From: an uncultured Candidatus Bathyarchaeia archaeon
Lineage (GTDB): Archaea > Thermoproteota > Bathyarchaeia > TCS64
Reading direction: 5' to 3'
Length of the DNA: 64,000 nt
NCBI GenBank assembly: GCA_964589605.1
Contig: CAZPRN010000002.1
Location: forward strand, 45,180-109,179
The translations under genes and the position numbers were made by a program. Of this stretch, positions 1 through 64,000 are shown piece after piece. The notes beneath the pieces are model-generated. The model was not told where the DNA came from. It saw only the letters and a list, made by a program, of their open reading frames with translations, and made no database searches. Numbering within the stretch: the first letter of the stretch is position 1; every line of letters begins with the position of its first letter.

Positions 1-589
1 GGGCGTTGATGCCGTTGGAGCCGTCCCGCCTTTCTTCTTGAAGCCTGACAGGACCAGCATCCTCAACCACTTCAAGGCGATAGCTACAGCCGTCAAGATT
101 CCACTCTACGTCTACAACATCCCCGGAAACGCGGTGAACAAGGTGACACCAGAGATGATGGTTGAGCTAGCCGATGAACCCAACATCAGGGGCGTCAAGG
201 ACAGCAGCAAGGATTTCATCAACCTCCTCAACTATCTGCGCCTACTCCCCGAGGATTTTAACGTCATCTCTGGCTCGGATAGCTACATCTACCCTGCTAT
301 AATGATGGGCGCCAAGGGATCAATCACCGGGTACGCCAACGGGTTCCCAGATATCTACTCGGAGTTCTGGCGAGTCATCGGAGAGGGCGATGTGAGGGCT
401 GCACGTGATTTCCAGTGGAGGATCAACGAGCTTAGGGGCAACCTCCAGAAGCCACCGCTTGCGTCCCATTACGAGGCTTTGAGGCTCCGGGGCGTTGATG
501 CAGGTGTACCGAGAGCTCCCCTACGGGGTATGACCGACTCCGAGAAAACGGACTTGAAGCAACGGCTGGATAAGCTAGACGTCCTCTAG
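1..589 (+). CDS. DapA/NanA-family class I aldolase (dihydrodipicolinate synthase-like), C-terminal fragment; 5' end lies upstream of the window
   Basis: The frame is open from the window edge (GVDAVGAVPPFFLKPD...). It has IPLYVYNIPG and GVKDSS (Schiff-base Lys region) motifs. It is a paralogue of 56019..56933. Confidence 0.8.
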   Translation, partial: GVDAVGAVPPFFLKPDRTSILNHFKAIATAVKIPLYVYNIPGNAVNKVTPEMMVELADEPNIRGVKDSSKDFINLLNYLRLLPEDFNVISGSDSYIYPAIMMGAKGSITGYANGFPDIYSEFWRVIGEGDVRAARDFQWRINELRGNLQKPPLASHYEALRLRGVDAGVPRAPLRGMTDSEKTDLKQRLDKLDVL

Positions 590-1486
590 CTTCTCGACCT
601 CAGCGTCGATAACCTTCTCAATATCATCCAGCTTGTCTTTTATCCAGTCCCTGAGCTCGTCTATCTTCCTGACCTTGGCGTTCCAGCGCCTGACGTTGAT
701 GTTTGACCTGATTGACTTCTCGACGATCTTCTGGAAAAGGTTAGGGTCGAGGGCGTCTAGCTCAACGGACTTGTCGCCGTGTTCAGCCATGAATCCTTCG
801 GCTCGTGCGTCTGTCCGCTTCACCGGCATGGGTGGTAGTTTGTACTGGTTGATCTGGTCAGCGGTTAGGGCTATCCTTGTGACCGAGAAATCCTTCGCAC
901 CGTAACGTGCGAGCCTATCCTCAAGGTCTCGCTCGATGTCAATGCCGCTAGGGTCAAAGTCACCGTAGTAGAGTACCATGACGTGTTTGCCCTCCAGCCG
1001 TGTCTCCATGTACTTGGCCATACCTTGCACGTAGCTGAAGCTTGGGTAGCCCCTCGTTGGGAAAGTACGCACCGAATAGTTGTTTGCCACACGGCTGACA
1101 AGCCTGCTAAGGGCGTCCTTCTCTAGGCTGATGAGCACGTGATTGGGCTGGTTGTCCCACATGGGCATTGTGAAGCCCTTCCAGCTGTCCTGCAGGCTGT
1201 GCAGCTTGTTCTTCAGGTACTCCTCGGCGGAGTCAAAACCAGTGTCACCTCTTCCTAGGATGCGTCTGCTCCTGTCCTCAAGGCAGTTTATTGGTACATC
1301 ACCCTGCTCACGTGCCTTGACAAGCACCCTGCTGAGCCTCTTGTATGAGTTTATCGTGTTTGGGATGAGCAGTCGAGCCACTAACCGGTAGTACAGCTGC
1401 CTCAGCGTTATCGCTGTGTCGTACTGGTCGAAGACCTCAAGGCTAGCCCTGACTAGGTCCTCGTATTTGGGCCCGGAGCGACTCAT
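575..1486 (-). CDS. Short Topo VI subunit A / Spo11-like protein (winged-helix 5Y-CAP + Toprim; 'Topo mini-A' type)
   Basis: TLRQLYYRLV has a tandem Tyr at the 5Y-CAP catalytic position. LISLEKDAL supplies the Toprim Glu and YYGDFDPSGIDI the Toprim DxDPxG. It is 303 aa. No B-subunit/GHKL ATPase ORF is adjacent. Confidence 0.6.
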   Translation of the reverse strand: MSRSGPKYEDLVRASLEVFDQYDTAITLRQLYYRLVARLLIPNTINSYKRLSRVLVKAREQGDVPINCLEDRSRRILGRGDTGFDSAEEYLKNKLHSLQDSWKGFTMPMWDNQPNHVLISLEKDALSRLVSRVANNYSVRTFPTRGYPSFSYVQGMAKYMETRLEGKHVMVLYYGDFDPSGIDIERDLEDRLARYGAKDFSVTRIALTADQINQYKLPPMPVKRTDARAEGFMAEHGDKSVELDALDPNLFQKIVEKSIRSNINVRRWNAKVRKIDELRDWIKDKLDDIEKVIDAEVEKLEDV

Positions 1487-1673
1487 CTAAAGGATATCTT
1501 GCGTCAGGGTATAATTCAGTTATCTCCGGCTAAACGTGCAAGAAGGCGTTTTCACCGAGTTTTCGCGGTTGGGGAGCCGTTTTCCATGGCTTTTTCGATG
1601 TCTGAGACCACTTTTTCATTAATAGACCTGGTTTTTGGGTCAACTCTGCATGTAGATAAAAAGAGGTGTGAGT

Positions 1674-2120
1674 TTAACCGGTTTCTGATAGCGCCTCGGC
1701 GGCTATCTGCTCCTTGGTCTTGTCCCCGTAGCCCGCCAGCTTCTCCTTCAGGGTCGCCGCGAAGCCTCCGAGCCAGTCGAACTTGGTGCAGTCAGCAAAC
1801 TCGTCGCACTGGTTGCATAACCCGTAGCCCTTCTCGTTTGCGCAGAGCCTGATGGCGCAGTCCGGTGGGCCTCCGCCCTTCTCGCAGCCGGCGCAGTAAG
1901 CGTACTTGTTCATCCAGTCAAGGACCTTCTCGGTTGCGGTCCAGTCCAGCACGGCACCGCCGGGCACCATTGGTGCCCAGTCCTTGATTCCGATCCCGTT
2001 GATGAGGTCAAGGGTCTTCTTGGCGGTCTTGGCTGCTGTGCCGTTCCCGAGGTCACATGTACCGCAGGTGATGCCACAAGGCGCGACTTGGTTTGATACA
2101 TCGAAAGGTGGTGATGTCAT
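1674..2120 (-). CDS. Cys-rich DUF3795-family protein
   Basis: CGITCGTCDLG near the N-terminus, followed by CAGCEKGGGPPDCAIRLCANEKGYGLCNQCDEFADC. This pattern is typical of DUF3795. Confidence 0.6.
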   Translation of the reverse strand: MTSPPFDVSNQVAPCGITCGTCDLGNGTAAKTAKKTLDLINGIGIKDWAPMVPGGAVLDWTATEKVLDWMNKYAYCAGCEKGGGPPDCAIRLCANEKGYGLCNQCDEFADCTKFDWLGGFAATLKEKLAGYGDKTKEQIAAEALSETG

Positions 2121-2257
2121 CCCATGATGCAGCGTTGTTGTTCTTTTAAAACCTACAGATAGGGTTGAACCGGGGGTAGGTGGAAGTCGAAGCCGTTAAA
2201 CGTCGTCACTGCGCCTTGTATTCGATTAAATTGAGTCTTTTCCAGAAGAAACGGTGC

Positions 2258-3340
2258 ATGCAGGTGCTGGACCTGCTCAAGAAGGACGGCGTTGATGCCC
2301 TGCTGTTGTTCCCCGGAGCCAACATAGCGTACTATACTGGATTTCCAATCGGCATGAGTGAGAGATTGGCAGCAGCCGTCATCCCGGTTGAAGGTGAGCC
2401 ATACTTTATCGTAAACAAGCTTGAGGGAGAGCTGCGAGGACTTGAGCCCTGGTTCAAGAAGGTCTACATCTGGGAGGAACACGAGGACCCGGTAATGCTC
2501 CTAGCGGAGAAGCTCAAGGAAGGCGGATACGGGAAGGCTAGACTGGGTATCTCTGAGGAGGCACCGTGGGGCTGGGTAAACAAACTAGCAGCACAGTTAC
2601 CAGAAGCGGAACTGGTGGACATCAGCGACGCGGTTGGATACGTCAGGATGGTTAAGACCGATGAGGAGATCGCCCACATGCAGGAAGCGTGCAGGATCAC
2701 CGATGAGGCACTGGAGGAAGCCTTCCAGCAGATGAAGACTGGAATGACGGAAGGAGAGCTAAAGGCATTGATCACAAACGGGATGACCGCTAAGGGTGGT
2801 GCCCGTCCATGGGCAGCGGTGCTATTCGGTGAGAGGGCTGCCCTACCACATGGTGGAGCAGGTCAGCGTGGACTCCAGCCAGGTGAGTTCGTACTGGTTG
2901 ACACCGGTTGCTTCATCAAGGGCTATGGGAGTGACCTCACGAGAACCGTCTTCTACGGGGACAAGCCGACTGATCGTCAGAAAGAGATATACAGCGTGGT
3001 TCTCGCGGCAAACAGGGCTGCATTCGATGCGGTTAAACCAGGTGTGACCTGTGAGTCCATCGATGTGGCTGCGAGGAAGGTTATCGAGGACGCCGGTTTC
3101 GGTGAGTACTTCATCCACAGACTCGGACACGGTATCGGGTTACAGGTTCACGAGCACCCGTACATGGTGAGGAACAACAAGCAGCTCCTTGAGCCCAACA
3201 TGGCTTTCACCGACGAACCGGGAATATACATCATCGGCGAGATCGGCGTAAGGGTGGAGGACACTGTAATATGCACCGAGGACGGGTGCAGGAGCCTCAC
3301 CAGGTTCCCAAGGAAGCTACGCAAGTACCCGGTGAGGTAA
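2258..3340 (+). CDS. M24-family Xaa-Pro peptidase (prolidase / aminopeptidase P-like)
   Basis: Pita-bread metal-ligand blocks VLVDTGC..YGSDLTRT, HRLGHGIGLQVHE, EPGIY and VRVED. The ATG at 2258 (MQVLDLLKKDGVDALLL) is preferred over the track's upstream alternative start at 2180. Confidence 0.9.
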   Translation: MQVLDLLKKDGVDALLLFPGANIAYYTGFPIGMSERLAAAVIPVEGEPYFIVNKLEGELRGLEPWFKKVYIWEEHEDPVMLLAEKLKEGGYGKARLGISEEAPWGWVNKLAAQLPEAELVDISDAVGYVRMVKTDEEIAHMQEACRITDEALEEAFQQMKTGMTEGELKALITNGMTAKGGARPWAAVLFGERAALPHGGAGQRGLQPGEFVLVDTGCFIKGYGSDLTRTVFYGDKPTDRQKEIYSVVLAANRAAFDAVKPGVTCESIDVAARKVIEDAGFGEYFIHRLGHGIGLQVHEHPYMVRNNKQLLEPNMAFTDEPGIYIIGEIGVRVEDTVICTEDGCRSLTRFPRKLRKYPVR

Positions 3341-3341
3341 C

Positions 3342-3686
3342 TTGGTCGAGCTCAGCCTTGTCGTCGGTGGACTCATCGCAGCGGTAGGCGGTGGCATCTG
3401 TCTCTACTGGTGGGTCTACTGGGAGAGGAACTTCAAGGGCGAGCTACTGACCGAGGGACCATACGCGATTGTGCGTCACCCCTATTACAGCGGGTTCATT
3501 TTCCTTGCGATTGGATTGGCGATAGCAATGCCTATCTTCGAGACAAGGCTTCTCGCGGCGATGACCCTAGCCGTCATATCCGTCTACGTGCCCCGAGAAG
3601 AAGAGCAGCTTCTCATCCACTATAAGCAGAAATACAAACGATACATGGCGAAAGTCAAGTATCGGTTGATCCCTGGAATCTACTAA
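3342..3686 (+). CDS. Small ICMT/PEMT-like membrane methyltransferase-family protein
   Basis: GPYAIVRHPYYSG motif with flanking hydrophobic helices. The TTG start lies one nt after the peptidase stop. It is shorter (114 aa) than typical family members. Confidence 0.5.
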   Translation: MVELSLVVGGLIAAVGGGICLYWWVYWERNFKGELLTEGPYAIVRHPYYSGFIFLAIGLAIAMPIFETRLLAAMTLAVISVYVPREEEQLLIHYKQKYKRYMAKVKYRLIPGIY

Positions 3687-3719
3687 CAGTTTTTATCCAT
3701 CTTACCCGTTCTAAACGCC

Positions 3720-4091
3720 ATGCTCATCGCGTGTGGAATCCTTGAGGATAATGGATTATATCTCATCGCCCAGCGTGGCCGAGACGATGAGCATCATCCA
3801 TTACGCTGGGAGTTCCCCGGAGGCAAAGTCAGGGACAATGAATCCGGTGAGGAGTGCATCGTAAGGGAGCTCAAAGAGGAACTGGACATTGATGTCCAGG
3901 TCAAGGAGTTCTACGGCGAGTACAAAGAGGAAGAACTAACAGGTCTCTACTACATCGTAAAACTTGTGTCAGGTGTGATCACGTTAAACGAGCACGAGCA
4001 AGTCCAGTGGGTGCACCCTGACGACCTTGATCAGTATGATCTTCTCTCCGTGGACCGCAGAATATCCAGAAAACTAGCCTCAGAGCGGTAA
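3720..4091 (+). CDS. NUDIX hydrolase (MutT-like)
   Basis: Nudix box GGKVRDNESGEECIVRELKEELDI (GX5EX7REUXEEXGU). Confidence 0.85.
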   Translation: MLIACGILEDNGLYLIAQRGRDDEHHPLRWEFPGGKVRDNESGEECIVRELKEELDIDVQVKEFYGEYKEEELTGLYYIVKLVSGVITLNEHEQVQWVHPDDLDQYDLLSVDRRISRKLASER

Positions 4092-4130
4092 TCCGTGGGT
4101 TTTAACTAGGTTGAACGCGGTGTTTTGTGC

Positions 4131-4790
4131 ATGTCCGATGATATGGTGAAATATTACAGCGACCGCGCCAAGGAGTACGAGGAGATATACGAGTGGAGAG
4201 ACCCCGGACGGCAGGAAGAACAGGACCGGATGGGGGAAGAGCTCAAGAAGGCGTTCAAAGGCAAAAGGGTGCTGGACATTGGTTGTGGCACTGGTTACTG
4301 GGATGAACGGATCAGCGAGACAGCAGAGTCCATCCTAGGCATCGACATCAACGAGGCAGTACTTGAAATCGCACGCAGCAAGAAGTACAAGTGCCCCGCC
4401 GAGTTCCGGGTGATGGACGCCTACAACATGGAGTTGGACGAGAAGTACACGGGCACCATCGCGTCATTCATGCTCAGCCACGTTCTCAAGGAGGACATGG
4501 ACGAGTGGATCGGTCATATCCACGATCAGCTTGAGCCAGATGCTTCAGTTTTTATCGCGGACAACACGTTCGTCGAGGGAATAGGAGGCAAACTTCACAC
4601 CAAACCCGATGACCAAAACACGTACAAGCTACGGACATTGAACGACGGGAGCCAACACATGATCGTCAAGAACTATTTCACAACAGCGGAGCTGGTCAAG
4701 CTGTTCGGAGCCCACACCCAGGGGTTCAGCGAGGAAAACGTGTTCATGGGCAAGTGCTTCTGGTGGGTCAGCTACCAGTACAAGCCCTAG
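4131..4790 (+). CDS. Class I SAM-dependent methyltransferase
   Basis: Motif [12 protein letters not shown]. The ATG at 4131 is preferred over the TTG at 4125. Confidence 0.8.
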
Positions 4791-4951
4791 GTTAGTGGCG
4801 CAAAATCATCCTTTGGTGCACCGCACAACGGGCACTCCCAGTCATCCGGGAGATCAGCGAAAGAAGTCCCCACTGCTACTCCGTTATCCGGGTCTCCCTC
4901 AGCGGGGTCGTAAACGTATCCACATACCTGACACTCATATTTCTGAGACAT
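4787..4951 (-). CDS. Rubredoxin (54 aa; below the ORF-track length cutoff)
   Basis: Manual translation of the minus strand gives [54 protein letters not shown]. It has two CxxCG knuckles and a canonical rubredoxin layout. Its stop overlaps the methyltransferase stop by 4 nt. Confidence 0.85.
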
Positions 4952-4987
4952 GGATATGGCTACGGCTTGACGTTATTTAAAATCAAC

Positions 4988-5434
4988 TCACCGGATCGTG
5001 AAATCAGAAGTAAACTCACCTGTATCGTTATCCTCCGTCTCCCATTGCTTCACAAAAACATATCTCCCCGGTGGTAGATCAGTGAAAACATCCTGAGTCC
5101 AAGTCTCCCCCCTTGAGAGTTCGACGATTCCCGCAATCCAAGCAACATCCAACTCAACAGCATACAACGTCCCATCCGCTTCCTCCCTCCACACCTCGTA
5201 TGGGTACCCAAAAACGATTATTTTCCTGCCCCTGTTTTCGATAGTAAATGTGACTGGGTCCCCTCGATTAACACTCATATTACTCAGGCTAGCTGAGACA
5301 TCGTGATCTGGGGTCAAATATCTCCAACCTAGAAACCCGAAACCGATTATGAGTACAATTACTACTCCCAGAAACCAATTCCTACCCGAACCAGACTCCA
5401 TAAACAGTAATATTTCTGTGAAAATAATAAACAT
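4988..5434 (-). CDS. Hypothetical membrane-anchored protein (single N-terminal TM + beta-rich ectodomain)
   Basis: Hydrophobic segment WFLGVVIVLIIGFGFLGW followed by about 100 aa with no recognisable motif. The start may be the internal Met (MESGSG). Confidence 0.5.
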   Translation of the reverse strand: MFIIFTEILLFMESGSGRNWFLGVVIVLIIGFGFLGWRYLTPDHDVSASLSNMSVNRGDPVTFTIENRGRKIIVFGYPYEVWREEADGTLYAVELDVAWIAGIVELSRGETWTQDVFTDLPPGRYVFVKQWETEDNDTGEFTSDFTIR

Positions 5435-5480
5435 AGCCCAAACGGAAAGACTATAATCCCCGGCTAATCAATGGATTCTG

Positions 5481-6590
5481 ATGCTAGCCGAGAGGGAAGC
5501 CGCAAAGTACCCGTTTCTGAGGTCAGGCTTGAACCTACTGGAAGGATTAGACCTTCAACTGGACGAGCTAGCAGGACCAGCATACGCAAAAGTCGTTGAT
5601 AGAGCCAAGGAAAGGGTCATCGAGGCAATAATGAACGGCGAATCCTCGTCAAACCTAGCCAACGTGGACCCCATGACCGAGCTATTAAGCTACCCAATCT
5701 CCGTGATGTTCGTCACGTTGATCTCCGAGCAGTTCCTCAACCGCCGATTCAGCCTCGCTGAGGCGGTCAGGGCTTACGGGCTACTCCAGAAGGAAGACGA
5801 GGACAGGATACTTGACATCGCCCTCAACGAGTTCGGGTGGATAATCAAGAAGGACCCCGAGACCATCGACGGCGAGGAGATGAGTCTAAAGGTATCCTTC
5901 GCCGACTACCTAGACCTAGCAGCCGGTTTCCATGAACCTAAATGGAAGCTTGTGAACCGCAAGATGGAGAACGGGTTCGTAGCACTGACAGACAAGGAGG
6001 CAGCCAGGCTCCTGCAGGTTGAGGTGGAGAAATGGGTGAATGAAAGGGTAGCGACCCCAAGCAACTTCCCGCTACCGCTGCCCCTAGAATCTAGGCTCAA
6101 CGAGATCAAGAAGGTGTTCGACGAGAACAGGTCCAAGCTCAGCGGAAGCGAGCTACCCGACGAAGTCATCAACGAGGCTTTCCCCCCCTGTATCAACTAC
6201 TGCCTTGAGGGACTAATGGCAGGCAGAAGGGCTAGTCACATGGAGCGGTTCGCCTTGACGAGCTTCCTCGTGAACGTGGGTATGCCAGTTGACCAGATGG
6301 TGAGTTTCTACACAGACGTAACCGACTTCGACGAGTCACTTACACGTTACCAGATTGAGCACATCGCCGGGCTGAAGGGTAACAGGACAAAGTACACGCC
6401 ACCCACATGTAACACCCTTCGGACACACCGGGTGTGCCGGAACCCTGACAGCACCTGTGACAGGATCACTCACCCGTTATCGTATTACCGTCGAAAAGTC
6501 TGGATAATGCAGAGACGTGCAGAGGAGGCAGCAGCCCGGGAAGCCGCCAAGGAGGAAGCTGAATCCTCAAATACAGCGAAGCAGGAATAG
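5481..6590 (+). CDS. priL: DNA primase large (regulatory) subunit PriL
   Basis: C-terminal Fe-S domain signature FPPCINYCL..HMERFALTSFL..YQIEHIAG..KYTPPTCNTL..RVC..C..ITHPLSYY. Confidence 0.9.
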   Translation: MLAEREAAKYPFLRSGLNLLEGLDLQLDELAGPAYAKVVDRAKERVIEAIMNGESSSNLANVDPMTELLSYPISVMFVTLISEQFLNRRFSLAEAVRAYGLLQKEDEDRILDIALNEFGWIIKKDPETIDGEEMSLKVSFADYLDLAAGFHEPKWKLVNRKMENGFVALTDKEAARLLQVEVEKWVNERVATPSNFPLPLPLESRLNEIKKVFDENRSKLSGSELPDEVINEAFPPCINYCLEGLMAGRRASHMERFALTSFLVNVGMPVDQMVSFYTDVTDFDESLTRYQIEHIAGLKGNRTKYTPPTCNTLRTHRVCRNPDSTCDRITHPLSYYRRKVWIMQRRAEEAAAREAAKEEAESSNTAKQE

Positions 6591-6597
6591 ACGCGAA

Positions 6598-6738
6598 ATG
6601 AAAAGGGAGCTAACCGAGGAGAAGAAACAGCGACTCAAAATGGTCGGCTTACACTACTGCAAACTATACGAGAACGTGGTCAGATGGAACGCCCCTGCAT
6701 GTGACAAATGTCCACATGCCACCTACCCACGAAAGTAA
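6598..6738 (+). CDS. Possible 46-aa Cys/His-containing small protein between priL and priS
   Basis: ATG-initiated ORF MKRELTEEKKQRLKMVGLHYCKLYENVVRWNAPACDKCPHATYPRK with a CxxC-H cluster. There is no recognisable family, and only position supports it. Confidence 0.2.
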   Translation: MKRELTEEKKQRLKMVGLHYCKLYENVVRWNAPACDKCPHATYPRK

Positions 6739-6780
6739 ACTGTAACCAGTTTTATACCCGACAAACATCAAGGAATAGAC

Positions 6781-8013
6781 ATGGAGCAGGAGCCATGGGG
6801 GAGTCCACAATTCATAGAGGAACAGTTCTCCCACTGGTACCGCCGCAACTCTAGCACCATACCCGCTCCGATTGACGTCGTTCACCGCGAGTTCGCGTTC
6901 CTAACCTTCAGAGGCAGGGGAATGCACCGGCACATCCAGCTACCGTCAACCAGGGACATGAGAAGCTATCTCCGCAACAACGCCCCAATGCACGCATACC
7001 ACAGCAGCAGCTACTACGAGGACCCCACCGCCGACATGTCGTTAAAGGGATGGATCGGGGCAGACCTTGTCTTCGATATTGATGCTGACCACGTTGATCT
7101 TCCCTGCCAGAAAACCCATGACAAGTGGTGGTGCCGCAACTGCGACGAATCCGGTGTAGGACACCCGCCCGAGATATGCAAATGCGGGAAAGCCCAGTTC
7201 GAGACAGAGGTGTGGCTCTGTGCAGACTGCCTACAGGCGATGAAGTATGAGACAGAGAAACTTCTTGACATACTTATACAGGACTTTGGGGCGAAAATCG
7301 AGGACCTGATAACTAACTTCAGCGGAAACCGGGGCTACCACGTGCACGTGCATAGCGACGAGATGAAGGGGCTCAACCAGAACGCCCGCAGGGAGATCGT
7401 TGACTATATCATGGCGATAGGTCTTGAGGCAGGGCTACAGGGATTCAAACAGGGGGGAGGCGCAAGATCAACCCTAGCCGAGGGAGGCTGGAGAGGCCGA
7501 ACAGGCAGAGCTGTCTACGATTACCTGACCTCAGCCACCGAGAAGCAGATCAGAGCCCTCAAGATGAGCCCCAACGCAACCAAAGCAGTACTAAACTCAA
7601 GGGATGAAGTGCTGGACACCCTTGTCACGAAGCACCCAGGCAACGTACTGCCAATGATTCCACCAAAACAGCTTGAAAAGCTTGTAGCCAAGGCAATCAA
7701 GCTCCAGGCAAGCGAGATCGACACAGTCGTTACCACCGACATCCACAGACTCATCAGGATGCCCAACACACTCCACGGGAAGACCGGCTGGCAGGTGCAG
7801 ACAATCCCATACGGGAAGCTCCCAAGCTACGACCCGTTGACCAGCGCCGTGATACCAAACAAGTCCCAGATCAAGCTAGAATTCAAGGGTGCACCCAAAA
7901 TCAAAATACTGGACGAGGAATATGGTCCATACGAGGAAGGAGAGGTCGTTGAATTGCCCATCGAGGCAGCCCTATTCTTCCTCAGTAAAAAAGGAGCGAG
8001 GGTCAAGCGATGA
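6781..8013 (+). CDS. priS: DNA primase small (catalytic) subunit PriS
   Basis: AEP motifs DLVFDIDADH, SGNRGYHVHV and RLIRMPNTLHGKTG. A Zn-binding insert CRNCDES..CKCG..CADC is present. Confidence 0.92.
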   Translation: MEQEPWGSPQFIEEQFSHWYRRNSSTIPAPIDVVHREFAFLTFRGRGMHRHIQLPSTRDMRSYLRNNAPMHAYHSSSYYEDPTADMSLKGWIGADLVFDIDADHVDLPCQKTHDKWWCRNCDESGVGHPPEICKCGKAQFETEVWLCADCLQAMKYETEKLLDILIQDFGAKIEDLITNFSGNRGYHVHVHSDEMKGLNQNARREIVDYIMAIGLEAGLQGFKQGGGARSTLAEGGWRGRTGRAVYDYLTSATEKQIRALKMSPNATKAVLNSRDEVLDTLVTKHPGNVLPMIPPKQLEKLVAKAIKLQASEIDTVVTTDIHRLIRMPNTLHGKTGWQVQTIPYGKLPSYDPLTSAVIPNKSQIKLEFKGAPKIKILDEEYGPYEEGEVVELPIEAALFFLSKKGARVKR

Positions 8014-8627
8014 GCGAACGGTACAGAAGCCTAGAGGAGGCATGGAGCCAGGAAAAGAAGGCAAAAGAGCTCCTCAACATACCTGACGACCTGCTCCACG
8101 AGATGAAGGACTACGTCGCCACCCTTAACAAGACCCCCACCGACGAGAACACGCTAGCCGGGCAACTCCTGCGCACCGAGAAACTGTACGCAAACCAGAT
8201 GATCAAGGACCTGACCGAGCTACGGCTCAGGAAAATCGTCACCCTTGAGGTCAACAACCAGCCAATTGATGCTCAAGCTATGACCCCGGAGGAGCAGAAA
8301 CTCCACAGCAACATCCGACAGTTGTTATCTGGCTACAGGCAGGGAGCTGACCTACCGGACATCACCCCCATTGCCGCTCCACCCAAACCAGAGGCACCAA
8401 AGCCCAGGAAGACGCAGCGAGCCAAACCAGCACCAAAACCGGTTATCAAACCCGATGAGGTGCAGATGATTCTCGTCAGGTTCCTGCAGCCGCTACCGGC
8501 TATAATGGGCATCGACATGAAAGCATATGGACCGTTCCAGCCCGAGGAGCTAGCTACCATCCCGGTTCAGAACGCTGAAAACCTCATCAAGCGCGGAATC
8601 GCCAAGCCAGTGGACGTCGAACCCTAG
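8010..8627 (+). CDS. GINS subunit (Gins51/Gins15-type)
   Basis: The ATG overlaps the priS stop (ATGA). The helical A-domain ends in LRLRKIVTLEV, followed by a Pro/Lys-rich linker. The C-terminal B-domain reads ILVRFLQPLPAIMGIDMKAYGPFQPEELATIPVQNAENLIKRGIA. Linkage of priS and gins15 is known in archaea. Confidence 0.65.
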   Translation: MSERYRSLEEAWSQEKKAKELLNIPDDLLHEMKDYVATLNKTPTDENTLAGQLLRTEKLYANQMIKDLTELRLRKIVTLEVNNQPIDAQAMTPEEQKLHSNIRQLLSGYRQGADLPDITPIAAPPKPEAPKPRKTQRAKPAPKPVIKPDEVQMILVRFLQPLPAIMGIDMKAYGPFQPEELATIPVQNAENLIKRGIAKPVDVEP

Positions 8628-8638
8628 TGACCAGCGCC

Positions 8639-8644
8639 TTTATA
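8639..8644 (+). promoter_or_regulatory. TATA-like box (TTTATA) upstream of the L44e-S27e-aIF2alpha-nop10 cluster
   Basis: GCGCCTTTATAGACC lies about 85 nt upstream of the L44e ATG. A GGTGAG Shine-Dalgarno-like element lies just before the ATG. Confidence 0.3.
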
Positions 8645-8728
8645 GACCACCTTTACGTGAATAGTACACCCTCCTGAAAGAGTTAAACCTAATAAGGAGA
8701 GGCAATGCTAAGACGGTGAGTAATAGCC

Positions 8729-9004
8729 ATGAAAGTACCGAAGACAATGCGGACGTACTGCCCCAAATGCAAGACGCACACGGAGTTCAACGTCAGCATA
8801 TACAAGGCAGGTAAACGCAAAGGTGCTAAAAAGGGTGAACGCAGGCAGGCCGATCGTAAGAAGGGCTATGGCGGACAGAAATTCCCAGAGCAGCACAACC
8901 AGGCAAAGGTCACAAAAAAACAGGCACTTACACTAAAGTGCAAAGAGTGCAACTACGGTCTCATGCGCAAGGGTATGCGGCTCAAGAAACTGGAGGTCGT
9001 ATAA
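8729..9004 (+). CDS. rpl44e: 50S ribosomal protein L44e (eL42)
   Basis: [20 protein letters not shown]...CKECN zinc ribbon. Characteristic length and basic composition. Confidence 0.95.
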
Positions 9005-9005
9005 T

Positions 9006-9203
9006 ATGGCAGAATGGGGGCATCTGATTCCACGTCCAACAAGCAGGTTCCTCAGGGTCCGCTGCATCAGTTGCGAGTCAGAGCAGATAGTATTCAGCCA
9101 CAGCAACACTGAAGTTGCGTGTCAGACATGTGGCGAGAAAATCGTTGAGCCTACAGGCGGAAAATGCAGGATCAACGGCGCAGTAGTCGCAGTTTTAGGG
9201 TGA
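9006..9203 (+). CDS. rps27e: 30S ribosomal protein S27e (eS27)
   Basis: [33 protein letters not shown], a C4 zinc ribbon typical of S27e. Confidence 0.95.
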
Positions 9204-9208
9204 TTTAA

Positions 9209-10000
9209 ATGAGTCTAGGACTTCCAGACTGGCCAGAAGTAGGCTACGTGGTAATCGCCACCGTTAGAAGGGTGGAATCATACGGTGCCTACGTGGTTCT
9301 CGACGAGTTCGGGAACAAGGAAGGTCTCCTACACATCAGCGAGATCAGCAGCCGATGGGTAAGGAACATCCGAAACCACGTCAGACAGGGCCAGAAGGTT
9401 GTCCTACAGGTTCTAAGGACCGACCAGGCAAAAGGTCAGGTTGACCTGAGCCTGCGAAGGGTCAGCAAGGACGAGAAACGCAAGAAACTTGAAGAGTGGA
9501 AGAAAGCCAGAAAGGCTGAGACGCTGCTGACACAGGCGGCTGCCCAGCTAAATATGGATATCGACCAGCTATACGCGGCTGAGGGCGAGAAACTACTTGA
9601 AGAGTACGGCAGCCTATACGAGGCTCTTGAAGCAGCCTCAAAGACAGGGGTTGAGGCACTCACAAGCGTGGGCGTCTCATCTGAGGCAGCCAACGTTCTA
9701 GCAGAGATCAGCAAGGACAAGATTATCATCAAGGGTGTAACCATTCAGGGCATCATTGAGATGACCAGCCTCACAAACGAGGGTGTCGAGGACATCAGGA
9801 TGGCGTTCATAGACGCCGATGATGTAGCAAACCAGCACGAGGCATCAATCAAGATAACCACAAAGGGTGCACCAAAGTACAGGATCGAGCTCACAGCCGA
9901 GGATTACAAGAAGGCTGAGCTCGCCATGGATAAAACCATCACCTATATCCAGGATACCTGGAACAATATTGATGGTACATTCACGTACACAAGGGAGTAA
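9209..10000 (+). CDS. eif2a: Translation initiation factor aIF2 alpha subunit
   Basis: N-terminal S1 domain VIATVRRVESYGAYVVLDEF..EGLLHISEISSRWVRNIRNHV. It sits in the conserved L44e-S27e-aIF2a-Nop10 order. Confidence 0.93.
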   Translation: MSLGLPDWPEVGYVVIATVRRVESYGAYVVLDEFGNKEGLLHISEISSRWVRNIRNHVRQGQKVVLQVLRTDQAKGQVDLSLRRVSKDEKRKKLEEWKKARKAETLLTQAAAQLNMDIDQLYAAEGEKLLEEYGSLYEALEAASKTGVEALTSVGVSSEAANVLAEISKDKIIIKGVTIQGIIEMTSLTNEGVEDIRMAFIDADDVANQHEASIKITTKGAPKYRIELTAEDYKKAELAMDKTITYIQDTWNNIDGTFTYTRE

Positions 10001-10006
10001 TCTCCA

Positions 10007-10177
10007 ATGGTGTGGCTCCTGCGTAAATGCAAGAACTGCAGCGCTTATACCTTGAAGGAAACATGCCCAAAATGTGATGGGCCCGCAATTTCTCCTCATC
10101 CAGCAAAGTTCAGCATGGATGACAAGTACCGCAAGTACAAACTGTTGATGAAGCGCCTCGCCCAGAAGACAGAATAG
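10007..10177 (+). CDS. nop10: H/ACA RNP protein Nop10 (56 aa; absent from the ORF track)
   Basis: Manual translation gives MVWLLRKCKNCSAYTLKETCPKCDGPAISPHPAKFSMDDKYRKYKLLMKRLAQKTE. It has a CxxC..CxxC ribbon followed by PHPAKFS.DDKY. Confidence 0.9.
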   Translation: MVWLLRKCKNCSAYTLKETCPKCDGPAISPHPAKFSMDDKYRKYKLLMKRLAQKTE

Positions 10178-10247
10178 ACAATAATTATTCTAGTTACGGG
10201 TGGAAAGGCTTTTTACACCACAAACACCATGAAGTAACTCGATAACA

Positions 10248-10616
10248 ATGGCAAAGAGTTATGTCAGGATCTATGGTCCACCACTGTTAAAGGCAATAAA
10301 AACACTAGAAGGCGTAGCCGTTGAGATGGCGAACAAGACCGAGGTCAAGTTCAGCCACAAATGCGTCCCATATCCAACAAGGATGCAGAGCGACAAGAAC
10401 GACTGGAACACCTACCTAGCGAACATGCAGAAGACCTACAAGGACTGCTATGAGCCAGAGAAGATAATCAGCGACGCATCAATGACACTCGGCGACTATG
10501 ATTTCGTGTTCGAGTGGACAAGCAAGCCCTCTCTACAGCAGATCGAGGAGCTCATTGCGAAAGTAGATGCCGCGCTGGCTGATGTTGGCGTACTATACAC
10601 TCTGACAACAGAGTAA
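10248..10616 (+). CDS. Hypothetical protein (122 aa), no family recognised
   Basis: Clean ATG ORF with coding-like composition. A T-rich tract follows it. No motif identified. Confidence 0.5.
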   Translation: MAKSYVRIYGPPLLKAIKTLEGVAVEMANKTEVKFSHKCVPYPTRMQSDKNDWNTYLANMQKTYKDCYEPEKIISDASMTLGDYDFVFEWTSKPSLQQIEELIAKVDAALADVGVLYTLTTE

Positions 10617-10707
10617 TCTCATCTTCAATTTTCAACCAGTTTTTGTTTTATTTATACCCCTAGTGTTCACTAGGATCAAATTAATAAAAAAGAAAAAGAT
10701 GGGGATC

Positions 10708-10860
10708 TTATTCGGCTCTCTTTTCAGCTTCCATTCGCTGGCTGGCTTCCTCAGCTAGTCTGAGTGCCTTCCGCTCCTGGAGCTCCTCGTAAACGATGAA
10801 GACTGGCATGATAACCCATAGGGCGATCATTAGCCAGAACAGCATGGTATCAGTATCCAT
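10708..10860 (-). CDS. Possible 50-aa single-TM protein at the 3' end of the permease operon
   Basis: Manual translation gives [50 protein letters not shown]. Its ATG lies 2 nt downstream of the LivM-like stop codon. Confidence 0.3.
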
Positions 10861-10862
10861 AC

Positions 10863-12071
10863 TTAGCCCTCCTCCGGTTTCTTGCCGCTAAGCACGTTGA
10901 TTAGTCCGCTGATTCCACTTGAGAATCCACGGTTGTGCTTAGTTGCCTCCTTCCAGTCGATCTGAGCTTCTTCCTGAACCATCATCGTGTAGTTAACTCC
11001 AGGGATGTATAGCAGCTTCTCGGGGATCAGTCCGTTTGGACGGAACATGATTACCGCGATAAGCAGCACACCTAGGAGAATACTCTCGAAGTAGGCTACT
11101 GGGAAGAAGAAGACTTCCTGTAGGAACCATTTGTTTACGATGATAATACGGCGCATAGCGACGATCAGCGCACAGCCTAGGAATGTTCCGGCGTTGTTAC
11201 CGGGGCCTCCCAGGATGAGCATTAGCCAAGGCCAGTATGTCCAGAAAGCGCGCTGGTAGTTCGCCTCTACGACGAAGCTGAAGTAGAAGGCTAGCAGTGT
11301 GCCCGATAGAGCAGTGATTCCGCTTGCGAACATTAGGATATTCTTCCTAATGCCAACTACGTTCTTTCCAACGCTTCCGACTGTGACCTCGTTCTCACGG
11401 ATAGCCCTCATCAACCTTCCGTATGGGCTGTTCAGCATCGTTCTGAATATGAAGAAGCTGACTAGTCCTAGGAATAGTGTGACTACCGCCGTGAGCACCG
11501 TCCTGTCGCCGGGGTACCATTCGAAAATGTTCGGGATGAACATACCGAGTGTACCACCGCTGATCCATGGAATGTTCCTTCCGAAGATCTGCGCAGCGTC
11601 TGCCATCGTTGTTAGGACGATCATCAGATAGGTAGCCCTTAGCCTGATGGCTGGTAGGCTGATAACCCATCCGACAATCGCACCTAAGATGATTGACATG
11701 GCGAGGCTGAAGAGAAGCATTGACCATCCGAACGTGGAGTTGGTCTCGATGAATCCGTTCGCTGTCCTGACGTTTGCTGGGTTGTTGTATACCCAGTCAA
11801 AGTCATCCGCCCAATCCATTAGCTCTATACCGGCACCCTCAATCATTGTGAACATTAACCTTACGGTCAACGCACTGACGGTGAATCCGCCGGTGATAAC
11901 CTGTACGGCGCAGCCCATGTTGGGGATACCCGCGTTTCCGTACTGGAAGTTTAGAGCCATGGCGACGATAACGAACAGACCGAAATACATGGCTATGTCT
12001 ACGATTAGCCTAGCTGATCCTGAGACCGCTACGCCGCTCGTGAGTAAGCTCATTGCAACATCTTGTAGCAT
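10863..12071 (-). CDS. livM: Branched-chain amino acid ABC transporter permease (LivM-like)
   Basis: Polytopic membrane protein with a LivM-type layout. It is tightly coupled to the upstream LivH-like gene (1-nt gap). Confidence 0.85.
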
Positions 12072-12072
12072 T

Positions 12073-13149
12073 TTACTCTTCCTCCTTCATCAGACCGATT
12101 GTTTTCAGGAAACTTTCTCCTGTGTCGGTCGCTACGAACTTTGACCAAACACCCTGTAGACCCTCTGGCTCGATCAGTAGAACTGTAACGAGGAAGATCA
12201 TCGGGATCATTGGCCTGTACTCGCCTACCCATACACCGATAACTGCCTGACCCCAGGTTGTAAGCAGAATCTCGGACATGCCGACGATTACACCGCCGAC
12301 AACGCTTCCATAGATGCTGTCAAAGCCACCCAACAGACTACCGGCCATGATGCTTGTGATCATCATGGCGCCGGACGATGGAGTGCTCTGGAACCATAGT
12401 GGGATCATCGCGCCGGCTAGGCATGCGAGTCCTCCGGTTAGGAACCAGCTGAACAACTGTATCTGGTTGATGTTAATACCGAGAACAGATGCAAGCTCTG
12501 GGTCTTCTGCCGTCGCCCTCATGGCGACACCCATCTTGGTTCGTGTAAGCATAAAGTGCAGCGCAATAACCAAGGTAATGGTCATCGTGATCGATACAAC
12601 GAAGATTCCTGGGAAGTCTCCGATCTTAAAGTCGGACTCCTTCAACAGGAAAGCCATTGTATAGGTGCTGTACCTTTCCCTAAGCCAGTAGGCGTAGATC
12701 TGAATCAACGCCGTAAGGAAGATCTGGATGGCCAACGTCGAGATAGTCAGGACGATAGACCCTCCACCCATGTTAGTGAGTACCCTGATTACTACAAGGT
12801 AAACAATAACGCTGAAGATGCCTCCAACTATGAAGGCTAGTGGGAACCCTAGGTAAGGGTTGATTCCCAAGATCTTAGCAAAGGTGTAGCTTACGTAGAT
12901 ACCAATACCTGCATATGTTCCGTGCGCGAAGTTTGGTACCTTCGCGGTTAGATACGTCAATGTAAAGCCGATACTTAGCAGCGTGAGTTCTGAAGCGAAC
13001 ACCATCGCTGCCATCCAAATTGCAGGGATTAACATGTTAAGTAAACCCGTTACGCTTGTGCCGCTAATCGCTAATAATATTTTTCCCGAAAAGCCGTCTC
13101 CCTTATCGAAAAAGACGCCAAAATAGGGTTTTTTACAGTGTTTAATCAA
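12073..13149 (-). CDS. livH: Branched-chain amino acid ABC transporter permease (LivH-like)
   Basis: LSIGFTLTYLTAKVPNFAHGTY and other LivH-type TM blocks. The true start may be the internal ATG at 13035 (MLIPAIW...). Confidence 0.85.
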   Translation of the reverse strand: MIKHCKKPYFGVFFDKGDGFSGKILLAISGTSVTGLLNMLIPAIWMAAMVFASELTLLSIGFTLTYLTAKVPNFAHGTYAGIGIYVSYTFAKILGINPYLGFPLAFIVGGIFSVIVYLVVIRVLTNMGGGSIVLTISTLAIQIFLTALIQIYAYWLRERYSTYTMAFLLKESDFKIGDFPGIFVVSITMTITLVIALHFMLTRTKMGVAMRATAEDPELASVLGININQIQLFSWFLTGGLACLAGAMIPLWFQSTPSSGAMMITSIMAGSLLGGFDSIYGSVVGGVIVGMSEILLTTWGQAVIGVWVGEYRPMIPMIFLVTVLLIEPEGLQGVWSKFVATDTGESFLKTIGLMKEEE

Positions 13150-13280
13150 AATTCAAGCTCAAAAAGCCTTCTATCTTTCATTTTTCAGTTAAGGCAAATA
13201 AGGATTGGTAAAAACCTTATATAATGTAATGGTTGTAAATTCTCCTTGCGACAAACCATAAGGTGAAGCAAGACTTGGAA

Positions 13281-14579
13281 ATGAAAGGTAACACACTAGC
13301 AATTGTGCTTCTAGTCGTCGGACTTGTAGTCGGCGGTGGAGCAGGATACTTCATGGCACCCAAAGAGACAGTAGTCGAAGGTGGAGGCCCTGGAGAGACT
13401 ATCATAAAAGCTCCCCTAGAAGGTGAAACCGTACAGATCGGTTACATCTCCTCAACCACTGCAGGTCTCGAAACAGCTACGCCACTCGTACAGGACATCT
13501 TGATGGTGGACTATAACGAGTACGCAGCGAAACTAGGATTGGATGTCGATTTCGAGTACCTGATTGACGATGCAACTGGTCAGGCCGCGGTCCACTTGGA
13601 GAAGGTCCAGGGATTCAAATCCATGGACGTAAACGTCTTCATGGGTGGCGGTTGGTCAAGCCACGCGCAGGCAGCGCTCAGCTACTGTAACGACAACGAC
13701 ATGCTAATGTGGAGCTCATCCTCAACTAGCCCACTTCTCGCAATAGGTGACGACAACCTATACAGGATGTGTCCAGACGACACGATCCAGGCCCCAGCCA
13801 TCAGCGCAATGCTGCTGAGCCACGGCATCAAGGCAGTCGTCGTACTCCAGCGTGGTGACGCTTGGGCAGACGGAATTTACAACTATTTCGAGCCCGCGTA
13901 TACCGCAGCCGGCGGCGTAATCCTAGAGAAGATCAGGTATGCTGGTGAGGCAACAGAGTTCAGCAACTATCTACAGACCGCAGAAGGCAAGATCGCTGAC
14001 GCGATTGACACCTACGGCGTAGATCACGTTGCACTGGAGGTTATATCCTTCAGCGAGAGCGTAGTCATGGTAACCCAGGCAGTCGACTACCCAGCTGTTT
14101 ACAGCGTAAAGTGGTTCGGCTCTGACGGTACAACCATGAGTCAGCAGCACTGTGACGACGCACCAGAGCAGACTCTACACGTTAAACTGTACAGTACTCT
14201 GGCGGCACCAGCTGCATCAGAGAAATACCAGGACCTATACGACAGGTACTTCGGACTGGTAGCCCAGCCAATGGGTTACTATACCGCATGTTCCTACGAC
14301 ATCGGTTGGGTACTCACTGAGAGCATCCTGAACGCACAGACAACTGACGCTACTATCCTTATCCCAATCCAGCACGACACAGCTTTCAACAACTTCGGAG
14401 CAAGCGGTTGGAACAGGCTGAACGAGGCTGGCGACAGGTACGGAAGTAACTACCAGATCTGGAGCTACTACGATGATAATGGTGTCTGCAAGCCCCACGC
14501 AGTCGGCCTATTCGACGGTATTACCGGCGAGGTCACTTGGGACACAGCAGCCATCGGCTACATCCCACCCACACTATAA
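13281..14579 (+). CDS. ABC transporter substrate-binding protein (LivJ/type 1 periplasmic-binding fold), membrane-anchored
   Basis: N-terminal anchor LAIVLLVVGLVVGGGAGYF followed by IGYISSTTAGLE... in a PBP1-like layout. It is divergent from the livHM-like genes. The ATG at 13281 is preferred over the GTG at 13263. Confidence 0.8.
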   Translation: MKGNTLAIVLLVVGLVVGGGAGYFMAPKETVVEGGGPGETIIKAPLEGETVQIGYISSTTAGLETATPLVQDILMVDYNEYAAKLGLDVDFEYLIDDATGQAAVHLEKVQGFKSMDVNVFMGGGWSSHAQAALSYCNDNDMLMWSSSSTSPLLAIGDDNLYRMCPDDTIQAPAISAMLLSHGIKAVVVLQRGDAWADGIYNYFEPAYTAAGGVILEKIRYAGEATEFSNYLQTAEGKIADAIDTYGVDHVALEVISFSESVVMVTQAVDYPAVYSVKWFGSDGTTMSQQHCDDAPEQTLHVKLYSTLAAPAASEKYQDLYDRYFGLVAQPMGYYTACSYDIGWVLTESILNAQTTDATILIPIQHDTAFNNFGASGWNRLNEAGDRYGSNYQIWSYYDDNGVCKPHAVGLFDGITGEVTWDTAAIGYIPPTL

Positions 14580-14593
14580 GCACAAACCTAACC

Positions 14594-14608
14594 TTTTTTC
14601 TATTTTTT
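14594..14608 (+). terminator. Oligo-T tracts (T6-cta-T6) downstream of the binding-protein gene
   Basis: CCTTTTTTCTATTTTTTAC begins 15 nt after the stop. Archaeal termination commonly uses oligo-T. Confidence 0.35.
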
Positions 14609-14793
14609 ACATATCACTGAATAACATATACAGCCCCTATTTCCTTCAATAATATGTGCTGAAAAGACTTGTAAATTACCCTCCTTTTATGAAAATAACT
14701 CAAAAAACGTTCCTTCATATATAGCTGAATCTGCCCGTCTCTGCAAAATTATTTAAACAATGCGTGCACGCTATATGGTTAGTTGATGCCGAC

Positions 14794-15552
14794 ATGTCGG
14801 AAATACTAAAAATCGATAACGTTCACAAATTCTTCGGCAAGTTCGCGGCCAACGACGGCGTTAGCTTCAGTTTGAAGGAAGGCGGCATCTATCTGCTCGT
14901 CGGGCCAAACGGCTGTGGAAAATCAACACTAGTAAACTGTGTTTCAGGAATCTTCGTTCCAGAGATTGGAACTGTTCACTATCGTGATGCAGACATCACA
15001 AGTGAGGACATGTACAAGATCGCGAGGAGGGGACTTGTACGTACCTTCCAGATAGCGTCACCCTTCCTGAGTCTAACAACACTTGAAAACATGCTAGTGG
15101 CTTTGCCGGACAACGCAGGTGAGAACATCGCCTTATCCCTATTCAAGCCAACTTGGATTGACAGCGAGATCAGCGCCGTAAGGCGCGCAACTGAGCTCCT
15201 GAAAGTCCTTGGGCTAAAGCACGTATGGAACAAGCCAGCGAACACCCTCAGCGGTGGAGAGCTAAAACTCCTTGAGATCGGACGCGCTCTGATGAGCGGC
15301 GCCGAGACAATCCTGCTGGACGAGCCCGTAGGTAGCATCGACCCAGTACTCTGTCACCAGATCTTCAGCCACGTGCTGAGGCTAAGGGACGAGCTAGGAA
15401 TCACATTCCTGGTTATCGAGCACAGGCTAGAGGTAGCTGCACAGTACGCGGACCACGTCTTCGCTATGGACAGGGGTAAGCTAATCGTCGAGGGCACCGC
15501 AGAGCAAGTCTTCGAGGACGAGCGAGTAATCAAATCATACCTGGGTGAGTAA
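14794..15552 (+). CDS. livG: Branched-chain amino acid ABC transporter ATP-binding protein (LivG-like)
   Basis: Walker A GPNGCGKST, signature LSGGELK, Walker B ILLDEP. The ATG at 14794 (MSEILKIDNV) is preferred. Confidence 0.9.
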   Translation: MSEILKIDNVHKFFGKFAANDGVSFSLKEGGIYLLVGPNGCGKSTLVNCVSGIFVPEIGTVHYRDADITSEDMYKIARRGLVRTFQIASPFLSLTTLENMLVALPDNAGENIALSLFKPTWIDSEISAVRRATELLKVLGLKHVWNKPANTLSGGELKLLEIGRALMSGAETILLDEPVGSIDPVLCHQIFSHVLRLRDELGITFLVIEHRLEVAAQYADHVFAMDRGKLIVEGTAEQVFEDERVIKSYLGE

Positions 15553-16309
15553 AATGGGAAGCAAATACATTATGGAAACAAAGGGCCTTAACGTAGGTTA
15601 CGGTCCTATCCACGTCATCTACGACTGTGACTTCAGGGTCCCAAACGGAGAGGTAACAATCATCGTAGGCCCAAACGGCGTAGGAAAGACCACACTGCTC
15701 AAGGCAGTAATGGGTCTAGCGACCGTTTACTCAGGTGAGGTTCACTTCGAAGGAAACAACATCACTAATGATGCTCCATATGAGAGGACCAAGGCTGGAA
15801 TCGGCTACATGCCCCAGACTGGTAACATCTTTAGCAAGCTTACCGTTGATGAGAACCTCAAGATGGCTGCGTACACAATGAATGACCCTGATGTCATTCA
15901 GGACAAGAAAGAGTTCGTCTACAGTCTATTCCCAAGGCTCAAGGACTTCCTGCCCAGGGCGGCTGGTACTTTGAGCGGCGGTGAGCGCCAGATGCTCGCT
16001 GAGGGAATGGTGCTGATGAGGGACCCCAAGATCATGATGGTCGACGAGCCAACTGCGGGCCTGATGCCTAAGCTGGTCAACGACGTCATGAGGCAGCTCA
16101 AGGAGATGGCTGACGAGACTGGTCTGCCAATCGTTCTGGTAGAGCAGCGTGCCCGTAGGGCGTTGGCCGTAGGTGACTATGCGTACATGATGAGAGGTGG
16201 AAAGTTCACGTTCGAGGGTAATGCCCCTGATCTGTTGGCTAACCCGCAGCTTGAGGAAATGTACCTGGGCGCCGTAGAGGTCCACGACATTAAGGGAGTA
16301 AAGGAGTAA
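15545..16309 (+). CDS. livF: Branched-chain amino acid ABC transporter ATP-binding protein (LivF-like)
   Basis: Walker A GPNGVGKTT, signature LSGGERQ, Walker B MMVDEP. It overlaps the end of livG. Confidence 0.9.
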   Translation: MSKMGSKYIMETKGLNVGYGPIHVIYDCDFRVPNGEVTIIVGPNGVGKTTLLKAVMGLATVYSGEVHFEGNNITNDAPYERTKAGIGYMPQTGNIFSKLTVDENLKMAAYTMNDPDVIQDKKEFVYSLFPRLKDFLPRAAGTLSGGERQMLAEGMVLMRDPKIMMVDEPTAGLMPKLVNDVMRQLKEMADETGLPIVLVEQRARRALAVGDYAYMMRGGKFTFEGNAPDLLANPQLEEMYLGAVEVHDIKGVKE

Positions 16310-16352
16310 TCCTTTCCCAACCAATTTTATTGATTTTACAAACTAGTGGAAA

Positions 16353-17531
16353 CTAGGATTGAAGTATCCGTTTTATTTTCTCAACCACTAGCGGGTGTTC
16401 CCCATCAAGCATGTACTGGGGGTTGATGGTCACCTTACCGGGGCATGGTCCAAGCATGAACTCCGGCTCGTAGATGACGTACACGATGGGATCACCCTCT
16501 TTTAGTCTGGACACCAGTTCTCTGCCTGAGACCCCTGTAACTGACTCGTCTAGCGTTATCGCGCAGAATGGTGCCATGGGCTCACCATCCTCGACTACCC
16601 TCTGATGCACAATCTCGGCTAAAACACCGGGTATTTTGGATAACTCATCCAGGAAGTAGTTCGCCCAACGTGTCCATTCCTTGAACTCGTGCTCCTCGTC
16701 GTGCTCAAGGAAAATCCATAGGGCTTCGACGAGCCCGACTATGGTTTCTCTGCTCATCTTCGAGGCTCTGCCCACCCCGTTAAACGGATAGGATTGAAGG
16801 TGGGCCAGTTTGATCAGGTCTGCTCTCCCAGCTAGTAAGCCGCTATTGTTTGGGCCAGCTAGGTGCTTCCCTCCACTGTAGGTCACCAGGTCAGCGCCTT
16901 TGTCGATGTACATCCTGAGTTTGCGTCTCGGTGGAATCTCGGCAGCTGCGTCCACTATTACCGGGACTTTGTGTTTTTTCGCTATCTCTATAACCTTCTC
17001 AAGTGGCTGGCTTCCCCTCAGGTTCCTAGCAGTGTAGTAATAGGCAGCGGTTTTCTCTGGGTCATACGCGTTGAACAGGGCTTCCTCTGTAGGCTCAACC
17101 TCCTTGAACATTCCACCTGCTAGACCGACGCTGTAATCGTACCCGTTCCTGTTGGTGCTCTGGACTATGAACTCTGTCTTCAACCCGTCCGTGTACACCG
17201 GTAGCTTCATGGTTAGGCTGCTCCATCCTCCTCCACCCATTGGGTCGTAACTCTCCAGCTCAGTGCCCTTCATCATGCAGGCTGCAGCTGATAACTGTAG
17301 ACCGCACACGGCGGATGCGACAGGTAAACCCGCCTCAGCGCCTGTTGCTTTTGCTATCTCTTTCCCAGCCCATCTCTGTAACTCTGGTATGCTGGCGAAT
17401 GCCTTACCAGCCTCAGCCATCGCCTTGAATATTCTCTGGTCAGGGATACTTCCACCAAGCATCGTGATGCTAGTGGCAGCGTTGATCACCCTTTTCAAAC
17501 CGTATTTCTCGAACGGGTTGTGTAGCGTCAT
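16353..17531 (-). CDS. SelA-like PLP-dependent enzyme (L-seryl-tRNA(Sec) selenium transferase-related / DgaE-like)
   Basis: RVINAATSITMLGGS near the N-terminus and SGGKHLAGPNNSGLLAG, the SelA-family PLP-Lys block. It lacks the N-terminal tRNA-binding extension of bona fide SelA. Confidence 0.65.
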   Translation of the reverse strand: MTLHNPFEKYGLKRVINAATSITMLGGSIPDQRIFKAMAEAGKAFASIPELQRWAGKEIAKATGAEAGLPVASAVCGLQLSAAACMMKGTELESYDPMGGGGWSSLTMKLPVYTDGLKTEFIVQSTNRNGYDYSVGLAGGMFKEVEPTEEALFNAYDPEKTAAYYYTARNLRGSQPLEKVIEIAKKHKVPVIVDAAAEIPPRRKLRMYIDKGADLVTYSGGKHLAGPNNSGLLAGRADLIKLAHLQSYPFNGVGRASKMSRETIVGLVEALWIFLEHDEEHEFKEWTRWANYFLDELSKIPGVLAEIVHQRVVEDGEPMAPFCAITLDESVTGVSGRELVSRLKEGDPIVYVIYEPEFMLGPCPGKVTINPQYMLDGEHPLVVEKIKRILQS

Positions 17532-17578
17532 ATTTAGTTATGTTACAGATGAGAATAAAGAAAATGCGATATGACTTC

Positions 17579-18205
17579 CTAAGTTATCTCTTTAACTTTC
17601 GCAGCCACGGCTAGTCCGAGCTTCCTGTGATTTTCCTCATCAAAGTGGATGCCATCAACTGGACTGGACTCGATGTGTTTCCCTGCATCAAGGAAGTGGC
17701 AGCCCCTCTCGTTGGCGACTCTCCTGTAATGCTTGCTGAACCCCAACGATTTCTCCTTTGACCCCATGAATATCTCCGTTGTTGGAAGCGGGACGGTTGG
17801 GGGAGGAGCAATCAAAAGTACTTCCGGTGGATTCTTGTCGATGCCTGTGTCGCTCTTCTGGACTATATCAACCAGTACCCCGGCTCCGCTGGCGATGTCA
17901 TACGCGTTGAGACTGAACCTCGTCTTGAGGTCGTTGGTGCCAAGCATGATTATTACCAAGTCAACTGGTTTGTGGGTCTGGATGCATGGGCGTAGGTAGG
18001 TTGCCCCGTTCTTGTCGAGCTCGATAGGGTCATCCCATACAGTTGTCCTACCGTTTAGTCCCTCCTCGATAATTAGGTAATCCCCACCCAGATCCTCTCG
18101 TAGAACACCAGTCCATCGTTTTTCCCTTGGGAGCCTAGTCATGGATTCGGGGTCGTATCCCCATGTGTTGCTGTCGCCATAGCAGAGAACAGTCTTCATG
18201 GACAA
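17579..18205 (-). CDS. SGNH/GDSL-family hydrolase (arylesterase-like)
   Basis: Block I CYGDSNTWGY, block III MLGTNDL, block V DGIHFD. Confidence 0.8.
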   Translation of the reverse strand: MSMKTVLCYGDSNTWGYDPESMTRLPREKRWTGVLREDLGGDYLIIEEGLNGRTTVWDDPIELDKNGATYLRPCIQTHKPVDLVIIMLGTNDLKTRFSLNAYDIASGAGVLVDIVQKSDTGIDKNPPEVLLIAPPPTVPLPTTEIFMGSKEKSLGFSKHYRRVANERGCHFLDAGKHIESSPVDGIHFDEENHRKLGLAVAAKVKEIT

Positions 18206-18273
18206 TGAACAGGCTTATTTCCTTTATCTACTTGGTGACGGATGCGTGGTGAAGACTAGTTTTTTATGAATCT

Positions 18274-19752
18274 TTGAACACGGCTACTCAAGGTGTTTAT
18301 TTGGCAACTGGAATCAAGGGAAAGGTCATCATAGGGTACGATGGTCACGAGCACAGACTACTGAATGACGGGGTAGTGGTCTACGAGGGAAACAAGGTAA
18401 TCCATGTCGGGAAATCGTATTCAGGTCAAGTGGATGAATGGATCGACGCTTCAACGGGGCTGGTCATTCCCGGGCTTATCAACACACACCTCCACGCAGC
18501 TGGGGCACCAAACGACAAGAGCTTCCTTGAAGACATAGGCGTTAGACCTCTCTACGGAAGCAACCTCGGGGAGAACCTTTCCGCGCTCAACCAGAGCACC
18601 AGCAAGGAGGACAAGGAGATTCTCGCAAAATACAGCCTCGCAGAGTGCATCAGGAGCGGGAACACCACCGTGATGGAGATTGGCATGGTCTCAGCCATCG
18701 GTGAGGAGAAGACCGTGGACCTTGTTGGTGAGATGGGGCTCAGAGCATGCGTGGGACATGACCTCGGGGACGGCTCACTGGTGAGAAGTGACGCGTACAA
18801 CTTTTACACCAAATGGAACGGACTCGATGTTGGTCTGAAACAGCTTGAGGCAGCCGAGGATTTTGTCAAGAAATACCGAGGCGCACACGATGACAGGGTG
18901 ATGCCAGCGCTTTATCCCGGTGGAGTGATGAGTAACAGCCTAGAGTTCCAGAGGGCTATCAAGGAGAAATCAGACGAGCTTAAGGTTCCTGTATCAATTC
19001 ACGCCGGTGAATGGGTTGTAGAGTTCCAGAACCTGCTAAGGATGTACGGTAAGACGCCTGTGGAGGTGTTGTATGAAACTGGACTACTAAGTCCAAACTT
19101 GGTAATTGGTCACCTATGGGCGATAGCCGGGCACCCCATGCTTGGATACCCCAAGGTTGGAGGAGGAGACTTAGCTCTAATCGCGGAGAAGGGGGCAACA
19201 GTCTCCCATGACCCGGTGGTGTTCGTGAAACGTGGTAACAGGATGCACAGCCACTCCAAGTATGTGGAGGCTGGGGTCAACGTTAGTATAGGCACTGATA
19301 CAGTTCCTCAGGACATGCTCAACGAGATGAGGATAGCATCCTACGTCTCCAAGATGGCGGACTGGGACCCATACTCAGGGACCTCACGTGAGGTGTTCAA
19401 CAGCGCAACCCTGTCGGGTGCCAAGGGGATAGGAAGATCTGACCTAGGAAAACTTGCACCAGGAGCATTAGCTGATATTACCATCGTTGAGATGAAATCC
19501 ATCAACAATGTTCCGTGCAGGGACCCCATCAAGAACCTTGTGAACTGCGCTCAGCGACACGATGTCAAGACGGTGATCGTTGACGGGAAGAAGCTTGTCG
19601 AGGATGGCAGGATGCTTCATGTTGACGAGGAGAAACTCGTAGAGCAGGTGCAGGAGGTGGGTGAGCGTATTTGGAGTACGATACCAGAAAAACACCACAC
19701 AGGAAAGGAGGCGGATGATATCTCGCCCCAGTCCTTCAAGAGATGGGTCTAA
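18274..19752 (+). CDS. Metal-dependent amidohydrolase (chlorohydrolase/aminohydrolase superfamily)
   Basis: PGLINTHLHA (HxH), VSIHAGE, IGHLW and IGTDT metal-ligand blocks. The start codon is TTG. Confidence 0.8.
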   Translation: MNTATQGVYLATGIKGKVIIGYDGHEHRLLNDGVVVYEGNKVIHVGKSYSGQVDEWIDASTGLVIPGLINTHLHAAGAPNDKSFLEDIGVRPLYGSNLGENLSALNQSTSKEDKEILAKYSLAECIRSGNTTVMEIGMVSAIGEEKTVDLVGEMGLRACVGHDLGDGSLVRSDAYNFYTKWNGLDVGLKQLEAAEDFVKKYRGAHDDRVMPALYPGGVMSNSLEFQRAIKEKSDELKVPVSIHAGEWVVEFQNLLRMYGKTPVEVLYETGLLSPNLVIGHLWAIAGHPMLGYPKVGGGDLALIAEKGATVSHDPVVFVKRGNRMHSHSKYVEAGVNVSIGTDTVPQDMLNEMRIASYVSKMADWDPYSGTSREVFNSATLSGAKGIGRSDLGKLAPGALADITIVEMKSINNVPCRDPIKNLVNCAQRHDVKTVIVDGKKLVEDGRMLHVDEEKLVEQVQEVGERIWSTIPEKHHTGKEADDISPQSFKRWV

Positions 19753-19755
19753 CCC

Positions 19756-20709
19756 CTACTTTTTGTAGTTCTCGATGAACCACTCGATGGTTTCCTCGAT
19801 GTTCTCGTCGAACGGCTTCTCGGGGTTGAAGCCTAAGACCTTCTTTGCTTTCTCGATACTGCTCCAGTTCTGCCTGATCTCACCGGGCTTCCAGTCAGTG
19901 TGTAGCGCAGGCTTTGGCTCGTAGCCCCGTTTAAGGAAGTTCTCGTAGATGGTGTCGAACACATCCTCTATTGTGATCTCTACGCCTGTCCCGATGTGGA
20001 TAACCTCATACTTGTTGGGAAGATCAGTCAAAAGGCTAAGGTAGATGGCGTTGGCGATATCCTTGACGTAAACCAGGTCACGGGTCTGTGAGCCGTCTCC
20101 CCATATCTCCACCTGGTCATGGTCCATTATCTGTTTGATGAACTTGGCTATGGCAGAGCCCTTGTGGATGGATTTTGGTCCATACACGCTGCTGAATCGG
20201 AGAGCCACTGTACTCAACCCGAAGCTTGTCGCCCAAGCGGACAGGTATCCTTCACCTGCAAGCTTGCTAGCGCCGTAGGGTGAAAGGGGTTGAGGTAACG
20301 TGCTCTCACTTAGGGGAAGCTCAGCTTCTCCAAGGAGCGCGTTGGAGGACGCGTGAACCACCTTTTCTGCTCCCACATCAACCGACGCGCTGAGTAGGTT
20401 TACCAGCCCCTTGATATTGAGGTCCATGTCGTAGTAGGGGTCCTCTACTGATGGGAGGACGCCAGCCTGCGCTGCAAGGCTGACCACGTACTTGCATCCG
20501 TCAATCGCCTTCAGAATATCGTCCTTCTCACGGATATCCCCCTTGAAGACCTTAACTCGCTCAGAGTCTCCGATTACCTGTTCAAGCATTCCGTCGTCGG
20601 AGGTAGAAAAGTTGTCAAGTACGTTGATGTCCCAGTCTGTCTTCTCCAGAATAAGTTCGATGAGGTTGACACCGATAAAGCCGGCTCCCCCCGTGATAAG
20701 GACCTTCAT
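19756..20709 (-). CDS. NAD-dependent epimerase/dehydratase (UDP-sugar 4-epimerase-like SDR)
   Basis: MKVLITGGAGFIGVNL Rossmann motif. SPYGASKLAGE is the YxxxK catalytic motif. Confidence 0.9.
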   Translation of the reverse strand: MKVLITGGAGFIGVNLIELILEKTDWDINVLDNFSTSDDGMLEQVIGDSERVKVFKGDIREKDDILKAIDGCKYVVSLAAQAGVLPSVEDPYYDMDLNIKGLVNLLSASVDVGAEKVVHASSNALLGEAELPLSESTLPQPLSPYGASKLAGEGYLSAWATSFGLSTVALRFSSVYGPKSIHKGSAIAKFIKQIMDHDQVEIWGDGSQTRDLVYVKDIANAIYLSLLTDLPNKYEVIHIGTGVEITIEDVFDTIYENFLKRGYEPKPALHTDWKPGEIRQNWSSIEKAKKVLGFNPEKPFDENIEETIEWFIENYKK

Positions 20710-20760
20710 ATTACATCAGGTAAGGCGGAGAGGAATCTAAGCGTTTTGTGTTTGGAAAAG

Positions 20761-20885
20761 TGGGCTGCCAGCTTTCGCGGTTTCACGAAGCCGAAGACAT
20801 CACTAATGCCGCAAACGGAGCGTGGTTTAACTTCCGAGTTCGGAATGGGTTCGGGTGGGTCCCACGCCCTTTGGCCGGTTACCCA
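20761..20885 (-). rRNA. 5S ribosomal RNA (stand-alone; no 16S/23S in the window)
   Basis: The minus-strand sequence reads UGGGUAACCGGCCAAAGGGCGUGGGACCCACCCGAACCCAUUCCGAACUCGGAAGUUAAACCACGCUCCG...GCUGGCAGCCCA. It contains the universal CCGAAC-UCGGAAGUUAA core. Helix II pairs GGGCGUGG with CCACGCUC. The ends pair as helix I, giving 12 positions with 2 mismatches. Ends are approximate, within a few nt. Confidence 0.85.
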
Positions 20886-20906
20886 GCTACCATCCACACA
20901 CGTAAA

Positions 20907-20913
20907 GTAAAAA
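20907..20913 (-). promoter_or_regulatory. TATA-like element (TTTTTAC on the minus strand) at about -22 to -28 of the 5S rRNA 5' end
   Basis: The minus strand reads CCGTAACCTTTTTACTTTACGTGTGTGGATGGTAGC, followed by the 5S start. The spacing fits an archaeal TATA box. Confidence 0.35.
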
Positions 20914-21522
20914 GGTTACGGAAACCGGAAAAACCGTTTTCAAATGGGTACAAACCAATCTGGTGCATCTCATATGTACTGAGAATATGACAAGCGCATC
21001 ACCGGGGTTTGGCAAAGGTATCATCCAGCCCTCATTTCTTTCAGCCTCGCTTTCTACTACATATTATCCGTAATCAGAAACCAAACCTCGTTAACACGAA
21101 AAACGAATTGGTCCTTTGGTAAGCCGATCAAAAGCGGGTGCAAATTGACTATAAACCATTACAACTGACCCCTCATTGTGTATTCTATTTTCACCTTTTC
21201 GTGTAGCGAGAAAAACGTGTGAAGAGAAAAACAAACAAAACCTCATAAAATAGTGTTCATTATTAGCGACAATCCAGTTTTTTCATACTAATTTCTAAAG
21301 AATAACAAGAAACAGAATAAAGAGCGAAAAAAAGGATTATCCAAAAAATACGTAACGATTATTATGTTCACTCTACCAGTAGTGCAAGTAGGAAAGGTAG
21401 CCACTAAATAGAGGGTAAAGCTGGGGGGAGGATTATCGTGTATAATCAGAATAGCCATCCATATGCATCCATCATGGGCGCTCTGATTCCCTGAATGGCA
21501 CCGATACTTCGGACGTGAGAAA

Positions 21523-23643
21523 GTGAAGTACGTAAGAAAACGAGATGGGAAATTAGCTGAATTTGATAACTCCCGCATAGAGAACGCTATAGGCAAAGCT
21601 ATGAGGGCTGTCGGGGAAGGAAACGGAGAGACAGCCGTTGGATTAACACATTTAGTACTTGGAGAGCTCGACAACAAGTATGGGGATGATGGATGCCCCA
21701 CCGTCGAGGAAATCCAAGACATAGTCGAGGAATCAATCATCAGGGCGGGGTATGCAAGGACCGCCAAGGCTTACATTCTGTACAGGCAGAAGCAGACAGA
21801 GACAAGGGAGTTGGCGGCGAGCCTTAGCTCTGACGATATGATCGAGAAATACTTGATGCTGGACGACTGGAAGATCCGTGAGAACAGCAACATGAGCTAC
21901 AGCCTACAGGGCTTGAACAATTATATCTCAAGCAATGTTATCAGCAGGTACTGGACAAACCGCATCTACCCCCAGAGTATCCGTGAGGCACATACCAGCG
22001 GCGACATGCATATCCACGACTTGGCTGTTCTAGGACCTTACTGCGTAGGCTGGGACCTACCCGACCTGCTATTGTCAGGGTTCAAGGGCGTGGCAGGCAA
22101 GATATCAAGCAAGCCAGCAAAACACTTCAGAACTGCGTTGGGCCAGATAGTGAACTTCTTCTACACAATGCAGGGAGAGGCAGCTGGCGCACAGGCTTTC
22201 AGCAACTTTGACACATATCTCGCTCCTTTCATCAGGTATGATGGCCTCGGCGAGAAGGATGTGAGGCAAGCTTTCCAAGAGTTCCTGTTCAACATCAACG
22301 TACCTACAAGAGTTGGATTCCAAACCCCTTTCACAAACATCACCATGGACATGAATGTCCCCAACTTCCTGGTAGATGAGCCAGTCGTACTTGGCGGTAA
22401 ACTCCACAACGACTTTTACGGAGATTTCCAGGACGAGATGGACATGTTCAACATGTGCTTCGCTGACGCTATGACGGAAGGTGACGCCGCTGGCAGGGTA
22501 TTCACATTCCCAATCCCAACCTACAGCCTCACAAAGGACTTTAACTGGGAATCACAAGTCGCTCAGAAAGTATTTGAGATGACAGCCAAGTATGGCACTC
22601 CATACTTCAGCAACTTCATCAACAGTGACATGAGTCCAGAGGACGTCAGGAGCATGTGCTGCAGGCTAAGGATCGATAACAGGGAGCTACGTAAACGTGG
22701 CGGTGGCCTGTTCGGTGCAAACCCACTCACAGGCAGCATCGGAGTAGTCACCTTGAACCTGCCAAGGATCGGTTACACAACTAAATCCGCGGAAGCTTTC
22801 CTTGAGCGTGTATCCGAGTTAATGGACCTAGCCAAGGACAGTCTAGAGATAAAGAGGAAGACAGTGGAGAAGCTAAGCGAGAACGGGCTCTACCCGTACA
22901 GCGCCTTCTATCTACGTAACGTCAAGGAGGCGTTTGGTACCTACTGGAAGAACCACTTCAGCACCGTTGGTCTCCTAGGCATGAACGAGGCAATCGTCAA
23001 CCTAATGGGCTCAGATATCACAACCCCAGAAGGACACTCCTTCGCGGAGAGAGTCTTACTCCACATGAGGGAGCGACTAAGCGACTACCAGGAAGAAACA
23101 GGAAACATCTACAACCTTGAGGCAACCCCAGCAGAGGGAACCAGTTACAGGCTAGCAAGGATGGACAAGGCAAGATACGGAAGCATCAAGGTAGCCAACG
23201 AGGAGCAACTACGACCAGGTGTGGAGCCCTTCTATACCAACAGCAGCCAGATGCCAGTAGACGCTTCAGGTGACCTATTCGAGGTGTTAGATCACCAGAA
23301 CAGGCTACAGCCACTGTACACCGGAGGCACAGTGTTCCATACCTTCCTAGGGGAGAAAATGCCAAGCTGGAAAGCAGCGGCAAGCCTCGTAAAGAAGATG
23401 GCTGAAAATACCAACATCCCATACGTAAGCCTGACACCAACCTTCAGCATATGTCCGAGTCACGGATACCTTACAGGAGAAGAGTACAACTGTCCATCCT
23501 GTGGAACAGAGACAGAGGTCTACAGCAGGGTCGTGGGCTATATGCGACCAGTAAAGCAGTGGAACGACGGCAAGCAGGCGGAGTACAGTCTCAGGAAGAC
23601 ATTTGACCAGGCAGCCCCACTCATTGAAGGGTTTGATGATTGA
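21523..23643 (+). CDS. nrdD: Anaerobic (class III) ribonucleoside-triphosphate reductase NrdD
   Basis: N-terminal ATP-cone (VRKRDGKLAEFDNSRIENAI). C-terminal Zn site CPSHG..CPSCG and glycyl-radical motif SRVVGYMRPV. The start codon is GTG. Confidence 0.93.
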   Translation: MKYVRKRDGKLAEFDNSRIENAIGKAMRAVGEGNGETAVGLTHLVLGELDNKYGDDGCPTVEEIQDIVEESIIRAGYARTAKAYILYRQKQTETRELAASLSSDDMIEKYLMLDDWKIRENSNMSYSLQGLNNYISSNVISRYWTNRIYPQSIREAHTSGDMHIHDLAVLGPYCVGWDLPDLLLSGFKGVAGKISSKPAKHFRTALGQIVNFFYTMQGEAAGAQAFSNFDTYLAPFIRYDGLGEKDVRQAFQEFLFNINVPTRVGFQTPFTNITMDMNVPNFLVDEPVVLGGKLHNDFYGDFQDEMDMFNMCFADAMTEGDAAGRVFTFPIPTYSLTKDFNWESQVAQKVFEMTAKYGTPYFSNFINSDMSPEDVRSMCCRLRIDNRELRKRGGGLFGANPLTGSIGVVTLNLPRIGYTTKSAEAFLERVSELMDLAKDSLEIKRKTVEKLSENGLYPYSAFYLRNVKEAFGTYWKNHFSTVGLLGMNEAIVNLMGSDITTPEGHSFAERVLLHMRERLSDYQEETGNIYNLEATPAEGTSYRLARMDKARYGSIKVANEEQLRPGVEPFYTNSSQMPVDASGDLFEVLDHQNRLQPLYTGGTVFHTFLGEKMPSWKAAASLVKKMAENTNIPYVSLTPTFSICPSHGYLTGEEYNCPSCGTETEVYSRVVGYMRPVKQWNDGKQAEYSLRKTFDQAAPLIEGFDD

Positions 23644-24314
23644 GGTTCGCCGGCTTCCAGAAAACTAGTCTAATCGACTACCCTGACAGGGTAGCGTCTA
23701 TTCTTTTCACCTCGGGGTGTAACATGAGGTGTCCTTTCTGCCACAATGGTGACCTCGTCCACGGATATACTGGGCCTTTTCTTGAAGAGGACGAGGTAGT
23801 GGAGGTTCTTCTTGAACGGAAAAAATATGTCGATGCGGTCGTGGTCACTGGTGGAGAGCCGACACTCCAACCTGATCTACCGGATTTTTTCGCCAAGCTT
23901 AAGGAAAACGGCTTCGACTTGAAACTCGACACCAACGGGATGTTGCCGGATGTACTCAATGCCTGTCTGCCTTACCTGGATTACATAGCGATGGACATCA
24001 AGACCTCGCCTTCTCGATACCCTGATCTAGGCGCAAACGATGTCTCTGCTTTAAGGGAAAGTGTCAAGAAAGTCATGTCCAGTGGCGTGGACTACGAGTT
24101 CAGGTGCACAGCAGTACCCGGACTCGTTGAGGAAGAAACTATTCCTGAGATGGGAGAGCTGGTGAGGGGCGCTAAGCTGTTCATTTTCCAGCCGTACCGA
24201 CCAGAAAAGACACTGGACCCAGCATATGGAAACATCCAACCTCACTCAGATGAAACCCTCCAAAAGTTCGCTGATCTGATGGCAGAGTTCGTTGACAATG
24301 CTGAAGCTAGGTGA
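23640..24314 (+). CDS. nrdG: Class III RNR activating enzyme NrdG (radical SAM)
   Basis: CNMRCPFCHN (CxxxCxxC) and GGEPTL. The TTG start overlaps the nrdD stop. Confidence 0.9.
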   Translation: MRFAGFQKTSLIDYPDRVASILFTSGCNMRCPFCHNGDLVHGYTGPFLEEDEVVEVLLERKKYVDAVVVTGGEPTLQPDLPDFFAKLKENGFDLKLDTNGMLPDVLNACLPYLDYIAMDIKTSPSRYPDLGANDVSALRESVKKVMSSGVDYEFRCTAVPGLVEEETIPEMGELVRGAKLFIFQPYRPEKTLDPAYGNIQPHSDETLQKFADLMAEFVDNAEAR

Positions 24315-24373
24315 CCATACGTGCCTAAATATTGCGGACAACCAATCCATATAGAATCACAAGGGTGAGGAAC

Positions 24374-24604
24374 ATGAAAGTAGTAGCCATAACCAAGGAT
24401 CAGTGCCCAAGATGCGTGCAAGCCAAGAACCTGCTAAAAGACGACACACGGGTAACCTGGCTACACAACGAAACACCAGAGGCACAGAAACTTATTGCCG
24501 ATCTTGATCTTGAGGCCAGAACCGCTCCAGTCTTCATCATTGACGATACCACGGTACTGGAAAGCATGCTCAGAGTCAAAATGATGCTAGACAACCAAGA
24601 GTAG
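24374..24604 (+). CDS. Glutaredoxin/NrdH-like small redoxin (CPRC)
   Basis: MKVVAITKDQCPRCVQAKNLL... is a 76-aa thioredoxin-fold layout, with TAPVFIIDD in the cis-Pro region. GGTGAGG lies upstream of the ATG at 24374. Confidence 0.65.
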   Translation: MKVVAITKDQCPRCVQAKNLLKDDTRVTWLHNETPEAQKLIADLDLEARTAPVFIIDDTTVLESMLRVKMMLDNQE

Positions 24605-24941
24605 AGATTATTTCAAACTGCATCTTTTCTTTACCCAAAAAAGTTCTCCCAGTACCTATCCACGCTCAAATCGGTGTACTCATATTAGTTCACTTATGAC
24701 AACGGACTCGGTTACCAAGTTGGTAGGCGTGGGAGACTGTCCGTCATTGCAGATGCCACATGTCCAGTATAAGGCATAAGACCCAGTTACACGAAAAAAG
24801 GGTTCACAGTCCTTTATTCCTGTCCAATCATCCTGATAACCACAATATGTCCTTTCTCATAACGCAGGAAATTTATGACATCCTTTCAGGAAATAACTAC
24901 TCACCAATTTACCCAGAGAGTGGGCGAAACAGATATTTGTA

Positions 24942-24965
24942 CCCACAATACATTATTTTTGTGGG
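24942..24965. promoter_or_regulatory. 7-bp inverted repeat CCCACAA-N10-TTGTGGG just upstream of vapB (candidate operator)
   Basis: Read directly from the sequence. It ends 5 nt before the vapB ATG (24970). VapB-type antitoxins commonly autoregulate through palindromes. Confidence 0.3.
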
Positions 24966-24969
24966 TAGG

Positions 24970-25221
24970 ATGAGCCTGGTTGATCTGGACTCTAGAGGAA
25001 GGATAACTCTTCCCTCTAGTATTCGAAAGAAAATGGTCAGTACAAAAAAAGTTGTTGTGATCGAGGCAGGGGATCATATCAAGATTATTCCTATACCCAA
25101 GGACCCGTTTGCAGCCCTTGCAGGAGTTTTGTCGTTAGGTAAAGACGCTTCGGATCTCAGAAAAGAGATAGAAATAGAAGTGATCAAGGAGGCTGGCAAA
25201 GGTTCCAACCGTCGAGACTGA
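24970..25221 (+). CDS. vapB: AbrB/SpoVT-fold antitoxin (VapB-like)
   Basis: MSLVDLDSRGRITLPSSIRKKM...VVVIEAGDHIKIIP is a swapped-hairpin AbrB motif. The upstream part of the track ORF (24760..) looks non-coding. Confidence 0.75.
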   Translation: MSLVDLDSRGRITLPSSIRKKMVSTKKVVVIEAGDHIKIIPIPKDPFAALAGVLSLGKDASDLRKEIEIEVIKEAGKGSNRRD

Positions 25222-25645
25222 TCTGATATTCGCTTTACTAAATAGAGAGGATTCACTTCATGAGATAGCATTACAGTTTTTTACTAAGGTTCAAGATGGG
25301 TTTGTAGTTCATGTTAGCCCCTTATCACTGGTTGAACTTGAGCTGTTATACAAGACCAATCAGATAGAGGACCAACTCCTACATCATCTTTCCCTATTTA
25401 CCTCTCTGTCAAACATTGATTACTGTGACTTGACGCCTGAGATGGTGCTTACCGCTACTGCTCTTCGACAAGACCATGATATATCGTTCTTTGACAGCCA
25501 TTACGCTGCTACTGCAATCCTACTTGATGAAAAAATAATATCAACTGACCGTATATACCATTCAATACCTGGGCTGATTGTATTCGACCCTGAATCCCTC
25601 GTCAATGAAAGTGGCGCTGGTCATAATTCTATGCCCAAGGGTTAA
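25202..25645 (+). CDS. vapC: PIN-domain toxin (VapC-like); 5' boundary uncertain, no canonical start codon
   Basis: Frame-2 translation gives VPTVETDLIFALL...LSLVELELL...ISFFDSHYAATA...IISTDRIY, with all four PIN acidic positions. The frame opens after the TGA at 25181. It has no ATG/GTG/TTG before 25430. Confidence 0.6.
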   Translation, partial: VPTVETDLIFALLNREDSLHEIALQFFTKVQDGFVVHVSPLSLVELELLYKTNQIEDQLLHHLSLFTSLSNIDYCDLTPEMVLTATALRQDHDISFFDSHYAATAILLDEKIISTDRIYHSIPGLIVFDPESLVNESGAGHNSMPKG

Positions 25646-25647
25646 CC

Positions 25648-26976
25648 TCATCCACCTATCAGAACAGTCTCCGGGTAATACGCATACCAGCTGAACCAGT
25701 ATACCTCAAAGTAGGTTACATCTGATTCAGCTGAGGTAACTCTCACAGAGTCTAGAGGCTCATCATATGTTGCGGTGATTGATGTGCCATTTATTTCGAA
25801 GCTTACTTCCTTCTGCTCCATTACATGGTCCTTGACGATGGCAATTGTCTCGTTGTTGTGCTTTATTCCCACGACCTTCGTGAAAAGGTCTAGCCTGCTG
25901 TCTCTCTGTGAGACTGGGAACTGTATCTTCCCTCTTCCTATGTATGTCTGGTAGGGGTCTTCCCTGTAGTCCCTGTAATTCCCTGTGTCAGTTGAGAGGA
26001 CCGTTGCGTTTGGGTATACCTCCTTAACCCTACTCCATGTCGTTGTCAGAAGTGGGAATGTTTCAAGCTCGACACCCTTCCATTTTCCATCAACGGCTAC
26101 TCCAAGTATCTGGGGCCAGTGGCTCTGTGTCTCTCTATCATAGAGGACCAGGTTGCTGTTGAGAAGCCTACCCGATGTACCGAATGTTGTTGTGTTTCCC
26201 CTGAACTGGACGCTATATCCGATTGCAGACTCTGTTAACGGGCAGTACGTTATCGATGCGTTCCTGTCATTGATGTAATCGTTCACGACCTCGTGCCAAA
26301 GCATTATCCGTCTAGGGTACACCCTCGGCGGGTCCGACTCTAGCAGGTACACGATGTCCTTAGGTCCAATATAGTCAGCCTCGTCAAGCGGGATATACAC
26401 GGGGGCTTCTATCGGTGGGATGCTGTCGGGTGTCATCCCGGTGTTGTACACCTCATCCTCGTACCTATTCAGCCACTCTATGTTTGTGTCAACGAGGACA
26501 GGGTAAACCGGTATCTCTACGTATATCGGCTTGAGCTGGCTGACCTCCTTGGAGATAAGACCGGGTACCTTGCCTTCCAAGCCGTAGAAAAAATTCATCC
26601 CAAGCTCTATTGTTCTGACCGGGGACCAGTCCTCGTTTACTCCAATAAAGCCACTGTGGTTTGCGCCTGGGGATATCGTGATTCTTCCCGTTTCCTTGGA
26701 TTCACCTAGCTCGAATCCACCGAAGGTTGATGATATGTACAGGTTGTCGAGTTCTACATCTTTTTCTCCGTGGTTTAGTATCATGTACTCTACCGTGACG
26801 TTGGTGTACTCCCTGAGTCTGGGTGGTCTTTTCGCTATCTGCAGGTAATTATCCGGATAAGTTACGTTGAGTACCCTGAACTCCATATCGGGTTCTGCGA
26901 GACTCATCTGGTCCCAAGTGGCGTACGCTGTAACTAGAACTAGGAGTGTAGTGATGATGGCTATTCCTTTCCTCAC
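25648..26976 (-). CDS. Secreted/anchored DUF3179-domain protein with an N-terminal extra domain
   Basis: N-terminal signal/anchor IAIITTLLVLVTAYA. The C-terminal half has ITYCPLTESAIGY...FGTSGRLLNSNLVLYDRETQSHWPQILG, the DUF3179 hallmark. Confidence 0.7.
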   Translation of the reverse strand: MRKGIAIITTLLVLVTAYATWDQMSLAEPDMEFRVLNVTYPDNYLQIAKRPPRLREYTNVTVEYMILNHGEKDVELDNLYISSTFGGFELGESKETGRITISPGANHSGFIGVNEDWSPVRTIELGMNFFYGLEGKVPGLISKEVSQLKPIYVEIPVYPVLVDTNIEWLNRYEDEVYNTGMTPDSIPPIEAPVYIPLDEADYIGPKDIVYLLESDPPRVYPRRIMLWHEVVNDYINDRNASITYCPLTESAIGYSVQFRGNTTTFGTSGRLLNSNLVLYDRETQSHWPQILGVAVDGKWKGVELETFPLLTTTWSRVKEVYPNATVLSTDTGNYRDYREDPYQTYIGRGKIQFPVSQRDSRLDLFTKVVGIKHNNETIAIVKDHVMEQKEVSFEINGTSITATYDEPLDSVRVTSAESDVTYFEVYWFSWYAYYPETVLIGG

Positions 26977-26978
26977 AT

Positions 26979-27422
26979 TTATCCTACCTTGAACTTTAGG
27001 ACGTTCTGGGCTGCCCTATAGGTCTCGTCGCCGTTGTATCTAACGATGGCCTTCCACTCTCCGGGTATCACCGCGTCTACGTCCACGAGCTTGTGCTCAA
27101 AGCTTGCTCCACACGCTATGCTGCATACTAGGCTATTCTTTTCCTTCTCTGTCTTTGTCCTGATGTCGTCAACCCTGTACACTTCTCCGTTGGGGTCGAT
27201 GATTGTGACTGTTAATGGGGCTGCGTAGACTATTTTTTCACCTGACCATAGGTCGTCGCCGTTTATCCATATCTGTCCTGACATCTCGAAAGCTTCACTG
27301 TATAGCTTGGTTGGCTCACCTGGACGTACTAGTTCGACCACATCGTATGATAGACCTAGTATCGTCGCGCTGAATACCAATGCGAATACGAGTAAATGCG
27401 ATCTTTTCATCATTTCACTCAA
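26979..27422 (-). CDS. Hypothetical secreted protein (signal peptide + beta-rich domain)
   Basis: Signal-like HLLVFALVFSATILGLS. It lies upstream in the same operon as the DUF3179 gene (2-nt gap). Confidence 0.45.
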   Translation of the reverse strand: MSEMMKRSHLLVFALVFSATILGLSYDVVELVRPGEPTKLYSEAFEMSGQIWINGDDLWSGEKIVYAAPLTVTIIDPNGEVYRVDDIRTKTEKEKNSLVCSIACGASFEHKLVDVDAVIPGEWKAIVRYNGDETYRAAQNVLKFKVG

Positions 27423-27661
27423 AAATCATTGTGAAATGGTGCGTTATATACCCCACGTATCAGTGTGAAAACGAATTAATTTTGAATAAAAGCCGTTATT
27501 ATACATAAATCGGTCTTGATATCTTCGTAATTACCCTATAATGCGGCAAAATATTTGATGTTTTCAGCATTTCATCTTGATTTCAACGTGGGCTAGTCTT
27601 CCTGAGCGAATGACTCTGGACGCATGATAAATCAGATATACTCAATTGTTACTTTACATTC

Positions 27662-28105
27662 ATGGTACACCACAAGGTTCTGGAATTCGAGAAAGCGTTC
27701 TGTCTGGTTTTCAGGGATAAGAAGTTGCTAGAGGCTGCTCTTGACCATACCAATCCTGAGTTGAAGAAACAGTACGCGGTTGCTGGTGACAAGTTACTAG
27801 ATTATCTCCTGTTTGATTTCCTGATGGAGCGTGGGTTCTCTAAGGGAAAGCTGGACTGTATCAGGCAGAAGCTGAACAACGACGTGAACCTGGCTAGGAT
27901 CGGTAGGGAGATGGGGTTGGGTGAGTACGTGATATTCCCGGAGAGCGCAACCGAGGAGGAGAAACTGAAGCCAGGGTCGGCTTATTTCAACGACACCCTT
28001 GAGGCGCTGGTGTACGTGGTAATGAAGGATTACGGACTGGAGAAGACAGAGGAGTTCGTGGAGAAGCATGTTCTCTCAACTCTTCCAGAGGACATGTGTG
28101 TATGA
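27662..28105 (+). CDS. RNase III-domain-only protein (no dsRBD; Mini-III-like, signature partly degenerate)
   Basis: It aligns by eye to the bacterial RNase III catalytic domain. FRDKKLLEAALDH matches F.d..LL..ALTH. YAVAGDKLLDYLL matches ExLEFLGDAvL. NDTLEALVYVV matches gDvfEAl.gAiy. The two upstream Glu of the signature are Lys and Ala. Ala occurs at the second position in Mini-III. Confidence 0.6.
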   Translation: MVHHKVLEFEKAFCLVFRDKKLLEAALDHTNPELKKQYAVAGDKLLDYLLFDFLMERGFSKGKLDCIRQKLNNDVNLARIGREMGLGEYVIFPESATEEEKLKPGSAYFNDTLEALVYVVMKDYGLEKTEEFVEKHVLSTLPEDMCV

Positions 28106-28110
28106 GTAGG

Positions 28111-29565
28111 TTACTCTTTTTCCAGTGTTTCCTGGATGGCCTTGAATTGTTCCAGTGCGTCTTCGAGGTTGGCGATGATCTCTGCAGCCAGTACCTCTGG
28201 TTCAGGTAAGTTCTCTAACTCTTCTAGACTGGAGTCCTTGATCCATGTGATGTCTAGGTTGGCCTTGTCTCTCTGGGTGAGTTCCTGGTATGTGTAGGGT
28301 TTGAAGCGTTCTGTCTCGGTTCGCTGGTGTCTGTTCTGGGGGTTATAACATTTGATGAAGTCTTCTAGGTCTTTGTGGGTGAGTGGGTTGGTCTTGAGGG
28401 TGAAGTGTTTGTTGGTTCTGAGGTCGTATATCCATAGGGTTTTGGTCTGGGGGTCCGGTGAGCCGGGTCGGTTGTCGAAGAATAGTATGTTGGCTTTGAC
28501 TCCTTGGGCGTAGAATACTCCTGTTGGTAGTCTAAGTATGGTGTGGCAGTCTGTGTCGTGGAGGAGTCTCTTTCTTATGGTTTCTCCTGCTCCTCCCTCG
28601 AATAGCACGTTGTCTGGGACGACAACGGCTGCTTTTCCCGTGGTTTTGAGTAAGCTTTTGATGTGTTGAAGGAAGTTGAGTTGTTTGTTGCTGGTGGTTG
28701 CCCAGAACTCTGGTCGTTCATAGTCCTGTTTCTCTTTTGCGACGCCGTTTTCGTTGTAAACTGTGACGCTACTTTTTCTCCCGAATGGCGGGTTGGTGAG
28801 TACGTAATCGTAGTAGGTTCCAGGGTGTTTGGCTAGGCTATCGTCTACGGTGATTGGGCTGTGGTCGTTTCCCTCGATTCCGTGAAGGTAGAGGTTCATG
28901 AGGCAGAGCCTTGCTGTGTCTTGCACTATCTCCCAACCGTGGAATGTATCGTGTTTTAGGAAGTCTTTCTGTTCCCTGTCGAGTTCTTTGTCGGAGATGT
29001 GTTTGTGGGCTGCGATGAAGAAGCCACCTGTTCCGACTGCTGGGTCGCAGATTGTTTTCATAGGTTCGGGGTCTATGGCTTCGACCATTGCTTGGATGAG
29101 TGGTCTGGGTGTGAAGTATTGTCCTGCTCCTGATTTGATGTCCTCGGCGTTTTTCTGGAGTAATCCTTCGTAGATTGCTCCTTTTACGTCGATGGGGAGT
29201 CCGTACCATGTTTCCTCGTTGATGAGGGTGATGAGTCTGCGTAGCTTGGCTGGGTCCCTTATCTTGTTGCTGCTTTTCTTGTATATTTCCCCGAGCATTC
29301 CTTTCTTTATTCCTAGCTGGGCGAGGGTTTTTCGGTAATGGGTGTCTAGCTCCATTCCTTCCAGTTTTTCTAGGGTGCTCCAGCTGAATTCTTGGGGTAT
29401 TGTGCTTGGGTTGTTGTATGGTGGCTTGGTTTGTTCGTCAGCCATTTTTAGGAATAGTAGGTAGGTTAACTGCTCGACGTAGTCTCCGTAGCTTACGCCG
29501 TCGTCTCTGAGTACGTCGCAATAATTCCATAGTTTCTGTACTATACTTGCTTCTTCTCCAGCCAT
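28111..29565 (-). CDS. hsdM: Type I restriction-modification system methyltransferase subunit HsdM
   Basis: N-terminal HsdM domain (LWNYCDVLRDDG). Motif I DPAVGTGGF and motif IV NPPFG. Confidence 0.93.
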   Translation of the reverse strand: MAGEEASIVQKLWNYCDVLRDDGVSYGDYVEQLTYLLFLKMADEQTKPPYNNPSTIPQEFSWSTLEKLEGMELDTHYRKTLAQLGIKKGMLGEIYKKSSNKIRDPAKLRRLITLINEETWYGLPIDVKGAIYEGLLQKNAEDIKSGAGQYFTPRPLIQAMVEAIDPEPMKTICDPAVGTGGFFIAAHKHISDKELDREQKDFLKHDTFHGWEIVQDTARLCLMNLYLHGIEGNDHSPITVDDSLAKHPGTYYDYVLTNPPFGRKSSVTVYNENGVAKEKQDYERPEFWATTSNKQLNFLQHIKSLLKTTGKAAVVVPDNVLFEGGAGETIRKRLLHDTDCHTILRLPTGVFYAQGVKANILFFDNRPGSPDPQTKTLWIYDLRTNKHFTLKTNPLTHKDLEDFIKCYNPQNRHQRTETERFKPYTYQELTQRDKANLDITWIKDSSLEELENLPEPEVLAAEIIANLEDALEQFKAIQETLEKE

Positions 29566-30944
29566 TATTTACTCCCCCTCTGAGCCTTAATACGTTCAAG
29601 TAATGCACTTGAAGGTTCATCGTTGGGGTTTTGATGAACAAGACGGCCCTCAAACGCTTTTTTTAGTATGCTTTGTTTGAAAATCGAACACTTAGTCATT
29701 GATTTCGTTATTTCAACCAAGTTTTGATGTATTATTGATAACATAGACTCCAGTGTATCAACGATTATATTCTGTTCTTGAATGGATGGAACTGGAATTT
29801 CATAGGTTATTATATTCTTCTTGCTGATATGTGGCAATTGAGTTCCTGTTTGTTTACCAAGTAAATGTGTAATAAATGAAGGTAGTTGCATAGAATAATA
29901 CAGATAATCCGTAGTAACACGATTATTGGGAATAATCCTTGCCATTCGTTGAACTAATAAGGAGGGTGTATCATTTGACTTGACTTTGGCTAGTTTCAGA
30001 CCCGTGCTAATAATTGGTCTATCCATAGCCAAGATGATGTCATCTTCATTTAGTAGAAGTTTAGAAAATTTATCTAGTTCTGAAAGTGGATAATATTTTG
30101 TATCATCCCATACAAGCTTACCTGGCTGTATGTTTTTTCCTCGTAGTAATTTTATTCCATCTGAACTAAATTTCTCGCTTTTAAACGCGTGACCAACGTC
30201 TATCTGACAGACCTCATGTAATGAAGTTAAAAACCAGTCTTCTGGAACCTCTTTTGAAGTTATCAACGCCTCTTTTCTTGAACCGCTCTGATTCGTTCTC
30301 CATTTTTCTGTTAGTTTTCCTGTGTAGGCTTGTTTTAGGATTGCTAGTCGGTATTGCTCTAGTTGGGTTTGGGAAACTTGGAGGCTTCGTACTCCTGCGT
30401 CCAGTTGGCTGAAAAGCTCCTCAATTCGAGTAACAATACGAACCTGATCCTCAAAAGGAGCTAATGGAAAGTTTAGAGATTCAATATCCCCCCTTTTTAA
30501 ATTATTAATATTCACTCCGCTTGTCCTTTCCATTATTTGTTTTAGATAAAGTGGACTTTGGAAAAAATATCCAAAAAATTCAGGAACTATCAACCCAGAA
30601 GGACGAAGTAACCCACAAAATGCTCCAAAACTCAATTCCTCGTATCCAGTAAATTGAGCAGATTTACCAACTAATCGTTTACTCCCACTTGATGTTGTTA
30701 TTATCACGTCATTTTTTTTAAGAAGTTGGTTTTCTTTGATTTTTACCTTTGGGAGATAGACTAAATCATCTAATGTTATCTTATTTTTTTGAATGTTAGT
30801 AGCCCTTAACACTGGAATGTAATTTTTTTTTATAGACTTTGAAGAATCATTTTTTTTGTACGTAACCCCTCTTAATAATGTAGATAATTCACTTGCTACT
30901 ATCCACATCCATTTTTCTGGTATCTTCGGAGATTTTTTTTCCAT
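29565..30944 (-). CDS. hsdS: Type I R-M specificity subunit HsdS (two TRDs + two conserved helical repeats)
   Basis: Conserved repeats ...LAPFEDQVRIVTRIEELFSQLD...LKQAYTGKL and ...VPSIQEQNIIVDTLESMLS...LKKAFEGRL. There is a 1-nt start/stop overlap with both hsdM and hsdR. The gene is visibly AT-rich. Confidence 0.9.
   Translation of the reverse strand: MEKKSPKIPEKWMWIVASELSTLLRGVTYKKNDSSKSIKKNYIPVLRATNIQKNKITLDDLVYLPKVKIKENQLLKKNDVIITTSSGSKRLVGKSAQFTGYEELSFGAFCGLLRPSGLIVPEFFGYFFQSPLYLKQIMERTSGVNINNLKRGDIESLNFPLAPFEDQVRIVTRIEELFSQLDAGVRSLQVSQTQLEQYRLAILKQAYTGKLTEKWRTNQSGSRKEALITSKEVPEDWFLTSLHEVCQIDVGHAFKSEKFSSDGIKLLRGKNIQPGKLVWDDTKYYPLSELDKFSKLLLNEDDIILAMDRPIISTGLKLAKVKSNDTPSLLVQRMARIIPNNRVTTDYLYYSMQLPSFITHLLGKQTGTQLPHISKKNIITYEIPVPSIQEQNIIVDTLESMLSIIHQNLVEITKSMTKCSIFKQSILKKAFEGRLVHQNPNDEPSSALLERIKAQRGSK
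30712..30940 (-). repeat. Five homopolymeric A tracts (7-9 nt, coding strand) in the first ~230 nt of hsdS
   Basis: Plus-strand T runs counted directly: T8 30712..30719, T7 30784..30790, T9 30823..30831, T8 30850..30857, T8 30933..30940. The last begins at the second codon. Confidence 0.9.
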
Positions 30945-33682
30945 CAGTTGTTTAGCACCATATTAAGTTCGTTCAATATATGATCAATTTCATTTCCAAA
31001 TACTTGGAAAGCATGGTGAAGTCCTCCTTTCTGGTTGAAGGGAACGTTGTCGAAGTCGTCCCGTATTATCTCCACGCTTGTTTTTATCTGGTCTTTAATC
31101 ATCACAAGCCACGCAAGCTGCTCTTCGGTGTAAGCTTTCCCAGACTCCTCCTGTCTCGTCAGCCACTCATTAAACCTCCGATCAACCATGTCCCCGTAAG
31201 GCTCAAGTACCTCTTCCTCATCCAACGCAAAACGAACCAACTGGATAACATCAGCAAACAACCGCTCCACACGAACACCTCTAACCCTATCCCGTTCAAG
31301 CACGTTATACGCCCACCATAACTGCCTCATACCCATCGGAGGCTCCTCCACAGCAGTAGCCAACCTCTTCACAGCATCATAGCTCAGATGCTTAGAACCA
31401 TAAGGCTTGTTATAGAGAATCTGCAAAGCATCCAACTCACTCTGCTTCTCCTCAATCATACGCCTAAAAGCATCAACAAGCCCCTGAGCCTTCTCACGGC
31501 TAGCTGGATCAAACCTAGCCTCAAGCAACTCGTCCCTGCTAACAATGTCGATGGTCTGCTCGTTCTTCCGTTTAACCTCAAGTATAGTGTTCAGCACCTT
31601 CCTGCTTCTGAACAGTTTACACGCCTCATCAGCCAACACATTGTAGGCTTCACCTAGCTGCTCCTCACTTGGCTCCTCGACATCAAACAGCTCCTTTGCC
31701 TTCTCCTCCCTTTTATCAGGGTCAATAGCGTCAAACAAACCTCTGGACATATCGCGTAGGGAAACACCAGTCTCCTCCTCGATAATACTCCGCTCCTCAT
31801 TACTCAGGCGTTTATCCAGACGGGAAAGCCTGTTGCCCAGGCTCATCAAGCTATCAACATCACGGGCTCCACTGGCAACGGCGAAGAAGAGGTGGTCAAA
31901 CTTGATTCCCCTCTTCCTCTCCAGTGGTCTTGAATCCGTTTTATCGCTCTCACATACACCAACCGCATCAACAATAACGAAATGATCTTTGAACTTGGCA
32001 TCAGGAGTAACCCCCTCCAGTGCGTCACCATCAATGGTTCTCGTTCCCCTGCCTTTCATCTGTTCAAAATACACACGGCTCTTCACATCCCTCATGAAAA
32101 GCAGACACTCAACAGGCTTGATGTCCGTCCCGGTGCTAATCATATCCACCGAAACAACAATCCTCGGGTAATACCTGTTCCTGAAATCCTGAAGAAGCGT
32201 ATCCGGTTTAACGCCAGTAGTCTTGTATGTTATCTTCTGGCAGAACTCGTTACCACGCCCAAACTCCTCACGAACAATATGGAGTATATCCTCGGCGTGG
32301 CTGTCATTCTTGGCGAAAATAATCGTCTTTGGTACATGCTCCCTGTCAGGGAATATCTCTGGAAGCCTATCTCTGAACGCCTTAACCACTGTACGTATCT
32401 GGTCCTCAGCAACAACACTACGGTCCAGCTGGGTTCTCTCGTACTCCAGCATCTCGTCAAGCTCCTCCCAGCGACGCTTTCGGGTCAACTTGTCACGCTT
32501 ATCAACGATCTCCCCAGCCTCAACTTCGCTACCATCCTCGGTTATCCTTGTCTTTATCCTGTAAACATCATAACCGACGTTCACCCCATCCGCGACGGCA
32601 CGTTCATGGTTGTACTCCATCACCAGGTTCTGGTTGAAAAAAGCATACGTATGACTACTAGGAGTCGCAGTCAACCCAATGATGAATGCATCAAAGTACT
32701 CCAGCACCTGCCTCCAGAGATTGTAGATACTACGGTGACACTCATCAGTAATAATGAAATCAAAGGTCTCAATCGGGATATGCTCGTTATACTCTACCAG
32801 TAACTCGGACTCAGCCTCAGGTTCCACATGCCACATCGAGTCCTCCTCAATCTCCTCATCCAGCTCCGTACCCTTCAACATCGAGTACATACGCTGGATC
32901 GTACTCACCACAACCTTCGCAGGCTTATCCAGCTTATTGGATCGCAAATGCTGAGAAATATACAGCTCGGGGAACTTACGCCCATCATCCGGGTTCCTAT
33001 ACCCATCAAACTCCCCCTTCGCCTGTTTACCCAGATTATTCCTGTCAACAAGGAACAGGATACGCTTGGCCTTGGCGTGCTTGATCAACCTGTACGCCTC
33101 GGTAACCATGGTGAACGTCTTACCCGAACCCGTAGCCATCTGAATCAAAGCCCTTGGACGGTTACCAGCAAGACTCTGCTCCAGATTGGTTATAGCCTCG
33201 ACTTGGCAACTCCTGAGCCCTTCCACCTTCAACTTCGGCATCTCGCGGAGCCTACCCCTCAAAGTTGAATCTTCCTCGATCCACTCCCTCAATGTCTCAG
33301 GGCGATGGAATGAATACACACGCCTGCTCCGGCTATCCGGATCGCGCAAGTCTCTGAAGAACGTCTCAACCCCTGTGCTCTCATAACAATAAGGTATAGG
33401 ATCAACCCACATTCTCACATAGCCGGGCAGCCCCGTCGTGTACTTCACTGTCTGGACACTGACTCCACCAAGTGTCGTACCTTCCGGCTTCGCCTAAACA
33501 ACACCAATCGCCTTACCGTCAAGGAAAAGCAAGTAATCCGCGGCATCCCTGCCTACGCTGAACTCACGAATAGCGAAGCTATCCTTGGAAAAATCAACCT
33601 TATCATAATCAAAGACGCTCCAGCCACACGCCTCAAGCATCTTATCGATATTCTTTCTGGCCTTCGCCTCGGGACCCGTCAC
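30944..33682 (-). pseudogene. hsdR: Type I restriction subunit HsdR (EcoEI/EcoAI-like) interrupted by one in-frame TAG
   Basis: The 62-aa N-terminal ORF ends ...AADYLLFLDGKAIGVV, followed by TAG at 33494..33496. The same frame continues AKPEGTTLGGVSVQT into the 834-aa ORF. That ORF has QMATGSGKT, ITDECH and an EcoEI-R-type C-terminus. The TAG sits where the Glu of vvEAK (PD-ExK nuclease) is expected. Confidence 0.85.
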
Positions 33683-33810
33683 ACGCCTACCCCGCTAAAT
33701 CACGTTAGAGAATACTAACCTTCAATAAAAAATATCCTAGTCACAGTAGAAACATATAGCTGGAATTTTTTTTCCAGCCTTATTACTAGTGGTTGGATCA
33801 GAAAAAGGAG

Positions 33811-35025
33811 TTACATCTGCTCCTTGAGCAGATCCCCGAGTATCTTGATGCCCTCCACGATGTCATCAATCGACGGGTGGCTGTAGTTTAGCCTCATGTG
33901 GTTGTGCACATCGCTTGTGAAGAAGTTGCTACCAGGCAGGTAGGCAACCCCACGCTCAACAGCCGTCATCAATAGATCAGTGGCGTTCACCTTCTCGGGG
34001 AGCTCAACCCAGAGGAACAGTCCACCTTTAGGCGCGTTCCATTTCGCCTCCTTGGGGAAGTACGTGTCCATGGTCTCCAGCATCACGTCCCGCTTCTTCC
34101 TGTACACCTTCTTCATCTTCACGATCTGGGAGTCAACCTCACCCCTCTCGAAAAGCTTCGCCGCAGCGTACTGGCTTGGCAGCGGGTTGCTGATGATGGT
34201 GCTTCCCTTGGCCTCAGCCATCTTGACGATGAACTCCTTCCTTGCTACGAGCCAGCCGATCCTCATGCCGGGGCTCACGATCTTGCTGAAAGTACTCGTA
34301 TACATGACCCTTCCCTCGTCGTCCCACGCCTTGATGGGCTTGGGCATCTCACCCTCGAAGGTGATGTACCCGTACGGGTTGTCCTCAAGGATGAGGAAAT
34401 CGTACTTCTTTGCCAGCGCGATGATCTTCTCCCTGCGCTCAATAGTGAGCATGCTGCTCATAGGGTTCTGGAACGTTGGGATAATATACAGGAGTTTTAC
34501 CTCCTTCCCCTCAGCCTTAACCTGCTTGATTGTCTCCTCCAATGCCTCCGGGTCCATCCCGTCCTTGTCCAGCTTCGCCTCCCTGATATCCGGCTTGCTT
34601 GGCTCGAAGGCTGTGAGTGCAGATAGATAAGTTGGAGCCCCGACGATAACAACATCACCCGGGTCCATGAAGATACGTGCAACAAGATCCAGCGCCTCCT
34701 GGCTGCCAGTTGTGATCATAACCTCGCTGTACGGATCCGCCTCTATCCCGTGGCCCTTCATCCACTCGCAGACCTGCTCCCTGAGCACCTGCATGCCCGT
34801 GGTGCCCCCATACTGGAGCATTGTCCTCCACTCAGCCTCTGTGGCGCCGTCGAAAGCGGACTTTACCTCCTTCCAAGGGAAGCTCTCCTCGTCGTACATA
34901 CCACCGGTGAGGCCGATGATCTTCTTACCCTGTCTTCTTAGTTCCTCTGCGGCGAGCACCACCGTCGTGAGCACTCCAGGCTCGTATGATGCCCCCAGTT
35001 CCGAGTAATACTTGTCGGGGTTCAA
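33811..35025 (-). CDS. PLP-dependent aminotransferase, class I/II (aspartate/2-aminoadipate aminotransferase-like)
   Basis: STFSKIVSPGMRIGW is the PLP-Lys block. The protein is about 400 aa with a fold-type I layout. Confidence 0.9.
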   Translation of the reverse strand: MNPDKYYSELGASYEPGVLTTVVLAAEELRRQGKKIIGLTGGMYDEESFPWKEVKSAFDGATEAEWRTMLQYGGTTGMQVLREQVCEWMKGHGIEADPYSEVMITTGSQEALDLVARIFMDPGDVVIVGAPTYLSALTAFEPSKPDIREAKLDKDGMDPEALEETIKQVKAEGKEVKLLYIIPTFQNPMSSMLTIERREKIIALAKKYDFLILEDNPYGYITFEGEMPKPIKAWDDEGRVMYTSTFSKIVSPGMRIGWLVARKEFIVKMAEAKGSTIISNPLPSQYAAAKLFERGEVDSQIVKMKKVYRKKRDVMLETMDTYFPKEAKWNAPKGGLFLWVELPEKVNATDLLMTAVERGVAYLPGSNFFTSDVHNHMRLNYSHPSIDDIVEGIKILGDLLKEQM

Positions 35026-35311
35026 TATTTGTCACGATTTAGATGGGTTATTTCATATTAGTATCTTCGCCCGTTCACGAAATATTTCCTAGAGAGTTAA
35101 CGGTGACTGGATTTCTGTTCAAATATCTCCGCTGAAATGAAGAATATTTACGGATATCAATCTGTAGGTGGATGGAAAAGTGGGAATCGATGCACATTAT
35201 AGTACGTTTTTCCAGAACTTGTAGCCTACGTTTTCACTAAATACTATAATTACCGACATAAACCAGTCGTGAAAACTGTTATTAAAGGAATATTTTAATT
35301 CCAATAATGAA

Positions 35312-35361
35312 GTCGAAATGAACGGGCCGCGAATTACCCCCTCAATGCCCTTCATTTCGAC
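35312..35361 (+). promoter_or_regulatory. Long imperfect inverted repeat (15 bp + 1 bulge, 19-nt loop) in the leader of the porG-like gene
   Basis: GTCGAAATGAACGGGC (35312..35327) pairs with GCCCTTCATTTCGAC (35347..35361). It ends 23 nt before the ATG at 35385. Confidence 0.35.
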
Positions 35362-35384
35362 ACATCTTTTCAGAGGAAACTAAC

Positions 35385-35945
35385 ATGGTAGAGGAAATCA
35401 GGCTACACGGCATGGGTGGACAGGGAGTAGTCGCTTGCGGTGAGCTAATCGCCATAGCGGCGAGCTTCGAGGACAAGTTCTGCAGGGCGTTCCCCATGTA
35501 TGGTAGCGCGAGGCGTGGAGCCCCTGTACTTGCCTTCGCACAGATTGGAGACGAGAGCGAGGCAACCCGCTCCATGATTTATTACCCCGAGTACCTCATG
35601 GTTCTGGACCCTTTGATGCCTGAGCAGATGGAGATCACCCAGGGGCTCAAAGACAATGGAGTCATCGTTTTCAACACTGTGAAGACCCCTGAAGAGGCTA
35701 ACGAGATATTCAAGAAGGACCTTCGAACCATGGCGGTGATTGATGCCACGGGTATCGCCGTTGAGACTATCGGTAGACCCATCCCCAACACTGTGATGCT
35801 TGGTGCATTCGCCAAAGCGACCGGGCTCCTCAAATTGGAGAGCATATTCAAGGCAATCGACAAACGGTTCCCCGAAAGGCTAGCCGAGGGCAACAAGAAG
35901 GCAGCCCGGGCTGGGTTCGACAGGGTCGAAGTAATGGAGTCTTGA
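35385..35945 (+). CDS. 2-oxoacid:ferredoxin oxidoreductase gamma-subunit-family protein (PorG-like), stand-alone
   Basis: IRLHGMGGQGVVACGELIA is the GxGGQG motif of the POR/KOR gamma family. No alpha/beta/delta subunit genes are adjacent. Confidence 0.8.
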   Translation: MVEEIRLHGMGGQGVVACGELIAIAASFEDKFCRAFPMYGSARRGAPVLAFAQIGDESEATRSMIYYPEYLMVLDPLMPEQMEITQGLKDNGVIVFNTVKTPEEANEIFKKDLRTMAVIDATGIAVETIGRPIPNTVMLGAFAKATGLLKLESIFKAIDKRFPERLAEGNKKAARAGFDRVEVMES

Positions 35946-36077
35946 GATTATTTGGCGCAGGACGAGTGCCTGTGGAGATCAACCTGAAGCTGGACGAGTA
36001 GGGCAAGCTCCCATGGTACTAAACCCATTTTAACAACTCTTTTACACCTCAATAACCCTTGAATCTTGGTGTAGATT

Positions 36078-36275
36078 TTGTCGCAGGTAAATCTGTCCCC
36101 AGCGGAGCAAAGGGTCTACGAGATGGTCAGCCAAGGAGATGTCATGTGCAGGCAGCTGACGCCGAGGGAGAGCGGTGCAGTGCCCGGCCTAGTCCAGAAG
36201 GGCTTGGTTGAGGTGTACAAGAAGGATGTCTCGCCATACAGGGTCAAGAAGATCAAGTATATCCGCAAGGTCTAA
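36078..36275 (+). CDS. Small putative winged-helix protein (65 aa)
   Basis: LSPAEQRVYEMVSQG...PGLVQKGLVEVYKK resembles a minimal wHTH. It has a TTG start and weak support. Confidence 0.35.
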   Translation: MSQVNLSPAEQRVYEMVSQGDVMCRQLTPRESGAVPGLVQKGLVEVYKKDVSPYRVKKIKYIRKV

Positions 36276-36369
36276 ACTCCCACCTTTTTCCTTCATTAAT
36301 AATTTCCCTGATGGAGACGGCAGGATTTACCTCCTAAAATCTTTAACCAGTTAACATCAACTCTTACTC

Positions 36370-37938
36370 ATGACTTATGATATCCTCATCGAGAAAGGGA
36401 AGGTAATCGATGGCACCGGAAACGTCTGGTACGAGGCGGATGTAGCCATCGAGAAGGGAAGGATCGCCGCCATTGGTCGAGACCTTGGAAAAGCAGAAAG
36501 GGTGATAGACGCCTCTGGACACATCGTCTCACCGGGTTTTATCGACATCCACAGCCACAGCGACCTACCGGTGCTCATCGACCCCATGGCACACAGCAAG
36601 ATCAGACAGGGAGTCACAACAGAGGTGATCGGGCAGTGCGGCAACTCCGCCGCTCCCATGTATGAATCACTCAGAGAGTACAGGGAGACCTACTCGCGGA
36701 ACATGGTTCCGGATGATTTCGAGCTAAACTGGACAGATATGGCGAGTTACCTCAAGCTTCTGGATGAAAAGGGAATAGCGTTGAACATTGCCGCTGTCGT
36801 TGGGCATGGAACAGTTAGGGCAAATGTTCTTGGGCACGAGAACCGTGACCCATCGGACTCGGAACTAGTGGAGATGAAGAAACATGTGAGAGACGCGATG
36901 GAACAGGGAGCCTTTGGTATGAGCACCGGGCTGATCTACCCCCCCAGCGTTTATGGGAAGCAGGAGGAGATCACTGAGCTTGCCAAGGTCGTCGCCGAGT
37001 ATGATGGAGTCTATTATAGCCACATCAGGGGTGAGGGTGACACCCTCCTCGACGCGGTTGTCGAGGCATGTGAGATCGGAAGGGACAGCGGTACCCCTGT
37101 TCAGATCGCTCACTTCAAGGCAAGCGGTCAGCCCAACTGGGGTAAGGTAAAGGACAGTCTAGCCCTTGTCGAGAAGTATAGGGGCATGGGCGTCGAGGTG
37201 ACCTTTGACCAGTACCCGTACATAGCCTCCAGTACTGGACTGACAGCTTTGCTCCCCCACTGGGTTCACGAGGGTGGAGCGGAGAAGATGCTTGAACGCC
37301 TCAAAGACCCGGAAACGCTTGAGAAGATCAAGACCAATCTCAGGCTCAACTATGGCTGGGACCGAATCCTAGTTACCAACGCAAAGAATCATCCCCAGTA
37401 TAACGGTAAACACATCCAGGAGATAGCCGGAATGATGAGCAAGGAGCCTTTCGATGCTTACGTGGAGCTTCTGATAATCGAGAACACACAGGTTCCCAGC
37501 GTCATGTTCGGGATGACCGAGGACGATGTCAGGCTCGTGATGCAGAGCCCATACGGGATGGTGGGTAGTGACGGCTCAGCCATCAGCCCAACGGGCATAT
37601 GGGAGCACAGCGTACCCCACCCGAGACTATACGGGACCTTCCCGAGGGTCCTCGGGCACTATGTCAGGGAGGGGGTCATTAGTCTGCCAGAGGCAGTTAG
37701 GAAGATGACTGGTGCACCTGCACAGAAACTTGGTTTCAAGGACCGAGGCTTGCTCAGAGAGGGCTATGTCGCGGACGTTACCGTGTTTGATCCCGATAAA
37801 ATCGAGGATGTGGCAACGTTCACTGATCCTCAGCGATACGCCGCTGGTGTCCCCTACGTGATTGTAAACGGGGAACTGGTCATAGATGCGGGGGAACACA
37901 CGGGCAAGCTGCCCGGTACGGCGTTAAGAAGGGTTTAG
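36370..37938 (+). CDS. N-acyl-D-amino-acid deacylase (D-aminoacylase) family amidohydrolase
   Basis: PGFIDIHSHSD, IYPPS, YYSHIRGEG and VQIAHFK blocks typical of D-aminoacylases. Confidence 0.85.
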   Translation: MTYDILIEKGKVIDGTGNVWYEADVAIEKGRIAAIGRDLGKAERVIDASGHIVSPGFIDIHSHSDLPVLIDPMAHSKIRQGVTTEVIGQCGNSAAPMYESLREYRETYSRNMVPDDFELNWTDMASYLKLLDEKGIALNIAAVVGHGTVRANVLGHENRDPSDSELVEMKKHVRDAMEQGAFGMSTGLIYPPSVYGKQEEITELAKVVAEYDGVYYSHIRGEGDTLLDAVVEACEIGRDSGTPVQIAHFKASGQPNWGKVKDSLALVEKYRGMGVEVTFDQYPYIASSTGLTALLPHWVHEGGAEKMLERLKDPETLEKIKTNLRLNYGWDRILVTNAKNHPQYNGKHIQEIAGMMSKEPFDAYVELLIIENTQVPSVMFGMTEDDVRLVMQSPYGMVGSDGSAISPTGIWEHSVPHPRLYGTFPRVLGHYVREGVISLPEAVRKMTGAPAQKLGFKDRGLLREGYVADVTVFDPDKIEDVATFTDPQRYAAGVPYVIVNGELVIDAGEHTGKLPGTALRRV

Positions 37939-39828
37939 ACTCTCTTCCAGCTGTTTCAGGGTGGTCGCCTCTTTTTCGGTGGCGATCTTTTTCTTTCTAT
38001 CCTTTGGTATCGAGTCACCAGCGATTGATTTGAGCTTGTCACTCATCCATACGACCCTCTCGTATCCGCCATCCGCTTGAAGGAATTTACTGCTACTCAG
38101 GTACTGGGTTGCGAAAGTGGCGAAGCCGTCGGTGTTCTGGTAGCCTGCAACATTGTTAGCCAGCCTGGTCCATGTCCAGCCTCCGGGTGCCTCTCCTATG
38201 TACCCCCTGTCCATGAGCCCGATTCCATCCAGCTCAGGTATGTAATACGCGATGTTCTGGAAACAGCTACAAGCAGTGTGGGGGTGCCCGAAGATGCTGT
38301 GCATGTAAACCCGGCTGACCCTGCCGTTCGTTCTTAATCTTGTTGCCTCGTTGACCCCACTGTACTCTCCCCTGACTGGGTCCAGCAGCTCGCCTTTCTC
38401 GATAATTGTGCTCTTGTTGTAGACATCACCCGGTGCGAGTAGCGCCTGTGCTTTGAGGACCCACCATGGGCTGCTTCCACACTGGGAGGGTCTTTCAGGT
38501 GAAACCGTGCAAGCGTGGCTCAGACTGAAACTGGCACACCTCATACACCCGTAAAACTCGTCAACGTTCTCATCGGTTGCCTCATCGATCCTGTTCTTCC
38601 GAACCGCTTTGTATTCCCTGATCTGTTCACCTAGCGCATCGACCTCGTTTTTGTCGAGGATGACCTTGATGCCAATGGGTCCTATCTCTGGGAACTTGTT
38701 TCTGAGCTCAACCCGTATCACCTTACTTAGGTGCTCAAGCTTGAAGCCCGAGTCTAGCGCTTTCTGGGTCACCTTCAGTGACTCGACGGAGCCGCCAACG
38801 AGGTTCACTTGGACTCCCCGGATGTACTTGATGACACGTAACAAGGTGCCCTCGACTCCCACCGTGACGATGTCATCTACCGCTGGGTTTCCAAGCTCGA
38901 CGAGTATCGAGAAATCACTTGGGTTAGACTCTTCTCCAATTACGGTTATTCCATTGTTTGAGATGTTGTGGTTAGGTACAACAACTACAAAGCTGTTCTC
39001 TGAACCTTTGACTTCCAGTGATGGGTTATCTATTTTCTCTCGACTGAAGACTGGTCCAACCTCGATGGGTACATCCGGTACTGCCTTCTCAACGAGCCTT
39101 GCCCGAACATTTGGGAGCTTCCAGGCAGTGGAAACCATATCCTCGATGCTCTGCTCCTCGTAGACCATCCCGACTAGGTCCTGACTACCACCAAGTATCA
39201 CCGATGGGACACCCAGGGCTAGGAGTGATTGAGCCATCAGTCTCTCGAACCCCGTTAACTCTCCGGCTACAAACATTACTCCCGGGGCGTTCTCCTCTAT
39301 CTCGTGGGTTATAGCGTGGCTTGAGCCAGCGTCTGCCCGGGCATAAATCAACGCGTACCTCGCCATCAACTGCCCAAAGTACACGACTCCTGTGTCCCTA
39401 TCCCCAAGGTCTACTTGAGCCGCTTCCCCCAGTATCCCACTGGAACGACCAGCAGCGTATACCTTGAACCTCTTTGACTGAAGCTTGGAGGCTAATGGGA
39501 CTAGGTTGTCACCTCCACCGAGGAGCAAGGCCCATGCATTAGTGCCTTCGTTAAGCCCTAAGCAGTTAGACCTGAACCTGTCATCAGAGATGAACTTCTC
39601 GGAGTGATCCGGGTAACCTGACTCTACTTGCTCTGCTAGCCAGAGCGCGTCAAGGAAGTGTCCTCCTTTCTCGTCCTTTATCCTCGCCAAAGCGCCGTCA
39701 ATCATCTCTTGGGTGGCGGTCATCTCGCCCGTCAAACCGTAGAGGATGGGAAACCTGAACTCTGTGCCCTCGTATTCTTCGGGGCTAGTCAAATGTTTCT
39801 TGAAAAAACTGTAAGCCATCTCACCCAT
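37924..39828 (-). CDS. Acetyl-CoA synthase (AcsB/CdhC-family, bacterial-type length) homologue, orphan
   Basis: The C-terminal half aligns by eye with Moorella AcsB. FYGCMRCASFSLSHACTVSPERPSQCGSSPWW matches FYSCVLCQSFAPNHVCIVTPERVGLCGAVSWL, the four [4Fe-4S] Cys. HTACSCFQ matches MTSCGCFE, the Ni-binding Cys-Gly-Cys (here Cys-Ser-Cys). SSKFLQADGGYERVVWMSDKLK matches SKKFISADGGIARIVWMPKSLK. Confidence 0.75.
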   Translation of the reverse strand: MGEMAYSFFKKHLTSPEEYEGTEFRFPILYGLTGEMTATQEMIDGALARIKDEKGGHFLDALWLAEQVESGYPDHSEKFISDDRFRSNCLGLNEGTNAWALLLGGGDNLVPLASKLQSKRFKVYAAGRSSGILGEAAQVDLGDRDTGVVYFGQLMARYALIYARADAGSSHAITHEIEENAPGVMFVAGELTGFERLMAQSLLALGVPSVILGGSQDLVGMVYEEQSIEDMVSTAWKLPNVRARLVEKAVPDVPIEVGPVFSREKIDNPSLEVKGSENSFVVVVPNHNISNNGITVIGEESNPSDFSILVELGNPAVDDIVTVGVEGTLLRVIKYIRGVQVNLVGGSVESLKVTQKALDSGFKLEHLSKVIRVELRNKFPEIGPIGIKVILDKNEVDALGEQIREYKAVRKNRIDEATDENVDEFYGCMRCASFSLSHACTVSPERPSQCGSSPWWVLKAQALLAPGDVYNKSTIIEKGELLDPVRGEYSGVNEATRLRTNGRVSRVYMHSIFGHPHTACSCFQNIAYYIPELDGIGLMDRGYIGEAPGGWTWTRLANNVAGYQNTDGFATFATQYLSSSKFLQADGGYERVVWMSDKLKSIAGDSIPKDRKKKIATEKEATTLKQLEESLNPS

Positions 39829-39880
39829 TCTGGGTCACCTTAACTCGGTGACAAGGTGGACGGCGGGTAATAAATGGAGG

Positions 39881-40339
39881 CTACCGGAGGTTGTGGATCA
39901 TCCGGAAGTCTTCTTTCACCGTGTTCAGGACCACGTGGGTGTTTGTTCGCTCCACGTACTCCATCGCCAGCAGGTCCTTGGGGAACTCGCTGAGCTCACG
40001 TCTGTTCCTGAACTTTGCGATCACGATGCTGTCAATGGCACCGGTAACATCGTAGACTGCGCACACGTATGGCAGCTTGGCGATCTCTCCTTGGGTCTCC
40101 AAGAGCTTGCCCCTGTTCACGGTGACAGTCATGATTACGGTTAACTCAAAGCCCAGTCTCTCAAAGTCAACGATGACCGAGTAGTCGGTGATAACCCCTG
40201 CTGATTCTAGTCGCTGGACATGGTTGATTACCGTTGCAGCTGAGACGCCTATCGCCTTCGCCAGCTCCCTGTTGCTCCGGTTGGAGTTGATTAGCAACTC
40301 GGCTAGGAGTTTTCTATCCATCTCGTCTAAAGCGAACAT
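39881..40339 (-). CDS. lrp: Lrp/AsnC-family transcriptional regulator
   Basis: LDEMDRKLLAELLINSNRSNRELAKAIGVSAATVINHVQRLESAGVI HTH plus a C-terminal RAM/AsnC_trans_reg domain. Confidence 0.9.
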   Translation of the reverse strand: MFALDEMDRKLLAELLINSNRSNRELAKAIGVSAATVINHVQRLESAGVITDYSVIVDFERLGFELTVIMTVTVNRGKLLETQGEIAKLPYVCAVYDVTGAIDSIVIAKFRNRRELSEFPKDLLAMEYVERTNTHVVLNTVKEDFRMIHNLR

Positions 40340-40416
40340 CTATCTTTCACTCTCTGTTTATTGTTTTAATCAAAAGCTATATGCATGTATATGAAAGTTG
40401 CGATATGCTTCCGTTT

Positions 40417-40446
40417 TGTGAAGGTGTAGCCGGCTTGATCTTCACA
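40417..40446. promoter_or_regulatory. Inverted repeat TGTGAAG-N16-CTTCACA in the lrp/glnA divergent intergenic region
   Basis: Read directly from the sequence. Further TTCACAT copies lie near 40534 and 40561. Confidence 0.25.
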
Positions 40447-40630
40447 TTTGATTGCTCCCGCGAGACCATGTTTTAGTTATTTCTTCATTTTTCGTGTTTT
40501 TTGGTGAAAATTAACACCATCGAATCAAAATCACTTCACATATGTTTAGATGAAATCGATTTTCACATACAAATGTATAGGAAAAACAGGAAAAGGTATA
40601 TATTAGTGAAGTTGAAGGAAGGAGGTTATT

Positions 40631-42013
40631 ATGGTTTCAAGTGTCTTGACCAACGGGGGATCCGTTGAGTACATAATGGAGAAGATAGGTAAACACGACA
40701 TCAAGTACATACGGCTGATCGTTATTGACCCACATGGCAGCCCGAGAGCAATGCTAATCCCAGAGTATCAAGTCAGGGACTCGCTGGAGAACGGCATCGC
40801 CTTCGACGGCAGCAGCATACCCGGTTTCGCCGATGTCAACCAGAGCGACCTAAACCTCCACCCGGATCCATCCACGTTCTTGGTCCCCATGTGGGAGATA
40901 CCGGGAATCGCGTTGATGTTCTGCTATGTCAGCAACCCCAATGGCACGCCCTTCGAGGGAGACCCAAGGGGGCACTTGAAAAGAACTGTGGACGAGTTTG
41001 AGAAGAAGGGATTCGGGTTCAACACTGGACCAGAGTTGGAGTACTTCTACGTCACCAACGAGAATGGAACAGTAACCCCCTATGGAAGTGGTGGATACTT
41101 CGATCTACCCCCCTTGGACCCAACAGAGGAGGTCAAGCTTGAGACTTTGATGTGCCTTGAGGCAGCTGGTTTCCAGCTTGACAGAGTTCACCACGAGGCA
41201 GCTTCAGGCCAACAAGAGATTAACTTCAGGTACAGTGACGCGTTGAAGACCGCAGACAAAGTAATTCTCTACAAGTTAGCAGTCAAGACCATCGCTCAGA
41301 AGCACGGTACAACCGCCACCTTCATGCCCAAGCCTTTCTGGGGTATCAACGGAAGCGGCTGCCATGTGCACCAAAGTATCGTGGACCTTGACACGAGCAA
41401 GAACATATTCAGCGATCCAGACACTGAGTACGGTCTAAGCGAGACCGCTATCCACTATATTGGAGGGGTGCTAAAATACGCGCCCGCCATGTCCATGATA
41501 GTTGCCCCTCTAGTCAACAGCTACAAGAGGCTTGTACCTCACTATGAGGCACCCGTCTATGTGAGCTGGGGCTACGCTAACCGTAGTGCGCTTATCAGGG
41601 TTCCACTTGCACCAGGCGACAAGAACAGCGTCACAAGGGTCGAGTACAGGCACCCTGACCCTTCAGCCAACCCTTACCTGGTTGCCACTGTGTTGCTGAA
41701 ATCAGGTATCGAGGGGATGGAGAAGAAGATCCAGCCTAGCGATCCACTGGTGGAGAACATCTACGAGCTCACACCCGAGGAGATGGAGGAGAAGGGCGTC
41801 GGGTACATGCCAGAGCACCTAGGTGACGCGGTTGATACCTTTGAGTCGGATATGACTATGAAGGAGGCCGTTGGCACTTTCCTGCACAAGAACCTGGTGG
41901 AGCTAAAGAGGAAAGAGTTCGCCAGCTACATGGACTTTACAGGTGTTGAGTGGGCTGCAAGTAGGCCGACTATCACCAAGTGGGAGTACGAGCGTTACCT
42001 TACCCGCTGCTAA
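40631..42013 (+). CDS. glnA: Glutamine synthetase, type I
   Basis: FDGSSIPGF, FMPKPF, NGSGCHVHQS, NSYKRLVP..EAP and RHPDPSANPYL blocks. An alternative start is the ATG at 40676. Confidence 0.95.
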   Translation: MVSSVLTNGGSVEYIMEKIGKHDIKYIRLIVIDPHGSPRAMLIPEYQVRDSLENGIAFDGSSIPGFADVNQSDLNLHPDPSTFLVPMWEIPGIALMFCYVSNPNGTPFEGDPRGHLKRTVDEFEKKGFGFNTGPELEYFYVTNENGTVTPYGSGGYFDLPPLDPTEEVKLETLMCLEAAGFQLDRVHHEAASGQQEINFRYSDALKTADKVILYKLAVKTIAQKHGTTATFMPKPFWGINGSGCHVHQSIVDLDTSKNIFSDPDTEYGLSETAIHYIGGVLKYAPAMSMIVAPLVNSYKRLVPHYEAPVYVSWGYANRSALIRVPLAPGDKNSVTRVEYRHPDPSANPYLVATVLLKSGIEGMEKKIQPSDPLVENIYELTPEEMEEKGVGYMPEHLGDAVDTFESDMTMKEAVGTFLHKNLVELKRKEFASYMDFTGVEWAASRPTITKWEYERYLTRC

Positions 42014-42414
42014 ATCTCGCAGCTAAGCTCCGCGATCTTCTCCGGGAGGTCGTCGAGCTCCTCAATCATCTTGTTGTACCATCTATCGAGAGAGTCCCTG
42101 ATTGATGTTTTGAGCATCTCCGGTGGAACAGGTTTGTAGATGAACTTGTACCCGCCTAATCCAATCAACTCCTCATCACGTAATGCCAAGCCTTTCTCAA
42201 CTAGGTTCTGTAAGAGTCTCTGGGCTGTTGATCTGCTCTTGTTCATGTATTCCGTGGCGTCCTGGATCGTGATTGGTCCCTTGTTGACGAGTATGCAGTA
42301 TGCTCTGATCTCGGTGGTTTTTATCCCGAGGGCGCACCGCATAAGCTCCTCGGGTCCGATCTGTTGCGCGTTGAGGATGTTCTGAATTTCTCTAAGACTC
42401 ATAACTATGTTCAA
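42010..42414 (-). CDS. TrmB/MarR-like winged-helix transcriptional regulator
   Basis: LGIKTTEIRAYCILVNKGPITIQDATEYMNKSRSTAQRLLQNLVEKGLA is a TrmB-type HTH. Its 3' end overlaps the glnA stop by 4 nt. Confidence 0.6.
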   Translation of the reverse strand: MNIVMSLREIQNILNAQQIGPEELMRCALGIKTTEIRAYCILVNKGPITIQDATEYMNKSRSTAQRLLQNLVEKGLALRDEELIGLGGYKFIYKPVPPEMLKTSIRDSLDRWYNKMIEELDDLPEKIAELSCEI

Positions 42415-42476
42415 TGATGTTGAGCATCTTTAAATACCTTTATATTTCTTCGGCGAACAGAACAGGATGAATCAGA

Positions 42477-42791
42477 ATGAGTAAACCAGTTGAAGTAACA
42501 GACGCAGACTTCGATGATTTCGTGAAAAACAATCCAAAGGTAGTCGTGGACTGCTGGGCAGCCTGGTGCGCCCCGTGCAGGATGCTAGCGCCTACCATCG
42601 ATGAGCTAGCAGCGGAGAAGCCCGACGTGAAATTCGCAAAGCTGGACGTTGACAAGAACAGGGCCGTCCCTTCAAGGTACGGAATCATGAGCATCCCGAC
42701 GCTGCTCTACTTCAAGGATGGACAGCTAGTAGACAAAACGCTGGGTGCTCTTCCAAAGACCGCAATAGAGGCTAAGCTAGCCGCTCTATAA
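42477..42791 (+). CDS. trxA: Thioredoxin
   Basis: WAAWCAPCRMLAP active site, SIPTLLYFKDG cis-Pro region, 104 aa. Confidence 0.93.
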   Translation: MSKPVEVTDADFDDFVKNNPKVVVDCWAAWCAPCRMLAPTIDELAAEKPDVKFAKLDVDKNRAVPSRYGIMSIPTLLYFKDGQLVDKTLGALPKTAIEAKLAAL

Positions 42792-42796
42792 TCGGT

Positions 42797-43339
42797 TTAA
42801 TTCCGGTTACTCAGTTTCTCAGTGATCTTCAGCAACTCGTCGGGGCTAATTGGCTTCATCAATACCTCGTCGTTACCGAAATCAACGCTTCCCTCAACTG
42901 CCTCAACATGACCAGTAAGCATCACAACGTTGATGCCGTCATTCTTCTCCTTGAGCATCCTCGAAAGGTGGGAACCTGGGATGTCGGGGAGCTTGTAGTC
43001 GAGGATCGCAAGCTCGTACTTTGTCTGTGACGCCTTTAGTAACGCCTCGTTGCCGCTACCCGCGATGTCAACCTCGAAACCGGAGTCCTCAAGGAGCATC
43101 TGGAAGGTGCTGGCTAAGAACTCGTCGTCGTCTACGATTAATACACTCAACGTGTTCTGGGTTGGTGTCACCATCTTGTCCAGGTAATCGTCGTAGAGGG
43201 CCTCACTGAACTCGGGGTGTCCCTCAAGTGCGCCCATGATGGACTCCATACGTGTTACAAGCATGTCCATCTTTTTCTCGTGATCACTAATCACGTTAAT
43301 AATTAAATCGAGTATGTCTAACTTATCTGGGCTACTCAT
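42797..43339 (-). CDS. Response regulator (C-terminal receiver domain; about 60-aa helical N-terminal region, no DNA-binding output)
   Basis: VLIVDDDE, LAILDYKLPDIPG (phospho-Asp) and VVMLTGH receiver blocks. Confidence 0.8.
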   Translation of the reverse strand: MSSPDKLDILDLIINVISDHEKKMDMLVTRMESIMGALEGHPEFSEALYDDYLDKMVTPTQNTLSVLIVDDDEFLASTFQMLLEDSGFEVDIAGSGNEALLKASQTKYELAILDYKLPDIPGSHLSRMLKEKNDGINVVMLTGHVEAVEGSVDFGNDEVLMKPISPDELLKITEKLSNRN

Positions 43340-43698
43340 GGTTGGGCACCGGAGTTGGTTGATGATACTGTATATCTGTTAGGTATATGAATTTTAAGGT
43401 TACATTTGGCGGAATTATTCTGAAATACGTATTTCACTTACTATTGTATATATCTTAAATCTATTTTTAACTTGAATAAAATATGGTAAAGTGAGAAAAT
43501 TCACTATAAAATGCCGAGGGGGTCAAGTGAAGCTTCATCTTTTTCCGTCTTTTGAGTGTTATTCCTCCCGCTAATCAAAGGTGTGGATTTTTCCACTCTC
43601 GCCCGCGCGTCTATTAAGTGGATTACGACAATTTTCCCTAGTAACTTAACCCTACCGGAATCCCTATAAGCTCCATATCGCTAGTGATACACAGAGAG

Positions 43699-43857
43699 AT
43701 GTTTAGCATCTTCCTGATACCAATGATGGTGTTCCTGGGAATATTCTTCCTGGTGGCATCAATCTTCGTAGGAGTTACTGCGGTCCTGAAGCTAGTCTTC
43801 TTCGTGGTGTTCCTACCTCTAAGGATACTAGGCTGGTTGTTCGGACTGATATTCTGA
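43699..43857 (+). CDS. Possible 52-aa very hydrophobic membrane peptide
   Basis: Manual translation gives MFSIFLIPMMVFLGIFFLVASIFVGVTAVLKLVFFVVFLPLRILGWLFGLIF. The track's antisense ORF 43638..43922 is Arg/Asn-rich and looks spurious. Confidence 0.25.
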   Translation: MFSIFLIPMMVFLGIFFLVASIFVGVTAVLKLVFFVVFLPLRILGWLFGLIF

Positions 43858-43963
43858 TCCTCAGCCCTTCGATACCTACTGAGGAGGAGGCGTCGATAGT
43901 GACGTAGCCCTCCCTTTCTCATTCTTTATATAATATAGCGGATAAACACAGGAGATACAAGCC

Positions 43964-45181
43964 ATGCTTGAGATAATCGGGTTAATCGTCGCGTTCCTAA
44001 GCATTTTCATTCTAAGGGCAAGGAACGTCGAGTTCTACGTCGCCATCACCCTTGCATCCATCATAATCGGGCTCACATCTGGAGCACCCTTGATGATCTT
44101 CTATGATGTCCTCCTCAAGACCCTCTCGGCATACAATACATGGAACCTTGTATCGGCTGTCGCGTTGATCACGGTACTAGGTTACACCCTGAAGGAGACA
44201 GGGTTGATGGTCAATTTCATCGAGGGATTGAGCAAGATACTTCCAAGCAACATACTTCTGGCGACGATACCAGCCCTTTTCGGGTTCCTATCCATGCCTG
44301 GAGGCGCGTTAATGTCAGCCCCCTTCATCGAGCCACAGGCAAACAAGCTGGGGCTACGACCAGAGTACAAGACCTACTACAACGTCTGGTTCAGGCACCT
44401 ACTCTACTGGGTCAACCCGATCACATCCTCCACATTGATGGCGGTGGCTCTCTCAGGCATCCCCGTCAACACTTGGCTAAGGGTGCAGAGCCCCCTGTTC
44501 TTCGTTATGACCGCGATAGGATTCATCGCAAGCAGGGGATTCATCGAGAACCCCAGAAGAAACGGTGGTGGAGAGGGCTTAACTATGGAGGCGGTAAAGG
44601 GCGGGATTCCAATCATCATAACCGTTGCGCTCACATTGGCTGGAATACCGATCTGGGGATCACTAGCCGCTGGAATCGTTGTCGGAATGCTTCTCGGAGG
44701 AGTCCAACCCGGAAAAGCAGTTGAGATCGTCCGAGTTGGTATCCGCTGGGACCTTGTAGCATCAATCATCTCTATGCTCTACCTGAGGGACATGATCACC
44801 TCCTCAGGATCGGTAGTGAGTCTATTCGAGGCTGTGATAGCATCAGGTATCCCAGTCATGGCGATAGCGATCATCGTACCCCTTTTCATTGGCGCGATCT
44901 CAGGTTCACCCGCGATGGGCGTCGGGATAGCATTCCCCATACTGCTTCCTCTTTTCGGGAGCATTGACATCCACTTGACAAGCATCGTTTTCCTAGGTAT
45001 AACGTGCACCTACATCACGTCCCCCCTGCACCTTTGTCTGGTGTTAACAAACAACTACTTCAAGTCGGACCTGAACAAGGTGATCAAGTACCTAGCCCCC
45101 AGCAGCTTCGCGCTGTACCTCATAGGGCTAGCCTACCACCTGTTCCTCTACTACTTTTATCCTGTCAGCTTGATGATGTGA
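43964..45181 (+). CDS. Polytopic membrane protein, putative transporter (DUF401-like)
   Basis: It has at least 10 predicted TM helices in 405 aa. The N-terminus resembles the archaeal DUF401 permease-like family. The assignment is tentative. Confidence 0.45.
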   Translation: MLEIIGLIVAFLSIFILRARNVEFYVAITLASIIIGLTSGAPLMIFYDVLLKTLSAYNTWNLVSAVALITVLGYTLKETGLMVNFIEGLSKILPSNILLATIPALFGFLSMPGGALMSAPFIEPQANKLGLRPEYKTYYNVWFRHLLYWVNPITSSTLMAVALSGIPVNTWLRVQSPLFFVMTAIGFIASRGFIENPRRNGGGEGLTMEAVKGGIPIIITVALTLAGIPIWGSLAAGIVVGMLLGGVQPGKAVEIVRVGIRWDLVASIISMLYLRDMITSSGSVVSLFEAVIASGIPVMAIAIIVPLFIGAISGSPAMGVGIAFPILLPLFGSIDIHLTSIVFLGITCTYITSPLHLCLVLTNNYFKSDLNKVIKYLAPSSFALYLIGLAYHLFLYYFYPVSLMM

Positions 45182-45954
45182 CCCGCGTAGCCGGTGGATA
45201 GCTGCATCTCACCCCTGAAGGACTTGACTGAGCCCCTCTCGACCCTGATTCTGTCCCCAACTGATGCTTTCTTGATCTCATGGTTCCACTGGACCAGAGT
45301 TATTGACCCAGTCTCATCGGAGACCACCGAGTTAGCTACCGTCAGGTCCCTTCCATCTCTCGACTTGACCTTACGGGGAGCGGCTTGGTTGATAACCTCA
45401 CCCTCCACATCGACGTTGGTCTGTCCCCTCCGTAACTGATCAATCGGTGGAATGATGTAAGGGTCGTCCGGGTCCATAGTTTTCTGGTACCATAACCCGT
45501 CGAAATCAACGTCAATCTCTTTTCCTACTATCACGTAACCCAGACTCTCGTAGAACGCCTTGGTTCTCGTGTTCCAGCTCGGCGTCCCGAGGGTCCACAT
45601 CTTGACGCCACTGTATTTCTCCTCAACTAGCCGCATTGCAGTGGAGCCAACACCCTTCCTGTGATGGTCAGGGTCAACGAATATCTGAGCAAGCTCGTGA
45701 TGATACGGGTTGTTGGTACTGACCGATATACCTCCAACTATCTGATCTCCATCGAGAAGCTCGTGGTACTGGACCCAGCCCATCAGCTTTCCGTGGAAAA
45801 CGGGGTCATCGTAGCCGGGTGGTCCACCTTCGTGGAGGCTCGAACCATAGTCCCTGTCGGAGTCAAATGATCTCTTGCATATCTCCGCCAGTTTCTCCGC
45901 GTTTCTATGCCTCGCCCTCGTTATGGAGATAACCATGTTGACCCATTGCTCCAT
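45157..45954 (-). CDS. GNAT N-acetyltransferase fused to a C-terminal SSB/RPA-like OB fold
   Basis: GNAT motif A QIFVDPDHHRKGVGSTAM. The C-terminus reads VDVEGEVINQAAPRKVKSRDGRDLTVANSVVSDETGSITLVQWNHEIKKASVGDRIRVERGSVKSFRGEMQLSTG. It aligns by eye to the crenarchaeal SSB OB fold (..DETGrvkLTLWg...ikeGqvvkienaw...fkGqvqLn.G). Confidence 0.7.
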   Translation of the reverse strand: MEQWVNMVISITRARHRNAEKLAEICKRSFDSDRDYGSSLHEGGPPGYDDPVFHGKLMGWVQYHELLDGDQIVGGISVSTNNPYHHELAQIFVDPDHHRKGVGSTAMRLVEEKYSGVKMWTLGTPSWNTRTKAFYESLGYVIVGKEIDVDFDGLWYQKTMDPDDPYIIPPIDQLRRGQTNVDVEGEVINQAAPRKVKSRDGRDLTVANSVVSDETGSITLVQWNHEIKKASVGDRIRVERGSVKSFRGEMQLSTGYAGHIIKLTG

Positions 45955-46047
45955 TCATTATTTCAGATACACGTACTAAAAGCGTGAAGAGACAGGTGAA
46001 ACTGATAGGATTCATTTACCCCCGGCATGATATTCTGGGTGATAAGT

Positions 46048-47067
46048 TTGGGAGTCCTTCTCACCCCCATCATCCTCAAGGAGGAGCTGACCCTCGATGA
46101 CTTGCGCGGCAAGAGCTTCGCCGTGGACGGGTACATCATGCTACACCAGTTCCTTGCGTTGATCCGGGATAGGACTGGGCGACCACTGAGTGACCCCGAA
46201 GGAAACGTCACTAGCCACCTCGTTGGACTAGCGTTCAGGACAACCCGGCTGATCTCAGATTACGGGATGCATCTAGTCTTCGTGTTCGACGGTAAACCAC
46301 CTAAGCTCAAGATGGCTGAGATCGAGAAACGGCGCGAGGTCAGGAGGAAAGCGGAGCAGGAATATCAGGAGGCAATCGCGAGGGGTGATGTGGCTGAAGC
46401 GTTCTCAAAAGCCGTGATGACAGGCGGTCTCACCCGTAAGGGGGTTGATGACGCCAAACGGCTCCTCGACTGCCTTGGCATCCCCTGGGTTCAGGCACCA
46501 AGCGAGGGGGAGGCACAGGCAGCCCACATGTGCAGCAGGGGTGATGTCTGGGCGTCCAACAGCAAGGACTATGACTCGCTGCTCTTTGGGGTACCGAGAC
46601 TGGTACGGTTCCTCTCAATCAGCGGGCAGGAGTGGCTTCCAAGCAAAGGCAGGTCAAGGAGGACCTACCCGGAGCTCATCGAGCTTGAAAAGTTCCTCGG
46701 GCACCACGACATTAACCGGGAGCAGTTAATCGACCTAGGGATGCTGGTGGGCACCGACTTCAACGATGGAATCAAGGGCGTTGGACCCAAGACCGCTTTG
46801 AAACTGGTCAAGAAGCATGGCAGGATCGAGGACATGCCACCCGACATCAGGGAGAAGATGCCCGACACCATAGACGCCATCCGTGACCTATACCTCAACC
46901 CCGACGTAACAGACGAGTACAACGTCGAAAGAAGAGAACTCATGGAGGCGGAGCTTGGCGATTTCCTGGTGGGCGAGAAGAACTTTTCCACCAAACGGGT
47001 GCAGACACTCATAAACCGGATGCGCAGCAGCGCGGCACAGAAATCACTGAGGGACTACTTCGGATGA
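46048..47067 (+). CDS. fen: Flap endonuclease FEN1
   Basis: The TTG at 46048 gives the universal MGV N-terminus (LGVLLTPII...). FAVDGY, APSEGEAQAAHM and GTDFN..IKGVGPKTALKL (H3TH) are present. Confidence 0.93.
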   Translation: MGVLLTPIILKEELTLDDLRGKSFAVDGYIMLHQFLALIRDRTGRPLSDPEGNVTSHLVGLAFRTTRLISDYGMHLVFVFDGKPPKLKMAEIEKRREVRRKAEQEYQEAIARGDVAEAFSKAVMTGGLTRKGVDDAKRLLDCLGIPWVQAPSEGEAQAAHMCSRGDVWASNSKDYDSLLFGVPRLVRFLSISGQEWLPSKGRSRRTYPELIELEKFLGHHDINREQLIDLGMLVGTDFNDGIKGVGPKTALKLVKKHGRIEDMPPDIREKMPDTIDAIRDLYLNPDVTDEYNVERRELMEAELGDFLVGEKNFSTKRVQTLINRMRSSAAQKSLRDYFG

Positions 47068-48638
47068 CCATGTTCAAGGAGCTAGCCCAGCTCTGCAAGA
47101 GCCTGGAGGGCACGACGAAGCGCAAGGAGAAAACCGCACTGATAGCCGAGTTCCTCCGAACCTTGGACGAATCCGAGATCAAACCCGCCATTCTCCTAAT
47201 AATCGGAAGCGTCCTCCCCGAGACGGATGACCGCTCTCTTGACGTGGGCTGGAAGACCATCAGGAAGGTAATGGACCGGAAGGGACAGACAACTCTATTC
47301 AGGCGTGAGCTAACCGTGACCGATGTCTACGATACCCTGATAGAGGTCGCAGACTCGGAGGGGCAGGGCAGCCGGACCAACAAGGTAAGGCTCATCGAGC
47401 GGCTGTTCGCGGACGCTGACCCACTTGAGTCCGAGTTCCTGGTCAGGATCATTTTCAGGGAGATGCGCATCGGGGTCAACGAGGGGATGATGATGGAGGC
47501 AGTCGCCGAGACGGTTGGTGTTGACTCCAGGATAGTGAGAAGGGCACTGATGATGACCGGGGACATAGGCAAGGTCGCCGAGGAAGCCGTTCTCAGAGGC
47601 GAGGAGGGGTTGACGAGCCTTGAAGCCACCCTATTCGTCCCGTTGAAACCCATGCTTGCGACCACCTCCGAGACCGCGGAGGAGGCTATCAAGAACCACG
47701 GGGAGACGGCTTTCGAGTACAAATACGACGGGGCGAGGATCCAGATACACTCCGACGGCACCGATGTGAGGATTTACAGCCGAAGACTCTCAAATGTCAC
47801 GGAGAGCCTGCCCGATGTGATTGAGGTAGTCAAAGGAATTGGCATCGAGTCCAGCTTCATCCTTGAGGGCGAGGTCGTCGCCATCGGCAAGACTGGGAAG
47901 CCCCTACCATTCCAGGACCTGATGAGGCGTTTCGGAAGGGTCAAGGACGTCGAGGAGATGGTGGAGAAAGTACCCTTGAGGCTCCACCTGTTTGATGTGC
48001 TTTATCACGACGGGCGGTTGATGATTGATAACCCCTACCACGAGAGGTGGTCCCAGCTAGAATCATTGGTACCAGTCGAATACACGGTGAAACGATTACA
48101 GACCGCGGACCCAGATGAGGCTACCCGTTTCATGGTGGAGGCGATCAAGGAGGGGCACGAGGGCTTGATGGCCAAGAAGCTGGACAGCGCGTACAGCCCC
48201 GGATCTAGGGGCAAGCTCTGGTACAAGATCAAGCCAACCGAGACACTTGATGTCGTAGTGGTTGCCGCTGACTGGGGGTCGGGCAGGAAACGGGGTTGGC
48301 TCAGCAACTACCATCTAGGCGTATATAGGAACGGCGAGTACCAGGTCATCGGCAAGACCTTCAAGGGCCTAACAGACGAAGAGTTCAGGTGGATGACAGA
48401 TTATCTTCAGGGCATCAGGGTCCGGGAGAGTGAGAACACGGTGCACGTTGGACCCAAACTGGTGGTTGAGGTGGCGTTCAACGAGATCCAGAGTAGCCCC
48501 CACTACAAGTCCGGGTACGCGTTACGCTTCGCAAGGATAACCCGGATACGCACCGACAAGAACCCCGAGGACGCTGACACGCATCAACGAGTGCATGAGC
48601 TCTACGAGAAGCAGTTCAAGTACAAGGACAGGCTCTAG
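47064..48638 (+). CDS. lig: ATP-dependent DNA ligase
   Basis: Motif I EYKYDGARIQIH (KxDG), then FILEGEVV, EGLMAKK and LWYKIKP. The ATG overlaps the fen stop (ATGA). Confidence 0.93.
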   Translation: MTMFKELAQLCKSLEGTTKRKEKTALIAEFLRTLDESEIKPAILLIIGSVLPETDDRSLDVGWKTIRKVMDRKGQTTLFRRELTVTDVYDTLIEVADSEGQGSRTNKVRLIERLFADADPLESEFLVRIIFREMRIGVNEGMMMEAVAETVGVDSRIVRRALMMTGDIGKVAEEAVLRGEEGLTSLEATLFVPLKPMLATTSETAEEAIKNHGETAFEYKYDGARIQIHSDGTDVRIYSRRLSNVTESLPDVIEVVKGIGIESSFILEGEVVAIGKTGKPLPFQDLMRRFGRVKDVEEMVEKVPLRLHLFDVLYHDGRLMIDNPYHERWSQLESLVPVEYTVKRLQTADPDEATRFMVEAIKEGHEGLMAKKLDSAYSPGSRGKLWYKIKPTETLDVVVVAADWGSGRKRGWLSNYHLGVYRNGEYQVIGKTFKGLTDEEFRWMTDYLQGIRVRESENTVHVGPKLVVEVAFNEIQSSPHYKSGYALRFARITRIRTDKNPEDADTHQRVHELYEKQFKYKDRL

Positions 48639-49201
48639 TTTTTATCCCTGCCACGCAGGTTCGACAGGGTTCTTGAGAGTACTGACTCGTTCTTAATCGG
48701 TTTCCCTTGTGTCTTGGGGACGCTCTTGATCTCGATCAGTTGGTAGATTAGCAGTAAGCCAACCATCAGCAGCACACCGGTTACAGCTATCCACCAGCTG
48801 ATGGCTGTCATGTATAGGGTGAAGCTCTGGGTGATCTGTATACCGTTTGGTATTGCGATTCCAGCGGTTGCGAACACTATGGAGGCAATCGCCACGTAGT
48901 AGACGTAAACAACCCGGGACCTGAGAACCTCAGAGTCGTTTCTGAGCTTGTCCACCCTCCCCAGCTGCTGGTTCCACTTATCCCCGAAACCCATAACCTC
49001 CACGGCTTCCGGGTCCAGCTCGATTATTCCCTGCATCTGTGAGACAAACTCCTCGTTCTCCTGCACCAGCTGGCCCTTGAGCACGTCGTGATAAGTCGAA
49101 AGCCTGTGCTCGAACTCGCTATCAAAGAGGAGCCACCATAGTACATAGTTACCCACTGATAGGAGCAACGCGATGAGGATGAGAATGTATGGCTCGCTCA
49201 A
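48635..49201 (-). CDS. Hypothetical membrane protein (3-4 TM)
   Basis: Hydrophobic N-terminus and two C-terminal TM helices. No motif recognised. Its 3' end overlaps the lig stop by 4 nt. Confidence 0.45.
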   Translation of the reverse strand: MSEPYILILIALLLSVGNYVLWWLLFDSEFEHRLSTYHDVLKGQLVQENEEFVSQMQGIIELDPEAVEVMGFGDKWNQQLGRVDKLRNDSEVLRSRVVYVYYVAIASIVFATAGIAIPNGIQITQSFTLYMTAISWWIAVTGVLLMVGLLLIYQLIEIKSVPKTQGKPIKNESVLSRTLSNLRGRDKN

Positions 49202-49255
49202 CTTGGGTTGATATCTATCCCGGGTGTTAATAAAATTAAGAGGAAAAAGGGGTGG

Positions 49256-50683
49256 TTAGGCGTCCTTCAGCTGGTCCAGTGGTGGAGCCAAGCCGTCCGG
49301 GATGGGTGACTTGTACACCCTCCCATCCAGCCTCTCGACCCACTCGTCCTTGACCTTCTGAAGCAGCTCAGGCTTTGTCAGCAGCTCCAGTCCAGCCGCT
49401 GCGTGGACCTTGGTGCTGTAGATCATGCTCTTGTGCCCGATGCTGTGCCCTGTCTGTGCCGTGAACTGCCAGCTATGACCAGGCGTACCAAGCGCCATCG
49501 CTGTGGTGCTGAACTCGATCGTCGGTACAACCCAGCTAACATCGCTGACATCGGTGCTTCCAGCTCCAACCATGCCTTCACGGTAATCGTCCCTGACGAT
49601 ATCATCGAAGGCTACGTCCCTGAGTTTCTGCCAGTCTGGCCTACCCGATTTCTGGAGACTGTTCATCTTTTTCTCGATGTCCCAGTTCTCGCTCATCTTC
49701 TCTGCGAAAGCGTGGTCCTCCTCGCTGAACTTGGGTGCACCAATCTCTCTCATCTGCTCAACCACCAGCTTGGCTAGCGTACCGTTTGGTAGCTTGTTGT
49801 AGCAGCCTGTCAGGAACTCGACCTTGCTTGTGGTTCTCGCCATCAGGTTTGCGCCCTTGACGATGTCCATGATCCAGTCATAGGTCTCGTTGACCTGCGC
49901 CCTCTCTGGTGCCCTGTTGTAGTACCATGTTCTGGCGTAGGCTGGTACGACGTTGGGCTGTCCACCTGCCTCCTCGTGGATGTAGTGTACACGGGTCTTC
50001 TCAGTGACATGTTCCCTCAGGTAGTTGACGCCGTTGCTCATGAGCTCCACTGCGTCAAGCGCGCTGATGCCGTTCTCGGGGTCACCGGCTGAGTGCGCTG
50101 TCCTACCGTAGAAGTGGACCTTGAAGCTGTTCATAGCGTTGCTGGATCCTGTTCCAGCCGTGTTTGAGCTTCCCGGGTGGTGTGCCAGTACGGCATCCAC
50201 ACCATCGAATAGTCCATGCTTGACCATCCAGACCTTGCCGACAAGCGTTTCCTCGGCTGGGCAACCGTAGACCTTGATGGTGCCCGGAATCTTGTGCTCC
50301 TCCATCGCAACCTTGAGCGCGATTCCCGCGGCTACTGCGCCTGCACCGTAGATGTTGTGACCGCAACCGTGTCCCGGTGCGCCCTCCTTGACCGGCTCCT
50401 TATATGGCACTGGTTTCTGGCTGATTCCAGCCAAGGCGTCCAGTTCTCCGAGGATTCCGATTGTTGGTCCGCCCTCGCCGTTGCTCCATGTGCCCATGAA
50501 CGCTGATGGCATCTCGGCGACGCCCCTGTCCACCTTGAACCCTGCCTTCTCGGTGATTTTTGAAAGGTATTTTTCTGTCTTAAACTCCAGTAATCCGAGC
50601 TCTGCGAACTCCCAGACCTTGTCGCTCCACTCGATTAGCTTTTTCTCGTTCTCATCAATCCACTGATAAGCGGTATCTTTCAA
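49256..50683 (-). CDS. M20-family amidohydrolase (AbgB / aminobenzoyl-glutamate hydrolase subunit B-like)
   Basis: GILGELDAL, PGHGCGHN and YGCPAEE metal-site blocks. The N-terminus WIDENEKKLIEWSDKVWEFAELGLLE is typical of AbgB-like proteins. Confidence 0.85.
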   Translation of the reverse strand: MKDTAYQWIDENEKKLIEWSDKVWEFAELGLLEFKTEKYLSKITEKAGFKVDRGVAEMPSAFMGTWSNGEGGPTIGILGELDALAGISQKPVPYKEPVKEGAPGHGCGHNIYGAGAVAAGIALKVAMEEHKIPGTIKVYGCPAEETLVGKVWMVKHGLFDGVDAVLAHHPGSSNTAGTGSSNAMNSFKVHFYGRTAHSAGDPENGISALDAVELMSNGVNYLREHVTEKTRVHYIHEEAGGQPNVVPAYARTWYYNRAPERAQVNETYDWIMDIVKGANLMARTTSKVEFLTGCYNKLPNGTLAKLVVEQMREIGAPKFSEEDHAFAEKMSENWDIEKKMNSLQKSGRPDWQKLRDVAFDDIVRDDYREGMVGAGSTDVSDVSWVVPTIEFSTTAMALGTPGHSWQFTAQTGHSIGHKSMIYSTKVHAAAGLELLTKPELLQKVKDEWVERLDGRVYKSPIPDGLAPPLDQLKDA

Positions 50684-50735
50684 CTTTGATCAGATATTTA
50701 GACGGCTTTCTGGTGTTTTAAAACCATCCACCAGT

Positions 50736-51305
50736 TCACTCATCCGTCCAGTGGGGCAGGCGTGTCTTCACCGCGTTGAACAGGAAGTACCCGAGACCGA
50801 TGGTTATACCGCCCTGTACGATGTTGAAGACACCAATCAGCGGGAGAAGCCCAATAGTTGCCTCCATTGGAACACGATAAACGTTTGGTAACACGTAGAT
50901 GTTTACTCCTGACATGATGATTACACGGGCAGCTACTCCAAGCGCCCAGGCCAGGTAGTTGGTTGTCTTCTTCTCCTTGGAGAGCACGTTCATACCTAGG
51001 TGCAGCCCGATCACGGTTGATAGTTCAGCGAAAACCTTCATCGAAGCCGCGGTGACGTTGCCGCTCCTCGCCACTATTCCAGCGCCTGCAACTAGACTGG
51101 TGGTTATCGCTGACGGGAACCCGTACATGAACAAGCTCATGATGATTGGTATGCCCGTGAAGTCGAACTTGAGGTTCGGGTACCATGGGAACGGAATCTT
51201 GAGACCAGAGTACTTGAGTGTGTAATCGAAGACGATGACCAGTGCGGCGAGTATTGCCGTGCCTGTGAGCCTCGCGGTGTTGTTCTTGTTCTCCATTTGG
51301 GTCAC
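50736..51305 (-). CDS. Small polytopic membrane protein, ECF-transporter S-component-like (possible vitamin/riboflavin uptake)
   Basis: It has 5-6 TM helices in 189 aa, with TGTAILAALVIVFDY near the N-terminus. It lies immediately downstream of ribA. Family assignment is tentative. No ECF A/T genes are in the window. Confidence 0.4.
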   Translation of the reverse strand: MTQMENKNNTARLTGTAILAALVIVFDYTLKYSGLKIPFPWYPNLKFDFTGIPIIMSLFMYGFPSAITTSLVAGAGIVARSGNVTAASMKVFAELSTVIGLHLGMNVLSKEKKTTNYLAWALGVAARVIIMSGVNIYVLPNVYRVPMEATIGLLPLIGVFNIVQGGITIGLGYFLFNAVKTRLPHWTDE

Positions 51306-51366
51306 GAATGCGTCAAAAAAGCTGGGTTGTGTATAAAAAACTAGCTACAATAAACATTTGGAGCCG

Positions 51367-52053
51367 TCACTCAAGCTTCAACTTGTGACCGAAACGCTCC
51401 TTCTTGGTCTCCATGTACTCCTTGCCATGATCGTTGACCGGGAGCTCAAGTGGCAACCGCTCCGTGATCGTTACACCATACGCCTTCAACTGGTCCACCT
51501 TGTCTGGGTTGTTTGTCATCAGCCTCACGCTTCTCACCCCGAGCTTGTTCAGCATAGCAGCCGATACCTCGTAGTCCCTTGCATCCGGTTCAAAACCTAG
51601 GTGCAGATTTGCATCATAGGTGTCGTACCCAGAGTCCTGCAGCTGGTACGCCTTGATCTTGTTCACCAAGCCGATACCCCTGCCCTCCTGCTGCATGTAG
51701 AGAAGAACCGCTAACCCTTCCATCTCCATTATCTTCAACGCCGTGTGCAGCTGGGGCCCGCAATCACACCTCATGGAGCCCAGCGCGTCACCTGTAAGGC
51801 AGCTACTATGAAGCCGAGTCAAAACGTTCTCCTCCCCGTAGACATCACCCTTGACCACCGCGATATGGTCCTTGCTGTCCTTGTTGTTTGCGAAGCCCAG
51901 TACCTTGAATGATCCGTACATGCTGGGGAGATCAGCCACCGCTACTAGGTTAATGCATAGGTTATTGCTGCAGTTCTCGCAGTCCCAGCCAAACTGGCAT
52001 GACTTGTACTCCTTGATGTCTGCTTCCCGTAACTCGTAGTATGACTCGGACAA
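51367..52053 (-). CDS. ribA: GTP cyclohydrolase II (RibA)
   Basis: RLHSSCLTGDALGSMRCDCGPQL (Zn site), EGRGIGLVNKIKAYQLQDSGYDT and RLMTNNPDKV align closely with E. coli RibA. The start is uncertain: TTG at 52053 (maximal ORF), or GTG at 51939, which matches the E. coli N-terminus. Confidence 0.88.
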   Translation of the reverse strand: MSESYYELREADIKEYKSCQFGWDCENCSNNLCINLVAVADLPSMYGSFKVLGFANNKDSKDHIAVVKGDVYGEENVLTRLHSSCLTGDALGSMRCDCGPQLHTALKIMEMEGLAVLLYMQQEGRGIGLVNKIKAYQLQDSGYDTYDANLHLGFEPDARDYEVSAAMLNKLGVRSVRLMTNNPDKVDQLKAYGVTITERLPLELPVNDHGKEYMETKKERFGHKLKLE

Positions 52054-52054
52054 A

Positions 52055-52498
52055 GTGACCAGAGACTACTCCGGGGCGGCTCTGGATAACGTTTTCCCGT
52101 CCTCAGCTGGGCAGGTAACGCTACCCAAAGACCTTAAAAGCCCTAAACGTTGCATAAAGAGAAGTGATGGAAGTGCATCAACTCCAATATCTACCGGCGG
52201 AGTCGACGATCTCCGCAAACTGATTCTACGTACCCTTAATGATAACCAGTTACTTGTCCTGAACAGTGTTTCAGAGCATGAGCAGAGTCTTACCAGCCTC
52301 TTGAAACTGTTATCAGGTGAGTATGGAATCCCCTTATCTACCCTTAAACTGAACGCCCGTATACTGCGTGAGCTCAACCTCATCAGTTACGGCTCGATAC
52401 GTGACAAGAAGACGGCCCAGCTTGAGCCCCTCGGAAGGTTCGTGATGCGGCTGTTCATGGAGGACCCCTACCGGGCCGTATTTCAGTTCGCGGATTAA
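52055..52498 (+). CDS. Putative winged-helix DNA-binding protein
   Basis: LILRTLNDNQLLVLNSVSEHEQSLTSLLKLLSGEYGIPLSTLKLNARILRELNLISYG is wHTH-like. It has a GTG start and no internal canonical start before the HTH. Confidence 0.4.
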   Translation: MTRDYSGAALDNVFPSSAGQVTLPKDLKSPKRCIKRSDGSASTPISTGGVDDLRKLILRTLNDNQLLVLNSVSEHEQSLTSLLKLLSGEYGIPLSTLKLNARILRELNLISYGSIRDKKTAQLEPLGRFVMRLFMEDPYRAVFQFAD

Positions 52499-52546
52499 GG
52501 TTATTTTGTTTAAAACCCGCTAATCTACACCATTATTTATTTTCAA

Positions 52547-53680
52547 GTGCCCGGAACAATAGATATGAGTCCTACCCCCGAGACACGCGAGGCCATCAGG
52601 GAGCTCATTATGCGTTCTCATCTTGAGCTCAGCATCTCGGGCATCACAGTGATTGATGTCGAGCAGAGGATGGCGTTCTGGAACCAGCGGTTCCTTGAGC
52701 TCTGGGGATTAAATGAGGAGGATCTTGACGGGAAGCACCGGAAAGAGGTAATCGACAAGGTTATCGACCAGATAGAGGACAAGAAAGCGTTCCAGGATGT
52801 GCTTGCCAGGGCTTACGCTGACTTGGACTACCAGGGAACTGATCTTATCGAGCTAAAGGACGGCACACATATCGAGCGTAAGACCCTTAGCCTGACGGAT
52901 GACCGCGGCCGCTATCATGGCAGGATTTGGTACTTTACTGATATTACCCAGCAGAAGAAGATTGAGCGGCAGTACCAGAACTATGCAAGCGAGCTCCAGA
53001 GGATGGTCTCAAGCAGGACGCAGGAGCTCATCGAGGCCGAGAGGCTTGCCGCTTCTGGTACGTTAGCCAGCGAGATAGCCCATGACCTTCGCAGCCCTCT
53101 CCAGTCTATCCGTAACGCGGCTTTCATGATCAAACGGGACCAAGAGAAGATCGAGGTTGGGTTGGAGATCATAGAGAAATCGGTGCTGCGGAGTCTTGAG
53201 ATGCTTGAGGCAATGAGGAGCAGTACACGCAAGTCTGAGCCCTTCCTTGAGAGGAATAACCTGAACCAGTTGATCAGGGACGCGTTGGATGAGCTGCCAC
53301 GACCGGAGAACATCACGGTGTCTCTTGAGATGGATGAGGTGGAGGAGTCATGGTTCGACGCCAGCCAGATCAGGCGTGTCCTCGACAACGTGTTATTGAA
53401 CGCTGTTGAGGCTATGCCTGATGGTGGTGAGATATCTGTGACGAAGCATTTCGTTGACGGCAAGTTCATCATCCAGATCGCGGACACTGGTGTCGGTATC
53501 TCGGAGGAGGTGCTGCCCAACCTCTTTGAGCGCAAGTTCTACACGACCAAGCCCCACGGGCTAGGGTTGGGGCTGTCTTACTGTAAACGAACGGTTGAGA
53601 GCCATGGCGGTAACATCATGGTTGACTCGGTGCTGGGCAAGGGAACAATATTCACAATTGAGATTCCGCTTATTGACTAG
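52547..53680 (+). CDS. Sensor histidine kinase (PAS + HisKA + HATPase_c), cytoplasmic
   Basis: PAS-like N-terminal half. H-box EIAHDLRSPLQ, N-box LLNAVEAM, and G-boxes DTGVGI and GLGLGLS. Confidence 0.88.
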   Translation: MPGTIDMSPTPETREAIRELIMRSHLELSISGITVIDVEQRMAFWNQRFLELWGLNEEDLDGKHRKEVIDKVIDQIEDKKAFQDVLARAYADLDYQGTDLIELKDGTHIERKTLSLTDDRGRYHGRIWYFTDITQQKKIERQYQNYASELQRMVSSRTQELIEAERLAASGTLASEIAHDLRSPLQSIRNAAFMIKRDQEKIEVGLEIIEKSVLRSLEMLEAMRSSTRKSEPFLERNNLNQLIRDALDELPRPENITVSLEMDEVEESWFDASQIRRVLDNVLLNAVEAMPDGGEISVTKHFVDGKFIIQIADTGVGISEEVLPNLFERKFYTTKPHGLGLGLSYCKRTVESHGGNIMVDSVLGKGTIFTIEIPLID

Positions 53681-53752
53681 ATGTCCTCTAATCGATCAAA
53701 CTGAACGGAATCATGTTTTTCCACGGTGATTCGAGTTTGTTCTTGATTTATT

Positions 53753-54283
53753 GTGAGGAAATCTACGAAAACCTTCCTGAGTAGCATTTTTCTCGGGGTT
53801 TTATGGTTCCTGGCTTCTGGGTTCCCGTTGCCCTCTTGGTTCGTGATTGAATCCTTTCCACCTCGTTACTTTGCGAATCTTGGAGTTCCTTTCCCTTGGT
53901 ACAGGGTGACATACCATCGAGGAGACATGAATGTGTATCCCACTCTCAGCTACTTGGCTATCTCAAATCTCGTTTTCTGGGTAGGCATCTATTATGCTCG
54001 ATTATCTAGAAATGTTTGCCTGTTCAATTTTCTCGGTATCTCGGGCTTCATACTGTTCTGTATCCTCCTAGCACCCACCGGGAATATCTATGGACTGGTA
54101 ACCTACAGTGTCCTCATTTACCTTATCACGATTCAGAGATTCAAGTCTTATGAATACCAACTTGGGACATCGAGTTTATTTTTGAAATCAATATTCCTGT
54201 CCTTGCTTCTGATTGGAGCAATTATCGGGCTGATACTCGTTACAATGACGCTATGGGTCCGGAAGGGTTTCCCTGATATTTGA
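53753..54283 (+). CDS. Hypothetical membrane protein (about 5 TM)
   Basis: Hydrophobic throughout. It has a GTG start and no motif recognised. Confidence 0.45.
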   Translation: MRKSTKTFLSSIFLGVLWFLASGFPLPSWFVIESFPPRYFANLGVPFPWYRVTYHRGDMNVYPTLSYLAISNLVFWVGIYYARLSRNVCLFNFLGISGFILFCILLAPTGNIYGLVTYSVLIYLITIQRFKSYEYQLGTSSLFLKSIFLSLLLIGAIIGLILVTMTLWVRKGFPDI

Positions 54284-54291
54284 CCTTGTTT

Positions 54292-55977
54292 CTAACGGTA
54301 TTCCTCGGGTACATCGCCGCCTTTCATTGCCTCAGCGATTATGGCGTCTACCTCGTGGATGATCTTGACGCGGTCCACCTTCCCCATGATTGTCAATGGA
54401 ACTGAAGCCCTGAACATGATCCTAGTCGGCACCATGTACTCTTCAAGCTCCCGTGTGCAGAGGTCAATCAGCTCCTTCTCAAGCTTCTTGTCCCCCTTGG
54501 GTACGACAATCGCTCTGATATCGGTGGAGCATCGAAGCGGGTCAGGTACGCCGAAAGCTACGGCGTGGTCAACCCTTGGGTGGCTCTCCAACACTTCTTC
54601 TACCCTTGTCGGCCAGACTGTCCTTCCATTGGCCACAATCCTGTCGCTCTTCCTGCCTACGATGTACAGGTACCCGTCCTCATCGAACCTTCCGATGTCC
54701 CCGGTGTAGAGCCAGCCGTCCCTGAGTACTTTCTCGGTGGTTTCAGGGTCATCCAGATACCCCAGCATTAATTGTGGGCCTTTCACCACTATCTCCCCGT
54801 CCTTGCCGGGTGGTATCTCTATCTCGCCAAGCTGTTGGTCCATGATCTTCACCTCGGTGTCCGGGTAGATGAGCCCGGTGCTGGCATAGTTGGGGTCGCC
54901 TTCGACCGGTGTCGCAGCGATTATCGGACCTGCTTCTGTGAGACCATATCCTTGATACATCCGGGCTCCTGCGACCTTCTCGAAGTTCTTCATCAGCTCA
55001 ACTGGGATTGATGCACCACCGGACGAGCAGGTTGTGAGGCTAGTTAGATCGTAATTGTCCAGCTTGGGGTATTCGATCACTTCTCGTATTAGGCGTGGGA
55101 TTAACGGGAAGTGGGTGACCTTGTGCTTGTCCGTTGCTTTTACGATGGACTCCCCGGTGGGGTTCGGTATCAGCATCATGGTACACCCGAAGCTCACTGC
55201 CTCGTTCATCACCACCAGCCCGTAGCTGTGGAAGAAGGGCATAGCGCAAAGTATCACTGGCCATCCCGTATGCTGTGGTTTCGCGCTGTACCCCCATCCC
55301 CTGAGCCAGTGGTAGGACTGTAGGGCGTTGACAACTTGGCTGTAGTGGCTCAGCCTCACTCCCTTGGGTTCGCCGGTTGTGCCCGATGTGAACATTATAA
55401 CCGCCACGTCCTCCTCAGGGCTGATCTCCGGGTAGTCGGACACCATGCTTCCCCGTGTCAGGTCCTCGAAACGCTGGGCTCCGTCTGGGTACTTTATCCT
55501 GTACTTGAGTCCGCTGAGAACTCGTAGGTGTGTCGGTGCGTAGTAGGCTGCCTCCGCCACGATTAGTTCTGGGTGATCCTTGGGCAGTTTCTCTAGGAGC
55601 CTGTCGAGGATGATGAGTACTTTTGAGCCTGTTACCCTTACCTCCCTCGCTATCTCCGGGTTGGACATCAACGGATTGATTGCTACGACAGTAGCCCCAC
55701 ACAAGTGAATAGCGTTGTACGCGATGAGGAACTGGGGGCAGTTGGGCAGGATCAACGCGACTCTGTCGCCTTTCCTGATGCCCATCCCCATGAGGTTGGC
55801 CGCGAAGGACTCCATCTGGTCCCATAACTCTGCATAGGTATGCTTTGCGTCGAGGTAGATCACGGCGTCCCTGTCGGGGAACTTGCGTGCGCTGTTGCGC
55901 CAGAACTCGGTGACGGGCATCACCGGGTAGTTGATGCTTATGGGCACGCCCCGTGGGTAGGTCTTCCTCGCCGCCAT
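54292..55977 (-). CDS. AMP-forming acyl-CoA synthetase (fatty-acid--CoA ligase family)
   Basis: MFTSGTTGEPKGV (AMP-binding P-loop), GYGLTE, YTGDIG and GRKSDRI. Confidence 0.9.
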   Translation of the reverse strand: MAARKTYPRGVPISINYPVMPVTEFWRNSARKFPDRDAVIYLDAKHTYAELWDQMESFAANLMGMGIRKGDRVALILPNCPQFLIAYNAIHLCGATVVAINPLMSNPEIAREVRVTGSKVLIILDRLLEKLPKDHPELIVAEAAYYAPTHLRVLSGLKYRIKYPDGAQRFEDLTRGSMVSDYPEISPEEDVAVIMFTSGTTGEPKGVRLSHYSQVVNALQSYHWLRGWGYSAKPQHTGWPVILCAMPFFHSYGLVVMNEAVSFGCTMMLIPNPTGESIVKATDKHKVTHFPLIPRLIREVIEYPKLDNYDLTSLTTCSSGGASIPVELMKNFEKVAGARMYQGYGLTEAGPIIAATPVEGDPNYASTGLIYPDTEVKIMDQQLGEIEIPPGKDGEIVVKGPQLMLGYLDDPETTEKVLRDGWLYTGDIGRFDEDGYLYIVGRKSDRIVANGRTVWPTRVEEVLESHPRVDHAVAFGVPDPLRCSTDIRAIVVPKGDKKLEKELIDLCTRELEEYMVPTRIMFRASVPLTIMGKVDRVKIIHEVDAIIAEAMKGGDVPEEYR

Positions 55978-56018
55978 GTATCAGGTGGGCTGGATGATAG
56001 TATAAAAACTGTGGGGCG

Positions 56019-56933
56019 ATGATGTTTTATCGTTCTAGTGCTCCCTTTGGCTTGATTGATTTGAAGCCAACTGGCATCTATGTTCCAAGCGTGACACCGT
56101 TCAACGCCAAGGGGGAGATATTGTACGATAAACTCGGCGAGTTGCTTGAGTTCTGGATCGAAGGTGGAGTAAGTGGAGTGGTGGCTAACGCCAGCACCAG
56201 CGAAGCTCCGTACCTGAGTAACGAGGAACGGGTGAAGATCATCGAGTATCTGGTTGAGAAGGCTGATGGGAGGATCAACGTGTTCGCAGGGACCGGTGCA
56301 CCCAGCCTACGCAAGTCCATCGAGCTTACCAAGGAGGCTAAGGAAGCCGGAGCCGGTGCCGCACTGGTGACTACGCCTTACTTCTTTAAGCCGACAAGCG
56401 ATGAGATCGCCCAGTACTTTATTGACCTCATGGACAAGGTGGACATTCCGGTCATAATGTATAACGTTCCAAAGTTCACCGCCTACAGTGTATCACCCTA
56501 TGTTGTGGCTAAGGTAGCCGAGGAGTGCAGCAACCTTGTAGCGATCAAGGACAGCAGCAACAACCCGGGCAACATGGCTGACGTGATAAGCCTCACAGGC
56601 GGTAAGATCAACGCCCTGAGCGGTACCGCTGACATGATCCTGCCCACGTTGATGCTAGGTGGAGCCGGTGGCATTGTTGCGATTGGTAACGTTGTGCCGA
56701 GGATGTGCGCTAACATCGTTGAGGGTTACAAGAAGGGTGACCTGAAGAAGGCTGGGGAGAACCAGTTGAAGGCAAGCTGGGTAAACAAGGTAGTGGTCAG
56801 GGATTACCCCCAGATACCGGCGATCAAGGCTGCGCTCGGGAAGATGGGTAGAGATGCGGGTGTTCCGAGGAAGCCGTTGACTGCGTTGTCTGAGGAAACC
56901 ACAGAGAAGGTCTGGGCTGAGCTAGCCCTCTAG
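56019..56933 (+). CDS. DapA/NanA-family class I aldolase (4-hydroxy-tetrahydrodipicolinate synthase-like)
   Basis: VTPFNAKGEI, GVVANASTSEAPYLSNEER, PVIMYNVP and AIKDSS (Schiff-base Lys). Whether it is true DapA or a paralogous lyase cannot be decided from motifs. Confidence 0.85.
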   Translation: MMFYRSSAPFGLIDLKPTGIYVPSVTPFNAKGEILYDKLGELLEFWIEGGVSGVVANASTSEAPYLSNEERVKIIEYLVEKADGRINVFAGTGAPSLRKSIELTKEAKEAGAGAALVTTPYFFKPTSDEIAQYFIDLMDKVDIPVIMYNVPKFTAYSVSPYVVAKVAEECSNLVAIKDSSNNPGNMADVISLTGGKINALSGTADMILPTLMLGGAGGIVAIGNVVPRMCANIVEGYKKGDLKKAGENQLKASWVNKVVVRDYPQIPAIKAALGKMGRDAGVPRKPLTALSEETTEKVWAELAL

Positions 56934-57311
56934 CTTCTTCACCATTGCTTTCTTGTTTCGATAATATACCTTGGGTATTTCCGTGTACCCCAATTTAACC
57001 CAGTAACCATCAGCTTGGGGCTCTGAATCAATCTGTATCCATTTACAGCCTAGGTTCCTCGCCATCTGCTCCACGAGAAGGTACAGTTTTTCTCCGTGTC
57101 CTTTTCCCCGGTGTTCCTCATTGATGACGATTTGCTCGATGTAGAACGAGTCAGGGTGGTACGAGTCACGCCGCTTCATCAACTTGACCTCAGCGTAACC
57201 AAATTCATTGCCAACCATCCAGTAATCACCGGGTTTGTAGGACTCACCAGCACCACGAAGTACCTTCAACTCGTTTGGAATATAGGATCGAACATGTCGG
57301 TTTGAACTCAT
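56922..57311 (-). CDS. GNAT-family N-acetyltransferase
   Basis: VINEEHRGKGHGEKLY is motif A (Q/RxxGxG/A). The protein is 129 aa. Confidence 0.8.
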   Translation of the reverse strand: MSSNRHVRSYIPNELKVLRGAGESYKPGDYWMVGNEFGYAEVKLMKRRDSYHPDSFYIEQIVINEEHRGKGHGEKLYLLVEQMARNLGCKWIQIDSEPQADGYWVKLGYTEIPKVYYRNKKAMVKKLEG

Positions 57312-57396
57312 GGTGGATACTGAAACAGTACCTTCCCCGTATTAATGAAATTAGGTTTGAATAACTAATTATATCACCTTTCCATGTTGTTGTGCA

Positions 57397-57639
57397 ATGA
57401 AGATGAAGATGCCCATCGACGATGAGTCCCTCTATGACTGGTACATCAACACGAACCTGCGGACAACATGCCCCAAATGCGGAGGCAAGAACGTCAAGGA
57501 CATAGACTATGCGGGAGACAAGGACGGGTACGGGATTATTTATCGCTGCCAGAGCTGCCTCTACAGATATGGAGTAGAGGACGAGACCGGTCTCGGGTAC
57601 TACGATAAGAACGGTAACCCGACGATCTACTGGAAATAG
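57397..57639 (+). CDS. Small zinc-ribbon protein (hypothetical)
   Basis: CPKCGG...CQSC pair. The protein is 80 aa. Confidence 0.45.
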   Translation: MKMKMPIDDESLYDWYINTNLRTTCPKCGGKNVKDIDYAGDKDGYGIIYRCQSCLYRYGVEDETGLGYYDKNGNPTIYWK

Positions 57640-57645
57640 AATTAA

Positions 57646-58575
57646 CTATGTGAACTCTGGGGCAACCTTATCCATGAACAGCTCCGCTTCTTCTTTCCAC
57701 CCAGGTCCAAGGAAACTCAGGATAATCATACCCGCCCCAGCGTCAGCGTACTCGTAGATACGCTGCACCATCTCCTCCGGGTCACCAATCAAGCCCCCAT
57801 CCATATCAGAGTTGAAATTCTTGAAGTAGTCAACCGCCTTCCCTTTTGCCCCTTCACTTGTTTTATCGATGAATGTGAAAGCGGGCCAACTCTTCAATAT
57901 CTCACCTGGGTCACGGTCAATCCTGTGGCAATGAGCCTCCAAGACCTTTGTTTTCTTCCGGAAATCATCTGGAGTCCCCCTCCAGAGGGCGTAGTTAGCC
58001 ATATCGCCGTACCTTGCACAAGTTTTCAGGGTACGTTTCTCGCCCTCACCGGCAATCATCAACGGGATTCCTCCCTCTTGAACTGGTTTAGGGCTGTTGT
58101 AAGCCTCGTCAATAGAGTAATGTTTCCCGTTGTAACTAGGCTTCTCCTCGATCAACATCTTCTTGATGATGATAGCAGCCTCCTCAAGCTGGTCACTCCT
58201 GCTTTTTCGAGTCCCAAACTCGTAGCCATAAGACTTGAACTCCCTTTCATGCCACCCAGCACCAATACTCAGAATCGCCCTACCACCTGAAACAGCGTCA
58301 AGGGTCGCACCCATCTTCGCCAACAAAGCTGGGTTCCTGAAAGGGACTGCTAATGTAAGATGTCCAAGCCTTACATTGGTTGTCTTCACAGCTAAGGCTG
58401 TCAAAGCGGTCCAGCTCTCGTACCTTGGAGCACCAAGCTCAGTGTACATCCCCAGCAAGTGGTCGCTCAACCATATACTGTCATATCCAAGCCCATCAAC
58501 CACCATCGCACGCTCCTCAAGAACCCTGTACTCCGGTACTTCTGGGCTCAGAAAAACCCCGAAATCCATCTTCAT
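57646..58575 (-). CDS. Luciferase-like (LLM class) flavin/F420-dependent oxidoreductase
   Basis: LGYDSIWLSDHL, GGRAILSIGAGW.ERE and the TIM-barrel LLM layout. Confidence 0.85.
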   Translation of the reverse strand: MKMDFGVFLSPEVPEYRVLEERAMVVDGLGYDSIWLSDHLLGMYTELGAPRYESWTALTALAVKTTNVRLGHLTLAVPFRNPALLAKMGATLDAVSGGRAILSIGAGWHEREFKSYGYEFGTRKSRSDQLEEAAIIIKKMLIEEKPSYNGKHYSIDEAYNSPKPVQEGGIPLMIAGEGEKRTLKTCARYGDMANYALWRGTPDDFRKKTKVLEAHCHRIDRDPGEILKSWPAFTFIDKTSEGAKGKAVDYFKNFNSDMDGGLIGDPEEMVQRIYEYADAGAGMIILSFLGPGWKEEAELFMDKVAPEFT

Positions 58576-58619
58576 AAGACTACATTGTCGAAAGAGTAGA
58601 AAAAACTGCTCAGCAGGAA

Positions 58620-59645
58620 CTAGATGCTCTCAATGAATCCAGAAACGATCCTAACATACTCCTTGGGAGACCCGGAGTGGGTAACGTGCCTCGTGTTCAA
58701 CCTCACGTATTGAGTATGTGGCGCAAGTTCTAACGCTCTTTTCGCGTCATCGTCATCCATGGCACCCACCAACCCTTTCTCAGTCCTATACCAGTCAGCG
58801 TGAATAATCAATGCGGGATGCTTCAACCTTCTCAAGGCATCTTCATGGTTCAATCCTTCGTATATCCTGCCATCCACCCATGCCCGGGAAAAGTCCGGGT
58901 CAAATGTTGATGTCAGCTTGAAGAAGAGCTTCATCCGTCGGGGCATCCATGGAATGTCAATTGGCTCCCCTGGTTTCTCGTATCTTTTGATTAGCCACAT
59001 TAGTCCATCGATCATCCACTTGGGGATCGCCCGAAACTTTCCATCAGGCGTCGGTCTATGGATGGACTCAAACAATCCCCTGAAATCTGGCCCCCCCTCA
59101 GCCCCTAGATATGTCGCTGTCTTGTCAAGCACCTCGTAGACGAACTCGGATTTGATTCTAGGCCAATCAGCGCTGAATAATGGGGCGTCCTCCATAACGA
59201 TACCACGAATAAGCTCTGGTCTTTCCACTGCGAGCCATAGAGCGATCAATCCACCCGATGAGTTACCAGAAATAACGGCGGGTCTACTTACTACTTCACT
59301 CAAGAATACTGTTAGGTCCTCACCTATCAGGTTGAAGTTGTATTCCCCGGTTGTCCAAGAGCTACCGCCGTGTCCCCGGATATCTACCGCGTATACCTTG
59401 TTTGTCTTGGAAAGTGGGACAAGTACTTTCTCGTATGATATCCATGTCCCAGCCTGTCCCGGAATGAGAATCAGCGGCTCCCCGTTTTCCGGTCCTTCTA
59501 CATAGTTCAATGTGATGCCGTTTACCTCGTATTGTTTCTCTTTGAACCCAGGGAGATTGGCTGTTTCACTCACTTCTAAGGCTCTCCTAGTTGTGACAGA
59601 TACTCCGACCCTTATATATTTTTCATATTTATGCAAATTATGCAC
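58620..59645 (-). CDS. Alpha/beta-fold hydrolase
   Basis: LILIPGQ, VDIRGHGGS (HG oxyanion region), nucleophile elbow GNSSGG and a C-terminal His region (RHVTHSG). Confidence 0.85.
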   Translation of the reverse strand: MHNLHKYEKYIRVGVSVTTRRALEVSETANLPGFKEKQYEVNGITLNYVEGPENGEPLILIPGQAGTWISYEKVLVPLSKTNKVYAVDIRGHGGSSWTTGEYNFNLIGEDLTVFLSEVVSRPAVISGNSSGGLIALWLAVERPELIRGIVMEDAPLFSADWPRIKSEFVYEVLDKTATYLGAEGGPDFRGLFESIHRPTPDGKFRAIPKWMIDGLMWLIKRYEKPGEPIDIPWMPRRMKLFFKLTSTFDPDFSRAWVDGRIYEGLNHEDALRRLKHPALIIHADWYRTEKGLVGAMDDDDAKRALELAPHTQYVRLNTRHVTHSGSPKEYVRIVSGFIESI

Positions 59646-59686
59646 AATAGGAAACCATATAAGCCCTCTGAAAATATCGATAATCG

Positions 59687-60220
59687 ATGACCGAGGAAAA
59701 GTACGACAAACTCAGAGCATCCTTCCTAGAGGTCCTAGAAGACCTAGTTAGGTTCAGAGGAACCGAGCCAATGGTCGCAAGAATCTATGCACTGGTCGTA
59801 CTATCCCCGAAACCCCTTACCCAGGAAGAAATCTCAACAAAGACCGGGTACTCACGCTCACAGATCTCCCGATACCTCTCCAACCTTGAACAGCGAGGAA
59901 TGATAAGAAAGGAATCCGTTCCCGGGTCTAGAACCCAGCTCTACGGTGGTGGAGCAAAGCCATTCTTTGAGAACTTTAGAAGAGGGATTGACATCTCAGA
60001 GAGGTTTGTTAAGGGAAAAGTCAGGGACATCGAAAACATCCTAACCGAATACGAAAACTTGTCACCCGAAGAAAGGGAAACCCCGGAAGCCCAACGTCTC
60101 AAAGAAGTGGTAACCGTATTCAATGCATGGTTCCTGAGCTACCTAGAACTCATGACCGAGTTCAACACACGGTTCAACGAGAAAATGGACGAGCTAGAGC
60201 GGAAACTTTTCCCATTATAA
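59687..60220 (+). CDS. GbsR/MarR-like winged-helix transcriptional regulator
   Basis: VARIYALVVLSPKPLTQEEISTKTGYSRSQISRYLSNLEQRGMIRKE. Confidence 0.6.
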   Translation: MTEEKYDKLRASFLEVLEDLVRFRGTEPMVARIYALVVLSPKPLTQEEISTKTGYSRSQISRYLSNLEQRGMIRKESVPGSRTQLYGGGAKPFFENFRRGIDISERFVKGKVRDIENILTEYENLSPEERETPEAQRLKEVVTVFNAWFLSYLELMTEFNTRFNEKMDELERKLFPL

Positions 60221-60267
60221 ACTATCATCTAACAAACTTCATTATACACCAGTCGGACGCAGTAGCC

Positions 60268-60903
60268 ATGAAGGCTATTGGACTCAGCAGCAGTGGAAGG
60301 AAAGGATCATACTCCAGAAGGATAGTCAAGGACATCCTCGACGCATCAGGAGTAGAATACGAACTCATTGACCTCGCACCACTCAACATCAAGGGCTGCT
60401 TAGGCTGCCTCCAGTGCGCAAAAGACAACATATGCGTCCAGAAAGACGACTTCCAAGCCGTAGTGGACAAGGTAACAGAGGCAGACGCCCTTGTCTTCGG
60501 CGGAGCCAACTACTATGACAACCTCAACGCCATCGGGCACGCGTTCTGGGAGCGAACCTTCGCCCTAAGACACCGGGAAGCGTTCATCTGGGCAGGCAAA
60601 CTAGCGGTCGCGGTCGGCTGCAACCGGGACCCTGAGACGAGACACGCCACAGCATTCATCGAGCAGATGATGAACAGCAACAAGATGGCAGTAATCGAAA
60701 CCTTCAGCGACTCCGGACACCAGCAGTGCTACGACTGCGGCTACGGCCACGATTGTGCAGTAGGCAACGTGTACAAACACATGGGGCTTGTCACAGCGGA
60801 GTACGCCGAGGAGAACCGCCCCGAGGAATACTGCCAAGAGGCACAGGACCGAGCCAAAGCCATAGGGAAAACACTTGGAAGCATATTAAAGGCAAGAACC
60901 TAG
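60268..60903 (+). CDS. Iron-sulfur flavoprotein / NADPH-dependent FMN reductase-like protein
   Basis: MKAIGLSSSGRKGSYS is a flavodoxin-like start. The compact Cys motif CLGCLQCAKDNIC (CxxCxxCx5C) is typical of Isf proteins. The ATG at 60268 is preferred over the overlapping upstream extension. Confidence 0.7.
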   Translation: MKAIGLSSSGRKGSYSRRIVKDILDASGVEYELIDLAPLNIKGCLGCLQCAKDNICVQKDDFQAVVDKVTEADALVFGGANYYDNLNAIGHAFWERTFALRHREAFIWAGKLAVAVGCNRDPETRHATAFIEQMMNSNKMAVIETFSDSGHQQCYDCGYGHDCAVGNVYKHMGLVTAEYAEENRPEEYCQEAQDRAKAIGKTLGSILKART

Positions 60904-60906
60904 CAA

Positions 60907-60918
60907 GGGGGGGGGGGG
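60907..60918. repeat. G12 homopolymer in the intergenic region after the flavoprotein gene
   Basis: Counted directly: TAGCAA + 12 G + TACC, starting 4 nt after the stop codon. Confidence 0.9.
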
Positions 60919-61094
60919 TACCACGCTTCCAGCGATTTCCAAGCCTATTAACATGAAACATGCCCCAAAACAATTCGTCCTCCAAGCCAGTTACATCAAA
61001 AAAGCGTCACGGTAAGGTAGCAACAGATATTACCCGGTGTACTCAAATTTTTTTTCCCGTTATCCCCAATGACTGGTCCAGAAACACACTCACC

Positions 61095-61101
61095 TTTATA
61101 A
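61095..61101 (+). promoter_or_regulatory. TATA box (TTTATAA) upstream of srp54
   Basis: CACCTTTATAACAC lies about 32-38 nt upstream of the ATG at 61133. This implies a very short leader. Confidence 0.35.
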
Positions 61102-61132
61102 CACAACACCCCAATACCCCTGCTGAAAACAG

Positions 61133-62455
61133 ATGGCTCTCGGAAACCTGGGAAGCAACCTATACAACGCCCTCCAGAAACTAGTCAAGGCACCAGTAGT
61201 AGACGAGGCCACCGTAAAAGAACTCGTCAAAGACTTCCAAAGAGCCCTACTCCAGGCAGACGTAAACGTCGCACTTGTAATGGAGCTAAGCCAAAACATC
61301 CAGAAAAACGCGTTAGACTCCAAGCTACCCCCCGGAATAAGCAGACGAGAACACATAATCAAGGTCATCAACGACGAGCTAACAGCGTTCGTCGGAGAAA
61401 CCCCCCAGGAGCTCAAGATCAACCCCGGAAAACAGAACGTCCTCATGATGATCGGCATCCAGGGAAGCGGAAAAACAACCCATTCATCAAAACTTGCCCG
61501 CTACTTCCAGAAAAGAGGATTCAAGGTAGGAGTAATCTGCGCCGACACGTTCAGACCTGGAGCATACAACCAGCTCAAACAGCTAGCCGATTCCATCAAC
61601 GTCCCATTCTACGGTGAACAGGACACCAAAGACCCAGTCGCCCTAAGCAGGCGAGGCGTCAAACACTTCCAAGACATGGAAGTCGTCATCCTCGACACCA
61701 GCGGACGTCACAAGGAGGAAACCGGGCTCATCCAGGAGATGCAGCAGATCGAGCGAGCCGTAAACCCCCACGAGGTAATCCTCGTACTCGACGGAACAAT
61801 CGGACAGCAGGCAACAGCACAGGCGTCAGCGTTCAAGGAAGCAACCGAGGTCGGCAGCATCATCGTGTCAAAACTCGATGGTACCGCAAGAGGCGGAGGA
61901 GCCCTCAGCGGAGTAGCAGCAACAGGAGCACCAATAAAGTTCATCGGAACCGGCGAAAAAGTCGAGGACCTAGAAGCATTCGTGCCCAGCAGGTTCATCG
62001 GCAGACTACTAGGCATGGGAGACATCGAGGGACTCGTAGCCAAGGTCAAGGAAGCCGAGGCACCAGTAAGCGAGAAAGATGTCATGGCAATGATGAGCGG
62101 CAAGTTCACCATACAGGACATGTACAACCAGTTCGAGGCCATGCAGAACATGGGTCCACTCCAGAAAGTACTGGGAATGATACCCGGCATGAGCTACCAG
62201 CTACCCCAGAGCGAGATGGAGGACGCCGAGGGAAGACTCGAAAAATTCAAGGTCATCATCCAGAGCATGACCCAGGACGAGAAAGACGACCCCAAGAAAC
62301 TCAACCGCAGCCGCATCCAAAGAGTCGCACGAGGAAGCGGAACAGACGAGCGCGAAGTAAGAGAACTTATAAAACAGTATAATACTATGAGGAAAATGCT
62401 CAAGCAGATGAAGGGCAGCAGAAGGATGCGACGCCAAATGCCTTTCAAGATGTAA
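61133..62455 (+). CDS. srp54: Signal recognition particle protein SRP54
   Basis: N domain, G domain (GIQGSGKTT, DTSGRH, SKLDG) and Met-rich M domain. Confidence 0.95.
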   Translation: MALGNLGSNLYNALQKLVKAPVVDEATVKELVKDFQRALLQADVNVALVMELSQNIQKNALDSKLPPGISRREHIIKVINDELTAFVGETPQELKINPGKQNVLMMIGIQGSGKTTHSSKLARYFQKRGFKVGVICADTFRPGAYNQLKQLADSINVPFYGEQDTKDPVALSRRGVKHFQDMEVVILDTSGRHKEETGLIQEMQQIERAVNPHEVILVLDGTIGQQATAQASAFKEATEVGSIIVSKLDGTARGGGALSGVAATGAPIKFIGTGEKVEDLEAFVPSRFIGRLLGMGDIEGLVAKVKEAEAPVSEKDVMAMMSGKFTIQDMYNQFEAMQNMGPLQKVLGMIPGMSYQLPQSEMEDAEGRLEKFKVIIQSMTQDEKDDPKKLNRSRIQRVARGSGTDEREVRELIKQYNTMRKMLKQMKGSRRMRRQMPFKM

Positions 62456-62470
62456 AGGAGATAAAGAAAA

Positions 62471-62767
62471 ATGGCAAAAAGTCACGGAATTCGAAGAAAA
62501 AGCCGAAGTGCCTTACGTAAGAAGGTAAGGGAAAAGGGAAGAATCCCACTCAGTAGGCTGCTAGTGAAGTACGAGGTAGGCGACAAAGTCGTCATTAACG
62601 TTGATTCAGGCGTCCACAAAGCCATGCCCCACAAGAGATTACAGGGCAAGGTCGCAAACATCGTCGGGACACGGGGAAAAGCCTACATCATGGAGATCCC
62701 ACAGCGTAAAACCGTCAAGACAATCATCACAACAGCAGAACATATACGAATGCACAAGGATGCGTAA
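62471..62767 (+). CDS. rpl21e: 50S ribosomal protein L21e
   Basis: MAKSHGIRRKSRSALRK...GDKVVINVDSGVHKAMPHKRLQGK..G. Confidence 0.95.
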   Translation: MAKSHGIRRKSRSALRKKVREKGRIPLSRLLVKYEVGDKVVINVDSGVHKAMPHKRLQGKVANIVGTRGKAYIMEIPQRKTVKTIITTAEHIRMHKDA

Positions 62768-62769
62768 CC

Positions 62770-63096
62770 ATGTCTGTTGCTGAAAAGAAGGAGATCACAG
62801 TCGCCGAGGCCCGACGCCTACTCATGGACAAGGCCGAGGAGCTTGACCCCCTTCAGCGCAGGGTACTGGAGTACACCATCCGTTTCGCAAAGCTAGACAG
62901 TGAGTCAGCTAAAGAGATCGTCGAGGAGCTAATGAAAGAGGCATCCATCGACAGAGGTCTCGCCGTTCAGATCGCCAACGCGATGCCAGGCACCGTACCT
63001 GAGATCAGGACATTCCTGGGAAGGCAGCGCATCATCGCAGAGGACACGATGAACAAGATTTTAGGGATAATTGACAAATACCGGGTAGAAGAATAA
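62770..63096 (+). CDS. rpoF: DNA-directed RNA polymerase subunit Rpo4 (RpoF)
   Basis: About 108 aa, helical, with LDPLQRRVLEYTIRFAKL...IANAMPGTVPEIR. It sits in the conserved L21e-RpoF-DUF655 order. Confidence 0.85.
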   Translation: MSVAEKKEITVAEARRLLMDKAEELDPLQRRVLEYTIRFAKLDSESAKEIVEELMKEASIDRGLAVQIANAMPGTVPEIRTFLGRQRIIAEDTMNKILGIIDKYRVEE

Positions 63097-63117
63097 TCTA
63101 CCTAGACCATCTTTCAG

Positions 63118-63699
63118 GTGAAAAAATTGTATAGGGAGCCTAAAAAGTACGAAGAATACGCTTACGTCCTAGAGTACTTGCCACATGGAAGGGCTGGCGC
63201 GCCCCGTACAAGCCACAGTAGCGGCGGTGTCCTCCAGATGATCGGCGAGGAGTACTTCACCCTCCTAGAAGCCGCTCCATTACCCGACCTAGAGTACACT
63301 ATCAGGGATCGAATATTCGTCGGGAAGGGTGACCGCGCAAAGGTTGGGCACATCCTCGGTAGAATTAGCTTCGATGAGCTGTACTCCGCGGGGAAAGCAG
63401 AGCTACAATCCGTAATCGAGCTCATTGTACAGAACAACGAGGAACGTTTCATCCAGTTCATGAACGAGAGTGTTAGTCTCACCCCGAGGATGCACAGTCT
63501 AGAGCTTATCCCCGGTATAGGAAAACGGTTGATGTTCCAGATACTGGACCTAAGGGAAAGGTACCCGTTCGAGAGCTACGCGGACCTCAAGGAGAGGGCA
63601 AGCCTGTCCGACCCGGTGAAACTCATCGCCAGACGGGTGATGAAGGAGCTCAGCGAGGAGCAGAAATACTACATCTTCACCCGACCAATGCAATCATAG
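63118..63699 (+). CDS. DUF655-family putative nucleic-acid-binding protein
   Basis: EEYAYVLEYLPHGR, FTLLEA, NEERFIQFMNES..LTPRMHSLELIPGIGKRLM (HhH) and FESYADLKER. Confidence 0.85.
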   Translation: MKKLYREPKKYEEYAYVLEYLPHGRAGAPRTSHSSGGVLQMIGEEYFTLLEAAPLPDLEYTIRDRIFVGKGDRAKVGHILGRISFDELYSAGKAELQSVIELIVQNNEERFIQFMNESVSLTPRMHSLELIPGIGKRLMFQILDLRERYPFESYADLKERASLSDPVKLIARRVMKELSEEQKYYIFTRPMQS

Positions 63700-63734
63700 A
63701 TACATTCATCTTTATCTTACTAATAATTCTACAC

Positions 63735-63971
63735 ATGACTCCAACCGACGCAGTGTTGATAGGGCTCATGTTGGTGATGATCCTCGTCATGTTATATTTC
63801 ATCGGCAAGATGATGAGGGAGGACCCCACATTGATGGATGCGATAAAGGACAGAGATCAATGGGGTAAAGTATGGAGCTTTCCCGAGAAACTCCAACCCG
63901 AAAAGAACACCGCCATCCTCAAGCCACCCCCGGAGGAAGAAGAGGAGACACCCGTAGAAGCCGAGGATTAG
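63735..63971 (+). CDS. Small membrane protein with an acidic C-terminal tail (hypothetical)
   Basis: One TM (VLIGLMLVMILVMLYFIG) followed by a charged tail ending PPPEEEEETPVEAED. Confidence 0.4.
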   Translation: MTPTDAVLIGLMLVMILVMLYFIGKMMREDPTLMDAIKDRDQWGKVWSFPEKLQPEKNTAILKPPPEEEEETPVEAED

Positions 63972-64000
63972 TGTCCACGCCGGGCTAAGATGCAGTATCT

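Follow-up and report, generated by a model that had tools for sequence, protein, structure and literature searches.

The closest described relatives of the gene reported here are of two types. Bacterial AcsB, as in Moorella thermoacetica, Carboxydothermus hydrogenoformans, and Clostridium autoethanogenum (1oao, 7zkj, and 6ytt), has three domains, A1-A2-A3, while CdhC, as in Methanosarcina thermophila (9c0s/9c0t) and Bathyarchaeia (P0042-P0048), lacks A1 and has its gene inside cdhABCDE. The monomeric ACS of C. hydrogenoformans (1ru3 and 7nyp) is a three-domain enzyme able to work without bound CODH; it is otherwise canonical, having the Cys-Gly-Cys (CGC) tripeptide, a hydrophobic alcove, and the residues for CoA, and it is encoded in an acs cluster. 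A precedent for an ACS without CODH has reportedly been described in Dehalococcoides. In Dehalococcoides mccartyi, the CODH-less ACS belongs to an incomplete Wood-Ljungdahl pathway and has a role other than autotrophic acetyl-CoA synthesis; its gene is accompanied by corrinoid Fe-S protein (CFeSP) genes, and its reaction is probably the cleavage of acetyl-CoA. Finally, three-domain AcsB-type ACS has been reported in Bathyarchaeota, among other archaea, from a structural phylogeny (bioRxiv 10.64898/2026.07.07.736967). The available passages of that preprint make no mention of a Cys-Ser-Cys tripeptide, loss of CoA residues, a remodeled alcove, or a stand-alone context, and the proteins that they describe may or may not belong to the family reported here.

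The ACS-like gene lies in the following arrangement within the window, that is, the whole 64-kb stretch of DNA that was analyzed:

36370..37938, (+): D-aminoacylase-type amidohydrolase, convergent with the ACS-like gene and a neighbor only (ORF, Pfam, and solved structures)
37924..39828, (-): ACS-like gene, 634 amino acids, ATG start, domains A1-A2-A3 (ORF list, Pfam, NCBIfam, PDB sequence matches, AlphaFold, and Foldseek)
39829..39880, (-): spacer of 52 nt between lrp and the ACS-like gene (sequence and alignment of five relatives)
39881..40339, (-): lrp/asnC regulator, 152 amino acids (Pfam, NCBIfam, and PDB relatives)
40631..42013, (+): glnA, glutamine synthetase, divergent from lrp (Pfam Gln-synt_C, E 6e-112)

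A sequence-only reading had placed the ACS-like gene 52 nt behind lrp on the same strand, divergent from glnA and with a convergent D-aminoacylase gene overlapping it by 15 nt. This layout is borne out by the ORF coordinates, which give the same spacer and overlap and a divergent glnA-lrp spacer of 291 nt, and by the match of the amidohydrolase to solved D-aminoacylases (E 4e-88).

The homology of the ORF at 37924..39828 to ACS is far above chance level, with matches to Pfam ACS_CODH_B_C (E 3e-52), Pfam CdhC (E 8e-6, 26.2 bits), Methanosarcina CdhC (9c0s_E, E 8e-62), and bacterial ACS structures (E about 1e-49). All NCBIfam equivalogs are below cutoff (cdhC, TIGR00316, 297.9 versus 355.95; AcsB type, 285.2 versus 800), and family members are named "hypothetical protein" by NCBI. 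The protein aligns nearly end to end with bacterial AcsB at about 22-24% identity, the family profile pairing its positions 8-623 with residues 25-671 of C. autoethanogenum ACS. In Foldseek, its AlphaFold model (pLDDT 85.4) matches not only complete bacterial ACS chains (E 2e-41), with the monomeric ACS of C. hydrogenoformans as the top structural match, but also 6yua_A, an isolated A1 domain (E 2e-12, TM 0.69). The N-terminal region is a genuine AcsB-type A1 domain, although it lacks about 25-50 N-terminal residues present in bacterial AcsB. The predicted structure confirmed a three-domain ACS fold, divided as follows:

39079..39828, (-): A1 domain, N-terminal, Rossmann/"prismane"-like, residues 1-250 (profile alignment and Foldseek)
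38629..39078, (-): A2 domain, residues 251-400 (Pfam CdhC, 26.2 bits, and alignment)
37924..38628, (-): A3 domain with the A-cluster ligands, residues 401-634 (PF19436, 177.9 bits)

Within the family, 35 of 250 columns are invariant in A1 and 57 of 234 in A3, while A2 is the least conserved domain, with 8 of 150. For A2-A3 the best match is CdhC (E 8e-62, 31-38% identity, TM 0.80), and a CdhC-type "IATEK" stretch is present near the C-terminus. The ORF is a functional gene for a three-domain ACS homolog, and the earlier identification of an AcsB-like protein is supported. The accompanying label "bacterial-type" holds for the architecture only; by phylogeny the protein groups neither with canonical AcsB nor with canonical CdhC but in a third clade.

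This placement comes from an unrooted, distance-based neighbor-joining (NJ) phylogeny. The Bathyarchaeial family comprises about 40 clusters, with 38 full-length members that are 47-73% identical, and is supported by an NJ bootstrap of 97% (100% when P0050 is included). It is nested in a larger stand-alone ACS-like clade, found also in Chloroflexota and Coriobacteriia, which is separated from all canonical CdhC and AcsB with 99% bootstrap (NJ). The larger clade is an uncharacterized group, distinct from both canonical archaeal CdhC and bacterial AcsB.

Unlike the gene for bacterial AcsB, the ACS-like gene has no CODH, CFeSP, or methyltransferase gene next to it. Pfam scans covering every ORF of 150 amino acids or more detected no Wood-Ljungdahl gene in the 64-kb window, and tblastn with a Bathyarchaeial set of CooC and CdhA/B/D/E gave no match, either there or at 34 related loci. 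Likewise, CODH or CFeSP was present in 0 of 37 non-redundant gene contexts, and Cdh or CooC was not found in the Pfam-annotated contexts of relatives. The gene is an orphan at the level of the locus, and the earlier claims that it adjoins no CODH or corrinoid partner and that the 64 kb carry no Wood-Ljungdahl gene both stand, the former now for the 37 contexts as well. A luciferase-like ORF (57646..58575) was considered as Mer and rejected (78.6 bits versus a cutoff of 348.7).

Full cdh clusters are present in many Bathyarchaeia, and the protein could therefore yet have CODH and CFeSP partners whose genes are not at this locus. As a dislocated canonical subunit, it would be the ACS (beta) component of a normal CODH/ACS (ACDS) complex, with the genes for the other components at a distant site in the genome. 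The abundance of cdhABCDE clusters in Bathyarchaeia speaks for such a dislocated subunit, but we regard it as highly improbable: identity to Bathyarchaeial CdhC is only 33-38% over 60% of the length, the two belong to different clades (99% NJ bootstrap), archaeal ACDS subunits have no A1 domain, catalytic A2 residues have been lost (see below), the gene is alone in the 37 non-redundant contexts and in bacterial relatives, and canonical clusters already contain their own cdhC.

All the A-cluster cysteines noticed at first reading are present and invariant in the family. Two segments of A3 carry them:

38479..38547, (-): CMRCASFSLSHACTVSPERPSQC, with the four [4Fe-4S] cysteines C428, C431, C440, and C450 and the gate residue Phe434 (family alignment)
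38263..38271, (-): Cys520-Ser521-Cys522, replacing the Ni-binding Cys595-Gly596-Cys597 (alignment)

The four cubane cysteines lie in GCMRC..HAC..QCG with the 3/9/10 spacing of bacterial ACS and, together with Phe434, align to Moorella C506, C509, C518, C528, and F512; Phe434 is also invariant in the Bathyarchaeial family. Both Ni-bridging cysteines of bacterial AcsB are kept, within HTACSCFQ, and the exchange of Gly596 for Ser is real, as Ser occupies this position in 38 of 38 full-length members, all of which carry the CSC and cubane Cys motifs. In nitrile hydratase, a Cys-Ser-Cys motif coordinates a single metal ion through two thiolates and two backbone amide nitrogens, so a central Ser is compatible with a distal-Ni-like N2S2 site. 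This is a chemical analogy only, since nitrile hydratase, whose metal is Fe(III) or Co(III) and whose cysteines are oxidized, has an unrelated fold and no homology to the ACS-like protein. Judging from the conserved ligands, which predict the metal content, the protein would still build an A-cluster-like center, in which C428, C431, C440, and C450 would hold the [4Fe-4S] cube, and C431, C520, and C522 the proximal Ni; the distal Ni would be bound by the C520 and C522 thiolates together with the S521 and C522 backbone amides.

The surroundings of this center differ from those of canonical ACS. The residues for CoA binding and acetyl transfer, Arg383, His386, and Trp405 in C. autoethanogenum numbering (10.1101/2024.08.05.606187), correspond in domain A2 to G327, L330, and S350, and equivalents are absent from the aligned sequences of the family and of the entire stand-alone clade. 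CdhC keeps ERRxH..W.R and CGC; the corresponding ERxxH..W.R motif occurs in 119 of 122 canonical Bathyarchaeial CdhC and in 0 of 38 family members. In A1, comparison with the alcove residues listed for Moorella ACS (PMC11321310) highlighted two features:

39532..39594, (-): conserved A1 motif FISDDRFRSNCLGLNEGTNAW, with C89, L90, and N93 at Moorella alcove positions G145, I146, and V149 (HMM and MAFFT alignments)
39343..39345, (-): codon of Y162, equivalent to Moorella alcove Phe229, Tyr being invariant in the family (alignment)

All three changes, G145 to C89, V149 to N93, and F229 to Y162, are invariant (C89 and N93 in 23 of 23 family sequences), and the tunnel-lining Ala222 is replaced by Leu or Met. 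The HMM alignment and an independent MAFFT alignment agree on the alcove; for both the alcove and the CoA site, the mapping is made at about 20-25% identity. By these alignments, the hydrophobic CO alcove appears to be re-lined with invariant Cys89, Asn93, and Tyr162, and the features that equip ACS for acetyl-CoA synthesis appear to be missing, which gives the suggestion of a non-canonical function a better foundation than it first had.

With every metal-binding cysteine kept but the CoA site, CO pocket, and partner genes all lost, the protein probably catalyzes a different reaction. The reading that we favor, and in which we place about even confidence, is that it is a repurposed A-cluster-type Ni/Fe-S enzyme rather than a canonical or dislocated ACS. 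Such an enzyme would be independent of CODH; A1 would close on the proximal Ni, creating a pocket of greater polarity in which Ni-based chemistry, possibly of methyl or carbonyl type, would act on a substrate or acceptor other than CO from CODH plus CoA. The retention of all A-cluster ligands and of the residue equivalent to Phe512 is also compatible with ordinary ACS chemistry in which different residues form the CoA site.

Another possibility is a genuine stand-alone acetyl-CoA synthase/decarbonylase, which would make acetyl-CoA from free CO and a methyl-corrinoid, or cleave acetyl-CoA into C1 units with release of CO, its corrinoid protein being encoded elsewhere. The six A-cluster cysteines, the gate Phe434, and the three-domain fold shared with monomeric ACS (7nyp_A and 1ru3) are consistent with it, as are methyltransferase-type neighbors: an MtmB-family gene adjoins the ACS-like gene in two independent contexts, URO-D/MtaA-like and MetE-like genes lie near some members, and a B12-binding radical SAM gene lies near one (L048). 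The CODH-less ACS of Dehalococcoides is a further precedent, but there acsCD lie beside acsB, whereas a CFeSP gene is near none of the contexts here and the protein lacks the CoA residues. Together with the missing Arg383, His386, and Trp405 and the low constraint on A2, the loss of the hydrophobic CO alcove makes this possibility unlikely: in Moorella ACS, F229A alone weakens CO affinity at least 30-fold (PMC11321310), although here Tyr, not Ala, replaces the Phe.

Several proteins of the larger clade (P0085, P0088, P0101, P0112, P0173, and P0192) have lost the Ni-binding cysteines and kept the four cubane cysteines, showing that the ACS scaffold can persist without the Ni site. Along with the loss of CoA-site residues and the frequent redox-protein neighbors, this would suit a relative that has decayed or does not act in catalysis, an Fe-S (or Ni/Fe-S) protein that instead transfers electrons or has a sensing or regulatory role. 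We consider this quite improbable for the present family, as members sharing only 47% identity all keep the Ni ligands, Ser521, Phe434, and the pocket residues of A1, which argues for a selected active site, and all three domains are kept at full length.

The neighboring genes are heterogeneous overall, with no single partner kept across the family; nevertheless, redox-type (flavoprotein or ferredoxin-like) neighbors recur in independent lineages. These include FMN_red proteins in five groups across Bathyarchaeia and Chloroflexi, a flavodoxin gene 22 nt upstream of the ACS-like gene in one context (L026), a nitroreductase upstream of it in Coriobacteriia, and Fer4_16 and MTH1675/AF0103-like proteins. 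For the repurposed Ni/Fe-S enzyme that we favor, a flavoprotein or ferredoxin-type partner would probably serve to activate it by reduction.

The sequence-only reading had also given weight to Lrp and to the nitrogen and amino-acid neighborhood, and this emphasis is not supported. Lrp, glnA, and the aminoacylase flank the ACS-like gene in only one subclade (67-100% identity), in which the entire ±5 kb is syntenic, while more distant members have quite different neighbors. Moreover, archaea are known to carry lrp and glnA side by side in opposite orientations, and in Halobacterium glnA is activated by Lrp (PMC2894021; PMC8229911). Most likely, the upstream lrp is the regulator of the divergent glnA rather than a defining part of the ACS-like system, and adjoins the ACS-like gene through local synteny only. 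That the protein is an enzyme for nitrogen or amino-acid metabolism under Lrp control, as the glnA, lrp, D-aminoacylase, and aminotransferase neighbors might indicate, is in our view very improbable: the linkage is absent in members of at most 57% identity and in bacterial relatives, lrp-glnA forms an independent unit, and the aminoacylase and ACS-like genes, being convergent, are not co-transcribable. In its favor are the position of the gene on the same strand just behind lrp, with the spacer kept in eight 93%-identity groups, and the fact that one or two of the distant members also have an aminotransferase gene and MR_MLE racemase-family genes in their vicinity.

The 52-nt spacer itself is largely kept in the alignment of five relatives within the lrp-linked subclade. 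It contains a GGTGA Shine-Dalgarno-like element and, about 40 nt upstream of the ATG of the ACS-like gene, an AT-rich TTTATTA box that may be a promoter element of this gene.

Our analysis placed the 634 amino acid ORF at 37924..39828 (-) in the acetyl-CoA synthase (ACS) superfamily, as had been proposed from the sequence alone. The A3 model (Pfam PF19436, ACS_CODH_B_C) matches the predicted protein at 177.9 bits (gathering cutoff 25; E = 3e-52), and the A2 model (PF03598, CdhC) gives a marginal match (26.2 bits, gathering cutoff 24; E = 8e-6). The closest solved relative is Methanosarcina CdhC (E = 8e-62), with bacterial ACS at about 1e-49, and on these matches the ORF is clearly an ACS homologue. 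The gene layout described earlier, with an lrp gene 52 nt upstream, a divergent glnA and a D-aminoacylase gene converging with a 15-nt overlap, is confirmed by the ORF coordinates:

36370..37938, plus strand: amidohydrolase gene (522 aa), convergent with the ACS-like gene
37924..39828, minus strand: ACS-like gene (634 aa)
39881..40339, minus strand: lrp/asnC regulator gene (152 aa), on the same strand as the ACS-like gene
40631..42013, plus strand: glnA, divergent from lrp across a 291-nt spacer

Comparison of the amidohydrolase with solved D-aminoacylases gave E = 4e-88, so the D-aminoacylase label is sound.

The "bacterial-type" three-domain architecture attributed to the protein was borne out by profile alignment and by structure comparison. 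A profile built from 23 members of the Bathyarchaeial Cys-Ser-Cys family, to which the protein belongs, aligns over positions 8-623 with residues 25-671 of C. autoethanogenum ACS, nearly the whole length. Using Foldseek, an AlphaFold model of the protein (pLDDT 85.4) matched complete bacterial ACS chains (E about 2e-41) and the isolated A1 domain 6yua (E = 2e-12, TM 0.69), and its A2-A3 core matched Methanosarcina CdhC (9c0t_E, TM 0.80), which confirms the A2 fold. Since the profile spans nearly the whole of bacterial ACS and the model matches both full chains and A1, the bacterial-type architecture is real: the N-terminus carries a domain homologous to bacterial ACS A1, although it starts some 25-50 residues later than bacterial AcsB.

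Both metal-site features noted in the sequence-only reading, the four cubane cysteines and a Cys-Ser-Cys in place of Cys-Gly-Cys, are present. The cubane cysteines are C428, C431, C440 and C450 (spacing C-x2-C-x8-C-x9-C) and the Ni-bridging cysteines are C520 and C522 of a Cys-x-Cys tripeptide, all of them invariant in the Bathyarchaeial family. The canonical middle Gly is not kept, being replaced by Ser521 in 38/38 full-length members, every one of which carries PHT[AS]CSCF together with the cubane motif. The backbone amide of Ser521 should still be available to the distal Ni; nitrile hydratase also uses a Cys-Ser-Cys, whose backbone amide is offered to the metal in the same way. Separately, six representative proteins of the larger stand-alone clade, which unites this family with Chloroflexota and Coriobacteriia relatives, keep the four cubane cysteines and have lost both Ni-binding cysteines (e.g., SAL, SAE; P0085, P0088, P0101, P0112, P0173, and P0192), and degenerate Ni motifs also occur in many other metagenomic ACS homologues.

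Our main new result comes from a comparison of the active site, in which the Cys ligands fixed the numbering (chain index = Moorella number - 1). Five residues of Moorella ACS, G145, I146, V149, F229, and F512, make up its xenon/CO alcove (PMC11321310). By alignment, these positions correspond in the ACS-like protein to C89, L90, N93, Y162, and F434, respectively, and the mapping was the same in the HMM alignment and in an independent MAFFT L-INS-i alignment. C89, N93, Y162, and F434 are invariant in 23/23 aligned family members, and canonical AcsB has G, I/L/V, V, and F at the first four alcove positions. Thus, the hydrophobic CO alcove appears not to be conserved, with only F512 and the aliphatic I146 position kept, and a polar pocket of Cys, Asn and Tyr suggests some ligand different from tunnel-delivered CO. 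The position of tunnel residue A222 is Leu or Met in the family; A265 was left out as evidence because it varies even among canonical AcsB proteins. A mapping of the C. hydrogenoformans tunnel variants A225L, F231A, and A268M (from PDB titles) was dropped because their numbering disagreed with the printed chains, and Moorella numbering was used. A chance ORF or pseudogene is ruled out, as the ORF is full length and its ligand and pocket residues are invariant across members that are only 47% identical.

The CoA-binding residues have also diverged. In C. autoethanogenum ACS, CoA is bound by A2; its adenine is stacked against Trp405, and an assisting role in acetyl transfer has been proposed for Arg383 and His386 (preprint 10.1101/2024.08.05.606187). 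The aligned positions in the ACS-like protein are G327 (Arg383), L330 (His386), and S350 (Trp405), so that none of the three residues appears to be conserved, and the positions are variable both within the family and throughout the stand-alone clade. The motif ERxxH..W.R is found in 0/38 family members, versus 119 of the 122 canonical Bathyarchaeial CdhC proteins. Within the family, A2 is the least conserved domain (8/150 invariant columns), compared with 35/250 in A1 and 57/234 in A3. Judged by the invariant ligands and pocket, the variable CoA residues and the low conservation of A2, there is strong constraint on the metal-binding module and the A1 "lid", and none such on the CoA module. The earlier suggestions of a function other than canonical acetyl-CoA synthesis and of a diverged metal center therefore hold up, insofar as the CoA residues appear lost and the alcove remodeled. 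The reading we find most likely, at about even odds, is that the ACS-like protein is a repurposed A-cluster-type Ni/Fe-S enzyme that would work without CODH and without CoA. The main rival explanation, a true acetyl-CoA synthase/decarbonylase that acts on its own, comparable to monomeric ACS or to the Dehalococcoides case, seems to us unlikely.

A large protein search returned approximately 40 clusters of relatives of about 630 aa with 47-73% identity, and 604 relatives emerged from a profile search run exhaustively over 1.84 billion representatives. The canonical CdhC of Bathyarchaeia (467 aa) shows 33-38% identity to the ACS-like protein over 60% of the query only. Distance-based neighbor joining on the A2-A3 core recovers the Bathyarchaeial family with 97% bootstrap support (100% with the representative protein P0050) and groups it with three-domain proteins of 610-650 aa from Chloroflexota and Coriobacteriia, in which the tripeptide is in some cases Cys-Gly-Cys, in others Cys-Ser-Cys, while some proteins are without any Ni cysteine. 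This stand-alone clade is set apart from all canonical CdhC and AcsB proteins with 99% bootstrap support, and the ACS-like protein falls inside neither the CdhC nor the AcsB clade. It also scores below the curated NCBIfam equivalog cutoffs of TIGR00316 cdhC (297.9 < 355.95) and of the AcsB-type models NF040764 (285.2 < 800) and NF007078 (297.6 < 809), consistent with the naming of family members as "hypothetical protein" at NCBI. JGI labels the same genes "acetyl-CoA decarbonylase/synthase subunit beta", a label that can inflate the Wood-Ljungdahl capacity and acetogenesis inferred for Bathyarchaeia and Chloroflexota metagenomes. All named close relatives are labeled Bathyarchaeota or Bathyarchaeia, and one Bathyarchaeia MAG (CAZLHX01) carries two Cys-Ser-Cys family copies in differing contexts (loci L026 and L031). 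An AcsB-type ACS was reported in Bathyarchaeota by a July 2026 preprint, the consulted portions of which make no mention of Cys-Ser-Cys, loss of CoA residues, alcove remodeling or stand-alone context (bioRxiv 10.64898/2026.07.07.736967). Apart from that preprint, our literature search found nothing specific on this family, on Cys-Ser-Cys in ACS, or on water-column Bathyarchaeia without Wood-Ljungdahl genes.

The orphan nature of the locus, already remarked on from the sequence, was borne out in the window and among relatives. A Pfam scan of all window ORFs of at least 150 aa revealed no CODH, CdhD/E, CooC or C1-carrier enzyme in the 64 kb, and CooC and CdhA, B, D, and E of a canonical Bathyarchaeial cdh cluster (L035) had no tblastn match there. 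A luciferase-like ORF (57646..58575) was rejected as the Wood-Ljungdahl enzyme Mer (78.6 bits, cutoff 348.7). L035, which has DUF401 and GNAT neighbors, was likewise rejected as coming from a close relative of the window organism, its DUF401 protein being only 32% identical. We then collected 61 loci, which collapsed to 37 groups at a 93% identity threshold, and clustered the neighbors within up to ±10 kb of each gene; no gene for CODH, the corrinoid Fe-S protein (CFeSP) or CooC lies near any copy in these 37 non-redundant contexts. A comparison of NCBI accession blocks between ACS-like proteins (MBT series) and ten canonical CdhC proteins gave no shared block, and a cdh cluster may lie elsewhere in the genome. 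Given its separate clade, its different architecture, the loss of catalytic A2 residues, and a gene that stands alone in all 37 contexts, it is very unlikely that the protein is a displaced canonical ACS subunit.

Several neighbors recur within subclades. In one of these (L012, L013, L025, L032, and L042), an MTH1675/AF0103-like gene, a small ORF and an FMN_red gene precede the ACS-like gene, the FMN_red gene following the pair in 4/5 loci (not L012). In two independent subclades, the ACS-like gene adjoins an MtmB-family (PF05369) gene that is full length and has no in-frame stop:

L012, 8941..9849: conserved upstream pair, a 189-aa MTH1675/AF0103 homologue (PDB 1t57, 1vp8) and a 110-aa ORF (related to PDB 2fb6)
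L014, 5263..6651: MtmB-family gene of the first subclade (L014/L015)
L017, 7834..9273: MtmB-family gene of the second subclade (L017-L019)

The MtmB-family genes of the two subclades are only 24-25% identical and have a URO-D/MtaA-like gene and a SAM methyltransferase gene close by; such neighbors might point to a methyl donor. Three groups of one subclade (L044, L045, and L053) have, immediately downstream of the ACS-like gene and on its strand, a gene for a 407-aa divalent-cation transporter of the MgtE family, which may be tied to metal supply. Elsewhere, a flavodoxin gene lies 22 nt upstream (L026), the ACS-like gene follows YjeF_N and FAD-binding protein genes (L031), DUF1786 is upstream with a B12-radical-SAM gene close by (L048), and an HGD-D gene is among the neighbors in other family contexts. 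Chloroflexi copies adjoin Fer4_16 and FMN_red genes, a Coriobacteriia copy follows a nitroreductase gene, and Fer4_16 is near another bacterial copy. Small flavoproteins and Fe-S proteins are the only neighbor theme that crosses lineages, which would fit low-potential reduction of the Ni center.

The window itself contains an FMN_red-family gene (60127..60903, plus strand), 43% identical to the FMN_red partner of other Bathyarchaeia and 20 kb from the ACS-like gene. The window also has a DUF3179 gene (25648..26976, minus strand), 11 kb from the ACS-like gene; in L029, another DUF3179 gene (12687..14024) immediately follows the Chloroflexi ACS-like gene, a parallel that may be coincidence.

Few organometallic catalysts are known in biology; the A-cluster of acetyl-CoA synthase is among them and is considered ancient. 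To our knowledge, only one reaction has so far been assigned to it, in every case coupled to CODH and to a corrinoid protein. A conserved, widespread, stand-alone family that retains the metal ligands but neither the CoA site nor the CO pocket suggests a second use of this scaffold. Going further, and more tentatively, the stand-alone clade could constitute a new Ni/Fe-S enzyme class in which the A-cluster scaffold is reused without CODH, CFeSP or CoA, a different reaction takes place at the polar Cys/Asn/Tyr-lined Ni pocket, and electrons come from flavoprotein/ferredoxin partners. The chemistry of such a class might be, for example, methyl/carbonyl transfer to a non-CoA acceptor or the activation of another small molecule. 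As a single 634-aa polypeptide, the protein is a tractable target for new Ni chemistry.

The Lrp/nitrogen neighborhood had been taken as a clue to function, and a survey of close homologues for recurrent lrp linkage had been suggested; the link did not hold up across the 37 groups. Only eight groups of one subclade (67-100% identity) combine the ACS-like gene with lrp (47-56 nt upstream), glnA and the convergent aminoacylase gene, and in these groups synteny extends over the whole ±5 kb, taking in DUF401, a response regulator, thioredoxin, and TrmB. The linkage is thus ordinary synteny and not a link across the family. The best NCBIfam match of the window Lrp is the haloarchaeal Lrp model (below cutoff), and in Halobacterium and Haloferax lrp adjoins glnA in the opposite orientation, with Halobacterium glnA being activated by Lrp (PMC2894021, PMC8229911). 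The simplest reading is that the lrp in the window would serve glnA. The 52-nt spacer between lrp and the ACS-like gene (39829..39880) contains a GGTGA element as well as an AT-rich box, and most of it is conserved among the subclade members, suggesting that the ACS-like gene may have its own putative promoter. A perfect palindrome (GTCACC-N7-GGTGAC) overlaps a Shine-Dalgarno-like element in this spacer and is not conserved in four aligned relatives.

By gene content (Pfam, ORFs of at least 150 aa), the window is archaeal and anaerobic. It encodes archaeal primase, GINS, eIF2-alpha, FEN1, ATP-dependent ligase, and SRP54, an anaerobic ribonucleotide reductase, a branched-chain amino-acid ABC transporter, peptidases, amidohydrolases, and aminotransferases. 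Pyruvate/2-oxoacid:ferredoxin oxidoreductase (35385..36370) is represented by its gamma subunit only (35385..35945), with a small ORF (36075..36251) behind it. Relatives (L005-L010) have the delta (Fer4) and fused alpha/beta genes at that place; neither occurs anywhere in the 64 kb, so that PorC is an orphan here. The 5S rRNA gene is solitary, with no other rRNA gene and no tRNA gene anywhere in the window. This gene and a type I restriction-modification system (28111..33448) are located as follows:

20763..20882, minus strand: 5S rRNA gene (Rfam, 63 bits)
28111..29565: hsdM
29565..30944: hsdS
30944..33448: hsdR

The restriction-modification region coincides with a dip in GC to 0.42-0.46 and with strong skew changes, and is probably a horizontally acquired island.
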